From positions 89,285-153,284 of the forward strand of contig NIVC01002230.1 in assembly GCA_002269645.1 (NCBI GenBank): a stretch of DNA of 64,000 nucleotides. Reading direction: 5' to 3'. Under the pieces are notes generated by a model. It ran no database searches, had not been told where the DNA came from, and worked only from the letters and a program-made list of their open reading frames with translations. Positions 1 to 64,000 of this stretch are shown here, piece after piece. Source of the DNA: Macrostomum lignano. Its lineage: Eukaryota. Each line of letters starts with the position of its first letter. The first letter of the stretch is position 1. Made by a program: the position numbers and the translations under genes.

Positions 1-167
1 CAGCCTTTGAGTTCGAGTCAAAATACAGCCTGACCTCTCTGAACTTTCAACTTTGAACTTGGCCTTGTGTCTTCTGTCTTTATAAATCATGAAGCAAAGC
101 CGGATCGCGGAAGCATAGTGTAGGGAATGCTGAAGCGTCAAGTTCAGAGGTTTAAAAGGAGCCTGTT

Positions 168-1135
168 GAAGTTTCAGAAACTGTTTAAAGTGTCAGGAGC
201 TGTTTGAAGTGTCAGGAGCTGTTTGAAGTGTCAGGAGCTGTTTGAAGTGTCAGGAGCTGTTTGAAGTGTCAGGAGCTGTTTGAAGTGTCAGGAGCTGTTT
301 GAAGTGTCAGAAGCTGTTTGAAGTGTCAGAAACTGTTTAAAGTGTCAGAAACTGTTTAAAGTGTCAAGAGCTGTTTGAAGTGTCAGGAGCTGTTTAAAGT
401 GTCAGGAGCTGTTTGAAGTGCCAGGAGCTGTTTGAAGTGTCAGGAGCTGTTTAAAGTGTCAGGAGCTGTTTGAAGTGTCAGGAGCTGTTTAAAGTGTCAG
501 GAGCTGTTTAAAGTGTCAGGAGCTGTTTAAAGTGTCAGGAGCTGTTTGAAGTGCCAGGAGCTGTTTGAAGTGTCAGGAGCTGTTTGAAGTGTCAGGAGCT
601 GTTTAAAGTGTCAGGAGCTGTTTAAAGTGTCAGGAGCTGTTTGAAGTGCCAGGAGCTGTTTGAAGTGTCAGGAGCTGTTTGAAGTGTCAGAAGCTGTTAA
701 AAGTGTCAGGAGCTGTTTGAAGTGTCAGGAGCTGTTTGAAGTGTCAGCTGTTTGAAGTGTCAGAAACTGTTTAAAGTGTCAGGAGCTGTTTAAAGTGTCA
801 GGAGCTGTTTAAAGTGTCAGGAGCTGTTTAAAGTGTCAGGAGCTGTTTGAAGTGCCAGGAGCTGTTTAAAGTGTCAGAAATTGTTTAAAGTGTCAGAAAT
901 TGTTTAAAGTGTCAAGAGCTGTTTGAAGTGTCAGGAGCTGTTTAAAGTGTCAGAAATTGTTTAAAGTGTCAGAAATTGTTTAAAGTGTCAAGAGCTGTTT
1001 GAAGTGTCAGGAGCTGTTTGAAGTGTCAGGAGCTGTTTGAAGTGTCAGCTGTTTGAAGTGTCAGAAACTTTTTAAAGTGTCAGGAGCTGTTTAAATTGTC
1101 AGGAACTGTTTGAGGTGTCAGGAGCTGTTTAGTGT
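168..1135. repeat. Minisatellite, 19-bp unit (CTGTTTGAAGTGTCAGGAG), about 50 copies
   Basis: Directly visible tandem array with a 19-bp period and minor variants. Confidence 0.95.
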
Positions 1136-1852
1136 CAAAAAATAGTGCTAGAAACTAGTGTTAGTATCAAAAACAGGTGAAGTAGTCAGGAACAAACAGC
1201 CCTAAACCCACCCAGCTGAAATAATAATACACTGGAAGCAATAAATCATTTCATTAGCGGAAAATAGTTTAGCAGACTAATGCTAAGGAGTCAATCAGCC
1301 AGAGAGGGCTTTGCATCAAACTGTGGATGACAATATTTACTAACGAAAGGGCTAATTGTTGCTAAAAATAGCATTTTGCACAATTTCTCCTGCAATGTTC
1401 TCAATACCCTACTGAATAAGTAGGCTACTAAGGAATGCGAATGAAAGATTTGACAACGCTAAAAGACATAAAAAGCAGAAATTATATCGAAAAATAAGGC
1501 CAAATCCGCTAGAGACATCGCTGAAAAGTGTCGGTGGCACTTTTTATAAATATAAGGCTATCAATTTCCTCTGAAGGCAGCTCATAGGTGCGAAATACAT
1601 GTTATAAACTTATAGGATAAAACCGCATAGTAGTTAGAAGAACACAGAAGATGCAGAAAACCTTTCTAGAAAATCTAAGAAAATAGATTTAAATGTTTAA
1701 TATTAACAAAAGGAATTACGCCGCACAGACAGCTGTCACATTGCTTTTGTACAGGAATTCGCTAATTTACAACGGAAATGTCAAAATCGAGACGCCAATG
1801 TGAATTTTAGATTATAGTTCTAAAACCGTATCTTCTGTTCAACCCTTGTTCA

Positions 1853-2612
1853 ATACTTGTTGATTCCCTGTTGACTCCCTGTTGACTCCCTGTTGATTCC
1901 CTGTTGACTCCCTGTTGACTCCCTGTTGATTCCCTGTTGACTCCCTGTTGATTCCCTGTTGACTCCCTGTTGACTCCCTGTTGACTCCCTGTTGATTCCC
2001 TGTTGACTCCCTGTTGACTCCCTGTTGACTCCCTGTTAACTCCCTGTTGACTCCCTGTTGACTCCCTGTTGACTCCCTGTTGATTCCCTGTTGACTCCCT
2101 GTTGACTCCCTGTTGACTCCCTCTTGATTCCCTGCTGATTTCCTGTTGATTCCCTGTTGATTCCTGTTGATTCCCTGTTAACTCCCTGTTGATTCCCTGC
2201 TGATTTCCTGTTGATTCCCTGTTGACTCCCTCTTGATTCCCTGTTAACTCCCTGTTGATTCCCTGTTGATTTCCTGTTGATTCCCTGTTGACTCCCTGTT
2301 GATTCCCTGTTGACTCCCTCTTGATTCCATGTTGATTCCCTGTTGACTCCCTGTTGACTCCCTCTTGATTCCATGTTGACTCCCTGTTAACTCCCTCTTG
2401 ATTCCATGTTGTAGGCTACTAATTTTCTGTTGATTTCCTGTTGATTTCCTGTTGATTCTTTGTTGACTGTTGATTCCCTGTTAACTCCCTGTTGACTCCC
2501 TGGTAACTCCCTGTTGATTCCTGTTGATTCCCTGTTGATTTCCTGTTGACTCCCTGTTCAGTCCCTGCTCATTCCCTGTTGACTCCCTGTTGACTCCCTG
2601 TTGATTCCCTGT
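1853..2612. repeat. Minisatellite, 11-bp unit (CTGTTGAYTCC)
   Basis: Tandem array downstream of the FoxJ2/3 stop codon; it explains spurious ORF 2036..2374. Confidence 0.95.
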
Positions 2613-2804
2613 TCCGTATCTGATAAATCAGTAGTTGCATTAATAAGCAGTTTGCAATGCATTTGCAGAGAATGAAATATGCACAATATTGCCCAGAACA
2701 GAAGGCACAACAGCAAAATAAATTCAACAAGTTTTTATGCACGGTGAATATAAAAATGAAGTAGCAAAAAAACTGATTCCTACGATTGCAGCTTCTCCAG
2801 GGCT

Positions 2805-5755
<2,951 letters not shown>

Positions 5756-6339
5756 TCTGAAAGGGTCGAGTCTAGATCAGACGCTACTTTAAATTTTAAA
5801 GAAAAATCTATTGTCTTTTATTACTGCATCATTGTTCAACAGTTTCACTGCGAATCTGCTGCGTCAAGTTAAAAATGCTAGATTAGATAATTCGATGTTT
5901 ATAATTATAAAACATTAAAAAGGGCCGTTAAAATACAAGTCAAATATAAAGAACCAAACTAAACATAAATGATTTATTTTAGCTTTCAGCTTACTAGCTT
6001 GTAAAAAAAACTACATCGAAATAAAACCAATGGTACATACATTTTAATATTTTGTTAATGATAGTGTTTGGCTATTAAATATTGTTTTAATGCATCCAAA
6101 CACTGACAAACCCTTTACTTTACACGGCGCCGTCATGCCCTGTAATCGTGAAGTTCATCAATCTGACAGTCTTCCTATTCTCTCTATAATATTAACATAC
6201 ATGTACGTAAACGTGCACATGTAAATGAAATGTTATTTAATAAATTTTGTAAACGTTACTTAATATTTAAATTTTCAGGCACTCAAAGAATCTAGGCTCG
6301 GAAATTTGCCAGTAATAGCTAGATAGGTTATCCACGAGG

Positions 6340-6506
6340 CAGTGGCGTAGCCAGGGGGGCGGGGGGGGGGGCCGCGGCCCTCCCAATCGCCTGGGGGTGG
6401 GGTTGGGCGCGGCGGGTACCCAAAACCATGAGGCAATTGGGAGTGCCTGCGCGCCAAAATGAGTGCCTGCGGCACGTACTCAAAGCTCTCTTTGAGTACG
6501 CCACTG
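6340..6506. mobile_element. hAT-type MITE (167 bp)
   Basis: Terminal inverted repeat (TIR) CAGTGGCGTA...TACGCCACTG with a perfect 8-bp TSD CCACGAGG (6332-6339 and 6507-6514). Confidence 0.85.
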
Positions 6507-7036
6507 CCACGAGGCGCACTCATTGAGAGCTTGGGCGAGGCAGAGCCAAACTAGCAGTTAGGCACACAGAAGGCTGAGACAGTTAAGACAATAGACGAAA
6601 GCAAGTACTGTACACGTATACATGTACTACGAGCTACAATAGAGGCCAACAAGTGGATCAATGCAGCAAACGAAGAATTACATATGTACATGTAAGAAAG
6701 ATTGTACATGTAAGTTCGCCCAGCTCCCCTCCCCATGGATAGCCAGGTAAATTCAACTATAATTTAACTTACGTACATATACTACTGTACGTACATATAC
6801 ATAACCTTTATGTAACGGCAGCTAGCTATTTGTTATGTGTATACATGTACCTGTGTAAGATGGTTTGCTTAGTTGATTGCGTGTGCGCACGTTCACTAGC
6901 TCTTATGTACATTTGCTCGCTGTACAATGATAATATATAAGTGAATGCCTTGGCGCCCTGGGCAGCCAAGAGTCGGTCTACGCCTTAAGCCAATTTCTCA
7001 TTTTCGCTTGTTCTTACATTGGTGGCAGCGGCGGCT

Positions 7037-7879
7037 ATGACTGAAAATGAAGGCAGTGCAGAGAGCCCTACAGTGGCGGTGACTCAGCCCCAAGCTAGTT
7101 TTGTCAACATGTTTTTGCGGCCGCCTCAATACCAGCATGGACAAGACTTTGAACTTTGGCTGGCACGATTCAACAATTTCGCATCATCTCTTCCTGTCGA
7201 TCAGCGCAAGAATGCTCTGCTGTCATTCCTCGACGACAAATCATATCAAGCGGCCAACAATTTGGATGCTTCCCTGTCCTACGACGACTTTGAGAAGGCT
7301 CTGAAAAATCGATTTCGGCCATCAACATCCTCTGCTGAGCTGCAGGCGCGGTTCTTCAATCTGACTCAAAAGGACGGTCAGTCGGTTGCAGACTATTCCG
7401 ATGCCCTGATCGTTGCGGCAAAGTGTGCGTTCCCGAGTCTGATGGAGACGAAAGCAGGTGCCGAGCAGGAGACGTCGGTGACAGCGAAGGACGAGCTTCT
7501 CAAAGGTCGGTTTCTATCCGGATTGAGGGACCCAGCTGTGCGAATGCAGACGCAGATGCAGGCAAAGGCGACATTCGCTGATACAGTTGAAACAGCGCGA
7601 TTCGTGGAATCGATACAGTCGCAAGGAGGCACTGCTACGGCTCTAGCTGCTGAGGTTCCCGAAGCCTTTGCAGTCGGAATTCAACGGTCCCTGAAGGAGC
7701 TGTCCAACAAGCTCAGCCGCTGGGAGTCAAAGGACCAGGATCATCGTCAGAGCGGCGACAGACGCAGAGTTGTGACATGCTGGAAGTGCGGTAAGCCGGG
7801 CCATGTTCAAAGATTTTGCACTCAGAAGTCGGGAAACTTCGATGGAGCGGCGACCGCCGGGGTGCCGTTCCGCAAGTGA
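7037..7879 (+). CDS. gag: Gag with CCHC zinc knuckle
   Basis: ATG lies just after the PBS; motif CWKCGKPGHVQRFC; G GGA AAC slippery heptamer at 7831-7837 in frame. Confidence 0.9.
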   Translation: MTENEGSAESPTVAVTQPQASFVNMFLRPPQYQHGQDFELWLARFNNFASSLPVDQRKNALLSFLDDKSYQAANNLDASLSYDDFEKALKNRFRPSTSSAELQARFFNLTQKDGQSVADYSDALIVAAKCAFPSLMETKAGAEQETSVTAKDELLKGRFLSGLRDPAVRMQTQMQAKATFADTVETARFVESIQSQGGTATALAAEVPEAFAVGIQRSLKELSNKLSRWESKDQDHRQSGDRRRVVTCWKCGKPGHVQRFCTQKSGNFDGAATAGVPFRK

Positions 7880-10800
7880 GAATCCCGGCGCAACCAGTCG
7901 TAGAGGTGTCCTGCTCAGCCACTGGTGCCAACATGCTGGTAAACTGTCGCATCCTGCCAATGTGTGTCCCTGCCAGCTGTCTAGTTGACACTGGGTGTTC
8001 CCAGTCTTTGATGTCAAGTTCCCTGTTTCGCAAGCTGAATGAGAGGCTCCTGCCTTTGACGACTCCGGTGCAGTTGAAGCTGGCAGACGGTAACTATTTG
8101 GCTGCCTGTGGTTGGCAGGAAGTGCAGCTAAGTTTCGGTGTGGCAACGGTTCGACAAAGAGTTTTAGTTGTCGACAATCTGGCCAAGGATTTTTTGCTGG
8201 GTGCAGATTTCCTGGCAAACTGTGGCTGCGTCATCGACTGCAATCGCCAAACGCTCACTGTGTGCGGTCAGCAAGTAAAAATGGAGTCATCGGCAGCAAG
8301 TAGCTGTGTATTCGCCGTTGAGGTAGCAGACAGGACAACCGTGCCCGCTGGTCACGAAATCGTCTTCCCAGCGAGATTGGCAAGTGAGTCAGATGCAGCT
8401 GTTGATGGTGAGTGCGGCATTTTTGAGCCTGACAATTCGAAGGACATCTCCACGGTCATGTGTGGAGCGCGCAGCCTCTCGGTGTTGCGAGGAGGACTCA
8501 TCGCTGTTCACTATGTCAATACGGACACCAAGCCGCATACATTTTACCCCGGAACAAGACTGGGGACTTTTGAGCCGATGTCAGATGGTGCCGATGCAGA
8601 GTTGTCAATGCAAGTTGAGACAGTGAAAGGTCAAATCGCCGAGTATGTACCAAATGTGCACATTGATGAGAAAAATCTTACAGCCAATCAAGTTCAGTGT
8701 GTCAAAGATCTTCTGCATCAGTACCAGGATGTGTTCTCGAAAAGTCCAAACGACCTGGGCTGCACTTCACTCCTTGACCACAAAATTGACACCGGGTCGG
8801 CGAAACCTATCAGAGTGCCTCCTCGTAGATTGTCGCCGCCGAACCAGCGAGCTGTGTCAGAGATGGTCGAGCAGATGGTGAGAGACGACATCGTAGAGCC
8901 TTCGAATTCTCCGTGGTCGAGCCCGGTCATTCTGGTGAAGAAGAAGGACGGCAGTTTGCGCTTCGTGAACGACTTCAGACTGCTCAACTCCGTGACCGTC
9001 AAAGACAGTCATCCACTGCCTCACACCAGCGATCTGATCGATGCTCTCGCAGGATCCACAATGTTCTCAACGCTCGACTTCACTAGCGGGTACACCCAGG
9101 TGATGCTGGACTCAGAGAGTCGCGCAAAAACAGCATTTCCTGCGCCACAAGGATTATTCCAGTACAAGAGACTACCGCAAGGTGTGTGCAATGGTCCTGC
9201 CACGTTTTCAAGGCTGATGGAACTCGTTCTGAAGGGCCTCCGATGGGAAGTGTGCCTGTCATTTCTTGACGACGTTGTCATCTTTTCGAAAGGATTCGAG
9301 GAGCATCTGCGGCGTCTTGAGCTTGTGTTGCAGAAATTCAGAACCGCTAACCTGAAGTTGAAGCTGACCAAGTGCCACTTGTGCTATCAGGAGATCTCAT
9401 TTCTTGGCTTTCGAATCTCAAAAGATGGCGTGACCACTGACCCGGACAAGGTGAAAGCAGTGCAGGAGTGGCCAACGCCCGAAGATCGTTCAGAAGTGCG
9501 ACAATTCCTGGGGTTGTGTGGCTACTATCGTCATTTCGTTAAAAACTACAGTGAGATTGCTGAACCGCTGTACAAGCTAACGCAAAAGGACGTGACCTTC
9601 AGCTGGACTCTCGAATGCTCAGCAGCATTTAATCGCCTAAAGCAGTGCCTTACTTCCAGCCCAGTCCTCATCATGCCGACATTCGCAGAAGACGCTGAGT
9701 TCGTGCTGGATACCGATGCCTCTGGCGTGGCCATCTCCGGAGTTCTTCAAGAGCGCCGTGGTGGCAGGACGCAGGTGGTGGCGTACGGCAGTCGCATTCT
9801 GTCCAAAGCAGAGAGAAATTACTGCACAACGAGGCGTGAGCTGCTGGCAATTGTGCACTTCGTCGGTCACTATCGCAGCTACTTGTTAGGAAAAAGATTC
9901 ACACTACGTACTGATCACGCCTCGCTGATCCATCTTCTGCGCTTTCGAGATCCCGATGGTCAGCTGGCACGGTGGCTGGATAAGCTAAGCGAATTCGACT
10001 ACCAGACGGAGTATCGCAAGGGCGAGAAACATGGAAATGCAGACGCACTTAGTCGGCGACCGTGTCGAAAAGGACCTTGCCTGTGCAGTGGCTCTGCGCT
10101 CGCTGTCGAGTTCAATGACGACAGCGCGATTCGACGAGCACAGGCAGAGGATCGGTGCATGCAGAAGCTGGCGAACTGCTTGCGAGATGGCCAACCACCG
10201 GATAAGGCAGAGACGGACGGCTGGAGCAATCGGCAGCGGCAACTGCTGTCCGAGTTTAAGCGGCTGACACTGGTGAACGGACTGCTGTGCCGCCAATGGG
10301 AATCCGAAGATGGCAGCGCCTTTTGTCAGCAGCTGCTGGTGCCAGAGAGTCTACAGCGCGATGTTTTTGTCGAAGCTCATGCTGGAACGAGCGGCAGCCA
10401 CTGCGGACCGCAGAAGACCATAGAAAAGATCAGGGCGCGACTCTACTGGCCTGGAATGACAGCAGATGTGACTGACTGGTGTGCTGCGTGCCTCGAATGC
10501 GCGACACTGAAAGATTCTGGCCAGCACAGGCGGGCACCTCTACAGAGCATGGCGGTCGCAGCGTTGGCCAGCGACTGGAAATGGACTTCATGGTGGGCCT
10601 GCCGAGGACCGATCGTGGAAATTCAGTCATCCTGGTAGTCATCGACACCTTCAGCAAGTGGACTGAGGCCTTTCCACTGCCGTCTCAAGACGCTGAGACC
10701 ACAGCCCGGACGTTTGTCAACGAGTGGGTGGCTCGCTTTGGAGTCCCGCAGTCGGTGCACACCGACCAGGGTCGGAACTGGGAGTCACAGCTGTTTCAAG

Positions 10801-11720
10801 AGACGATGCGGCTGCTGAAAATCGACAAGACTCGGACGACAGGCTACCACCCTGAAGGAGACGGCGGTTGCGAACGGATGAACCGGACACTGGTGCAGCT
10901 GCTGCGAGCATGGGTGAACGAGAATCAGCGAGACTGGGATCTTCATCTGCAGATTGCACTGATGGGCTACCGCACTTCAGTCCACAAGTCGACTGGTCAG
11001 ACACCTTCGGCGATGCATTTCGGCCGGGAACTGCGACTACCACTGGACTTGGCATACGGAGGTCTGGCGCCGGATAGGCAACGTCCTTGTGAATGGGTGG
11101 CCGAGCTGCGGAGCCGGCTGCAGACATCGCACGAGAGGGCGCGACAAAACTTGGAGGCAGCGCAACTGCACCAGAAGGCAGCGTACGACAGGAGGTGCCA
11201 CGGCGAGGCATTCAGCGAGAACGATCTGGTCTGGCTGCACAATCCGGCGCTGAAGCGAGGCGAGAGCCGAAAATTTCATCGATGGTGGACTGGGCCATGG
11301 CGCGTCAAAAAGCAGATCTCAGACGTCACCTACCGCATTCAGCACGAGGCCAATGCACGACGGCGAAGGGTGGTGCATTTCAATCGCCTGAAGCCATGCA
11401 ACACGGCCAGTCCAGCTGCAGCACCTCAATTGCAACCAGCGGCGCAACTGCACAATCCTGACGAGGACGACCTGAGATTTGACGGCGTCCCAGCCGGCGC
11501 CCCAGCCGGCGCCCAAGCCGGCGACCCAGCCGGCGCCCCAGCCGGCGACCCAGCCGGCGCCCCAGTCGGCGCCCCGGTCGGCGCCCCAGCCGGCACCCCA
11601 ATCGGCGCCCCGGTCGGCGCCCCTGCTGATGTTCCAGAGCATCCAGAACAGCCTGTATTGCGCCGAAGTGAGAGGGCCCGTGCCCCGCCAGAATTTTTTG
11701 GTGAAGTGTATACTCATTGA
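7831..11720 (+). CDS. pol: Pol polyprotein (protease, RT, RNase H, integrase) in the -1 frame; one extra frameshift near 10560
   Basis: LVDTGCS (PR), FLDDVVIFS (RT), LDTDASG and TDH (RH), HHCC zinc finger, then the integrase core and GPW motif in ORF 10479..11720. The C-terminal tail has 12-bp PAGA repeats. Confidence 0.92.
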
Positions 11721-12984
11721 ATGCAGATTTTCTTAGATAGTTTTTTTTAAACATTGGCATTGCTTAAGTTCATTTTAATTTCCACTTTTATTTCCCTCAA
11801 ATATTTATTCGTTCAAATATTCGATCAGAATTCGTCGAACTCATACTCGTAACTTTTTTTAACACAACGAAAAATGCAGAAAGTGAGTGGAACACTTTTT
11901 GAAAGAAGGAGAGCATTGTAAGATGGTTTGCTTAGTTGATTGCGTGTGCGCACGTTCACTAGCTCTTATGTACATTTGCTCGCTGTACAATAATAATATA
12001 TAAGTGAATGCCTTGGCGCCCTGGGCAGCCAAGAGTCGGTCTACGCCTTAAGCCAATTTCTCGTTTTCGCTTGTTCTTACACCTGTATAGTATTATTACA
12101 ACACACTTAACATTGCTCGAATGTCGAAACCATCCATTATTGAATTATAGCCTCTTGGAGTATGCAGGTACATGTAAATTCTGCCGCTAAACTCACACAC
12201 GTATACTGATCCAAACGAAGCTATGTGCAGAACTGAGAGTTCAAAATGTTTTGAATATCCTTAATGTACACAAAACAGCGATTTTTGTTCAAGTTCTGGT
12301 TCGCATGAAATGTAAAGTCTGAAATGAAATGCAAAGACTTACATGTAAATGTACGCTCGTATGCCTCCACACGAGCAAAAGTGTCCAGCAAAATTGGATT
12401 GGATATTGGTCTATTGACCAATAATTGACCATGTTATTGACCACATATATGTAATATAGTACATGTAATTATTACACCAATTCTGATAGATGACTTCGAT
12501 CTACATGTACATAAAGACCTGCGCGCTCCTTCACCACGCGTCACTCGACACCTGCATGTAACACCTATTTTATACGAGTTAGATTGCTCACTGTACATGT
12601 GTCTTTCAAGAGTACTACCTCCTTACATCCTCTAAGAAAATAAAGAATCAATTAGCAAGAAAAATTTGCACCTGGAGGAAAATTAATTGGTTTAGATCGT
12701 AATTAGTTTAATAGCTTAATCTGTTCGTTGTTTTTGACAACGGAGTATATAACTTATGAACAATTGGTACCTTGAATTGTGTGCATAAATTAGCTGATTC
12801 ATTAATAGACCAGCAATTCAGCGCACTTAGAAAGTTTTAGATAACGAGTACTTGCATGCACTAATTTCTAGTAAAGCAAGCTTGAGTTCAAAAAGTTTCG
12901 GAGTTCAAAGTTCGTCCTACGTGTAGAACTGACAGTAAATAAATATTCTTTCTATTACACTTTAACCTTAAAGATGACGTTTTT

Positions 12985-14158
12985 TTAGACCACCTGCAGC
13001 ATCATCCGCATCGCACGGAAGGCCTTGTAGCTTCCAATGCAATACGAGGCCATGTAGGAGGAACCGGGTTGAGTACACACCGTTCGGGTTGATCCTCAAG
13101 CAGCTGCTCCACCAGAAGCCGCCGCACCCATATTTGGTGCTGCAGCTGTAAGAATAAGCGTCGTTGTCCCTGTCGAAGGTGGAGAACTGCTGGCCTCGAT
13201 GGTGAGACAAAAAGTCGCAGTTGATGGTGGAGTTGGCGCTGAGAAAGCTGCCGTAGTTCATCCTGTAGTTCGTACTGGAATTCCCAACGGTGAAGCCGAG
13301 CCACTCGAACGTGTAAAACTCTCCGTCGAAGGTCAGGATCTCGATTCGCAGGTTTCTGGGGCTGGTCATGGTCATATTGTGGATGCTTTCGAGGCCTGAA
13401 ATGAAGGAATAACGATTGACTTGAGCCGCTTTCTTGCCAGCAGTAAAACAAGATATACAAAAAGCAAAAACATTACAAATGCTTGTGTGTTTCATCAGGG
13501 CTTGAACTCTCTCGAGTCCAATTTTAACTCACCAATCCAAAACTCGGTGGCAGTTCCAAAACCGCTGGCAAAATCACTCCAGGTCCTATTGAAGGTAACT
13601 TCTCCAGACTGTCGCTGCTGGAACACCCAGAATGTCCGGCTATCAATCTGCTGCTGGTATCCGGGACTTTTGACCGGAAAGACTGGAATTGGTAGGACGC
13701 ACGGCATAATGGAGGGCATGCGTGCTGTTTAATGGTATTTGGTTTTACGCTCTTATGCATGAAGATAATTGAAAAAAGTAATCAATGGGCATGTTACTAG
13801 CTAGCTGGAAGATCACCAACTGGTTTAATATTAATATAATGTTAATTGTAGTACTAATGAAATAAATGAACATGAGCGGAAACTTACAAACAACCTCTCG
13901 CTTCCGGTATAAAACCACACCTCCGGATCCGGCACAATCGGCTTTGCTGGACAGAACGCAGACTCCGTTGATGAAGCTGAACGACAGCCAGCCGATGGCC
14001 AGAGCGCATTTCATTGCGCATTCGATTTCACCTCGAGCGCTCACCAGGACAGTGGAGCTAGCAGTACAGGTGGACGTCCCGACAACAGCATCGAACTCGG
14101 ATGCTGTGATCGAAGGTAAAAGTTAACATGGCAGTCCCAGAATTACAGCAAAGTACAT
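12985..14158 (-). pseudogene. Secreted PAN-like + fibrinogen-related domain (FReD) gene, apparently disabled
   Basis: Exons 14158-13888, 13724-13533 and 13395-12985 join in frame. FReD motifs WVFQQRQSGEVTFNRTWSDFASGFG...EFWIG and FSTFDRDND...CGGFWWSSC. In-frame TAA at codon 12 (14125-14123) within the signal peptide, and a frameshift near 13070 before the likely native end ...AMRMMLQVV*. Confidence 0.75.
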
Positions 14159-14759
14159 AAATGTATGTGTAGTATAGTAGAAAAATACTTGGCTTGTTCT
14201 CCAAAGAAATCCAAAGAAATTCTCCCCTAGCAATGAAGATTCAAACTGCTTGGCTGACCCTGAGACCCTCAGGACAATTTCTGAATTTAGTCCTGTCTTA
14301 CAACACTCTCATCGTCTTAGTGTTTGTATTGGCCGCCTGCGATGCGAGACGCTCTACAGCAGTCATTGATTGATGTACATGTATCTTGATTATTGATTCC
14401 TCTCTGGTCTATTGGTCCTTGAGGCCTCACGTCAATCGCGTGAGCACTCTTGCAGATCCAGCAAGGCAGGGGTGTAGGGAGGGGGGATGGGGGATAGATC
14501 TCCCGACACCCATGTCGCATTTCTTTATGGCTTAGATAGCCAAGAAATGCACAGAAAAAACGGCTTAGAAAGCCAAATCGAGCAGCTCGGCTGCACTAAA
14601 TGCATGCTTTTTTGGCTTCACATCACATCACATTTAAAATACATCGGATGAAACGCTTATCATCCTTACATTAACCGTCGCAACGACGAGTGCGTATTGG
14701 CGCTTCGTCGCTGCTGGGGGCTTTTCGCCGATACAGAGTCCAGCTGAGAGGAGCAGCTG

Positions 14760-15345
14760 CCGCTGGTGGTCCTATCCTACAGCTCCAGGGGTCCACCCAG
14801 CTCAACCAAGGTGGCACCGCCGACGATGATGACCGGCCGCGACCCGCAGCTCCCGCCGCAGTTCCAGAGCAGCGAGCGGCAGTTCGGCATCAGCATACAT
14901 GCACATGTACTCAGCACTGCTGGAGCGGCGGTTGGCCCATTATTTGCGAGTTCGTCAAAGAGGAACCTGGTAGCCGCCGGGCCGCGCAGCAGCAAAAGGC
15001 GGCTCACGACAAGAAGGCGGCGTACCTGCCGCAGTTCCCGCAAAGCGCCGAGGTGCTGCTCAGCATCGAGCTGCGGCGCTCGAAGCTGGCGCCTACTGCA
15101 TAGGAGCCGGGCTGGACGGTGCTTGAGCAGCGCGGCCACTCAGTGTGCATTCGCCACGCCTTCGGCAGCCGGCCGGTCCGCTGCATGGGTGCATGTGAAC
15201 CGGCTGCACAGGCGGTTAGCAGCTCAGCCCGACACCGAGCAGCTCCGACAGCCGCCCGGTGGCCCACGAGGTCGCGCCGGAGCCCCGCCAGGCCGAGCGG
15301 TGGTACCCGAAGTGGGAGCGACGTCCTCCGGACTTCTTTCAGTGT
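14760..15345 (+). mobile_element. Degenerate integrase C-terminus of an older Gypsy element (continues after 20748)
   Basis: Fragmented motifs MMTGRDPQLP, QQKAAHDK, SKLAP, WVHVNRL. The end ERRPPDFFQ-CEH* is restored by removing the 15346-20748 element. A possible decayed 3' LTR lies around 20914-21118. Confidence 0.65.
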
Positions 15346-15434
15346 TGTGGCGGCCAGACTGGTGCACGGTTGAGAGCGGGGCCCGCCTGTGCACAGGCCC
15401 CTCCCTGCACGCCTGGCTGCTGGGGAGTTTTGCC

Positions 15435-16530
15435 GGGTCGCCATCACAAGCTCGAAAAATCACATCGTCGAAACAGGGCTCCATCACAAGCTCGAAAAAT
15501 CACATCGTCGAAACAGGGCTCCATCACAAGCTCGAAAAATCACATCGTCGAAACAGGGCTCCATCACAAGCTCGAAAAATCACATCGTCGAAACAGGGCT
15601 CCATCACAAGCTCGAAAAGTCATAAGCTCGAAAAGTCACATCGTCGAAAACTGATTTAGCAACCACCATCACAAGCTCGAAAAATCACATCGTCGAAAAC
15701 TGATTTAGCAGCCGACATCACAAGCTCGAAAAGTCATAAGCTCGAAAAATCATATCGTCGAAGAGTTTAGCAACCACCATCACAAGCTTGAAAAATCACA
15801 TCGTCAAAAAGTTTAGCAAACATCATCACAAGCTCGAAAAGGCACAAGCTCTAACCCTAACCCTAACCCCAAAGCACTAACCCTAACCCTAAGGCACCAG
15901 TACCCTAGCCTAACCCTAAACCATAACCCTAACCCCAACCCTAACCTAACCCTAAACCCTAACCCTAAGGCACAAGTTCAACCCCAACCCTAAACTTAAC
16001 CCTAAGCCCTAACCCTAAGGCACAAGCTCTAACCCTAACCCTATTCAAGCTTGTGATGGTGGTTGCTAACCTTTTCGACGATGTGACTTTTCGAGCTTAT
16101 GATGGTGGTTGCTAGACTTTTCGACGATATGATTTTTCGAGCTTATGACTTTTCGAGCTTGTGATGGTGGTTGCTAAACTTTTCGACGATGTGATTTTTC
16201 GAGCTTATGACTTTTCGAGCTTGTGATGGTGGCTGCTAAATCAGTTTTCGACGATGTGATTTTTCGAGCTTGTGAGTTTTCGAGCTTGTGATGGTGGTTG
16301 CTAAACTTTTCGATGATATGATTTTTCGAGCTTGTGAGTTTTCGAGCTTGTGATGGTGGTTGCTAAATCAGTTTTCGACGATGTGAGTTTTCGAGCTTGA
16401 GAGTTTTCGAGCTTGTAATGGTGGTTGCTAAACTTTTCGACGATATGATTTTTCGAGCTTATGACTTTTCGAGCTTGTGACGGTAGATGCTTTTCGACGA
16501 TGTGATTTTTCGAGCTTGTGATGGGCCCCC
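15435..16530. mobile_element. Non-autonomous foldback-type DNA transposon inserted in the LTR
   Basis: 8-bp TSD GTTTTGCC (15427-15434 and 16531-16538; single copy in the intact 3' LTR). GGG termini. Long inverted arms made of CATCACAAGCTCGAAAAATCACATCGTCGAAA subrepeats. Confidence 0.9.
15850..16044. repeat. Degenerate telomere-like (CCCTAA)n tract at the centre of the foldback element
   Basis: Many CTAACC hexamers interspersed with GGCACAAG motifs. Confidence 0.85.
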
Positions 16531-16696
16531 GTTTTGCCCAGCCAGCCAGTTCGCTCTGACTCACACCTCCCTATTCTCTCAAGTATAAAGACTATGCTTA
16601 AACAAATATACACAAGATCTTTTGCTCGCTTGCTGCTTTTCAAGCTTCCACTCGCAAGCCGCTTCATTGGTGAGCCCTACGCAGCCATTTCGTGCA

Positions 16697-17393
16697 ATGG
16701 CCCAACAAACCGACTCTGCTGTGTCCCTGAAGCTGCCCACGTTTTGGGCGGCCCAGCCTCGAGCCTGGTTCATCCAGGCCGAAGCTCAGTTTACCCAGAG
16801 GCATCACTCAGTACGCCCATCTGGTCGCAGCTCTTGACCAGCAGACAGCAGAGCGCCTGCTCGATGTGCTCGAGGCTCCTCCGGAGGCGAACAAGTACTC
16901 TCAGCTAAAGGAGCGCCTCAACAGCACTTTCGATTTGACTCCTCAGCAGCGGGCCAGCCGCCTGCTCAGCATGTCCGGCCTCGGCGACCGGCGGCCTTCC
17001 GAGCTGATGGACGAGATGCTCGCCCTGCTGGGGAACCACCGCCCCTGCCTGCTGTTCGATGAGCTGTTCCGCCAGCAGCTGGCACCGGAAGTACGCATGG
17101 CCATGACAACCGTCAGTTTCGCGGACCCCCGGGCAGCAGCGCAGGAGGCAGACAAGCTCTGGGCCAGCCGGCCGCAGCTGGTGGCGGCCTCCGTCCAGCA
17201 GCCGGCGGCAGACCCAGCCCAGCAAGCCCAGCCGGCAGTCTTTGCGGCGAGCAAGGGCGCCAGACAGAGCCGGCTCCAGCAACACCGTCCGGACGACGGC
17301 CTGTGTTTCTTTCACCGTCGTTTCGGTGCGAAAGCCCGCCGCTGTGAACTCCCGTGCAGCTTCCAGGGAAACGGGCAGGCAGGCCGTCAGTGA
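16697..17393 (+). pseudogene. gag: Gag (frameshifted near 16795)
   Basis: MAQQTDSAVSLKLPTFWAAQPRAWF continues in another frame as ...LLDVLEAPPEANKYSQLK...CFFHRRFGAKARRCELPC; GGGAAAC slippery site near 17365. Confidence 0.85.
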
Positions 17394-20300
17394 ACAGCTC
17401 GACGGCCGGAAACACCAGCAGCCTGCTCCTCATCCCGGATGTGCAGACGAGCCGACGAGCTCGCCGAGGTCAGCATTTTCCCTGTCGCCGGTTTTGACGC
17501 CCGCCTGCACTCGCCAGGCCCGCCGTTTTTCGCAGCCAACGGCAGCCTCATCCGAACCTTCGGCACCCGCCAGCTCACGTTGGACCTCGGCATCCGGCGC
17601 TGCTCCTGGCCGTTCCTTCTGGCCGAGGTCTCCCGCCCGCTGATCGGCGCCGACTTTCTGCGGCACCACGGCCTGCTGGTGGACCTGCCGCACCGGCGCC
17701 TCTTGGACGCCCGCTCGCTCTCCAGCGTGCACCTGCTGGACGGCGCGGGGCCCGGACTGCAACTCGCCGCAGCCGCCGCTGCGGACCCGTACAGCCAGCT
17801 GTTGGCCGAGTTCCCCGCCCTCACCGAGCCCAGTTTCCAGCGGGCTGAGCCACGACACGGGGTGGAGCACCACGTCCCGACGCAGGGCCCGCCGGTCCAT
17901 GCCCGCCCTCGCCGCCTGCCGCCGGACAAGCTGGCGGTGGCCAAGGAGGAGTTCCGGCTCCTGGAGCAACTCGGCATCGTTCGCCGGTCCAACAGCCCTT
18001 GGTCCTCGCCGTTGCATATGGTCCCAAAAGCCTCCGGTGGCTGGCGGCCCTGAGGCGATTTCAGGCGGCTAAACGACGCCACGGTGCCCGACCGCTACCC
18101 GGTGCCGCACATCCAGGACTTCTCAGTGCGCCTAGCCGGCTGCTCGGTTTTCTCCAAGATCGACCTGGTTCGTGGCTACCACCAGGTGCCCGTGGCCGCA
18201 GCCGACGTGCCCAAGACCGCCGTCACCACCCCGTTCGGCCTCTTCGAGTTCCTGCGAATGCCATTCGGTCTCAAGAACGCCGCCCAGGCCTTCCAGCTGT
18301 GGCCGCCAGTCGGCGGTTGGTGGACTCCGTCTGCCAAGACCTGGACTTTGTCTTCGCCTACATCGACGACTTCCTGGTCGCTAGCCGCAGCCCGCAGCAG
18401 CACCTGAAGCACCTGCGGACGCTTTTCCAGCGCCTGATCGACAACGGCCTTATCGTCAACCCGGCCAAGTGCGAGTTCGGCCGCAGCGAGATCGACTTCC
18501 TCGGCCACCGGAACAGCGCCCAGGGAGCCGTGCCGCTGCCCGCCAAAGTCGACGCCATCGCCAGATTCGCACCGCCAGCCACCGTCAAGGGCCTGCAGGA
18601 GTTCGCCGGCATGGTGAATTTCTACCACCGCTTCGTGCCGCGCGCCGCCCAGCTGCTGCGCCCCATCCATGCGGCCATGGCCGGCAAGGAGAAGTTCGTC
18701 CGGTGGACGCCCGAGCTGACCGCCGCTTTCGATGGAGCGAAGCGGGCGCTGGCCTCCGCCGCCATGCTGGCGCACCCGCGGCCAGACGCGCCCATCGCCC
18801 TCACCGTCGACGCCTCCGATACCGCGGTCGGGGCAGCGCTCGAGCAGCGGGTTGGCAGCGCCTGGCAGCCGCTCGCCTTCTTCAGCCGGCAGCTGCGCCC
18901 GCCCGAGCAGAAGTACAGCGCGTTCGACCGCGAGCTGCTCGCGCTGTACCTGGCGGTGCGGCACTTCCGCTATTTCCTGGAGGGCCGCGCGTTCACCGCT
19001 TTCACGGACCACAAGCCGCTGGTCGCCGCCATGTCCAAGATGTCGGACCCGTGGTCCGCCCGACAGCAGCGCCACCTGGCCTACGTGTCCGAGTTCACCA
19101 CGGACATCCAGCACGTGCGGGCAAGGACAACTCGGTCGCAGACGCGCTGTCCCGCTGCACGGTCTCTTCCGTGCAGCCCCGGCTGCTCCATGGCGTGGAT
19201 TTCGCGTCCATGGCCCATGGTCAGGCGGACGCCAGCCTCCAACTTGAGCCGCTGCAGCTCAGCCCCGGTGTCGCCCTGCTCTGCGACATCTCCACAGGCC
19301 GGCCGCGCCCGTTGGTGCCGCCGAATTTCAGACGCCCCGTCTTCGACACCATCCACGGCCTCGCCCACCCGTCCGTCCGCAGCACGCGGCGCCTCGTGGC
19401 CGCCAAGTTCGTGTGGGCCGGCATGAACAAGGACGTTAGCCGGTGGGCCCGGTCCTGTGTCGCTTGCCAGACGGCCAAGGTGCACCGGCACGTCACCGCC
19501 CCGGTTGGCAATATCCGCGTCCCGGACCAGCGCTTCGCCCACGTGCACATCGACCTGGTGGGGCCGCTTCCGCCTTCGCAAGGTTTCACGCACTTGCTGA
19601 CAATCTTGGACCGTTTCACCCGGTGGCCGGAGGCGATCCCGATGACCGACACCTCCGCGGCCGCGTGCGCCTCCGCCTTCATCGCCCACTGGATCGCCAG
19701 GTTTGGAGTGCCAAGCGACATCACCTCGGACCGCGGCTCGCAGTTCACGTCGCTGCTGTGGTCCAACGTCTCATGGCTCCTCGGAATGCAGCTCCACCGG
19801 ACAACGGCTTTCCATCCGCAGGCGAACAGGCTGGTCGAGCGTTTCCACCGGCAGCTGAAGTCCTCCCTCATGACGCGACTGGCCGGACCAGCCTGGGTTA
19901 GCGAGCTACCCTGGGTGCTGCTCGGCATCCGGACGGCCCCCAAGGAGGACCTGCCGGCATCGTCGGCCGAGCTGGTCTACGGAGCGCCCCTCTGCGTGCC
20001 TGGCGAGTGCCTGCAGCCCAGCCCGCCGGCCGGCGACTACGAACAGTTCCTCGCCCGGCTCCGCGGCGCCGTCCAGGCATTCCGGCCGACGCCGACGTCC
20101 CGTCACGGCAGCCGCCCCACAGCTTGGCTGGCCGCCCTCGACGCCTGCCAGCTCGTTTTCGTCCGGCGCGACGGCCACCGCCCTCCGCTGCAGCGACCTT
20201 ATGACGGCCCGTTCAAGATCCTCGAGCGGGACGCCAAAGCTTCCTGCTGGACCTGGGCACTCGACGCGACCGAGTGTCAGTGGAGAGACTGAAGCCAGCC

Positions 20301-20520
20301 GTCATCGACGCGGTCGACCCGTTCCCGACGCCGGCCCTGCGACCGAGAGGCCGCCCGCCGCGGCTGCCCGCTGAGCCGCCCCCAGCGCACTCTGCCGCCG
20401 ACCCCGCCTCTTCAGCTGGCGACTTTCCGCCGGCGGCCCAACGCACTGCTGCTTTCCCCAGCCGCCAACTGCCACCCCGCCGGTGCCGTCCGAGCCCGGC
20501 AGCCTTGGCCGAATAGCTCG
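17393..20520 (+). pseudogene. pol: Pol remnant (PR, RT, RH, IN) with a stop, deletions and several frameshifts
   Basis: The protease active-site motif is missing before AEVSIFP. TGA at 18051-18053 in RPC/GDFRRLN. YIDD, TVDASD and TDHKPL motifs; integrase HVHIDLVGPLP...SDRGSQF...RPYDGPF. Confidence 0.88.
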
Positions 20521-21237
20521 GTGCTGGGGGAGCTCTGTGGCGGCCAGACTGGTGCACGGTTGAGAGCGGGGCCCGCCTGTGCACAGGCCCCTGCACGCCT
20601 GGCTGCTGGGGAGTTTTGCCCAGCCAGCCAGTTCGCTCTGACTCACACCTCCCTATTCTCTCAAGTATAAAGACTATGCTTAAACAAATATACACAAGAT
20701 CTTTTGCTCGCTTGCTGCTTTTCAAGCTTCCACTCGCAAGCCGCTTCAGTGTGAGCACTGAGTGAGCTGAGAGTGAAGGACTGTCAGAGACCGTGAATGC
20801 ATGCTTTTTAAAAGGTTCTGTGTTTCAATTTTACAATTCATATTGATGACGTGTTTATGTTTTTAATTCCCTCCGTTATTTTACCTGTTTCGCGGGGTGG
20901 GGCGAGGTAGAAATGTACTGGTTTTATTCCATGCCTTATTGGCAGTTACTGAACTTGTATCATTGAACTATGACAAATACTTTGCTGAATAATTGTATCG
21001 CTTTTAATGTACGATTGTACGTTCGCTCTCTCTATGTACATCGTTGACTCGCATATAGCCAGCACGCCTCACAGGGCCTTCGAATTGATTTTTGCACTGC
21101 CAAATACCGCGCGTTACAAAATGACAAACAATAATACTAATTGCATACTAGGCCTAAATACTATTAAAATTCACAAATCACAAAATCACAATATTCAGTT
21201 AGACAAATTGCCCCAGTCACAATATCCAACTAACACC

Positions 21238-21960
21238 CAAGGACCACTAGAAGAAGGACGGGACACTTCGTTTCTTGGAAAATTTAATAAAGGCTGATTT
21301 TCACGGAAAAAATGCAATAGAGTGATAGGAACTTTTCACTTTTTTCACTTTAAAATGGTAATAGCTTTTTATTGGAAGCAGATACAAAGCTCTTCTTTTG
21401 ATATAACTTACAAAGCATGTTGCTTCAACCGATTTTATAAAGATTTTTTTACAGTTAATTGATCTTCATATCATTTTAGTTAGGCCCTACTAGCTATATC
21501 ATGCAGCAATTATAGTTTAAAGCAACTAGTGACTAACTTGAAAATTACAATATCTTTTTAATCGAATGCATATATTTATTAGCAATATATCATTAAAAAA
21601 CAGTTGGCTATAATTATATGCCCGATTCACTGCTTGTTCATTTTAGTTTTATACTTTTCATATAAAATAAGTATTTTATGTAGCTGTACCTTAGCTACAC
21701 TAGCTATGCATATAATTATAGCCAATTATGAATATCAATTAATTGTAAAAAAATCTTTATAAAATCCGTTGAAGCAACATGTTTTGTAAGTTATATCTAA
21801 AGAAGAGCTTTGTATCTACTTCCAATAAAAAGCTATTACCATTTTAAAGTGAAAAAAGTAAAAAGTTCCTATCTCGCTAGTGCATTTTTCCATGAAAATC
21901 AGCCTTTAAAAAATTTCCAAGAAACAAAGTGTCCCATCCTTCTTCTTCTAGTGGTCCTTG
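21238..21960. mobile_element. Long-TIR MITE (P/hAT-like ends)
   Basis: About 230-bp imperfect inverted arms, CAAGGACCACTAGAAG...CTTCTAGTGGTCCTTG, flanked by CTAACACC / CTAACACT (8-bp TSD, 1 mismatch). Confidence 0.8.
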
Positions 21961-22166
21961 CTAACACTAACAGTGTTTTTGGTAGATTGGTATTGATAAT
22001 GGTAGACTTGATAGGCCTATATTAGGCCTATTGTATGTAATAATTGTTGGTTGTTGGATATATTATATTAGGTCTAGGCCTAATCAGATCTTTTCAAGAT
22101 GTTATTGAAAATATAACTGTAGATCAGCTAGGCTTAAGAAATGTTCAATATATCCTATAGATTATA

Positions 22167-22952
22167 GGCTCATTCCATATAAGCATGGTCGTAACATGAC
22201 AGGTTATTTTTACTTATAAAATGAAATCTAATAATAGAATATACTAAACCAATATTTTAAATGAAAGATTATTTTGTCTAGAATATATTTATAGAGTTTC
22301 ATATAGATATCATCATTAGTATAGATGCTATTAAACCTTAAATGACACTTATGGTCATAACGACAGGATTTTTGACATATAGAAACTAAAAGGTAAAAGT
22401 CTTATAACATTTTTCATTTTTTATATTTTGCAATACATTTTTAAAATTTGACTAAGAACATCTTTAGAAATCATACTCTTTTATTAGAATATATAAACTC
22501 AAAAGGCAACAAAGATACGAAAGAAAAGGCAGCCTTATGGTCGTAACATTATGGTCGTAACATATTTTTTTCTGTCAATTCAGTAACTTTGAGGTACTAA
22601 TACATTAAAAATATAATAGATTATTTGGTCACCAATGCTTTTATCTGATGATGCAAGTACTATACTTTTATCTATAGTTTGTTTCAACCTTCAAAAGCTT
22701 TCTATTTGTTTTTAAAAGGTACAAAATCTTAATGATGTCTTTTGCTTCGAAAAATGTCCAAATTTTTACAAAAATGACTTTTTGCCAATTGATAACATAC
22801 TAATCCAACATTTTACCATTCCTTTATTCTTAGATTGTATATATTGCACAATATAAACATTTGGTAAAAAAATAGGCTAATTAGGCAATGGCAAGCAAAA
22901 ATATTGACTTTTTTCTATTTTCCAAATATGTCCATCTTATATGGAATGAGCC
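22167..22952. mobile_element. MITE with 17-bp TIR GGCTCATTCCATATAAG and TA/TATA flanks
   Basis: Perfect TIR pair, TATA on both sides, internal ATGGTCGTAACAT repeats. Superfamily not determined. Confidence 0.75.
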
Positions 22953-23129
22953 TATAGCTAGGCCTTATTATATTATAGTACATAGTCTATATATCAGTTT
23001 TGACTATGCCCTATCCTATTGTAGGTGTCCTTTGCCTAGTTTACAAAAATAAATTTCTTTGCTATAGTATTAGGCCTAGTTAGATATTTGTCAAACATAT
23101 AGGTATTATAGCAAATAAGACACAAATTT

Positions 23130-24005
23130 CTATAGTCATAATATATAGCTTAACAAATTGCCTTAATTATAATATCTAGCTAAACAAATTGCCCTAGTCA
23201 TTATCTAGCTAGACAAATTGCCCCAACCAGCATATCCAGCTAGAAATTGTCCTAGTCACAATATCTAGTTAGAAATTGCCCCAACCAGCATATCTAGCTA
23301 GAAATTGCCCCAGTCACAATATCCAGTCAGACAAATTGCCCTAGTCACAATATCTAGTTAGAAATTGCCCCAGTCACAATATCCAATTAGACAAATTGCC
23401 CAGTCACAATATCCAGTTAGACAAATTGCCCCAGTCATAGTATCCAGCTAAACAAATTGCCCTCGTCACAATATCCAGCTAAACAAATTGCCCTTGTCAC
23501 AATATCTGGTTAGACAAATTGCCCCAGTCACAATATCCAGCTAGACAAATTGCCCTTGTCACAATATCTAGTTAGACAAATTGCCCCAGTCACAATATCC
23601 AGCTAGACAAATTGCCCCAGTCACAATATCCAATTAGACCAATTGCCCCAGTCACAGTATCCAGCTAAACAAATTGCCCTCGTCATAATATCCAACTAAA
23701 CAAATTGCCCTCGTCACAATATCCAGCTAAACAAATTGCCCTTGTCACAATATCTAGTTAGACAAATTGCCCAGTCACAATATCCAGTTAGACAAATTGC
23801 CCAGTCACAATATCCAGCTAGACAAATTGCCTTAGTCACAATATCCAGCTAAACAAATTGCCCTTGTCACAATATCTAGTTAGACAAATTGCCCAGTCAC
23901 AATATCCAGTTAGACAAATTGCCCAGTCACAATATTCAGCTAGACAAATTGCCTTAGTCACAATATCCAGCTAGACAAATCACTCAGTCAGAATATCCAA
24001 TTAGA
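23130..24005. repeat. Minisatellite, 31-bp unit (CACAATATCCAGCTAGACAAATTGCCCCAGT)
   Basis: Tandem array; an isolated 1.5-unit copy occurs at 21186-21235. Confidence 0.92.
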
Positions 24006-24167
24006 AAAATTCAAATTTCAATTTGTAAACATGGAGTCTACAGACTTTTGCAACTTCTGTGGTTCAGAGAGGCTTTCAATTTGGTATCTTAAGTTTGAAC
24101 TCAAGACACAGATAGCCTTATTGCAATTACAATTGTCTCAGTTTTTCCATTTGATTCAGAGTCTGCT

Positions 24168-27100
24168 ATGTCTGCTGCCAAGTCGGAGGCGCAGGCAACC
24201 AGTGGTGATTCACCTGCACCTGTGGTGATCTGTGGCGCTGGCATCATCGGGTGCTCGGTGGCCTACTACCTGGCCAAGCGGGGAGTGCGCAGCATCCTGC
24301 TGGAGCGAGTATCCATTGCTAGCGCCGCCTCTGGCAAGGCTGGCGGCTTCCTCGCCCTGGACTGGTGCAGTGGAGCGCTGAACAGCCTGGCCCGGGAGAG
24401 CTTCCGGTTGCATGAGGAACTGGCCAGCGAGCTGGGGGCCGATGTCATTGACTACCGGTGCGCTGGTGGGGCTGTGGTGCATTGCCATGGAAACTGCAGT
24501 GTGGATGGGTGCGGGGATAGAATGAATTGCTAATCTAGCCTATGATGGATATAGGAATAAAATGGATTGCTAATCTAGCCTATAATGGATATAGGAATAA
24601 AATGGATTGCTAATCTAGCCTATGATAGATGCAGGAATAGAATGGATTGCTAATCTAGCCTATCACGGATGCAGGAATAGAATGGATTGCTAATCTAGCC
24701 TATCATGGATGCAGGAATAGAAGGGATTGCTAATCTAGCCTATCATGGGTGCAGTAATAGAATGGATTGCTAATCTAGCCTATCATGGATGCAGGAATAG
24801 AATGGATTGCTAATCTAGCCTATAATGGATGCAGGAATAGAATGGATTGCTAATCTAGCCAACATCTATGAAGGAATAGAATGGATTGCTAATTTAGCCT
24901 ATCATGGGTGCAGGAATAGAATGGATTGCTAATCTAGCCAACATCAATGAAAGAATAGAATGGATTTCTAATCTAGTTAACATCAAAGAATTCCGCGTTA
25001 CCCACCTGTGCAGCCGTCTCGACACACTTTCCGTCGTGTTCGGCAACTCCAGCCAATCGCACAGCGGCGCTTCCGACCTGCCCGACTGGGTGACCGGCCG
25101 GGTGACCGAGTGCGGCCTGCTGGGCAGTCAGAGCAGCACCGCGCAGGTGCACCCGGGCAAGCTGACAGCCGCCCTGGCACGCAAAGCTGCCGAGCTGGTT
25201 GGCTCGGAGGTAAGAGAAGAACCAGCTTCATTTCGGGATAAGGTTGTGGCGCCATTCTTTTGTTAAATTGTGGCGCCATTCGCTTATTAAATTATGGCGC
25301 TCTTCTTTTATTAAATTGTGGTGCCATTATTTCATTAAATCGTGGTGCGATTCCTTCATTAGATTGTGGCGCTCTACTTTTATTAAATTGTGGCGCCATT
25401 CTTGTATTAAATTGTGGCTCCATTCATTTATTAAATTGTGGCGCCATTCTTGTATTAAATTGTGGCGCCATTCTTGTATTAAATTGTGGCGCCATTGGCT
25501 TATTAAATTGTGGCGCCATTCTCACATTAAATTGTTGCGCCATTCTTTCATTAAATTGTGGCGCTATTCTTTCAGGTTCGCATTGCCACGGTGACGGGCC
25601 TGCAGTGGTCCTCGGAGCCGGACCCGGCCACCGGCCAGTTCCGCGTCAGTCACGTGCTCGTGTCCGGCGGCCAGCCGCCCATCGCCTGCTCGGCCGTGGT
25701 GCTGGCCATGGGCCCGTGGACGGACGCCGGGCTCGCGTGGCTCAGCCAGCCAACCGGGCAGGTGCGCGGCCACCGGGCCCACTCGCTGGTGGTGCAGCCG
25801 GCAGAGCCGGTCTCGCCGCACGCCCTGTTCACCCAGATGGACGCCGGCCGGGCGTCGCCGGAGTTCTATCCGAGGCCGGACGGCACCGTCTACGTCTGCG
25901 GCTTGGGCGACGACCCGCCGCTGCCCGACTCCTCCGATTTGGTGCGTGTGTGGCGCCAGTTGCAGTTTAATCAGGAATTATTAGAATGATTAGATTGAAA
26001 TTCTTCAACGTTAAACTTCTACTTAAAGTAGATATTCTGAATATTGACAGTTTTTCAAAGTTTTTTGCTAACTAATTTTAACTGGCTGTAGTTTAAGTTT
26101 TAAGGCTCTTAACGACAACTGTCTGTGACCTGGAACTCACCTGAATTTTAACTATCAGACGCCTGAAATATAGCTATCATAAACACCTGACGCCTAGCTG
26201 TCAGACACCTGACGCCTAGCTGTTAAAAACACCTGACGCCTAGCTGTCAAAGACACCTGACACCTAGCTGTCAAAGACACCTGACGCCTAGCTGTCAAAG
26301 ACACCTGACACCTAGCTGTCAAAGACACCTGACGCCTAGCTGTCAGACACCTGACGCCTAGCTGTTAAAAACACCTGACGCCTAGCTGTCAAAGACACCT
26401 GACACCTAGCTGTCAAAGACACCTGACACCTAGCTGTCAAAGACACCTGACACCTAGCTGTCAAAGACACCTGACGCCTAGCTGTCAAAGACACCTGACG
26501 CCTAGCTGTCAAAGACACCTGACGCCTAGCTGTCAAAGACACCTGACACCTAGCTGTCAAAGACACCTGACACGTAGCTGTCAGACACCTGACAACTAGC
26601 TATCAAAGACACCTGACACGTAGCTGTCAAAGACACCTGACAACTAGCTGTCAAAGACACCTGAGACCTAGCTGTCAAAGACACCTGACAACTAGCTGTC
26701 AAAGACACCTGACACCTAGCTATCAAAGACACCTGACAACGAGCTGTCAAAGACACCTGACACGTAGCTGTCAAAGACACCTGAGACCTAGCTGCCAAAG
26801 ACACCTGAGACCTAGCTGTCAAAGACACCTGACACGTAGCTGTCAAAGACACCTGACACCTAGCTGTCAAAGACACCTGACAACTAGCTGTCAAAGACAC
26901 CTGACACCTAGCTGTCAAAGACACCTTACACCTAGCTGTCAAAGACACCTGACAACTAGCTGTCAAAGACACCTGACACCTAGCTGTCAAAGACACCTTA
27001 CACCTAGCTGTCAAAGACACCTGACAACTAGCTGTCAAAGACACCTGACACCTAGCTGTCAAAGACACCTGACACCTAGCTGTCAAAGACACCTGAGACG

Positions 27101-27415
27101 TAGCTTTCGAAATTCCCGATGTTCCCGCAGGTGAAGCCAGACGAGAAGCGCAGCGACCGCCTGTGGCGCCTGGCAGCCGCCTGCTCAGACCGGCTGGGTC
27201 GCGGGCGCCTCCTGGCCCACCAGGCCTGCTACCTGCCTCTGGCCGAGCGCGGCCTGCCACTGATCGGCCGGGCGCCCGGCAAGCACAACGCTTTTGTAGC
27301 GGCCGGACACAGCTGTTGGGGCATTCTGAACGGCCCGGCCACTGGCCGAATGCTTGCCGACCTTATTTTGGACGGTCGGTGCGGTTTTATAGACCACCGG
27401 CCGTTCGCCTTCTGA
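24168..27415 (+). CDS. FAD-dependent oxidoreductase (DAO family, TDA3-like), 4 exons
   Basis: Exons 24168-24457, 25014-25209, 25576-25941 and 27131-27415 join in frame. Rossmann motif VVICGAGIIG; ASGKAGGFLALDW; TAQVHP; YPRPDGTVY; AAGHSCWGILNGPATG. Confidence 0.92.
24524..24960. repeat. Intronic minisatellite, 40-bp unit
   Basis: AATGGATTGCTAATCTAGCCTATCATGGATGCAGGAATAG array in oxidoreductase intron 1. Confidence 0.92.
25243..25575. repeat. Intronic minisatellite, 24-bp unit (TTAAATTGTGGCGCCATTCTTGTA)
   Basis: Fills oxidoreductase intron 2 up to the acceptor AG. Confidence 0.92.
26180..27107. repeat. Intronic minisatellite, 24-bp unit (GCTGTCAAAGACACCTGACACCTA)
   Basis: Array in oxidoreductase intron 3. 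Confidence 0.95.
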
Positions 27416-27577
27416 GCATGCCGGTTTTATGTTTTTAAAGTATTTTATCGAGTTCTTCATGTACTTTTAAGCCTTAGTAGATTTTTCAGGTTAGAAATTA
27501 TTTTTTTGTAATTGTCTCTAATGCGATTTTTGCCTCTGCTTTGTGCCATTATGATATTTCTGCTTGATGTCTGCAAA

Positions 27578-28082
27578 TAAGGGGACAAACAGTCCCAGAG
27601 ATAAGGGGATAAACAGTGCCAGAGATAAGGGGACAAACAGTCCTAGAGATAAGGGGACAAACAGTCCCAGAGATAAGGGGACAAACAGTCCCAGAGATAA
27701 GGGGACAAACAGTCCCAGAGATAAGGGGACAAACAGTCCCAGAGATAAGGGGACAAACAGTCCCAGAGATAAGGGGACAAACAGTCCCAGAGATAAGGGG
27801 ACAAACAGTCCCAGAGATAAGGGGACAAACAGTCCCAGAGATAAGGGGACTAACAGGCCCAGAGATAAGGGGACAAACAGTCCCAGAGATAAGGGGACAA
27901 ACAGTCCTAGAGATAAGGGGACAAACAGTCCCAGAGATAAGGAGACAAACAGTCCCAGAGATAAGGGGACAAACAGTCCCAGAGATAAGGGGACAAACAG
28001 TCCCAGAGATAAGGGGACAAACAGTCCCAGAGATAAGGGGACAAACAGTCCCAGAGATAAGGGGACAAACAGTCCCAGAGAT
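27578..28082. repeat. Minisatellite, 24-bp unit (GGGGACAAACAGTCCCAGAGATAA), about 21 copies
   Basis: Near-perfect tandem array. Confidence 0.97.
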
Positions 28083-28798
28083 GAAGTAATAAGCAGTGCA
28101 GTAGTTGCGGCCAAGTATCCTGATTACTGATGCGACATCGCATTAATTTATATAATCTTTGCAGGCTCCTTTTGTTCATGTACTTTTTCTAAAAACACTG
28201 CTGAACTGCTGATTAATATACGTCACCGATAAGAAGTTAAACTACTGCCAGTACTGGGTGCGGATATCTAATTAAATTTACAATCCAACAATTATATACT
28301 ATGCAGTGCAACATAATTTTGATTTCCTATGACAAGCATTTGTGTTGTTAATTGCTTGATTATCGAGTTTCGCCGACTAACCCGAATATAGATTTATTAA
28401 TATTTTGTGGCACCTTACTGTTCCAAGTGCCTGGCGTACAGTGAAGTACAGGGGCATTACAGCGGCGCTGTGCATACAAATTGCCGAGCAAAGGGCTTTG
28501 CCCGCCCTCTGGCCAAATCACGCAGCCGCAGGCGGTTTGCAGCAGCTGCTGATTTTATTTTATTCTGTTTAAACTACAAATATTATAGAATGAGAAGTGG
28601 AGGGAATGTGTGGGAGGGTGGCGGCTGAGTAAGCGGTTGCCATGCTCCGGTGAGCACTGTTTGTTTACTCTGGCCGACAAGTCAACGGCTTTGGCAAACA
28701 CGCTGACGCAGCAGGTGGGGGGCTTTTATATTGGGCTGAGCCGCGGCGAGAGCTGGGCAGCTACTCATCTGTGCTGGCTGAGAAACTGCCATCAAAGC

Positions 28799-29032
28799 AT
28801 GTGCCGCAACCGGTCCGACTGCCTGTCCTGCCTGTGGACCTTCCTGTGGCTGCTGGTGCTGATCCTGCTGGCCTGGCCGGTGGCATTCCTGCTGTTCCCC
28901 ATCTTCCTGCTGCTGCTGCCCACCAAAGCCTGCTGCGGGCCCTGCGCCGCCTTTGTTGACCTGCTGCACCAGGGCGTGCTGCTGCCGCTGTTCTGCGCTG
29001 TCAACGCCATGGACGGCACGCCGATGTGCTGA
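28799..29032 (+). CDS. Small (77 aa) Cys-rich membrane protein of unknown function
   Basis: GC-rich coding-style codons like neighbouring exons. MCRNRSDCLSCLWTFLWLLVLILLAWPVAFLLFPIFLLLLP...LPLFCAVNAMDGTPMC*; long hydrophobic segment(s). Confidence 0.7.
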   Translation: MCRNRSDCLSCLWTFLWLLVLILLAWPVAFLLFPIFLLLLPTKACCGPCAAFVDLLHQGVLLPLFCAVNAMDGTPMC

Positions 29033-29771
29033 ACGGCCTAGCAACAGCCTAGCAACGAGTGCTGTTACTTCAAATTAATAGACGGAACTAAGAACGGCTC
29101 GTTCAGTATGATTTTTTAGCGTCTAATTTTCAGACTGACTAACTTTATATGCTTGTAATATTTGTATATTGTATAAATAATCACCGCCACTGGACTTGAA
29201 CAATATAAAATTGAACAATAATTATTACAATTATAAATATATATGTATGCATAAGTTCGAGGGCGGGCCGGGCTTTTATTGCACAAGCTGTACTACATAT
29301 ATTAACATATTTTTTCGCCATTTCTCGGCCATGAAAACGCAATCAAATCGATAGAAAAAAGGCCGTCTGCAATAAAGAGGAAAAAAGCAGCTTATTAATC
29401 GTAAAACAGACCAGAGATTTCAATAGCTTCCACTTCGCAACTGGGCAACAAAAAGAAGCGACAGCAAAAAAAGCCAAACGAATATTGCGAGACCCAGACT
29501 TGCACTGCTAGCTACTGTTAGTAGAGCGGCGCAGACATGGCGGCTGCGGGCTGAAATATAAACATTGCTACGCTTTGCCGACCTCGCTGGCTTCGCAGCG
29601 CGGAGACTAGACTCTAACTTCTAGGAGCAAAAAATTTAATGACTTGAATCGAATAATAGGCTGAATTGAACGCGGAACCACAAAGCGGTGCTGCTGGGGG
29701 AAAACGTGGGGGGGGGGGGGTATCAAAAAGATCAACATCGAAGCTGATGGACACGACATAAAAATTGATTC

Positions 29772-30168
29772 GTGAATGATCTAGTTTTGAATCGGTCATT
29801 GCCCTCTAAAAATATAGCTTTGAATCTGTCATTGCCCTCTAAAAATCTAGTTTTGAATCGGTCATTGCCCTCTAAAAATTTAGTTTTGAGTCGGTCATTG
29901 CCCTCTGAAAATATAGCTTTGAATCGGTCATTGCCCTCTAAAAATTTAGTTTTGAATCGGTCATTGCCCTCTAAAATTTAGTTTTGAATCGGTCATTGCC
30001 CTCTAAAATTTAGTTTTGAATCGGTCATTGCCCTCTAAAATTTAGTTTTGAATCGGTCATTGCCCTCTAAAATTTAGTTTTGAATCGGTCATTGCCCTCC
30101 AGTAATTTAGCTTTGAATCGGTCATTGCCCTCTAAAATTTAGTTTTGAATCGGTCATTGCCCTCTAAT
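29772..30168. repeat. Minisatellite, 32-33-bp unit (GAATCGGTCATTGCCCTCTAAAATTTAGTTTT)
   Basis: Tandem array just downstream of the G-alpha-o stop codon. Confidence 0.93.
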
Positions 30169-30410
30169 AGTCTAGAGTTCGCATTTCAATGCGGCACAAA
30201 AACATGGCGGTCCGACTACTGAGCTATAGCTACAGGTGCACACCATAGAAACGCGGACACAAAGGCTGGTAGCGGCAACAACAGCTAACAATAGTATTTG
30301 ATTTAACAATAATTATAACAACGATTAAGAGAATCATTGATCAATAAAATCACTGCGTACGCATGCATATGCCAGTGAGTGTAAAACAATCAGCTAGACA
30401 TCCATAGAGA

Positions 30411-33400
30411 TCAATAGAGACCGCAGCCGCGCAGGTTATTAGCGATGATGACGTCAGTGACGGCGTCGAACACGAACTGGATGTTGTTGGTGTCGGTGGC
30501 GCAGGTCTGGTGACAGTAAATCTCCTTGTTCGGCGACTTGTTCTTGGCCTCGAATTGGGCCTGAATGTAGGCGGCGGCCTCTTCGTACGTCTGCTTGCCT
30601 GCAGAGCGGTTGATTTAGGTAAATAGATTTTCGATACATATCGGGTAAATAGATTTTCGATACATATCGGGTAAAATGATTTTTTATTCATATCGGGTAA
30701 AATGATTTTCGATTCATATCGGGTAAATCGATTTTCGATACATATCGGGTAAATCGATTTTTGATACATATCGGGTAAAATGATTTTTTATTCATATCGG
30801 GTAAATCGATTTTCGATACATATCGGGTAAATCGATTTTCGATACATATCGGGTAAATCGATTTTTGATACATATCGGGTAAAATGATTTTTTATTCATA
30901 TCGGGTAAAATGATTTTCGATTCATATCGGGTAAATCGATTTTCGATACATATCGGGTAAATCGATTTTCGATACATATCGGGTAAATCGATTTTTGATA
31001 CATATCGGGTAAAATGATTTTTTATTCATATCGGGTAAAATGATTTTCGATTCATATCGGGTAAATCGATTTTCGATACATATCGGGTAAATCGATTTTT
31101 GATACATATCGGGTAAAAAGATTTTTTATTCATATCGGGTAAATCGATTTTCGATACATATCGGAGAAAAGATTTTTGATACACATCGGTTAAAACGATT
31201 TTTGATACATATCGGGCAAACAGATTTTCGATACATATCGGGTTAAATCGATTTTCGATACATATCGGGTAAAATGACTTTCTATACATATCGGGCAAAT
31301 AGATTCTTGATACATATCGGGCAAATAGATTCTTGATACATATCGAGCAAATATATTTTCGATACATATCGGGTAAACTTACAGCTTTAATGTATTGGCT
31401 AAAGTGAACTATATTACACTTACACCCTGTCAGAGCTGAGCTGAGTATTTAGCCAAGTCGATATTATATTATTTTGTTTAGTACCAAGTAAAGCCAAAAT
31501 CATAAACAGCGACTTACCGCAATATTCTGGGAAGCAAGTAGTCAATGGCGATCGTTTAATTTTCTCTTCGAACAGATCTTTTTTGTTAAGAAACAAAATA
31601 ATAGAAGTCTCCGTGAACCATTTGTTGTTGCAGATGCTGTCAAATAGTTTTAATGACTCTTGCATGCGGTTCTAAAATTGTAGGCGAAATACAAGCTTAG
31701 CTTAACTGCATAAATTTATATTATAGCCTACCAATAGTAGTATCGACTACTTATATCAGACTTACAGTGGTCTCGTCCTCGTGCAGTACCTGGTCGTACT
31801 CGCTCATAGCCACACAGAAGATAATAGCGGTGACGTCCTCGAAACAGTGGATCCACTTCTTCCGCTCGGAGCGCTGGCCGCCAACGTCGAAGAGCCTGTT
31901 AGGGAGCACAAATGATGAAGGAAGAGGCTGAGACTAGGACAGGCCCCTCTTTTCGTGCCCTTTGAGCAAATCTTATGATGAGATTATGATCTTATTATGA
32001 TGAGATTAAGATGAGGGGAATATTCTAATAAACTTGTGTTGCAATGGAATTGGGATGTGAATGGTTGGGATTGGGATGTGAATTGTTGGGATTGGGATGT
32101 GAATGGTTGGGATTGGGATGTGAATGGTTGAGATTGGAATGTGAATAGTTGGGATTGGGATGTGAATAGTTGAGATTGGAATGTGAATTGTTGGGATTGG
32201 AATGTGAATAGTTGGGATTGGAATGTGAATTGTTGGGATTGGAATGTGAATTGTTGGGATTGGGATGTGAATAGTTGAGATTGGAATGTGAATGGTTGGA
32301 ATTGGAATGTGAATAGTTGGGATTGGAATGTGAATAGTGAGATTGGAATGTGAATGGTTGGGATTGGAATTTGAATAGTTGAGATTCGAATGTGAATGGT
32401 TGGGATTGGAATGTGAATGGTTGAGATTTGAATGTGAATGGTTGGGATTGGAATGTGAATAGTTGGGATTGGAATGTGAATAGTTGGGATTGGAATGTGA
32501 ATGGTTGGGATTGGAATGTGAATAGTTGGGATTGGAATGTGAATAGTGAGATTGGAATGTGAATGGTTGGGATTGGAATTTGAATAGTTGAGATTCGAAT
32601 GTGAATGGTTGGGATTGGAATGTGAATGGTTGAGATTTGAATGTGAATGGTTGGGATTGGAATGTGAATGGTTGGAATTGGAATGTGAATAGTTGGGATT
32701 GGAATGTGAATGGTTGGGATTGGAATGTGAATAGTTGGGATTGGAATGTGAATAGTTGGGATTGGAATGTGAATAGTTGGGATTGGAATGTGAATAGTTG
32801 AGATTGGAATGTGAATGGTTGGGATTGGAATGTGAATAGTGAGATTGGAATGTGAATAGTTGGGATTGGAATGTGAATAGTTGGGATTGGAATGTGAATA
32901 GTTGAGATTGGAATGTGAATGGTTAGGATTTGGGATTTTAATAATGGATTAAAATGGCATTTAAACGATAATCATCTAGCAGTAGCTAGAAGCACCGAGT
33001 GCTCACTTGAAATTGAGATTCTTAAAGACGAAGTGCACTTCAACGATGCCGGTGGTTTTGACTCGAGTCCGCAGGATGTCCTGCTCAGTGGGCATGTAGG
33101 CCTTGGCGCCAAGCCGGTCCAAGTCGTCTAAGAAGTACTTGGCCGAGTCGTTGAGCTGGTACTCGTTGGAACGGCCGAAGCACTGCTGGACGCCGGAGTC
33201 CGCCCACAGGCGCTTCATCGCGGCCAGCAGCTCGTCTGAGAAGGGCTCCGTGTCTTCCATGCGGCCGATGACGTCGAATACAAGGCGAGAGTCCGCCTGG
33301 AAACAACAGGTCTTATTTATCAGAAGTATAACAGATATTTTTATCAGAAGTCTAACGGGTCTATGGGAATGTCTAAAAGATCTATGGGATGTCTAACAGA

Positions 33401-36400
33401 TCTAGGGAAATGTCTAACAGGATCTAGGGAAATGTCTAACAGATCTATGGGATGTCTAACAGATCTAGGGAAATGTCTAACAGATCTATGGGGATGTCTA
33501 ACAGATCTAGGGAAATGTCTAACAGATCTATGGGATGTCTAACAGGATCTAGGGAAATGTCTAACAGATCTATGGGATGTCTAACAGGATCTAGGTAAAT
33601 GTCTAACAGATCTATGGGATGTCTAACAGATCTATGGGATGTCTAACAGATCTATGGGGATGTCTAACAGGATCTAGAGAAATGTCTAACAGATCTATGG
33701 GGATGTCTAACAGGATCTAGGGAAATGTCTAACAGATCTATGGGGATGTCTAACAGATCTAGGGAAATGTCTAACAGATCTATGGGGATATCTAACAGAT
33801 CTAGGGAAATTTCTAACAGATCTATGGAAATGTCTAACAGACCTATGGGATGTCTAACAGATCTATGGGGATGTCCAACAGGATCTAGGGAGATGTCTAA
33901 CAGATCTATGGGATGTCTAACAGGATCTAGGGAAATGTCTAACAGATCTATGGGATGTCTAACAGATCTATGGGATGTCTAACAGATCTATGGGATGTCT
34001 AACAGATCTATGGGGATGTCTAACAGGATCTAGGGAAATGTCTAACAGATCTATGGGGATGTCTAACAGGATCTAGGGAAATGTCTAACAGATCTATGGG
34101 GATGTCTAACAGGATCTAGGGAAATGTCTAACAGATCTATGGGATGTCTAACAGATCTAGGGAAATGTCTAACAGATCTATGGGATGTCTAACAGATCTA
34201 GGGAAATGTCTAACAGATCTATGGGATGTCTAACAGATCTAGGGAAATGTCTAACAGATCTATGGGATGTCTAACAGATCTAGGAAAATGTCTAACAGAT
34301 CTATGGGATGTCTAACAGATCTAGGGAAATGTCTAACAGATCTATGGGATGTCTAACAGATCTAGGGAAATGTCTAACAGATCTAGGGAAATGTCTAACA
34401 GATCTATGGGGATGTCTAACAGATCTATGGGGATATCTAACAGATTTATGAGAATGTCTAACAGATCTATGGGGATATCTAACATATTTATGAGAATGTC
34501 CAACAGATCTATGGGGATATCTAACATATTTATGAGAATGTCCAACAGATCTATGGGGATATCTAACATATTTATGAGAATGTCTAACAGATCTATGGGA
34601 ATATCTAAAAGATGTCACAAAGATCTATGGGGATATCCAAAAGATATGAATTCAATCTAAGTAGATCTAGCAAGCTTATATGATCTCAAAGAAGCAGCAT
34701 CTGAAATGTAGACGAGTTTCACACCTGCCGCTCCGAGTCGCCATAAGAGATGCCCAGAGTGGTCATAGCGCGCAGTATGGCCACCAGAGACTGGATGGTG
34801 TTGCTGTACACCACAGGCTTGTACTGCTTGTTGTCCTCCTGGGTGAAGCCGCCCTCGTGAATAATTCTGCAATGGTTGGGTAAAAGAGGGCAATTAGTTT
34901 GAAAAAAGGACAGAGTCGAAACAAGCCGGAAAATTTGTGTCGACATTTAAACATGCTTACTTCATCTGCTTGACAATTGTACTTTTGCCTGACTCTCCAG
35001 CGCCTGAAAGGGTTGGTAAGGTTGGCCAGTTATGAATATAATTCGCAGGAACAACGCCTTCAGCGAGATCATGGGCAATTCTGTCCAGCTTAAAATCGAA
35101 TTGGATTCTGTGAAATTTCGAGCTTGAGAAAGCGACTCAGCAGAGCCACTCCGCCTCAAGATTGTAGGATAGATTTGGGATTTCAGCTTCATAGTGCATT
35201 TCAAGCGTGCGTTATTTCCTTTGTGGATTTCTAGGAAACGCTTCTGTGGGCCAATATGTATCGAAAGTATGAAACACTAAATAATATTGCTGTGTAACAG
35301 GCAACGCTCTGGCAGCGTGAAGAAGCCCCTAGAAGCAACAAGCCTAGCAAAGGAGGAAGCTGGAATGAGAAGGAAGTCGAGAGAGAAAGGCAGTGGCGGA
35401 TGGCAGCGTAGAATTCCCAATTCTAATTTTCCTATCCCGCCTTGGGCTGCGGAAATTGGCGCCAGGGGGAGGGGCGGGTTAAGGAAGCGGCCGAAGAAGC
35501 CAAGGGCGCCACGCCCAGCATTAGTTGAGTAATATGCAAATATATTATAGACACCCACATACACAGCATGTTGAATAGTGGCGATAAGCGCAATTAGCAG
35601 CGGAACTCGGAGTGCAGAAACGTGCACTGCAGATGCCATTGCCGATAGTACGGGTTAAGGATACATTAGGTGTGTAAGCTGCTGTAATGTAATGTAGACA
35701 AGGCATGTAAGCTGCTGTAATGTAATGTAGACAAGGCATGTAAGCTACTGTAATGTAATGTAGACAAGGCATGTAAGCTACTGTAATGTAATGTAGACAA
35801 GGCATGTAAGCTACTGTAATGTAATGTAGACAATGCATGTAAGCTGATGTAATGTAATTTAGACAAGGCATGTAAGCTGCTGTAATGTAATGTAGACAAG
35901 GCATGTAAGCTGCTGTAATGTAATGTAGACAAGGCATGTAAGCTGCTGTAATGTAATGTAGACAAGGCATGTAAGCTACTGTAATGTAATGTAGACAAGG
36001 CATGTAAGCTACTGTAATGTAATGTAGACAAGGCATGGAAGCTACTGTAATGTAATGTAGACAATGCATGTAAGCTACTGTAATGTAATTTAGACAAGGC
36101 ATGTAAGCTGCTGTAATGTAATGTAGACAAGGCATGTAAGCTGCTGTAATGTAATGTAGACAAGGCATGTAAGCTGCTGTAATGTAATGTAGACAAGGCA
36201 TGTAAGCTGCTGTAATGTAATGTAGACAAGACATGTAAGCTACTGTAATGCAATGTATGCAGGGTGTGCTAACTAACTGAAATACATGTAGATGTGACAG
36301 CCATGCTAGCTATGTAAGCTAGACAGCCAAGACCAGCATATTACAAAGAAGGCGAGAAGAGAAAGTGGAAAGCAGAGCAGGCAGCACCAAAAGATATTAG

Positions 36401-36756
36401 GCTGTCACAAGCACGCTAAAAACTTTGCGCGGGAAGTGGGGCACTGGAGTGTGTAGGGCAGAGAGTGAGCGAGTGAATGATGAGAGAAGACAGCCGACCG
36501 CGGGAGAGACAAGTCTAATTCCGCTAATTCCCCCATGAGCAAAGGGGATAACGAGCCCGACAGCTGAGTAGTGCTAACAGCTGCGCCGGAGTTGAGCAGA
36601 GAGCCGGTATTGTAATGAAATTTATGGGCGAGACTCACCAAGTAGCAGCAGCTTGATGTCCTTGGCAGCCTGGACCCCGTCCTCTTTCAAGAGGCGATCG
36701 ATGGTCTTGGATTGCTCCTGCGCCTGCCGCTCCTCCGCGCTCAGCGTGCAGCCCAT
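30411..36756 (-). CDS. GNAO1: Heterotrimeric G protein alpha subunit, Go class (354 aa, 7 coding exons)
   Basis: Exons 36756-36639 (118), 35003-34961 (43), 34866-34725 (142), 33296-33007 (290), 31895-31766 (130), 31671-31518 (154) and 30598-30411 (188) total 1065 nt. Motifs [36 protein letters not shown] and C-terminal NNLRGCGLY. Confidence 0.98.
30618..31378. repeat. Intronic minisatellite, 26-bp unit (ATCGATTTTCGATACATATCGGGTAA)
   Basis: Array in the last G-alpha-o intron. Confidence 0.93.
32045..32925. repeat. Intronic minisatellite, 21-bp unit (TGGGATTGGAATGTGAATAGT)
   Basis: Array in G-alpha-o intron 4. Confidence 0.95.
33350..34640. repeat. Intronic minisatellite, 20-22-bp alternating units (GATCTATGGGATGTCTAACA / GATCTAGGGAAATGTCTAACA)
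   Basis: Array in G-alpha-o intron 3. Confidence 0.95.
35670..36258. repeat. Intronic minisatellite, 33-bp unit (GTAAGCTGCTGTAATGTAATGTAGACAAGGCAT)
   Basis: Array in G-alpha-o intron 1. Confidence 0.95.
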
Positions 36757-37039
36757 GACGGCGGCGCTTGGGTGTGAACTCCGGTGTGACAGGAAATTAA
36801 AATAAGTATTTAAACTGCTGCTGAGCCAACACCTCGGGAATGAGTTTATAGAAATTGAGCTGCTCAAGTTGGTCTGTAAATGGTGTTTGCTGGCATAAAA
36901 TCGTAAACAATATGGCAGCTGTGACTATGGAAATATGGAGTAGTTTGTAGCTTTTGATGTAGATTTCCATACTTTTTGGTTTTGAATAATTAGAACAATG
37001 TAAAAAAACTTGTATACAATCTAGCACATAACTGTGAGT

Positions 37040-37305
37040 CAAAGGAGAGGAGAGAGGGGGCAGAGAGAGATGGAAAAGATGAGGGAAGAGCAGGGGAGAG
37101 AGGAGAGAGGGGAGATAAGAGAGAGGAGAGGAGAGAGGAGAGAGGGGAAATGAGAGGGGAGAAGAGAGGAGAGAAGGGAGATAAAAGGGGAGATGAGAGG
37201 AGAGAGGGGAGAGAAATGAAGAAAATGAGGGAAGAGCAGGGGAGAGAGGAGAGAGGGGAGATAAGATAGATGAGGAGAGAGGGGAGGGAATGGGAAGAGA
37301 AGGGA
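37040..37305. repeat. GA-rich polypurine low-complexity tract
   Basis: Almost exclusively G/A on the + strand. Confidence 0.9.
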
Positions 37306-37755
37306 CACAAACCTTGAGCAGGCCAAATTTAGGTAGGGGGTTATATAATGTGCAAGTTACAAAGCAAGAGTGTCTTACAAGGCTGCTTTTAGATTTCAGC
37401 CAAAATTTACAAGTTTAACAAGTTTGTACCATTTCACTTTAAGATATATCCCATATCCCTAAGAAGACAGAGTTTCAAAATTCTTGCATGATGCCAAATA
37501 AATAGTTTGACCAAATCAATGCCAATAAGAAGATAGGAGCAACTGATAGAAAGAACAAGCAACTAACCAAAGTGGACAATATGGTTTAAAATATCATTGA
37601 CAAGCAGTTGCTCTTGTCTCATTCAGACATATGCTTGTTTTACTATAAGCAAGCTTTATGCTATTTTCATAAATTTTCAGACTGCTATTATACATTATAT
37701 TATTCTTTTGCACTTAGTCCATATTTAATTGAAGTCAAAATGGCATAATATAATT

Positions 37756-38091
37756 CAGGGGTCCCCAACCTGCGGCCCGCAGGCCAATTCTATGTGGCCC
37801 ACAGCCCTCTTTCCAATTTTGTATTTGATGCAGCCTGCTGAGTAAAATAGATGGAAAATTTGTAGGGAAAGGTGTCATTTTGTAGGGAAAGGTGCCATTT
37901 TGTAGGGAAAGGTGTCATTTTGTAAGGAAAGGTGTCATTTTGTAGGGAAAGGTATCATTTTGTAGTAGACTAATACTATATATTGACTTTGACATAATTT
38001 TTCCTAATTTTTGTGCACTTTTGCAGCCCACATATCCTTAATAAATATTGTGGTATGTGGCCTGCTGCTAACAGTGGGTTGGGGACCCCTG
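37756..38091. mobile_element. hAT-type MITE (336 bp)
   Basis: TIR CAGGGGTCCCCAACC...GGTTGGGGACCCCTG; TSD ATATAATT / ATATAATC; internal 20-bp repeats. Confidence 0.85.
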
Positions 38092-41000
38092 ATATAATCC
38101 AACCAATTGTTACTATGCTATATAAAAAATCTAGCCCTGCTAAAAAAGCAAGGCCCTGCTTGGACTCAACTATAGGAAAATTAAGGCAATGACCTTGACC
38201 TTCTTGGGATGGCTATTTTGCTAGGTATCATCTCCAAGGAAAAACCTATAAGAATACCTATTTTGTCTCTTTGATATTGAGAATACAGAGCATTTAATCT
38301 GTGAATGCCCTGTCTTTATTCAGGATAGGCTTATCTACTTTGGCCTAAGCCTAGACTTCTCTAATGCTTTTAGGCTCAAGAATATCTATCAGCTCATTTG
38401 CTACCTAAGGGCTAGTCCATTGGGTAAGCAACCATTCATCTCCTAGATTTTATACAGGGAGACCACACCATGGACATTAGTACTACTAGATTTATGTGAC
38501 ACTTTGCTAGCATTAGCTGCCTATATTCATTAGAGATTAACAGAATAATTGGCAAAATCTCTTACTATAGTTGGATACTTGGAAGTGGCATACCTAGGAA
38601 TTTATGAAGGGGGAACAGATTCTAAAAAGTAAAAAGGAAGAAGGCAAAAGGGGTGCTTAATATTTTGGCAAAAATGTTAGGGTCCCTCTTTTGGATTATT
38701 TTTCAAGTCTATCTTAAAAAAACAATTGCCTTTCTTTTCCTTGCTTTCCCCAATAGCTAAGTCCCCAACCCCCCAATAGCTAAGTAAAATAACCAATGTA
38801 TATAAATTATTAAAAGCCTATATAATATTAAAAATCCCTATGCTAATGGCTATGCTATGCCTGTGGCAATTTTCTAAATAAATGGCCAAACAAATCTAAA
38901 TATTCATTGTATAAGCCCTAGTGAAAATATATGCATAAAATTTAACATTTAAAAGTTTATATCTTTTATGTCTTGCTACTTTTAAATGATAATTAAGCCT
39001 AACTTTTCCTTATTATGTTGAAATTCATTTTCATAGGGGCATTAAAATTTAAATATATATTTAGGCCTTTTCTTAGAAACATGTCTTTTTAAATAAGCAA
39101 TATAGTTCCTTTTCAATGCTGACCTATATAAGCATTCATGCAACTGATCTAAAGTATTAAATTTAATTTAAATCTATAATTATGCACACACTATTTGACA
39201 AACTGACCAAATGACTATTTGACAAAAAGGTTTTTGATGAAATATCCAGTCAATGGCCTATTAGTCACAGTCTAATTATCACCACTTTGTCTATATAATC
39301 CAAAAAACTATAGAAATAGCAGCCATGTCTCTAATGGTGATTATGCTCATACTTTATACTTATAAACATGCCTAAGTTATCATGTCTATAATATTATAAC
39401 TTATTAACACAGTAGCCAACTTTTGACACAGTGTCCAACTTTTTACAATATAGAATGCATCTTATATTAGATACAATAGCTATGTCAATAAGTCTACATA
39501 GTGCTAATAGCCATGTCATTAATATTAAATGAGTTCATACTTGAAAACATAAAGGATACCATAGTCTAGATCATGCTAGGTGCATAGGCCTACCCGAATA
39601 ATTACAAATACATGCCAAAAATGACTTTTTATATTGCATAATGGACCCTTTTTGGCAAATAATTTGGTTAATTTTTATATTATTTTGATGACACTATTCA
39701 TAGTGGAAAATTAATGCACACAAAAATTTGTTTAAATACTTTATTAAAAGCATTAAAATTTACATTTCAAAATGAACATTTTTTCAACTTTTTTCTAATT
39801 CACAATAACTTTTTTGCATGATTCTATGAAATGTATACCAAGTTAAGTGTATAGGGCCTATGCACACTATTTTCTTAGGAATTATATATGCCAACTATGC
39901 ATGCCTACTTTTGGCATACAAGGCCAATGCACACCAGAATTTTTGGGCGTATACTATATGATCTGGAGTGTAGAGAGGGTAGCCATCCATGTCCTTAAAA
40001 TATAGTCTATTTGACACTGGCTAAAGATAGCAATGGTCTTTTATTGCCAAAATTTAAAGCAACAATACTATATATACTTATATGGCAAATGTACCTATAA
40101 GCTCCAACATTATAGACTAAGACATGGCTACCATTTCAATAAGTACTTCATGTTAATAAATACAAGTCTAATATGAATTTGTAATTCCAATTAATATATA
40201 AATATTTTGTGACTGTTATCCTTTTGATTATTGCCTTTTTGATCTATCACTTTTTTACCTGTAACTGAAATAGGCCTTGGCTAGGGCCTAAATATTAAGG
40301 CTAGGGGCCTATGCCCTATGGTTGTAGCCAAAGTCATCATATTTGAGATTGTCTTATCAGCTTATGAGAAAACAACTAAATTATTTAAATGATCAAATTA
40401 AAAAAGACCTAAATAGGTCAAAATGCTATTTATTTTGTTAGGCTAGTGTTGTTTAATTTATGATGCTGGATCTATACAAAAAGCCAAAGTTAGTAAAATT
40501 GATTTACCAATATTTAGATTAGAACAAGTTAGTAACTAACTAGTAAGTAAGCAGTAGCAATATGAACAGGCCTTAACTTGAGCCAAGGCAACAAGCAAAA
40601 TACACTCCACTTTAAAAATAGACATATAATGACCTGTTGACTACTAGAATCTTCATATTACTCGGTCCAAATCGATAATTTTCAAAGGCCTATATATAAT
40701 TCTCAGAATTTAATATATGTTTAATAACCACAATCTTGCCTCATAAATTGTCACGTTTCCTGGAAAGCCCTAAACATTTGTAAAAAACTCAATTCTCAAA
40801 GCTGTTCGTTTTAACCAATTCTGGTTCTCGAATATAAATATTACGAATTATTCTAGGTCTGGATGCGATTATCGTAAAAAGGGTAACTGTTTACTTATCT
40901 AAGGTTAACCAATTTTAACATTCATTTAGTTCGGTTAACATCTGTTACGACAGATTGTTTTGTTAGTATAGTTTTTAGATTGTGCATATAATGCCAATGG

Positions 41001-42342
41001 ATATAATATGCTTGTCTGTTACTAAATAAAATAACATTTTTTAGTTTTGAAAAATAAGCCTAAAGGATAAATTTTATTAGAATTAGTTTAAACTAGTTGC
41101 GCATTGCATAATAATTTGCAAACAAACTGTCGTCCGAGATTTAGGCCTATCGGCTATCCATCTGCTGACACGCGGCTAGGGGCCTAGCCTAGCCTAGGAT
41201 AGTACGATTTAATAATCTCCCTCCGGCCTCCTAGTCCTCGTCTTATTTTTAGTTTCATGCGAAAAAATCGAATTTAGAAGTAAGGTCTTTTCATTTTTTG
41301 TAGGGCCTATAGCTATTTTTGAAGCAGATAGAAAGCTTAAATCTAAGTTATCTATGAGTTGCATTGCATGTTTTGCTGCTAAGTTTCAATTCAATTTCTA
41401 CTCCAGACTAGGCCCTAGGCTAGACAATTCTAGTATACAGTGTAGGTGTAGCCGTGTAGGCCCTACACTGCCCTAGTAAGTGTAAAACCAAACCAACCAA
41501 AACAAGTCTTTGTTTGTTAATTAATAAAATTCAAAACAAAATATTCAAATATTCAAAAAAAATCATAGCAAAATATTCTATTTTTTCCATTTTAGCAGGC
41601 CTAGCCACCTAGGAGCTTATTAAATATGTCTTAAGCTAAAGCAGGGATTGGCAACCTTTTTCCACTTGAGGGCCAGATGAGGTTTTCAGTTCAAGACAGA
41701 CCATATGCCAAAGGTCGCCTCCCTTTCCTGGGTCTTTACCCTCTAGAATTTGCCTCCTGAGGTTTTATTTTCTAGAATCCACCCTTGGATCTTAACTAGG
41801 CTTACATTATTATATTTGTAGGCCAACAATTCCCATTGTTAGCCTACTATCACCTCACTTTCCTTCATTGCTAATTCCCCTATTTCTAGGCCTATTCTAT
41901 TTGAAAGTTTGGACTGATGCGCTTGAGGCAGTGCCTATGGTTATTACTCGCTTTCCAAAAAGTCAAATTCGTGCGAGACGCTAAAATTAGAAACATTTTG
42001 TTATACTGTACAAATAAATTTGCAAATTATTTTTTGTTTAAATGTGCAAACGGAAATTTTACTATATATACAAGCGATTTTGCCTCTAATAAAACCGACC
42101 CATTTAAAAGCAAAAAGCCTCTAATAGTGGTTCAAATATAAATACTCAGAATTCAAAATTGTCAGTTATTTCAAAGCTTGGTTTGAGAATGAGCATACGA
42201 AAGAGATTGTAGGCAGAGAGAATTAAGAGACTATTCAAAGAGATACTAAGAGTTGCGCTGTGACCCTCTAATCTCGGCGAATGCCTATTAGGACTGACTA
42301 AATTCATGTACCAGTACTAGACCGCTCAGGCCATACATAAGA

Positions 42343-42490
42343 CGCTACCAGAATCATACATAAGACGCTACCAGAACCATACATAAGACGCTACCAGAAC
42401 AATACATAAGACGCTACCAGAACAATACATAAGACGCTACCAGAACAATACATAAGACGCTACTAGACTAATACATAAACAGCTACCAGT
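42343..42490. repeat. Short array, 23-bp unit (ATACATAAGACGCTACCAGAACA), about 6 copies
   Basis: Visible tandem repeats. Confidence 0.9.
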
Positions 42491-44233
42491 ATATTCAAAT
42501 GAAATTCTAAGAAATAGTTAAGGAGTGAAAATAGAAGTGTAATTAGGATAGACTTTAATTGGCATATAGGAACAACACCTGTACAACTTTGGTGGCAGCT
42601 CATAGGATATTTAATAAACACTAACATCAATAGTTAGGAGTTTAGAAAGACAGAGCCAAAAGCCCTGTCACAGCTGGTGAAAATTAGTGGGATTATTCAT
42701 AATGACAGAGGAATAACCCCTGTCACACGCTATCTGTCTAAAGTTAATAAATAGCCACTTATACAATTTTATTTTGTATTTCATTACCAATTTGTCATTA
42801 AATTTGGCAATTAAGGAAAGAAATTCCCCATTTTAGTGCACAAAACTTTTGTAGGAGAAACAATGAAGTTACAATAAAATTGCAGGCTAAATTATAATAA
42901 TTAAGATTAAAGAAATTCGTGGGCTATATAGAAAGTCTGTATGCTAGGCTAGATCTAGCTCACAAGCTGAAAGTTGCTAGAACTTAAGCAAAAAGTTCTT
43001 ATAAAATAAACAGTAAATAAAATGGCTTTTATTTGTTTGGTTTTAATGATAGCCTTAATATTAAGAAAATAATATTTAGCCCTAAATTATAACTGTCTAT
43101 TATAGGCCTATAGAGTTCTACTATAACCAAATTTTTCCTATATCTATATCTATACATGATAGGCCTATCTTGAAGTTTTTCCTATAACCTAGCCAGGCCC
43201 TATCCATATCTATCTATAGCTAATAAACTTTCTATAACTATTATACAATGCTAAGACCTAGAGCCTAATAGATGCCTTGGAGAGACAACTGGATCTTGTA
43301 TATATAGCCATGTTGCATTCAAAATAATTATATCTAATATAATAGCTTTCTAACCTGTTGCTTAGATGATAACTTTGACTAGTTAGCTATATCTATTATC
43401 CAGTTAGAGGCCTACTGCCCTGATTTATTATACAAAGTGCTTCAGTTCAAGCTGTAAGGATTACACAAACAAGGCCAAGGGCAAATAGCAAGATACCTTG
43501 ATTAGCTTTTGACTGAATGCTAGTGCTTAGACCAAAATAGAGGGTGTGACTTTAGGTCTATGGCCCAGAGACACATTTAGTCTTTTCTTTCTTTTCTAGC
43601 CACTCTAGGGCTGGTGGGAGAAGTATTTTGTTATTGTTATTGGTAACTCTCTTTCTCTGTCTCTCTTTTCCTCTGTTATCTCTCCTTTCTTCTCTTTTTT
43701 CCCTTTTCTTCTCTTTCCCTTCTTTCCTTCTCTCTGCCCTCACAACTTTTCCTTTTTTGGCAATCTTCTAGTTTTGCACATAGGCTAACACTAGACACAG
43801 GCTGCATGTAGCTCTCTCTTCTCATTCTCTCCTCTCTCCCTTTTCTCCCCTCTCTCCTGACATATCTGTTCTCATTGTTGAAGTAACTAAAGTAACAAAA
43901 TCTCCTATTCTTACCAAGATCTTCTGTGAGGGCAATGGCTAATCAGTTAGTTTCCAAGAAGCTTCCTTTGCAATCTAGCCTTCTTTGATAGTGGCAAATG
44001 CTTTCCCATTTACTCGTAGTTTCATTCATCTTAACTTAAGCCCCTACCATCCCAACCACAACATGCATGTGGTGTCAAAAATTAGTTTGAGTCCCTGACC
44101 CTTAGGACTTAAGAGCTCCCTTTGTATTGAAAATGAAAACCTTAACTCTAACCCCCTGTTGCCTCACTTACTACTGACAGTGTAAGTAGACAGTAGCAAA
44201 TTTATAACAATAAAACTTGATGCCTCAGCAGCC

Positions 44234-45385
44234 ATGACGCGCTACGCCAGGGGCGGCCAGGCCAACAAGAAAAAGCCAAACGAGGCCAGCAGCTGGGCTC
44301 AGATGAAAGCCGATTTGCTCACAGCCAAGTCCAAGTCTAAATCTTCTCCAGCTGCTGCAGGCGGACGGGTGATCACCCGATTGAAAAATGGTCACTACGT
44401 GGTCCGCATCGGCTCGTACGAGCGCGTACTCCGCTCCGAGGCCGAGCTGCGCCAGTGGAAACGGGCCGGGTCTGAGCGGCGCCGGCAGCAGCGGAAACGG
44501 CACCGGGAGGCGGACAGAGTCTGCTTTCACTGCCGGCAGCCGGGCCACCTGGTCAGCGACTGTCCCGAAGTGAGCGGCGCCGCCAGTGCCAGCGGCGCGG
44601 CTGCGTAAGTGCCAAGGCTGGACTGTCTATGGCAGGCACTGATCCCTGCGGTTTCTGCGTATCTCAGGCCCGAACATTCACAAGAGTTGCCTTTGAATTT
44701 CCCGTTTGCATTAAATACCCAAGGCATTAGAATCCACTATTAGTATCCAAGCCATTAGATTCCCCTATTAGTACCCAAGGCATTAGAATCCCCTATTAGT
44801 ATCCAAGCCATTGGAATTGCCTATTAGTATCCAAGCCATTAGATTCCCCTATTAGTATCCAAGCCATTAGAATCCCCTATTAGTATCCAAGCCATTAGAA
44901 TCACTGCAGACCAACAGAAAGCAACTCTGACCGCCGTTCTCTTTAGCATTTGCTTTCGCTGCGGCTCCAGCGAACACGCGCTCTCTGCCTGTCCGAAGAT
45001 GCCCCGGCCGGGCAGCAGTTCGGACACGTCGGCCGGCCAGCAGCAGCAGCCGGACCTGCCGTTCGCGAGCTGCTTCGTGTGCGGCCGCAGCGGCCACCTG
45101 TCCCGGTCGTGCCCCGACAATCCTCGCGGCCTCTACCCCAAGGGCGGCGGCTGCCTGCTGTGCTCCAGCGTCGAGCACTTCAAGCGCGACTGCCCGCTGA
45201 TGCAGCGCCGTCGAGCGGCGGAGGTGTCGGCCGCCGAAGTCGCCCTGCCGTTGTCGTCCGGTGGAGGCGGCGCCGATGACGAGGTTCCTCTGTTGCCATC
45301 GATTCTGGAGACCCGCCCGGATGGCGACGGGGCTGCAAATCAGCCGAAGGCCAAGAAGAAGAAGGTCAAGGTTGTCGTGCTCTAG
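44234..45385 (+). CDS. ZCCHC9: Zinc knuckle protein ZCCHC9-like (4 CCHC), 2 exons
   Basis: Exons 44234-44604 and 44947-45385 (phase 2). N-terminal MTRYAR...ASSWAQMK; knuckles CFHCRQPGHLVSDC, CFRCGSSEHALSAC, CFVCGRSGHLSRSCPDNPRGLYPKGGGC and CLLCSSVEHFKRDC; ends KVVVL. Confidence 0.9.
44715..44900. repeat. Intronic minisatellite, 28-bp unit (CCATTAGATTCCCCTATTAGTATCCAAG)
   Basis: Array in the ZCCHC9 intron. Confidence 0.9.
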
Positions 45386-45411
45386 CGGCATCTGCTCATT
45401 TATGTGAAGAT

Positions 45412-45622
45412 TTGGGATTCTGATCCCATTGAGATTGGGATTCTGATCCCATTGAGATTGGGATTCTAATCCCATTGAGATTGAAATTCTGATCCCATTG
45501 AGATTGAAATTCTAATCCCATTGAGATTGAAATTCTGATCCCATTGAGATTGTTATTCTAATCCCATTGAGATTGTTATTCTGATCCCATTGCGATTGGG
45601 ATTCTGATTCCATTGAGATTGC
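45412..45622. repeat. Minisatellite, 23-bp quasi-palindromic unit (GATTGGGATTCTGATCCCATTGA)
   Basis: Starts about 25 nt after the ZCCHC9 stop codon. Confidence 0.9.
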
Positions 45623-46230
45623 AGGTGACAGTGCTGAGATATGGATTGAGAGTAAATCAGTACCCAAGTAATTCGGGTTAGCTGGTCAGTAGTCTGTTAC
45701 GGTTACTAATTCTAATTTATAATTGTAAACCTGTAATCGTTTTGCCTTCATCAAAGGGCAGACAAATACAATATTTTTTAATCCTCTATCTCTGCATTTC
45801 TAATGCGCTCATTTGACTTAATTATCTCATTTCATTTTTGTTGCTTCAATAAACTGATAGGCTTTAAATATCAATTATCTATAAGTTTTCCAGTGCGAAG
45901 AAAATTTACAGTATGGTCGATAGTCTTTAGTTAGACTAAATAATCTCCTGTATGACCAAATCTCCAGTATGACCAAATCTCCGGTATGACCAAGTCTCCA
46001 GTACGACCTATCTCAAGTACATTCGTATTGACAAAGTCTTATGTATGACTGAATCTCCGATCACCGATGTCACCGATTCTGTGCTACGACCCAGTCTGCT
46101 CTATGACCCAGTCTGCAGTATGACTAAGTCTTCACTATGACCCAGTCACCCAGCCTGTGCTATGGTGTTAGCAATTTCTTCCTGAAGGCACAGTGCGGGC
46201 TTTCACCTTCATGCCGCTGCAGCCATCGGC

Positions 46231-46923
46231 ATGAGCAGAGGCGGCGGACGGGGCGGCGGGCGCGGAGGGCGCGGCGGCGGCAGCTTCATAGTCCAGTCCT
46301 ACAAAAACCTGATGCGCTCTGATGGCCACATGCCGCTTGGCGGAGTCAGAGTTGGCGACGACGAGCAGACGCTGTACCCGCCGTTGCCAAGGCGACCGGC
46401 GCCGCCGACAGTGGTCAAGGACCTGAAGTTCATGGTGGCGGCTATGCGAGACCTGGAGGACCGCTTCAGCGCCGGCGCCAGTCTGCCCGCGGTGCCGAAC
46501 TCGGCGAACTTTCCGGCCGAGCTCGACTGGCTCCGCCGAAAGCGTCGGCGTCAACAGCAGCAGCAGCAGTCATCGGCGACAACCGTGGCCAAGAATGCCG
46601 CCGCTGCCGGAGCCAAGCGGCGCCGTCAGGATGTCGTAGAGGCGGCGGCTTCAGCGCTGCTCGATGAAGTCGTTGGCGGCCAGTTGGAGACGTCGGCTGA
46701 GGCGGCGAAGGAGGCGGCAACGTCGGCAACGATTGTCGCTGGCGGCGGCGAAGGAGGCGACGGCGAGGAGCGGGACGACGATGAAAACGAGGAGGCTGGG
46801 GTCTTCGAGAACGATGAGGAGCTGGAGGACAATGACTACGTGGATGCCTACTTTGACAACGGCGAGGGCTACGGGCCTGACGACGGCGAGGAGGACCTGG
46901 ATGGGGAGTCCTGGTACTACTGA
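46231..46923 (+). CDS. RPC7: RNA polymerase III subunit RPC7 (Rpc31/POLR3G family)
   Basis: RGG-rich N-terminus, LYPPLPRRP, FPAEL, and acidic tail DEELEDNDYVDAYFDNGEGY ending in Tyr. Confidence 0.88.
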   Translation: MSRGGGRGGGRGGRGGGSFIVQSYKNLMRSDGHMPLGGVRVGDDEQTLYPPLPRRPAPPTVVKDLKFMVAAMRDLEDRFSAGASLPAVPNSANFPAELDWLRRKRRRQQQQQQSSATTVAKNAAAAGAKRRRQDVVEAAASALLDEVVGGQLETSAEAAKEAATSATIVAGGGEGGDGEERDDDENEEAGVFENDEELEDNDYVDAYFDNGEGYGPDDGEEDLDGESWYY

Positions 46924-48006
46924 CCGGTGTTACCTGGTACTACTGACCGGTGTTACCTGGTACTACTGACCGGTGTTACCTGGTACTACTGACCGGTGTT
47001 ACCTGGTACTACTGACCGGTGTTACCTGGTACTACTGACCGGTGTTACCTGGTACTACTGACCGGTGTTACCTGGTACTACTGACCGGTGCTACCTGGTA
47101 CTACTGACCGGTGCTACCTGGTACTACTGACCGGTGCTACCTGGTACTACTGACCGGTGTTACCTGGTACTACTGACCGGTGCTACCTGGTACTACTGAC
47201 CGGTGTTACCTGGTACTACTGACCGGTGCTACCTGGTACTACTGACCGGTGTTACCTGGTACTACTGACCGGTGCTACCTGGTACTACTGACCGGTGTTA
47301 CCTGGTACTACTGACCGGTGCTACCTGGTACTACTGACCGGTGTTACCTGGTACTACTGACCGGTGTTACCTGGTACTACTGACCGGTGTTACCTGGTAC
47401 TACTGACCGGTGCTACCTGGTACTACTGACCGGTGTTACCTGGTACTACTGACCGGTGCTACCTGGTACTACTGACCGGTGCTACCTGGTACTGCTGACC
47501 GGTGTTACCTGGTACTACTGACCGGTGCTACCTGGTACTACTGACCGGTGTTACCTGGTACTACTGACCGGTGTTACCTGGTACTACTGACCGGTGCTAC
47601 CTGGTACTACTGACCGGTGTTACCTGGTACTACTGACCGGTGCTACCTGGTACTACTGACCGGTGTTACCTGGTACTACTGACCGGTGTTACCTGGTACT
47701 ACTGACCGGTGTTACCTGGTACTACTGACCGGTGCTACCTGGTACTACTGACCGGTGCTACCTGGTACTACTGACCGGTGTTACCTGGTACTACTGACCG
47801 GTGTTACCTGGTACTACTGACCGGTGCTACCTGGTACTACTGACCGGTGTTACCTGGTACTACTGACCGGTGCTACCTGGTACTACTGACCGGTGTTACC
47901 TGGTACTACTGACCGGTGCTACCTGGTACTACTGACCGGTGTTACCTGGTACTACTGACCGGTGTTACCTGGTACTACTGACCGGTGCTACCTGGTACTG
48001 CTGACC
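46910..48006. repeat. Minisatellite, 23-bp unit (CCTGGTACTACTGACCGGTGYTA), about 47 copies, overlapping the RPC7 stop codon
   Basis: Highly homogeneous array whose first unit is the end of the RPC7 CDS. Confidence 0.97.
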
Positions 48007-48419
48007 CTTCAGGTATTTTTGTGAAAGTTCGCACCGAGTATGCCTTGTTACTTTAGCCGTGACCATTTGATAATTTCTTGTCAGTTCGTCTGTTCTGAGG
48101 GTTCACAGGCCAAATTTGTCAACCCATTTTGTGCTTGCTGCATACAAGTCTTCTCCTGCTAATTGCATTTTTCTGTTGTTAAAATCAGCGCGTCATGGAC
48201 AGATTTGACGCGTGTGTTGCTTGTTCTGTTCAGAAAAAAAAATTGTCATTCAATGAAGCCGCAAATTGTGAGTACTGTCGGACACTTCACTAATTACGAG
48301 TATATTCGATGTGTTTGAATTTTTTGACCGAAGAATGACTTATTGTGGCTTTATCCTGACCGAAAATCAGATTGGAAAGTTAAATAAGCTTTATTTATTG
48401 TATCGAGATGCATTATGTA

Positions 48420-48629
48420 TAGTGTCAGTCTGTTGAATAGTGTTAGGATATGTTGAATAATGTCAGGATATGTTGAATAATGTCAGAAAATGTTGCATAT
48501 ACGCTCGTTGCATCATTCTGTGTTGAGTATAGTGTCATGAGATGTTCAGCATAGTGTCAGATGTTAAATATAGTGTCAGGAGATGTTCAATATAGTTTCA
48601 GGTGTTTATTATAGTGTCGGGGTATTTTC
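48420..48629. repeat. Degenerate ~20-22-bp array (ATAGTGTCAGGAGATGTTCAAT), left half; resumes at 54752-54870
   Basis: The same unit occurs on both sides of the LTR element inserted at the TTTTC TSD. Confidence 0.8.
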
Positions 48630-48848
48630 TGTCGCGTCGTTTAACTAAGAGTTCAACTGAGTAGCACGATGATTTGGTAAAATAAACGATATCTCAGTTT
48701 CGATATATTATTCATAAACGATGCTAACACAAAACGATGCTCAATATATAATTATTAACGCACTGGGGTGGCGGGGCGCACGGGACACGAAGCCGGGGTG
48801 GTGGGTACACTGGATGTACAGTCAATATTTTAATAGTTAATCAGCTAG

Positions 48849-51800
48849 TCACTTAGTCATAAGTACAGCGGCAGAACCCAGCACTGCCTCATCCCCCCCC
48901 CCTTCGAAACGGATAGGGGGCACGCCTCGAGTTGACCGAGCTGGGTAGCGGAGTGCTGCTGTTTGACTTGGGCCTTGTTCGGATTCGGTGGGCGGGTCCC
49001 GACTGAGTTCGCCGAGCGGGTCCTGACCGAGTTCGCCAGGCGGGTCCTCACCGAGGCCGCAGGGCGGATCCTGACCGAGTTCGATAGGTAGGCTCTGGCC
49101 TAATCGGTTTGGCTGGACCTGGTCTTCTACAACGCGGCTCAGCTGATCCGCATGCGCCAGGGCGATGCGACCGCCTTGACGAGCGATTAGGGCAGTGTTG
49201 GTCCCTTTCTGCACGACGAACTCAGCTCGCTCCTGACGCTGCTGATCTCCAGGCGTGTACCACAGGCTCGCTCCAATTGGTGTGCGCATGGTTATCGGGT
49301 TGCGTAGTTGTCGGCCCATGAGCTGCGACGGGCTCTGCTGGCGCCCAGCATGCGGAACACACCTGCAGTTTAGCAGTACCCTGGACAGGAACGACTCGTA
49401 GCTTTCGGACATGTCCCACGCCGCAGATGCTCTCTTGATAGACTGGACCATCCGCTCGGCCAAGCCGTTAGACTCAGGGTGTCGCGGGGGAGTCTTGATG
49501 GCGCGGCAGCCGATAATTCTTTCCAGCCAGGCGATCAGATTGGCGTCGTGGAACTCGGCGGCGTTGTCGCTGACCAGCACATGAGGCACGCCGTTCCTAG
49601 CAAAGACCGCCTGCAACACCCGCTTGACTGCCGCCGCGTCCCTGTTTTGCACTCGTACGGCCTCGGGCCAGCCGGACATAGCGTCAACTAGAATGAGCAG
49701 GAGTCCGACCCTCGGCACGCACGCATGATCCATGTGGACTCTGTGCCACGGCTTTTCCTCGTCGGGCCACCTGTGGACACTCTCCAGACCACTCGGGCGC
49801 AGTCTTGAGCAGGTCGAGCAACCTCGAACGTAGGCCCCCAAGCAACAGGTACGCGCGTATTACGCGCATATTTGGAGCGTAATGTCATACACAGCGCGTA
49901 AAACACGCGTATTACGCGCGTTATTATACGCTAGTATATTTAGTGCGTTTTAGACGCGATACTTTGCTCAAAGCAAATAAAAAATGGTTAATTATTCAAA
50001 TATCCAGTAAAGCTAACAGCGTGCACCATGCGTGTGAACAACGCATGTGTAACGCGTTCGCATGCTTTTATTTAGTATGTTAGTATTTTATTTAATTCTT
50101 TGTTTCCTATCGTTACAGTAGAACCATTCTTTTCAATAGTTATAGCATACTCAGTATGTGTTTCGTGTTAACATTAGTTGGACTTAAGCCAACTGCATGT
50201 AATCTGGAGCATGCAACACTTGTTTTATGGATTACTTTGCTTTATATGACTTATATCATAGTTAATTATAGCTAGATAGCGATATATTAAAATATAGCTA
50301 TTTGATACATTTTATCATGCATTAATTTGGCTTCTTTTATTACTTTGAAATATATTACATGTATATATTGGATTTTTATGTTTCAAACTTAAATGGCCTC
50401 AAAGGCTTTTAAAAAAGATTGCTTTATTGTTGTTTCCTTTTTAAATTTATATTCACTTATTTAACTAGAGTTGCATGTAGTTGCTTTTTGTTTGAAAATA
50501 ATTGTTAATCCAAATCATTTTACTTTTCACTTTCACTTTTCACTTTCACTTTTTTCTTTTTAACTCGGTCAGAATTGTGTGTATATTTTCGTGTGCTTTA
50601 GCGGTTTTTTCTTTTATGCTAATAACCACTACTCACTACTCATCACTACTCGTTAATTTAAGTTGCTCTTTCATTACACTCTTATGTATCTATTTGTTCT
50701 TAAATTATTTTTTAAAAATAAAAATTTGCAGTTCATTTATCAGAACTCCGTTTTCGGCAACGTCCCTACGGGCTGGCATTTTGATGCACATAAACTGACC
50801 AATATTTGTATTGATTTTTCCTATACTTTATTTACTAAAAGCCACTTCAGCCTTGGATTGGCTCAGCTAACGTTCCTTCTGGGTTATTCGATGTAATTAA
50901 AGCCTTATGACAATTAAGTACGCTTGCATGAATATACGAATCCGCGGAACCTATATATACATGTATGATTAGTCCTGTTCCTGTACCAGTCTGCAGTTAG
51001 CATTGCGTTATTACAGCGTATTTTCTGTGTTACAAAAGGCGCGCATTTTGTGTGTTCGCTTACGCGCGTAAAACGCGAACGAAAATGCGCGTTTTATGCG
51101 CGTAATACGCGCGTACCTGTTGCTTGGGCCTCGACGTCGTTGCAATAGCCAGGCCACCAGGCTGAGTTCTGTAGGCGAGCGTTGAGCCAGATCCCTGATG
51201 CGTGTCGTGCACGATTCCAAGAACGCTTTGTCGGAGGACAGCCGGGATGACTGGGCGATCACCGTAGCAGAGAACTCCGCCGTCGGTCGTGAGGGCGTGT
51301 CGGATGGCCTTGAAAGGTCGTTCAGCTGGCGAGCAGTTTGACCATCTGTTGATAGCAACGCATTTAATAATATCAACCAGCAACCGGTCCCTTTGGGTCT
51401 CTGATTTCAGCTCCTGCCACGGAATCACAGCCTCGCCAGTCCAGTGAATGATGCTTTCCGGCCGCTCTGTCAGCTCGTTGCTGCTGTCACCTTCGAAATC
51501 CAGCCGTGAAAGTGCATCTACTTGCGGAATCGATTCGCCTTTAGTGTAGATTATGTCATGGTCAAAGGCCATCAGTTTGATTGCCCATCGGAGAAGTCTC
51601 GCATTGGCAACCTTCGGCAACTGGCGCCTCGACCCGAAGATGAATTCCAGCGGGCGATGATCCGTTCTGAGTGTGAAGCGCGACCCTAATAGGAACTGTT
51701 TCGCACGCTCCATAGCCCAGACGATCGCCAGCGCCTCTCTCTCGATGTTTGAATACCGTGCTTCTGCACTGCTCAGTCTCCGGCTGAAGTACATGATCGG

Positions 51801-53170
51801 GTGGTTTCCCTGCGAGAGGATCGCTCCGATGGCTTTCTCGCTAGCATCGGTAGTGAGCGTGGTCTCTTTGTGCTTGTCATACGGCTTGATTACAGGCTCG
51901 CTGCAGAGCAGATCCTTGATTCGCGTGAAGGCAGCTTCCTGGGTTGGGCCCCAGACGAACTCAACGTTTCGGCCCCGGAGTTGATTGAGCGGTTCTATGA
52001 CGTCAGAGTAGTTCTTAATAAACCTCCCGAAGAAGTTGGAAAGTCCTAGAAACGATTAGAGCTGCTTTCTGTCCTTCGGCGAGTTCACGGAGCGAATTTT
52101 TCCGACCAGATTGGGGTCCGGGGTGATCCCGCTCGCGCTGATGCTGTAGCCGAGGAATCTGACCTCCGTTGCCATTCCAGCAGCTCGCATCGTCTGGAGA
52201 ACGTGCTGCACTTTGCTCCTTAATTCGGCGTTGGATTTCGCTCCCAGGAGGACGTCATCCTGGTAGACAATCTTGTTGCTGACATCCTGTAGGATTGTTT
52301 CCAAGGCTTTCTGGAAAATGGCCGATGCAGATTTCAGCCCGGGAACCAGCCTTTTGTAGCGGAAGAGACCCAAAGGTGTCGCGATTGTCGTCACCTCTCG
52401 GCTATCTTCATCGAGCTCGATTTGCAGATAAGCATCAGAGAGATCCAGTTTAGCAAAGTGCGACATGCCTGCTATCTCAGAAAAAATCGTCTCCATCTCC
52501 GGGATCGGGTAGGTGTCATTGCATATCTGGTGATTGACACCAGCTTTAAAATCGGCACAGACACGAACCTTTCCATTTGGTTTGAGCACGTTGACAATAG
52601 GCGATGCCCACTGGCTGCCTCCGGGAGGGACCGCCTCAATGATACCCTCGGATTCCATTCTCTGCAGCTCGCGCACCACCAAGTCTCTGAGGTGTAGCGG
52701 CACAGATCGGGCAGCACAATAGAACGCTTTGGCTCCTTCCACCAGTCTAATCTTAGCTTTGAACCCTTTGAGGCACCCGAGCTGCTGGACCGCGTTGATG
52801 GTGACCGCGTCTTCTTGGAGCTTGATGTTGTCCATGCCAAGCATGCTTCTTCCATGCTTCTGCTCCGCGGCGGTGACAACCAAGTCAATCGTGACGAATT
52901 TCGAGTTGGTCTCGAGTGACGCATTGAATTCCCCGAGGCAGGCGATGCTGGAGCCGTCGAACTGCCAGAGAATTCTCCTTCACTTGCGCAGGGTGGGCTG
53001 GCCCAGCTGGCGCCAGAGGTTCTGCGGAATCAAGCTGACCTCAGCTCCGGTGTCGACTTGCATTGAGATGCCCTGGCCGTTGATTTTGATGGTCTTGAAA
53101 AGGCCCACTTTAGCTCTGTTGGGACTGAGAGTATACACGTCTGCTTCTTCTGCATCGAGTGCGATTTCCT
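48849..53170 (-). pseudogene. pol: Pol of the Mag-like element (PR, RT, RH, IN), frameshifted and interrupted
   Basis: ORF pieces 52980..53570, 52056..52883, 51060..51794 and 48849..49841 carry successive pol motifs. Confidence 0.88.
49837..51128. mobile_element. Non-autonomous DNA transposon with CCC termini and a 2-bp TSD (EnSpm/CMC-like)
   Basis: TIR CCCAAGCAACAGGTACGCGCGTATTACGCGCATA; CC duplicated; AT-rich core. Excision restores integrase ...CNDVEAYVRGCSTC. Confidence 0.88.
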
Positions 53171-53375
53171 GATGGACAGCTCGCGATCTGCAGACAGCCG
53201 CAAAGTGATTTCTTTTTTGGCACTTGAAGCATTTTTTGCCGTAGGCTGGGCAGTTGCCTCTCGGGTGATTGGCACCACAGAACCCGCATTTGATTGACGG
53301 CTGCGGCTTGGCAGGTGAGGAGACTCCCCTCTGTTGACCGGCGAAGGCGATGTCAGCAGGAGCCGGCGTGTTGTA

Positions 53376-53975
53376 GGGGTCCATGAGATTTGCCCGCCGA
53401 GAATTGCCCGCCGAGATTTGCCCGCAGTGCAATTTGCCCGCGAGTGAATTGCCCGCGAGCGAGTTGCCCGCCGAGTTTTTTCCCGCCGAGGTTTGCCCGC
53501 AATGATTCAATGATTTTTTCCAGCAGCGCATTTGGCGACGCGGCAGATTTTGTCTGCATTGCCTTCCCATGCTTAGTACGTGTTAATCTCAATAAAGAGA
53601 TTTACACGATCAAAACGTTTTGATAGTAACTGCATATCAAATGCATATTTTGGGGGTAGCAATGTATAGACAGAATCTAGCTGCCAAATGCGCTGCAAAA
53701 AAGGATCGCGGGCAAACCTCGGCGGGAAAAAACTCGGCGGGCAATTCGCTCGCGGGCAATTCACTCGCGGGAAAATTGCATTGCGGGCAAACCTCGGCGG
53801 GCAATTCTCGGCGGGCAAATCTCCACGGGCAATTCGCTCACGGGCAAAATGCACTGCGGGCAAATCTCCGCGGAAAAGCTCGGCGGGCAAATCTCCACGG
53901 GCAAATCTCCACGGGCAAATCTCCTGCGGGCAAATCTCGGCGGGCAATTCGTCTGCGGGCATTTCTCGTGCTCCC
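53376..53975. mobile_element. Foldback-type non-autonomous DNA transposon inserted in gag
   Basis: 8-bp TSD GTGTTGTA (53368-53375 and 53976-53983); GGG termini; inverted arms of GCGGGCAAAT subrepeats. Excision restores gag ...IRDYNTPAPADIAF. Confidence 0.9.
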
Positions 53976-54443
53976 GTGTTGTAGTCACGGATCTGCTCAA
54001 GCTGCTGCAAATTCTGCAAAATCCTGTCGAGTGGCGTTTCTCCATCTTCGTTTTGTAGGCGCTCCAAGTTTCTTTTTTTGTGCTCTGAGGAGTTGAGGCC
54101 GTCAATTAATCGCATGGTAATCATGTCGTCCTCCTTTGTCTGCTTGCTGCCCAGCTTTTCAAACTCGCAGTGTGACGTAGCAGCCCTCAGCCTCCGGTAG
54201 TAGGCTATGACGGTCTCACCCGATTCCTGCTTCAGGCTGAGGAATCTGGTGCGTTCGGCAATTACAAGTGATTTTTTCGGCCGGATCGTCTCGTCAACGA
54301 GCTTTTTGATGTCATCGAATTTCATCTCATCAAGTTTTTTTGGTGCTGCCATTAGAGATAGCGTGCGAATTGCCTGAAGGCCGGCCTTAGATAAGAATAG
54401 GTCAGTTTTGTCCCGAGCCTCATCCGAGTCTGTTAGCTTTTTG

Positions 54444-54485
54444 ATGGGTTTCCCCGCGCAGGTTCGGATCCTGCTTGCGACGACA
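54444..54485 (+). other. 3' half of a tRNA-Ser copied at the primer-binding site
   Basis: ATGGGTTTCCCCGCGCAGGTTCGGATCCTGCTTGCGACG-ACA resembles the variable arm, T arm and acceptor strand of eukaryotic tRNA-Ser, and lies adjacent to the LTR edge. Confidence 0.75.
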
Positions 54486-54894
54486 TTGTCGCGTCGTTTA
54501 ACTAAGAGTTCACCTGAGTGGCACGATGATTTGGTAAAATAAACGATATCTCAGTTTCGATATATTATTCATAAACGATGCTAACACAAACGATGCTCAA
54601 TATATAATTATTAACGCACTGGGGTGGCGGGGCGCACGGGACACGAAGCCGGGGTGGTGGGTACACTGGATGTACAGTCAATATTTCAATAGTTAATCAG
54701 CTAGCCACTAGTCAAAAGTACAGCGGCAGAATCCAGCGCTGCCTCATTTTCAATATAGTGTCAGGAGATGTTCAAGATAGTGTCAGGTGTTGAATATAGT
54801 GTCAGGAGATTTTCAATATAGTGTCAGGAGATGTTAAATATAGTGTCAGGTGTTGAATATAGTGCCAGGTGTTAAATACGAGTCGTGTAATGTC

Positions 54895-55172
54895 AATGTG
54901 TTGAATAGTGTCAGGCTGTGCTGAATAGTGTCACGCTGTGCTGAATTGTGTCAGGCTGTGCTGAATAGTGTCAGGCTGTGCTGAATTGTGTCAGGCTGTG
55001 CTGAATTGTGTCAGGCTGTGCTGAATAGTGTCATGTGCTGAATAGTGTCAGGCTGTGCTGAATTGTGTCAGGCTGTGCTGTATAGTGTCAGGTGCTGAAT
55101 TGTGTCAGGCTGTTCTAAATTGTGTCAGGCTGTGCTGAATTGTGTCAGGCTGTGCTGAATAGTGTCAGGTGT
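54895..55172. repeat. Minisatellite, 20-bp unit (TGTCAGGCTGTGCTGAATWG)
   Basis: Visible tandem array. Confidence 0.92.
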
Positions 55173-56049
55173 TTAATAGCGTAAGGCAACGTAGCACAGT
55201 GCATAACCTATTTCAACGCGCATTGGTAAGTTACCAAAGTGAGTTGCGCTGCAGTATTCTGCAGTTTTATTATTGCGCCATAAAGTTGGCGAAAACCGAC
55301 CGGAATTTCTGTTGAAAATTGTGCCAAGCCGAGTCTCGGTTTCTGAAATCAAAGGTCGGCTCTTCAATTTATTTAGTTCCGAAGAAGTTCAGCGCGGTTT
55401 GTCATCATTATCTTAATCTGGTATACACAAAGTGCAGCGGCCACTGGTCATATTTCATGTCGCGCTGGTTTTTGGGCAGAAAGCGGTGCTCGGTGGATCG
55501 ATAAAGTTCGAGTGGCAATGGAGCACCGCGCACCTTTGCCAGGTAGGAGAGAAGGCAAGAGTTGTAAACCGGGGGCCAACATCTGCGAATGCCTGTCCGA
55601 GGGCGCAAAATTTTCGGCTTCGCTCGCTTCGATCATTGCTTGGGGCCTGGGAGCCTCAACTTGCTTTCCATCCCCAGGCCAGACAGAGGTTTGCTGGTCC
55701 GCGGCACCCACCCCCTCCGGGCCAGCGCAGTTCCAGCCACGAGTGTGCAATGCGCCAGCTCTCGTGTACATGTCCAGCCTAAATAATGCGATCTGCACGT
55801 TGCGGCCTCTCACCCACAGCTGGGTTGCCTTTTTACTTTTCTATCGATCCTTTTTTCTTTCGCGCGCCGTCGTTTGTTTCTTCCAGCCAGTCGCAACTCC
55901 CACCCTGCAGCTGGCTGGCTGGGGCTGCCCATCGCAAAAAACCGCGCATATAAAACAGCCGCTGCACCGACAGACCCCGGCCGCTTTTACTGCCAGGCTC
56001 TCTTCTTCTTCAGCCTAGAAACTCTTCTGTGTTTCAAGCAAGCGAAGCA

Positions 56050-58299
56050 ATGCAGAAGCCGCAGAAGTACGACTGGAAAGACTCCAACCTTGCTCTGTTC
56101 GGCAGCAAGACCGAGAAGGATGTGAAAAGTGAGGTCATTAATGAATCATGCTGTTGTAGGTTAAGCTACCTCATTGTAGCCAGAAGCGTTCAAGTAGGCC
56201 AAGTTGAAGAGTCACTGGTCACTGGTAGATTCTTATAGAAACTTCAGCTGTGGGGATGTTTACTTCAATATAGTGGATTCAAGAAATCCGTTTCGGTCAT
56301 CACTAGCGTGTCTTGAGTCTTAATCGTAGATCAACCTTGGACAAAGCACGTACTTGTTGCTTCCTTTAAACTTCGAAAGTCCACAAGGTCGGAAGTTGAC
56401 CAAGTCAGACAAAAACTGACTTGGAATAATTTTGCCCGCAGAGGCCGCGTCCGAGGTCGAGACGGCCTGGCAGCCGGTGAAGGAGTGCACCAGCGACGAG
56501 CTCTTCGTGTGGCGCATCGAGAAGTTCAAAGTAAAGGCCTGGCCCAAGGAGGATTACGGCAAGTTCTTCAGCGGCGACTCCTACATCGTGCTCAATGTGT
56601 ACAAGGACCCCGACGGTGATGAGCTGCTCTACGATGTGCACTTCTGGATTGGAAAGCACAGCACTCAGGTGCGGGAGCTTTTGAGCACTAGATGTAGCAC
56701 TAGCAGTTAGCGTTTCATTAAGCTTAAATCTTGAATGTCCTCAATCAGGACGAGTACGGCACGGCCGCCTACAAGACCGTGGAGCTGGACACCTTCCTGG
56801 ACGACAAGGCCGTACAGCATCGCGAGGTTCAGGAGCACGAGTCCTCGATGTTCAAGTCCTACTTCAAGACCATCACGTAAGCGAGTGGGCTAGATTAGCA
56901 ATCCATTCTATGCCCTACATCCATGTCAGGCTAGATTCTCAGTTTACTGTAGTCTTTCTTCCATTTTTGCTAGATTAAAAATCCACTTTCCCAACCTCTC
57001 GCTGCGCCGAAAGTTATCTCAAGGGCGGCTGCGCCACCGGCTTTCGGCAGGTGAAGCCTGAGGAGTACAAGCCCCGACTGCTGCACTTCTGCGGAGTCCG
57101 GCGCAACATCGAGGTCAAGGAGGTCAAGCTGACCAGGAAAGCTCTCAACTCCAATGACGTTTCATCCTGGACCTCGGCCGCACCGCCTACCAGTGGAACG
57201 GCAAAACCTGCAACAAGGACGAGCGCATCAAGGCCGCCGCTTTCCTGCAGCAGCTGGAGAATGAGCGCCACGGCAAGACGCAGACTTTCACCCTGGATGA
57301 GAACAGCATCGGCTCCGAGCACAAGTTCTACCAGAGCCTGCCGGACGTGCCCTACGCCAAGAAATCCTCGGAGGTGAAAAGCGATGTGCGCAGCGGCAAG
57401 AAGGCCATGTTCAGGTGCGCATCTGTTGGCTGATGCTGGCCTGTCTTGCACCCACCCCATCCTCCGCACGGGCTTCAGTCCCGCACCCACCTTATCCTCC
57501 GCACGGGCTTCAGTCCCGCACCCACCCCATCCTCCGCACATGTTTCAGTCCCGCACCCACCTTATCCTCCGCACAGGTTTCAGTCCAGCACCCACCCCAT
57601 CCTCCGCACAGGTTTCAGTCCCGCACCACCCCATCCTCCGCACATGTTTCAGTCCCGCACCCACCCCATCCTCCGCACGGGCTTCAGTCCCGCGCTCTCA
57701 CCCATTCTCTCTCTATCTCACTCATCTCACCGTCTCATCTTACCATAGGCTGTCGGACGAGTCGGGCAAGCTGCAGTACTCGCTGGTCTCTGAAGGCAAC
57801 TGCCCCAGGTCCATGATCAATGAGGATGTAAGCGTAACTTTAGTTCTCAGCTACTTTATGAGTAGTATTGGTTGCAGATCATCACATACTTGACCGTTCG
57901 CACGTCCAGGATGTGTACATCATCGACACCGGCGTGGAAATTTTCGTATACGTCGGCGCCAGGGCCTCGGACGCTGAGAAGATGAACGCGCTGCAGTATG
58001 CTCATGTGAGTGATTGCTCGAGTTTGAGATAACTTTATTAAGTTAGTTTGTGCGGTGGGGGGGGCTGTGCCTTTGGAGTTCAAATTCAGAGAGTTATAGT
58101 ATGCATTACCCGCTGAGCTAATCTGCACCCCAGCGTTTAAGATAGTCTCTCACAAGACCCCACGATGAGGCTCTCTACTAGACAGCTGGTCCATTTCGAA
58201 CCGCAGGACTACCTGAAGACCACGCAGCATCCGCTGATTCCGGTGACGGCCTGCCGCGGCAACATGAAGAACCCACAGATGGAGAAGGTCCTGGACTGA
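56050..58299 (+). CDS. Three-domain gelsolin-like (severin/fragmin-type) actin-severing protein, 7 exons
   Basis: Exons 56050-56128, 56442-56668, 56749-56876, 57014-57414, 57749-57827, 57910-58005 and 58207-58299. Motifs [64 protein letters not shown]. One T is missing at 57160-57162 (DVF-ILD). Confidence 0.93.
57450..57695. repeat. Intronic ~35-bp repeats (CCGCACCCACCCCATCCTCCGCACGGGCTTCAGTC)
   Basis: Array in gelsolin intron 4. Confidence 0.88.
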
Positions 58300-59673
58300 T
58301 CGCTAACGAATCCTACTAATAGTAATAACAAGAACAAGACTGCTCGCTTCCTATGCGAACCCAGCAGCGCTAATCCGGGCCCGGTAGCTGATCAGCTGCC
58401 TGCATGTGGGCACCGTCTGTTCAGTACTTATGCCATTTAATCTGCTGAATAACTTCTGATTAGTTGAACATTTAGCCCTATACATGTAATTTATTATAAT
58501 GATCAGCTGACCGCAGCTCTCACTAAACTTTTTAGTCGGTTTTCAATACTCTGCAATCAGTTTTATTTATTTAAAGCAATTTCAAGCAATTTTAAGCTGG
58601 CTTATCAGCTTTTAATTAATAATCTTATTAATAATGGAAACATTAATAAACACGCGGTGCCAGTCAACTACCGCATAAAATACCACAGCTAACGGATTTT
58701 ATATTTCTCACCTGCTGTGTTTCATTGGAAATTGATTTACAATCTTGCCAATTTAAACAAAAAAAAACAGTTGTAATGGGAAAAAATGCAGGCTTTTTAA
58801 AGTTACGACCCAGGAATAGCGGTTTGTCACGGAATGATTTTGTCCGATTTTTTCGAAAAGGAATTCGAAAATTGTTATTGTTGAAGAGCGGCAATCCATT
58901 TTAGCTCGTAACATCCATCTGGAAGTCTGAAGAAGCCTGTCTCATTTCCAATATTCAATGATGAGGCATTTCAACCTTAGTTTGTTCCCAAGGGTCCAAG
59001 CCACATCCCAATGTCTGCTTCCAGCCTTCTTCCCCGAACAAAGAACTGCGTTTAATTCGAGACTGCACTTATTGGAATTCTTCAAACACGAATTACCTGG
59101 TCAGTGTGACTCGATCTCCAACGGTGTGCGTGTGCCCAGCTAGAAGCCCCTGGATATCTGTTCATGCCGTCATGCTTCAGTCTTCCCCAAATTGATCGGG
59201 AAGACGTAAATTTTTTTTGATTATAAGCGCAGACTTTCGTTAAGTCACTCCAAACGGAATGCCGATGGCGCCAAACTGGATTCATCTCTGATCGAAGGGC
59301 TCCGTCTAGTAAACAAATACTCTCTCTATTATCTTCAAAATTTCATTTCTGTCAAAGCCTCGCTAAAAACTAGCTTATTTTGCACCAGCTAGCATTGAAA
59401 ATTACGCAATAGAGTTGAATGACGAAAACTGTTTGCACTCGATGGCATTGACCATTTTTAGCTAAGAACAGCAAAGTTTATGTTTAACTTTTGTCAAAAA
59501 TATTTCATTACCACGCTAATTGTTACTGCGTCAAATATTGTGACGCCAATAAACAGCAGGTGATAAAATATTTCTCCTTGGCATTTAAATACTATAAAAA
59601 GCAGCTAGCTCTCCGCAACGAATCGCCACTCTACACTCTCAGAAAATCTCCAACCGCATTCTCCAACTCTGCA

Positions 59674-60777
59674 ATGGTACTCAGACAGCCCGCAATGCTA
59701 AGCTCTTTGCTGGCCGCCATCGCCTGCTGCATCATTTGTGCTTCAGTCGACTGCGAGAAAGTCAGCAGTGCGAATAGAATAATAATCAGGTACCCACCAT
59801 CTAGATGGATCCGGTACGGAGGCAACGCCAAGAGCATGTCGAGAAGGATCAGGATCGGAGGCAACGCCAAGAGCATGTCTAGAAGGATCAGGATCGGAGG
59901 CAACGCCAAGAGCATGTCTAGAAGGATCAGGATCGCAGGCAACGCCAAGAGCTTGTCGAGACGGATCAGGATCGGAGGCAACGCCAAGAGCATGTCGAGA
60001 AGGATCAGGATCGGAGGCAACGCCAAGAGCATGTCGAGACGGATCAGGATCGGAGGCAACGCCAAGAGCTTGTCGAGACGGATCAGGATCGGAGGCAACG
60101 CCAAGAGCATTTCTAGAATGATCAGGATCGGAGGCAATGCCAAGAGCATGTCGAGACGGATCAGGATCGAAGGCAACGCCAAGAGCATGTCGAGAAGGAT
60201 CAGGATCGGAGGCAACGCCAAGAGCATGTCGAGACGGATCAGGATCGGAGGCAACGCCAAGAGCTTGTCGAGACGGATCAGGATCGGAGGCAACGCCAAG
60301 AGCATGTCGAGAAGGATCAGGATCGGAGGCAACGCCAAGAGCTTGTCGAGAAGGATCAGGATCGGAGGCAACGCCAAGAGCATGTCGAGAAGGATCAGGA
60401 TCGGAGGCAACGCCAAGAGCATGTCGAGAAGGATCAGGATCGGAGGCAACGCCAAGAGCATGTCGAGACGGATCAGGATCGGAGGCAACGCCAAGAGCTT
60501 GTCGAGAAGGATCAGGATCGGAGGCAACGCCAAGAGCATGTCGAGAAGGATCAGGATCGGAGGCAACGCCAAGAGCATGTCGAGAAGGATCAGGATCGGA
60601 GGCAACGCCAAGAGCATGTCTAGAAGGATCAGGATCGAAGGCAACGTCATGAGCATGTCGAGAAGGATCAGGATCGGAGGCAACGCCAAGAGCATGTCGA
60701 GACGGATCAGGATCGGAGGCAACGCTAAGAGCATGTCTAGACGGATCAGGATCGGAGGCAACGCCAAGAGCATCTAA
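59674..60777 (+). CDS. Putative secreted cationic tandem-repeat protein (signal peptide + about 25 x IRIGGNAKSMSRR), 367 aa
   Basis: Hydrophobic N-terminus MLSSLLAAIACCIICASVDC; 39-bp units without indels; recurrent variants are silent (TCG/TCT, AGG/CGG) or conservative (Met/Leu). Confidence 0.7.
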   Translation: MVLRQPAMLSSLLAAIACCIICASVDCEKVSSANRIIIRYPPSRWIRYGGNAKSMSRRIRIGGNAKSMSRRIRIGGNAKSMSRRIRIAGNAKSLSRRIRIGGNAKSMSRRIRIGGNAKSMSRRIRIGGNAKSLSRRIRIGGNAKSISRMIRIGGNAKSMSRRIRIEGNAKSMSRRIRIGGNAKSMSRRIRIGGNAKSLSRRIRIGGNAKSMSRRIRIGGNAKSLSRRIRIGGNAKSMSRRIRIGGNAKSMSRRIRIGGNAKSMSRRIRIGGNAKSLSRRIRIGGNAKSMSRRIRIGGNAKSMSRRIRIGGNAKSMSRRIRIEGNVMSMSRRIRIGGNAKSMSRRIRIGGNAKSMSRRIRIGGNAKSI

Positions 60778-63115
60778 GCTTGCAGCAATTCGTGAATTCC
60801 AGAAATCCCACAATATTTGCCAATTGCGTCTGTTTTTACTCGGGCTTTTTTTTGAATCCCCATTTCGGTTTCGGTTTTATTTATTTCAATAGATGTCCTA
60901 ATATTTGATCTGTAGAAGATGCTACAGTTAATGTTACTGCTGTTCAATTCTTAGTTCCATTTTTTCAAGTAGCCATCGTGTCTTGATTCAGCAGATAAAA
61001 TTTAGTCTATTTGTTTTAGGTACAAGTTAACAATCGCTCTGCAAAATCATAAAGTTTTCAGGATTAAAGTCAGAGTTGGCCAACTCTCTTTCAGCTAAAT
61101 TTAATCCAAATTAATTCTGCTCTTTCACAGCGTAAGGTGTTTTATTAGGCCAGGACGAAGAGTGGTTGGCTAGAATAAAGACAATGTCAGCTATGATCTT
61201 CTATATGTCTCTCGCAACTCGCGATAGCCAAGAACCAGTTCTTTGTGTTTTTTAACTTCTTCAGCTGGCGTTAACAATTGAGTAGGAATTCAGCCTCGTA
61301 GAGACTTAGTTAATGAAGAGTTAAAGCAGTGCGAATGTGTGAATCGCTCGCATATACTGAAAGAGACAGCTTTTTAAATTATTTCATTACTTGTGTGTTT
61401 GAACTCTCAATCAACGAATTCAGCTGTTCGGGATACATATTTGACCTTGAGCTTCGATAAATGACTGCCAGGGAGACCGAAAACAATCCAATTATTAATC
61501 GCCTAGGCATTCGGCTACTTCTGTCAGGCGCAAGCATTCAGTTGGACTGTAATGAAGTGATGTACTTTCGGCCCTAAAGTTTCTATTCAGCTTTGAATGT
61601 ATTAATAACTGATGGATATGCTCAAACTAGCAAAAGCTGTAGAGTATTGGCTGTAATTTACTATGACAGCATCCTTTAATGCGAAAGACTGAGAAAATGA
61701 CATACAAACCCTTATCAAACCAAGTGTTGTGCAATCGTGCCCTTTCTCGCCCTCCTGCCCCGCCCCAACCCTCCAGTCTGCCCCACCCCTCCAATCAATA
61801 ATCAACGCGTACGCCGATCACGCCACCCCGCCCCACCTCCCCTGCTGTACCGTACATTTGTTCTTAAGTTATATTCATGTACGCGTAGGACCAATGAAAA
61901 ATATAGTCGCTGTCTGGAGGGCAGACTCCTCCCTTGCGCGCGTTGGTCCGCCTCCGTTGGCTATTGACTAAACGACTCGTCGATCTACCATAAAAAGTGC
62001 ACGGCGAACTGCATCGGCTACGGTGTGTAAGTTCGTGTTCGCGAGTTACTGTCCTTTTTCTGCTTCTCCCTAGGGCGCGGGACGGGAGCTCTGACTGGGG
62101 ACGTGGGGGTCGCAGCTTCCCGACAGGTTAAAGCTGTAGGCGTTGCTCCGGAGGACGGGGGCTCACAACACAAGCAAGAAGCTGCGCCTTTCTTCGCTTT
62201 CCTCCCTTTGCTCGCTCGCCCTTGCTCACTCTTGTACTTGCATTAAATACGTAATCTCAGACCTGAGTAGACAATCTCCAACGACGACAGGTCGACAGGA
62301 AGTTTACAACGGAACTTCTTGGAGTCACCAGATTTTTTTCCTCATTGTTGAATCGTAACAAGCTTCTTACTTGGAGTGCCTTCTCTATATTACAGTTCCT
62401 TTTGTAAGGTAGAGAGACTATCTAGTCCTAGCATTAAGCTTACCCACAGCCACACCGACTTGTGCAGACTGGCTCGCAGCAAAAATTTTGTCCAAATCAA
62501 ATGTAAGACTGCAGAGTACTATTACTGCTGAGTATTAAAGACACTTGTCGGTGAGATCTTTACAAGCTACGAGCTATATAGCCTGCTTTAGAATATTGAT
62601 TTTGTGGCTATTTGTGGCTCGGCAGGAGCAGTCGCGATGCTTGGTGAGGTCAAAGAAGCTTCTCAGCTGGATAACCCACTTGGGAATCGCGTTGACTTGT
62701 CACTTCTTGGTTCCAGTTCATCGTTCTGTCGAAGGTCTCAACTTCAGACAGGATAAAAACGGCAGTTTTGTGCACCCCGTGTAGTCGCTGGGACTTTGAT
62801 CTCGTTTGATTTGAAGCAGAGCCAGCCTGTAAGTGTATGCATAGTGCCTAGTTTCGTTAGATTTTGACAGATCATTTGATTTAAGGGTGACCAATTGCCT
62901 TATCTACTGTCGTTTTAGTGTATAAATTGTGCGGAAGATCCGTTACGTTGAGCCCTCTATCGAGTTTTTTGTCTGTTTGTGTGAAAAAAGTTTCAACCAC
63001 TATCAGCTGCAGAAGACTTGAATACACACTGCCTTTTGTATTGAATACGGGAAATACGTGCACACTACATAGGTGCAGTGCTTACGAGCGTATTTCCTCT
63101 GCCAGGTACACGCAG

Positions 63116-63632
63116 GCAGGGGCGTAGCCAGGAATTTTGATTGGGGGGGCCGTGAGTTAGGGGGCGCCAGCTTCTTATAGGGGGGCGCCAGTTTCTTTTA
63201 GGGGGGGGCGCCAGTTTCTTATAGGGGGGCGCCAGTTTCTTTTAGGGGGGGGCGCCAGTTTCTTTTAGGGGGGGGGCGCCAGTTTCTTTTAGGGGGGGGC
63301 GCCAGTTTCTTTTAGGGGGGGGCGCCAGTTTCTTATAGGGGGGCGCCAGTTTCTTTTAGGGGGGGGGCGCCAGTTTCTTTTAGGGGGGGACGCCAGTTTC
63401 TTTTAGGAGGGCCGGGGGCACCAGTTTCTTTTAGGGGGGGGCGCCAGTTTTTTATAGGGAGGGGGGGCGCCAGTTTCTTTTAGGGGGGGGGCGCCAGTTT
63501 CTTTTAGGGGGGGCGCCAGTTTCTTTAGGGGGGGGCGCCAGTTTCTTTTAGGGGGGGGGCGCCAAGGCCAGAGTTGGTTGATTGGGGGGGGGCCACGGCC
63601 CCCCTTGCCCCCCCCCTCCTGGCTACGCCCCT
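63116..63632. mobile_element. hAT-type MITE with an internal G-rich tandem array
   Basis: TIR AGGGGCGTAGCCAGGA...TCCTGGCTACGCCCCT; 8-bp TSD ACACGCAG (63108-63115 and 63633-63640); internal GGGGGCGCCAGTTTCTTTTA repeats. Confidence 0.85.
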
Positions 63633-64000
63633 ACACGCAGCAGCAGCCACTAGCTCGCGCCGCCAAACTGACACTATCGCACGAGTGTGCGTCCTCCGCT
63701 TGAGCAGAGGTTGGAAGCCTGCGGTTAATTCTGCAACCAGCCGTCAAGGGGTCTTTTTTTATCGAATCAGATAAGCAAGGAAAATCTTCAACTAGTGATT
63801 TTCGAGAAGCAATGAAGTACAGCTACATGGAAGCATTTTATAAATAAACCTGTAAATTATGCAGTAGCTGCCTTTTCGGCAGTGACAGAAATGTACTGCG
63901 AATCGAACAGGGCAAGCTCAAATTGGCATTACGGACGGTGACCTGAAAGCAGCAGAGAGGCTGCTTACTGTCCAGCCCCATTCTGCTGATCTGAAGATCC

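Follow-up and report, generated by a model that had tools for sequence, protein, structure and literature searches.

During plus-strand strong-stop synthesis, a stop at the methylated adenosine of position 58 (m1A58) normally limits copying of the primer tRNA. In a vector experiment covering one round of retroviral replication, Pulsinelli and Temin (1991) reportedly observed large deletions that arose from errors of strand transfer. Two HIV-1 reports place the normal plus-strand stop before m1A58, and the modified bases that follow act as further stops in this virus (PMC8599865, PMC13191261). Hardy et al. 2025 described 44 defective HIV-1 proviruses with tRNA inserts of 7-54 nt, five of which (5/44) were changed at position 58 (PMC12657518). 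For the yeast elements Ty1 and Ty3, DNA copied from the tRNA is depicted as mostly a dead end, the primer site usually not being inherited from the tRNA (PMC5371799). Sequencing of animal tRNAs has established that inosine 34 is read as G and that reverse transcriptases make errors at m1A58 and at m3C32, and mismatches at these sites are known for Ser tRNAs (PMC11417395, PMC8062790).

The locus described here lies in a stretch of 64,000 nt from Macrostomum lignano (contig NIVC01002230.1, positions 89,285 to 153,284; hereafter the window). It belongs to an LTR retrotransposon on the minus strand, and the features of the element given below are read on that strand. The 5′ LTR (54487..54746, 260 nt, TGA...ACA) and the 3′ LTR (48630..48891, 262 nt) have TG...CA ends and differ by 7 substitutions and 2 gap columns over 262. 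A 5-nt target-site duplication, GAAAA on the element strand, flanks the element on both sides (5′ copy 54747..54751, 3′ copy 48625..48629), and a polypurine tract (48892..48904) stands before the 3′ LTR. Pfam matches follow each other in the order PF13975, PF00078, PF17917 and PF00665, that is protease, reverse transcriptase, RNase H and integrase. The end of gag with its zinc knuckles, the protease, the reverse transcriptase and the RNase H occupy 51127..53376, interrupted by stops and frame changes, and the integrase region (PF00665) covers 48905..49836. LTRs with a target duplication, this domain order and a host-tRNA primer site together with a polypurine tract are all present; the element is a Ty3/gypsy retrotransposon. 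Its gag remnant (53975..54445), which begins at about codon 33, matches sister copy L162 at 97.7%, and the copy as a whole is about 96% identical to a sister. Besides several stops, two later insertions break it further, one inside gag that is MITE-like, with long inverted repeats at its termini (53377..53974), and one with 43-nt inverted repeats at its ends between RNase H and integrase (49837..51126). LTR pair, polypurine tract and 5-nt target duplication are intact. The copy is defective and has no evident function; most likely it is an accident that recorded the state of its primer.

The element sits within a minisatellite array, upstream of exons at 56440-57420 of the window that lie about 1.7 kb from the 5′ LTR and that we take, from their motifs, to belong to a gelsolin/severin-like gene. 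At 59488-60777, an open frame of about 24 tandem 39-nt units follows a signal-peptide-like stretch. Each unit encodes a 13-residue repeat ending in RR-containing motifs, and the array resembles a neuropeptide precursor, or else a coding-neutral minisatellite.

At the left end of the retrotransposon region, beside the 5′ LTR and starting 1 nt from its end, the plus strand carries a tract (54446-54485) that corresponds to the 3′ part of tRNA-Ser. Over 40 contiguous positions, 38 agree with host tRNA-Ser, the differences being a G at tRNA position 58 (54467 on the plus strand; A in all host genes found) and an A at position 74 (54483). On the element strand the tract consists of the ordinary 15-nt primer-binding site of the family, pairing with tRNA-Ser 76-62 (54471..54485, with C74 read as A at 54483), and of 25 extra nt complementary to tRNA-Ser between position 61 and the beginning of its variable arm (54446..54470), which no sister copy has beyond position 59. 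The initial annotation had reported 42 nt of tRNA-Ser next to the 5′ LTR. Tract and location are correct, but the contiguous match is 40 nt long, and 42 nt (54444-54485) are reached only if one G is missing from a run of four. The G at the m1A58 position and the ACA in place of CCA that it had noted are both present, as independent short-read contigs confirm; the ordinary primer site of about 18 nt that it assumed does not apply, the normal site of this family measuring 15 nt. The join is not an assembly error: it recurs in contigs of two public runs, one from each of two studies (X1, X3), which cover the whole tract as well as its two junctions and show 0 differences and 0 gaps. ARAGORN and Rfam, run on the window, did not call the fragment as a tRNA, as expected for half a tRNA, and the tract showed neither a full cloverleaf with terminator nor insertion hallmarks of its own. 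We also considered the ACA as a modification signature and rejected it, given that CCA is found in the other 13 events described below; it is probably an ordinary mutation.

The tract runs directly into gag (junction 54444..54446), as had been stated, yet it lands near codon 33 and not in mid-gag. Counted from the start of the primer site, its 40 nt stand for 95 nt of sister sequence (net -55), and about 80 nt of gag coding sequence are lost. The view that gag lacks its N-terminus and start codon thus holds for the early coding sequence only: the ATG, which overlaps the first two bases of the primer site (54484..54486), has been kept, but it is out of frame with the remaining gag and reads 17 codons from 54486-54484 before a stop. 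A leader has not been deleted, as the family has none; the gag ATG overlaps the start of the primer site in 13/13 sisters. The microhomology that was to be looked for near 54444 amounts to 1 shared base, or to CAT (3 nt) in a gapped alignment that assumes the loss of one G from the G4 run. A single nucleotide is matched or exceeded at 29% of positions. The shared bases number 3, 2 and 0 nt in events B-D, one junction showing a 9-nt repeat of tRNA sequence, and the duplex-energy ranks are unremarkable; at 0-3 nt homology is not the driver of the join. A hairpin loop-out model using GCGCG upstream together with the junction bases gave a score of 6 nt, including one bulge, which places it in the top 1.8% of 4170 positions. 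It was not relied on, since the score was devised post hoc and its duplex energy ranks just in the top 14%.

A search of the animal's own genome returned 53 matches, among which three loci have this join and 14 are further copies of the family, 13 of them readable (n = 13; L017, which contains a run of N, was left out). The three loci represent one insertion, their upstream flanks being 99.9-100% identical over 1500 nt, and a fourth, more diverged allele of the site is a solo LTR with the same target duplication. Thus, among the 4 alleles of the window site, three full-length ones carry the join, one is a solo LTR and none is intact. In the sisters the primer match is 15 nt in 9, 14 nt in 1 and 18 nt in 1, with two mismatches within the first 15 nt in the remaining 2. 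The 18-nt sister, L009, matches the tRNA over exactly 18 nt and ends just before A58, at the canonical stop; the others diverge after 14-15 nt. A tRNA match longer than 18 nt occurs in 0/13 sisters, so the prospect that intact family members might carry the same long tract, which the comparison of primer sites and leaders was meant to probe, is dismissed. In three sisters of families B and C (L151, L152, L149), the sequence a few bases past the short primer site resembles, in degenerate form, the complement of tRNA positions ~46-53; this might be either a longer contact with the primer or the relic of a read-through tract captured long ago.

Host tRNA-Ser genes were collected with a pattern for the tRNA 5′ end, which is blind to position 58. 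Eighteen genes were found (10 AGA, 5 CGA, 3 TGA), all of which encode A58 (18/18), so that a host gene with G58, the other outcome that had been envisaged, does not account for the tract. CCA is encoded in 0/18. Because the tract includes the CCA position (ACA in the window, CCA in the other 13 events), it was copied from mature tRNA. It ends before the anticodon and is compatible with the 10 AGA genes or with two CGA genes. Two of the tRNA-Ser(AGA) genes (L086, L097) carry a C40-to-A change that breaks an anticodon-stem pair.

The window copy is one of a series. A pattern search of the genome for extended tRNA-Ser tracts gave 27 matches (19 extended tracts, 5 genes and 3 ordinary 18-nt sites), and reversed control patterns gave 0, indicating that the tract matches are not due to chance. 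The 19 tracts resolve into seven insertions, A (the window) and B-G. A generic pattern added seven insertions, H-N, with five primers of presumed Ser(GCU) type, one Leu and one Lys, putative labels that follow general tRNA sequence features. Its 37 matches comprise 13 known Ser events, 8 new tracts (7 events), 1 full tRNA-Glu and 15 sequences interpreted as tandem repeats or chance matches, 10 from the surrounding DNA and the other 5 from matched text equal to that of one of these. The full-length tRNA-Glu match was dropped as part of a tandem tRNA array without an LTR pair: at this locus (L188, G000:C1626) a full-length tRNA-Glu(CUC) followed by CCA stands in tandem with more tRNA-Glu-like sequence, and no LTR pair lies in range.

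In total, 14 separate insertions with four primer types and inserts of 40-63 nt were obtained. A second LTR lies in range in 9/14 and gag-pol directly downstream in one more; for events G, H, I and J (4/14) no second LTR or pol match was found within the DNA fetched around them. The landing sites vary between gag, the gag-protease border, reverse transcriptase, integrase and the end of the LTR, and the sequence removed ranges from 95 to 3677 nt in the five events measured. Events L and M have identical LTRs, and the letters of event B are those of three assembly contigs. Extended tracts make up 16/229 exact 15-nt Ser-type sites; the resulting 7% can only be a ceiling, given that several families have a pairing of just 10-14 nt and that loci occur in duplicate on the haplotypes. 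Re-transposition of defective copies was considered and is not supported, as loci within an event share their upstream flanks (event G is ambiguous owing to simple repeats). Event C has the tRNA base within its primer site where the two sisters examined do not match the tRNA; hence, this site was templated by the tRNA, as expected from plus-strand copying. Event F, with a UGA-type body, has T67 vs C67 in 3/3 UGA genes, which simple plus-strand inheritance does not predict.

Some loci deserve separate mention. At L067 and L069 (G000:C1210, C2379) the UGA-type tRNA-Ser body carries T67, for which heteroduplex repair, a later CpG change or an unassembled gene are candidates. At L180 (G000:C2171) about 51 nt of tRNA are followed by a return to the end of the LTR and then by another short primer site, with gag-pol matches downstream; by its arrangement this locus represents an apparent read-through without loss of internal sequence. 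L172 (G000:C273), beside a 5′ LTR, has a tRNA-Lys-type tract with T58 and then repeated re-copies of the tRNA 3′ end and the LTR end, suggesting several template switches. A Leu-type tract of about 63 nt at L183 (G000:C3738) has G58 and identical LTRs, and its anticodon reads GAG, which would fit inosine 34.

Over the 14 events, the base at position 58 is T five times, G three times, C once and A five times (non-A 9/14); in events for which a second LTR or gag-pol was found, non-A58 amounts to 7/10. When events A-F were compared with the host genes, 4/6 differed at position 58 vs 2/296 at other positions (Fisher p 6.6e-7), a background lowered by search patterns that constrained positions 53-76 and counted between tract ends set by eye. 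Event G was left out of this count since an indel shifted the ungapped comparison; with it, the background is 18/347 and p 3.5e-4. A34 is replaced by G in 3/3 clean AGA-type tracts that reach position 34, and a UGA-type tract keeps T34. Similarly, C32 is replaced by T or A in 2/2 AGA-type tracts that pass position 32, and one Ser(GCU) tract keeps C32. Five tracts stop at positions 31-36, so that the putative second barrier would be C32 and not position 37 or 54. Judged from the letters of these tracts, the mismatch pattern is what a reverse-transcription signature of m1A58, I34 and m3C32 would look like, and we infer that the bases in this animal are m1A, inosine and m3C. The idea that G58 records a tRNA modification, put forward from the window copy, is strengthened by the concentration of mismatches at 58, 34 and 32 across recurring insertions, with the modifications themselves deduced from them.

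How the join may have formed can be outlined as follows. Plus-strand synthesis, primed at the polypurine tract, would copy the LTR and then the attached primer tRNA. In the window copy it would have passed m1A58, misread the methylated base and halted near the variable arm. After transfer the 3′ end would no longer be matched, making in-register resumption impossible, and synthesis would have resumed with the help of 1-3 shared bases at a point some 80 nt into gag. The join would have been made at second-strand transfer, before integration, and the plus strand presumably prevailed when the mismatched duplex was resolved. Our main reading, to which we assign a probability of roughly 0.9, is hence that of a defective Ty3/gypsy copy that received 40 nt of mature tRNA-Ser in its gag by read-through of m1A58, misreading and resumption at a wrong site. 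The initial annotation had proposed aberrant reverse transcription past m1A58 and strand transfer into gag, and its proposal finds support in the sisters, the A58 genes and the thirteen further insertions. What can be seen directly is the anatomy of the copy, a tract missing from the sisters, A58 in the host genes and a recurrence with mismatches at 58, 34 and 32. Against the reading stand the age of the window copy, which is not young (7 of 262 between the LTRs), one mismatch at an unmodified site, C74, the poor microhomology, T67 in event F, and the 4/14 events in which the DNA fetched shows no second LTR or pol match. As to the timing of the join, no intact allele is found at the window site (0/4, one being a solo LTR), and the primer site is tRNA-derived in event C and not clearly so in event F.

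Read-through and mispriming could have taken place as proposed with A58 unmethylated and faithfully copied, in which case G58 would be a later point mutation. An LTR divergence of 2.7% and the C74 mismatch demonstrate post-insertion change, and 5/14 events have A at 58. However, a per-site divergence of 1-2% cannot account for changes at a single position in 9/14 events (binomial probability below 1e-8 even if 5% is assumed), and G58 recurs in three unrelated events. We regard this explanation as very unlikely for the series; for the window copy alone, a later mutation to G58 is possible at about 1 in 50, by our own rough estimate. Only slightly better odds, still poor, are given to a break in an already integrated element, repaired when the primer site annealed tRNA-Ser, reverse transcriptase extended it and the product was end-joined into gag. 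Short or absent microhomology would suit such a repair, T67 of event F would then be element-derived, and a tRNA-linked deletion of an integrated HIV provirus has been proposed (PMC12220202). Repair would nevertheless require that breaks fell exactly on the primer site in 14 cases; the primer site of event C has the tRNA base and not the family base, the identical LTRs of L and M leave little time, and the three full-length alleles of the window site all carry the join, the fourth being a solo LTR.

An independent insertion at the primer site, be it a tRNA pseudogene, a SINE or a tailless retrocopy, might instead have produced the tract, much as whole CCA-bearing tRNAs at a mosquito gypsy primer site have been read as an insertion (PMC3286476). 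Here, however, a flanking duplication and an A-tail are both lacking, the register with the primer site is exact, and family sequence is deleted rather than displaced. Moreover, 0 non-gene pattern matches read as a 40-mer lay away from LTRs where the LTR could be checked. This origin is scarcely credible. Read-through of m1A58 followed by resumption in gag remains the reading that we prefer.

The mechanism as such is already known from defective HIV-1 proviruses (PMC12657518); new are the setting, with its unusually clean internal controls, and inherited retrotransposon copies that record three putatively modified sites. A literature search, with thin coverage of subscription and older papers, returned no paper that reads tRNA modifications from inherited LTR retrotransposon copies. 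That L009 stops at 18 nt and 14 insertions overshoot provides in vivo, inherited evidence that m1A58 is a normal but leaky plus-strand stop in an animal LTR retrotransposon, and it identifies one way in which dead element copies recurrently arise. By itself the window copy would be no more than a curiosity, and it is the series of insertions that carries the value. Should the signature hold, assemblies would allow tRNA modifications to be deduced, and dated by LTR divergence, for species that lack tRNA-seq. We consider it reasonably likely that animal genome assemblies form a minable, datable fossil tRNA-seq, in which germline retrotransposon accidents would preserve m1A58, I34 and m3C32 of the primer tRNAs in the particle at insertion and yield modification maps and read-through rates from DNA alone, short-primer-site gypsy elements having such accidents at a few percent of insertions.

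Among known systems, delayed second-strand transfer in HIV-1 has in common with our insertions that the primer site runs on into the tRNA, that the insert marks a deletion junction and that the LTRs are intact (PMC12657518). The window copy itself has in-register tRNA past position 58, a mature-tRNA template and a deletion junction into the same element, as in the HIV-1 type. The inserts are 40-63 nt long here compared with 7-54 nt in the proviruses, and position 58 is changed in 9/14 compared with 5/44. Furthermore, we are dealing with inherited animal Ty3/gypsy elements, four primer tRNA types and changes also at 34 and 32, whereas the main HIV-1 account covers positions 58 and 54, although its supplements may show more (PMC12657518). 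The minor read-through products of HIV-1 likewise share the stop before m1A58 and a read-through DNA that mismatches the other strand, but these intermediates come from in vitro or cell culture work on a lentivirus with an 18-nt primer site, whereas the window family pairs 15 nt (PMC8599865, PMC13191261).

Among gypsy elements, a Ser primer, short LTRs and a 5-nt duplication resemble the Mag rows of Table 1 in PMC3286476, a likeness to the Mag lineage in these features alone. The same paper reports cqgypsy_1 of Culex, which also bears a long CCA-containing tRNA sequence at its primer site; in that case, however, two whole tRNAs with a flanking 26-nt duplication were read as an insertion, and the available text describes no modification signature (PMC3286476). 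Yeast Ty1 and Ty3 resemble the family described here in their short primer site, and a site that is not inherited from the tRNA fits the 12/13 sisters with less than 18 nt. They differ (PMC5371799) from the families studied here, in which plus strands copied from the tRNA do sometimes integrate, as seen in L009 and in the 14 events.

Follow-up and report, generated by a model that had tools for sequence, protein, structure and literature searches.

A 39-base tandem array in a 64,000-nucleotide stretch of Macrostomum lignano DNA (contig NIVC01002230.1, positions 89,285 to 153,284 of the forward strand; hereafter the window) is, judging from its sequence and from a second, diverged copy in a public protein record, probably a genuine gene that is restricted to its lineage and encodes a highly basic secreted repeat protein. 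We propose, with less than even confidence, that this lineage-restricted secreted polycation acts largely uncleaved, by binding polyanions.

Results

The array and its open reading frame

The 367-codon open reading frame (ORF), which runs from an ATG (59674-59676) to a TAA (60775-60777), comprises a 45-residue non-repeat N-terminus followed by 24 full 39-bp units and a partial one, with zero indels. Translation and TRF (59803-60773; period 39; 24.9 copies; 94% matches; 0% indels) confirmed the original prediction of an in-frame array lying behind a signal-peptide-like segment and ending at TAA. The additional claim that the lack of indels distinguishes this array from the others of the window did not hold, at least 10 of them having 0% indels by TRF as well. 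In codon register, the unit consensus is ATCAGGATCGGAGGCAACGCCAAGAGCATGTCGAGAAGG, which encodes IRIGGNAKSMSRR. As had been noticed earlier, the consensus contains four basic residues (R2, K8, R12 and R13), an RR pair and the RxxR motif RRIR, and it is devoid of an amidation signal, in that the RR pair is preceded by Ser, not by Gly.

The mature protein would have about 340 residues, almost all of them in (IRIGGNAKSMSRR)x24, a mass of ~37.6 kDa, a net charge of ~+97 and a computed pI of ~12. Arg, Gly and Lys make up 22%, 14% and 7% of the window protein, and only 3 of the 340 mature residues are acidic; no acidic counter-segment occurs in the mature protein. An unneutralised +97 protein is an awkward secretory cargo, an observation that counts against our preferred reading.

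Two of the recurrent variants of the units are synonymous, namely A37C (AGG/CGG, nine units) and G33T (TCG/TCT, five units), and a third, A28T, is conservative (Met to Leu, five units). The description of the variants as synonymous or conservative is therefore right for these three; it left out the rare non-conservative ones (G to E and M to I, twice each; G to A, A to V, K to M, R to M and, in unit 1, I to Y). When distinct variants are counted, 5 are synonymous and 10 non-synonymous (neutral expectation 21% synonymous; binomial P = 0.20), so that the window's own units show no significant purifying selection, and the comparison of synonymous and non-synonymous changes that had been suggested as a check gave a neutral outcome. 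A37C and G33T are silent in the exact antisense frame, too.

The N-terminus and the gene-like flanks

The N-terminal segment has an Arg (R4), followed by an uncharged hydrophobic run of 18 residues (best 12-residue Kyte-Doolittle mean, 2.98) and by the polar DCEK. According to our own heuristic, small residues at −3/−1 would permit cleavage of a signal peptide after S24 or C27. The length of the run is borderline between a signal h-region and a transmembrane helix, and the run could instead operate as a signal-anchor. AlphaFold2 (AF2) predicted a helix at residues 10-22, with low pLDDT. Further downstream, the last 39 nt before unit 1 share 18 positions with the unit consensus (our own count).

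The positions of these elements and of the flanking motifs are listed in Table 1. The TATAAAA heptamer, which lies at a suitable distance from the ATG, is the only match to TATAAAA, TATAAA or TATA[AT]A[AT] on either strand of the 59000-61500 region, and its rate in the window (2.2e-4 per nt per strand) corresponds to a chance of ~1.7% for an 80-nt target. An Inr-like CCACTCT, the A of which is at 59628, lies downstream of it. The AG at 59641-59642 could be a cis- or trans-splice acceptor, or just the choice of the gene predictor. The start codon has a G at −3 and a G at +4. Our motif scan found no canonical poly(A) signal closer than 286 nt to the stop codon, and the late position of the candidates (286 and 397 nt downstream) counts against our preferred reading.

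Signal-peptide-like ATG starts number ~13 in the ~96 kb of non-array sequence (both strands counted), and the array described here is alone in the window in being preceded by one in frame. A stop codon exactly at the array end further sets it apart. Together, the TATA motif, the short 5' UTR, the ATG context, the hydrophobic N-terminus, the in-frame array and the stop support the view that the locus has the anatomy of a small stand-alone gene.

Table 1. Sequence features of the array locus and of the upstream gelsolin-like gene (positions in the window).
Feature	Position	Strand	Basis
Gelsolin-like gene with three gelsolin repeats, its own terminal exons and stop; separate gene	56050..58299	+	Pfam, exon/splice sites
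TATAAAA, candidate TATA box, 81 nt upstream of the ATG	59593..59599	+	Motif scan
Acceptor-like pyrimidine-rich tract ending in AG, CTCTACACTCTCAG; the exon start would be 59643	59629..59642	+	Sequence
31-nt 5' leader kept in the paralog	59643..59673	+	Alignment with P0093
Start codon and signal-peptide-like segment MVLRQPAMLSSLLAAIACCIICASVDC (27 aa)	59674..59754	+	Heuristic
Short unique mature N-terminus EKVSSANRIIIRYPPSRW, partly a degenerate unit	59755..59808	+	Translation
24 full 39-bp units, IRIGGNAKSMSRR and variants	59809..60744	+	TRF, translation
Partial 25th unit IRIGGNAKSI, then TAA	60745..60777 (unit 60745-60774)	+	Translation
ATTAAA, first candidate poly(A) signal, 286 nt past the stop	61063..61068	+	Motif scan
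AATAAA, next candidate poly(A) signal, 397 nt past the stop	61174-61179	+	Motif scan

The proposed array gene is separate from its neighbour

The upstream gene matches the Pfam Gelsolin family in three stretches (E = 3.4e-39) and stops at a TGA (58297-58299) located 1.4 kb before the ATG of the array ORF. Splicing of the array exon to the gelsolin repeats as one protein is not supported, the gelsolin-like gene of the window having its own third repeat and terminal exon. We also examined the donor CAG/GTACCC (59789/59790), the use of which, as pointed out in the original prediction, would make the array intronic. It is devoid of the G at +5 that is present in all five donors of the neighbouring gene, and the protein from the second locus (see below) is colinear across the equivalent position. 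An intronic array generated through this donor was rejected, in that splicing to an ATCAG/G inside a unit would just delete whole units in frame.

A diverged syntenic locus retains a hydrophobic N-terminus and the repeat peptide

The window protein matches UniParc entry UPI0007A11E81 (P0093) with an E-value of 2.9e-216. This entry is an automatic model that joins a gelsolin piece, the array, an EF-hand protein and more, with frame switches, and is visibly a chimera of at least three genes; being derived from DNA, with frame shifts inside the array, it is not a proof of expression. The two loci are syntenic: 26 of 29 residues are identical in the upstream gelsolin-like exon, the donor of which (57414/57415, TTCAG/GT) is joined in frame, in P0093, to the equivalent of 59643. 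The translated leader, KSPTAFSNSA, is identical at all 10 positions, and M1 is kept whereas the second ATG (M8) is not. In the first 25 residues, 10 differ, including a one-codon indel, and the segment is still uncharged and hydrophobic, a property that was retained in just 18% of random-substitution simulations. P0093 also retains DCE.VS.ANR.IIRYPPSRW, 17 of the 20 residues from D26 (DCEKVSSANRIIIRYPPSRW) being identical.

The 28 in-frame units of P0093 are, every one of them, exactly IRIGGNAKSMSRR, and its frame-shifted stretches vary at G33T and A37C alone, both of which are synonymous in frame 0. The unit consensus is thus identical at all 39 nt between the loci (P ~0.007 if the divergence were 12%), and the repeat consensus is identical in all three frames, for copy numbers of ~25 in the window and ~38 in P0093. 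We count as support for a gene this diverged syntenic copy, which keeps the start codon, the hydrophobic N-terminus and an identical repeat peptide.

Openness, composition and genomic background

The window is animal nuclear DNA that contains Fibrinogen_C, gelsolin, Rpc31 and LTR retrotransposons, and 24% of it consists of tandem arrays. A conserved FAD-oxidoreductase exon, used as a query, had environmental fragments of only ~70% identity as its best matches. The array under study is fully open in three frames (frame 0 plus two on the antisense strand), and another plus-strand frame harbours a 171-aa ORF inside the array. As 6 of the 10 arrays with a period that is a multiple of three have at least one fully open frame, openness is cheap in this window. 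Frame 0 of the unit has the best codon log-likelihood among the six frames and a GC3 of 0.85, as compared to 0.80 in host exons and to 0.23 in the exact antisense frame. The N-terminus (45 codons) departs from host codon usage (GC3 0.58; log-likelihood ratio −0.38 per codon), which counts against our preferred reading. The ORF is a GC-richer island between flanks of 35-40% GC.

The self-BLAST of the 58000-62500 region against the window revealed no second copy; the region is unique in the window, and a transposon origin within it was rejected. Rfam gave no match in the window. A scan for bacterial promoters and terminators was set aside as irrelevant at a eukaryotic locus.

Searches for relatives and structural models

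Apart from P0093, no relative was found in Pfam, in PDB sequences or in the HMMER scan of 1.84 billion representatives, and a set of 5.8 billion proteins, queried with the full protein and with the alignment of the two N-termini, returned no relative either, in line with the earlier statement that the family was not recognised; the protein sets searched do not contain the host's own proteins. No Pfam domain scored above cut-off in the 367 aa. Neither exact look-ups nor database searches found a cDNA-derived product, a result that counts against our preferred reading. Exact look-ups with three queries (the ORF, P0093 and a neighbouring ORF) matched no contigs, 1.7 repeat units had no match in a metagenome scan, and our literature search for the repeat peptide found no report.

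The 171 weaker HMMER matches (E 1e-35 to 1e-3) were rejected as homologues. The best 22 of them are periodic repeats of 13, 26, 39 or 52 residues with unrelated composition and 8-46% identity, and their scores accumulate because the periods lock in phase. The Pfam match to the PCF11 RFEGP-repeat (31.8 bits; cut-off 43) was rejected for the same phase-locking. The PDB sequence matches, with E-values of at least 0.3, were rejected as well.

Single-sequence AlphaFold2 produced a beta-rich regular rod with two short strands per 13-residue unit (IRI and AKSM), the five models having pLDDT of 35 to 75. Foldseek returned no match at E ≤ 0.001 (TM at most 0.38), and beta-helices account for all of its weak matches (Ag43, TibA and a bacterial antifreeze protein among them). 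Such beta-solenoid predictions are generic and were not counted as evidence; perfect repeats invite over-confident solenoid predictions, and we regard this fold as purely hypothetical. Stacked Arg ladders in such a solenoid would require counter-ions.

Discussion

From these features we infer that the array would be a small, independently transcribed gene with one coding exon (59674-60777), the N-terminal signal peptide of which would direct the product into the secretory pathway. Secreted from glands, the protein would remain largely uncleaved and serve as a polyvalent polycation. It would condense with, or bind to, polyanions such as glycoconjugates (sulfated or acidic), phosphoproteins and the surfaces of microbes or substrates, and would thereby play a role similar to that of cationic constituents of invertebrate glues, mucus or coatings. 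In each unit, the R-I-R-I alternation may form a short amphipathic beta-strand. The array would have grown, and stayed uniform, through unequal exchange of 39-bp units, and non-synonymous variants would be purged by selection on the peptide.

The array may also be a non-coding minisatellite with a fortuitous ORF, a possibility that we consider somewhat doubtful and yet weighty. Its period is a multiple of three and its unit is stop-free in several frames, so that the upstream ATG, the hydrophobic stretch and the TATA-like heptamer would be coincidences picked by scanning many arrays. The abundance and frequent openness of arrays in the window, the three open frames of this one, the neutral ratio of distinct variants among its units, the N-terminal codon usage unlike that of the host and the lack of a homologue beyond one automatic model in the databases searched are all consistent with this explanation. 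So is the 29% amino-acid divergence of the 45-residue N-terminus, which would be about that of translated neutral DNA at ~12% divergence. Against it, the chance of a signal-like ATG within 150 nt (~0.007 per array strand) combined with that of TATAAAA (~0.017) gives a rough window-wide value of ~0.002, the stop falls exactly at the array end and the frame-0 GC3 resembles that of host exons. Moreover, P0093 keeps the ATG, an indel that is in frame, the hydrophobicity, the 39/39 nt consensus and a unit variation restricted to sites that are synonymous in frame 0. The involvement of the array in a larger or different product, be it an alternative 3' exon of the gelsolin-like gene (the arrangement in the P0093 model), a type II membrane protein anchored by the uncleaved hydrophobic segment or a minus-strand (MLLALPPILILLD)n protein, is highly improbable. 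The gelsolin-like donor (57414/57415) can be joined in frame to the AG at 59641-59642, a junction equivalent to the one in P0093, but P0093 is visibly chimeric and the gelsolin-like gene runs on to its own third repeat, terminal exon and stop; an internal hydrophobic segment and a +97 tail would also make no sense on a cytosolic actin-severing protein. The 18-residue hydrophobic run, borderline between signal and transmembrane segment, would suit a membrane protein. As for the minus strand, its frame −1 is open for 380 codons with a GC3 of 0.85, but its ORFs have neither a TATA-like motif nor a non-repeat start, and one of them has no ATG.

Concerning a secreted product, the original prediction had offered two readings, a multi-copy precursor and an uncleaved cationic protein; they were partly supported overall, the precursor being the weaker one in view of its poor cleavage features, and we regard it as unlikely. 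A prohormone convertase would cut at RR, or a furin-like enzyme at RRIR, and a carboxypeptidase would trim the products. The outcome would be ~24 copies of a cationic peptide without amidation (IRIGGNAKSMS or IGGNAKSMS), which would act in host defence or as a neuropeptide-like signal, along the lines of the 'protein operon' layout of apidaecin and Baramicin. It is true that RR and RxxR stand at the same place in every unit, that the peptide is strictly conserved, the polymorphism of the second locus being synonymous only, and that copy number differs between the loci (~25 versus ~38), but the processing features argue against cleavage. The charge is balanced by neither acidic spacers nor a pro-region, amidation Gly is missing before RR, the canonical furin site R-X-K/R-R is absent (the sequences being M-S-R-R↓I and R-R-I-R↓I), and the P4 residue of the RR site is Met. 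The P1' residue is Ile, which disfavours dibasic cleavage according to the insect and mollusc cleavage rules. Each full unit does end in RR, but SRW, and no basic cleavage site, stands before unit 1 (SRW-IRY), and the last unit ends in ...KSI. No known neuropeptide or antimicrobial peptide family appeared similar in Pfam and HMMER searches. Tandem identical peptides between basic cleavage sites nevertheless have a precedent (PMC8423362).

A bolder proposal, which we consider improbable, is that the repeat is either a new beta-solenoid module with 13 residues per coil or the densest known spacer-less multi-copy precursor, in both cases within a young minisatellite-built gene. In the first case, the protein would carry Arg/Lys ladders, fold only on a polyanionic partner and form a rigid cationic rod of ~12 nm, usable as a glue, granule-packing or antimicrobial element; in the second case, it would release 24 identical non-amidated peptides. 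Either way, the gene would be, almost entirely, a minisatellite expansion behind a signal peptide.

Returning to the secreted uncleaved polycation, such a gene, if expressed, would neatly exemplify a protein that arose almost wholly through 39-bp minisatellite expansion downstream of a signal peptide, in a genome of which minisatellites form a quarter, and thereby a useful case for how repeat-rich genomes generate new secreted proteins. The combination of ~37 kDa, a net charge of ~+97 and a strict 13-residue unit would be of interest for bioadhesives, coacervates and host-defence polycations. In public records, the family is visible only within a chimeric automatic model, fused to gelsolin-like and EF-hand genes; as short-read transcriptomes cannot assemble arrays, repeat genes of this type are systematically missed or mis-modelled.

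Comparison with known systems

Short units repeated behind a signal peptide and a strongly basic character are found in the sandcastle-worm proteins Pc-1/Pc-2 and in mussel foot protein-1, which are Lys/Gly/Tyr(DOPA)-rich and associate electrostatically, or coacervate, with polyanions. The window protein differs from these marine cements by being Arg/Ile/Ser-rich, and it has no homology to them; as there is no Tyr in its repeat consensus, there would be no DOPA chemistry in the repeat. Neuropeptide precursors, for their part, usually contain acidic spacers and Gly signals for amidation.

The flatworm adhesive protein Mlig-ap1 comprises positively charged Gly/Arg/Lys-rich repeats, which represent two-thirds of the protein and are thought to act through charge (PMC8621496). 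Similarly to Mlig-ap1, the window protein would be secreted by way of a putative signal peptide and has charged low-complexity repeats rich in G, R and K, the resemblance to the ap1 family being compositional only. The giant Mlig-ap1 has recognised protein- and carbohydrate-binding domains at its core, flanked by GRK-rich regions (PMC8621496), whereas the window protein, with its 367 aa and no Pfam domain, has no such domain core in a very large protein; it is also Ile/Ser/Met-rich, follows a strict 13-residue unit and showed no sequence homology to Mlig-ap1. As in Baramicin A of Drosophila, bee apidaecin and multi-copy neuropeptide precursors, where a signal peptide precedes them, the putative signal peptide of the window protein is followed by head-to-tail copies of one short peptide bounded by basic residues (PMC8423362). 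Baramicin has RXRR furin sites and three copies of a 23-mer along with other domains (PMC8423362), whereas the window array has 24 spacer-less copies with M-S before RR, Ile after it and no Gly. The likeness to narrow beta-solenoids, such as the insect antifreeze proteins with 12 residues per coil and the autotransporter passenger domains, lies in the modelled strands only. Lineage-restricted secreted repeat proteins are common in invertebrates, and a gene such as the one proposed here would not be surprising in kind.

Anatomy of the Candidate Gene

The candidate gene is a forward-strand ORF of 367 codons, which runs from the ATG at 59674 to the TAA at 60775–60777, its frame closing at the last unit of the array. 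TRF places the array at 59803–60773 (period 39, 24.9 copies, 94% matches, indels = 0). The 39-bp consensus unit, ATCAGGATCGGAGGCAACGCCAAGAGCATGTCGAGAAGG, encodes the peptide IRIGGNAKSMSRR. The ORF read-out and TRF agree with the coordinates, unit and copy number of the original prediction, and the listing of the unit consensus and variants bears out its count of basic residues, its RR and RxxR motifs and its recurrent variants.

Features of the candidate gene and of the surrounding window
Feature	Position	Strand	Remarks
Hydrophobic N-terminus, MVLRQPAMLSSLLAAIACCIICASVDC	opens ORF at 59674	+	27 residues
Unique stretch, EKVSSANRIIIRYPPSRW	between hydrophobic N-terminus and array	+	18 residues
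Full 39-bp units	start 59809	+	24 units
Partial unit IRIGGNAKSI	directly abuts stop codon	+	
Gelsolin-like gene, start	ATG 56050	+	
Gelsolin-like gene, later exons	~57898-58005, ~58210-58296	+	
Gelsolin-like gene, stop	TGA 58297-58299	+	
LTR-retrotransposon-type gag/pol regions	7019-11720 (+), 16866-20292 (+), 48849-54352 (-)		RVT_1, RNase H, integrase, aspartyl protease domains
ORF with hydrophobic N-terminus and Fibrinogen_C	12968-13495	-	E = 1.1e-22
ORFs	4173-4568, 3619-4083	-	Forkhead-like end in one, then poly-Q/poly-A-rich ORFs
Zinc-knuckle (zf-CCHC) ORFs and Rpc31-like RNA polymerase III subunit ORF	44234-45385, 46231-46923	+	

Surroundings in the Window

The window is animal nuclear DNA; it carries Fibrinogen_C, gelsolin, Rpc31 and zinc-knuckle genes as well as LTR retrotransposons. 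From its sequence, the Fibrinogen_C ORF is an exon of a predicted secreted fibrinogen-related protein, and it supports the animal origin of the window. The second gag/pol region is very GC-rich (0.59–0.68), with pol divided over overlapping frames. One reverse-strand ORF opens with a 13-residue stretch resembling the C-terminus of a forkhead domain; Pfam gave no match for the fragments of this region. Many TRF arrays of the window seem intronic. The end of the Rpc31-like ORF extends into a 23-bp array (46910–48006), and the ORF pieces of a FAD-dependent oxidoreductase gene, from 24168, are split by 40-bp and 24-bp arrays (24505–25572). The stretch 15441–16521 is a palindromic, interstitial telomere-like structure, in which a (CCCTAA)n / CCTAACCCTAAAC tract (15851–16043) is flanked by two mutually reverse-complement arrays (units with ATCACAAGCTCGAAAA versus TTTTCGAGCTTGTGAT), the arms reaching 142 nt at 92% complementarity. 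It could go back to an ancient fusion of two ends or to a fold-back, or it could be an artefact of assembly.

Coding Signal Versus Chance

By itself, the open frame across the 39-bp array is not beyond chance. TRF arrays make up 24% of the 64-kb window; the period is divisible by three in 10 arrays, 6 of which have at least one frame open throughout. The 39-bp array is open throughout in three frames, and a second forward frame carries a 171-aa ORF inside it. The original prediction had set this array apart by the indels of the others, yet at least 10 other arrays also have 0% indels in TRF. Counted as distinct events, the units of the window are without sign of purifying selection (5 synonymous versus 10 non-synonymous variants, the latter including G to E, K to M and R to M; expected synonymous fraction 0.21, binomial P = 0.20). 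The common synonymous variants, A37C (9 units) and G33T (5 units), named by position in the unit, leave the peptide of the exact antisense frame unchanged too and therefore pick out no strand.

Frame 0, that of the ORF, has the top codon log-likelihood among the six frames of the unit. Its GC3 is 0.85 versus 0.80 in host exons (755 codons from the window), the exact antisense frame having 0.23; the flanks of the ORF contain 35–40% GC. This is the only array of the window with an in-frame ATG and a hydrophobic, non-repeat N-terminus upstream of it. By a crude criterion, signal-peptide (SP)-like ATG starts number about 13 in about 96 kb of non-array sequence, both strands counted; some of them are true starts, for instance the one at 13495(-), which opens the fibrinogen-domain ORF. 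The ATG at 59674 has G at −3 and +4, and 81 nt upstream lies TATAAAA (59593), the sole TATA-like heptamer in 59000–61500 on either strand (frequency across the window, 2.2e-4 per nt per strand). By a rough estimate, the joint chance of the SP-like start and the TATA is about 0.002 per window, which is small yet not negligible in a genome with thousands of arrays and with a reader picking the best case.

A Second, Diverged Copy

When 1.84 billion representatives were scanned in full with HMMER, the sole real relative was P0093 (UniParc UPI0007A11E81; 1137 aa; E = 2.9e-216), the only member of its 90% cluster. P0093 is an automatic, chimeric model, a mis-model worth flagging, which joins at least three to four genes: an N-terminal piece of no recognised family, a gelsolin-like exon, the repeat gene and an EF-hand protein. 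The gelsolin-like exon is followed by ...KSPTAFSNSA-MVLGQPILSCLLAVLACYIITTTADCEEVSNANRVIIRYPPSRW and 23 consecutive IRIGGNAKSMSRR units; then the array is read in the other two frames and, for five further units, in frame again, ahead of the EF-hand protein and more. These several changes of frame within the array may reflect indels introduced by assembly, or they may be true lesions. The locus is syntenic with the window, since a 29-residue gelsolin-like segment matches 57326–57412 in tblastn (26/29 identical).

The strongest evidence that the candidate gene may be functional is the sequence comparison of these two copies. The translated 31-nt leader is identical (10/10). The first 25 residues show 10 differences, a one-codon indel included, and are uncharged and hydrophobic in both copies; as 18% of simulations with an equal number of random replacements stay SP-like, this retained hydrophobicity is supportive and not significant alone. 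Among the following residues, 3/20 differ. The unit agrees between the copies whichever of the three frames is read, and therefore all 39 consensus nucleotides are fixed (P ~0.007 under an assumed 12% divergence, P0093 being compared as protein, not DNA). The in-frame units of P0093 have zero amino-acid changes, and its out-of-frame stretches vary solely at A37C and G33T, both synonymous in frame 0 (RACRDG/RACREG/RACLEG). Inter-array exchange keeping units similar could also account for this identity.

Relation to the Gelsolin-Like Neighbour

P0093 splices its gelsolin-like exon to an AG equivalent to 59641–59642, and in the window the donor TTCAG/GT (57414/57415) would likewise join this AG in frame. 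Because the gelsolin-like gene (three gelsolin repeats; Pfam, E = 3.4e-39) has its own later exons and stop, the array ORF is distinct from it, lying 1.4 kb downstream in the same orientation. That the array is intronic through the donor CAG/GTACCC (59789/59790), a case raised in the original prediction, is not supported: this donor has C at +4/+5, unlike the 5/5 donors of the gelsolin-like gene with G at +5, and P0093 is colinear there. No further copies of 58000–62500 were found within the window. At 57155–57165 (+), the frame of the gelsolin-like gene moves by one base in a T run (...AATGACGTT/TCATCC is present, NDVFILD would require GTTTTC), two exon pieces sharing 1 nt at 57161; the cause is either an assembly error in the homopolymer or a genuine frameshift of the window copy.

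Predicted Product

After presumed signal cleavage, the predicted mature product would have about 340 residues (37.6 kDa), 100 of them basic and 3 acidic, and a calculated pI near 12; R accounts for 22%, I for 16%, S for 15%, G for 14% and K for 7%. Pfam gave no family above its cut-off and PDB sequences no match, which, with P0093 as the only real relative, agrees with the earlier failure to recognise a family. A PCF11 repeat match (31.8 bits versus a cut-off of 43) was rejected as a periodicity artefact. The 171 weaker HMMER matches were rejected as homologues, the best 22 of 171 being unrelated proteins with periods of 13/26/39/52 residues. Four unrelated matches with 13-residue repeats (P0101, P0115, P0117, P0109) have a similar core (RLGGDA..., RIG(N/S)GSE...); this shared "basic, aliphatic, G-G-(N/D)-A" core is probably a chance convergence among translated minisatellites. 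Single-sequence AlphaFold2 modelled a regular rod, rich in beta structure, whose strands fall at IRI and AKSM (best mean pLDDT 74.6; five models spanning 35 to 75), a fold that we regard as a hypothesis. Foldseek returned beta-helix matches only, none significant (best E = 6.9e-3, TM ≤0.38).

Proposed Role and Comparison with Known Systems

We tentatively propose, with less than even confidence, that the candidate gene encodes a putative lineage-restricted, gland-secreted polycation, mostly uncleaved, which would bind polyanions by multivalent electrostatic contacts. It might serve in glue, mucus, coating or granule packing, possibly with an antimicrobial side activity. We lean towards an uncleaved product because the charge is extreme and unbalanced, spacers are absent and there is no clean cleavage design, and because charged repeats have a precedent in the adhesive protein Mlig-ap1. 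A chance ORF on a non-coding minisatellite, for which the open frames and variant counts of the arrays speak and against which the comparison with P0093 stands, is only somewhat less probable.

A multi-copy precursor, a "protein operon" like those of Baramicin or apidaecin, would fit the RR and RxxR in every unit and the strictly conserved repeat peptide, but Gly is absent before RR (confirming the lack of an amidation signal noted originally), P4 is Met, hence no R-X-K/R-R site, P1' is Ile, and unit 1 has no preceding basic site; we consider it quite unlikely. A gelsolin fusion, a signal anchor and a minus-strand product are, taken jointly, very improbable.

On its sequence, the predicted protein falls outside every family tested and resembles two known kinds, the cationic repeat proteins of invertebrate secretions and the tandem peptide precursors. 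For the latter, the design of the Baramicin/apidaecin type has been described (PMC8423362). As to the former, two-thirds of the flatworm Mlig-ap1 consist of positively charged Gly/Arg/Lys-rich repeats (PMC8621496); this and the other flatworm likenesses concern the mode of working, with no claim of kinship.
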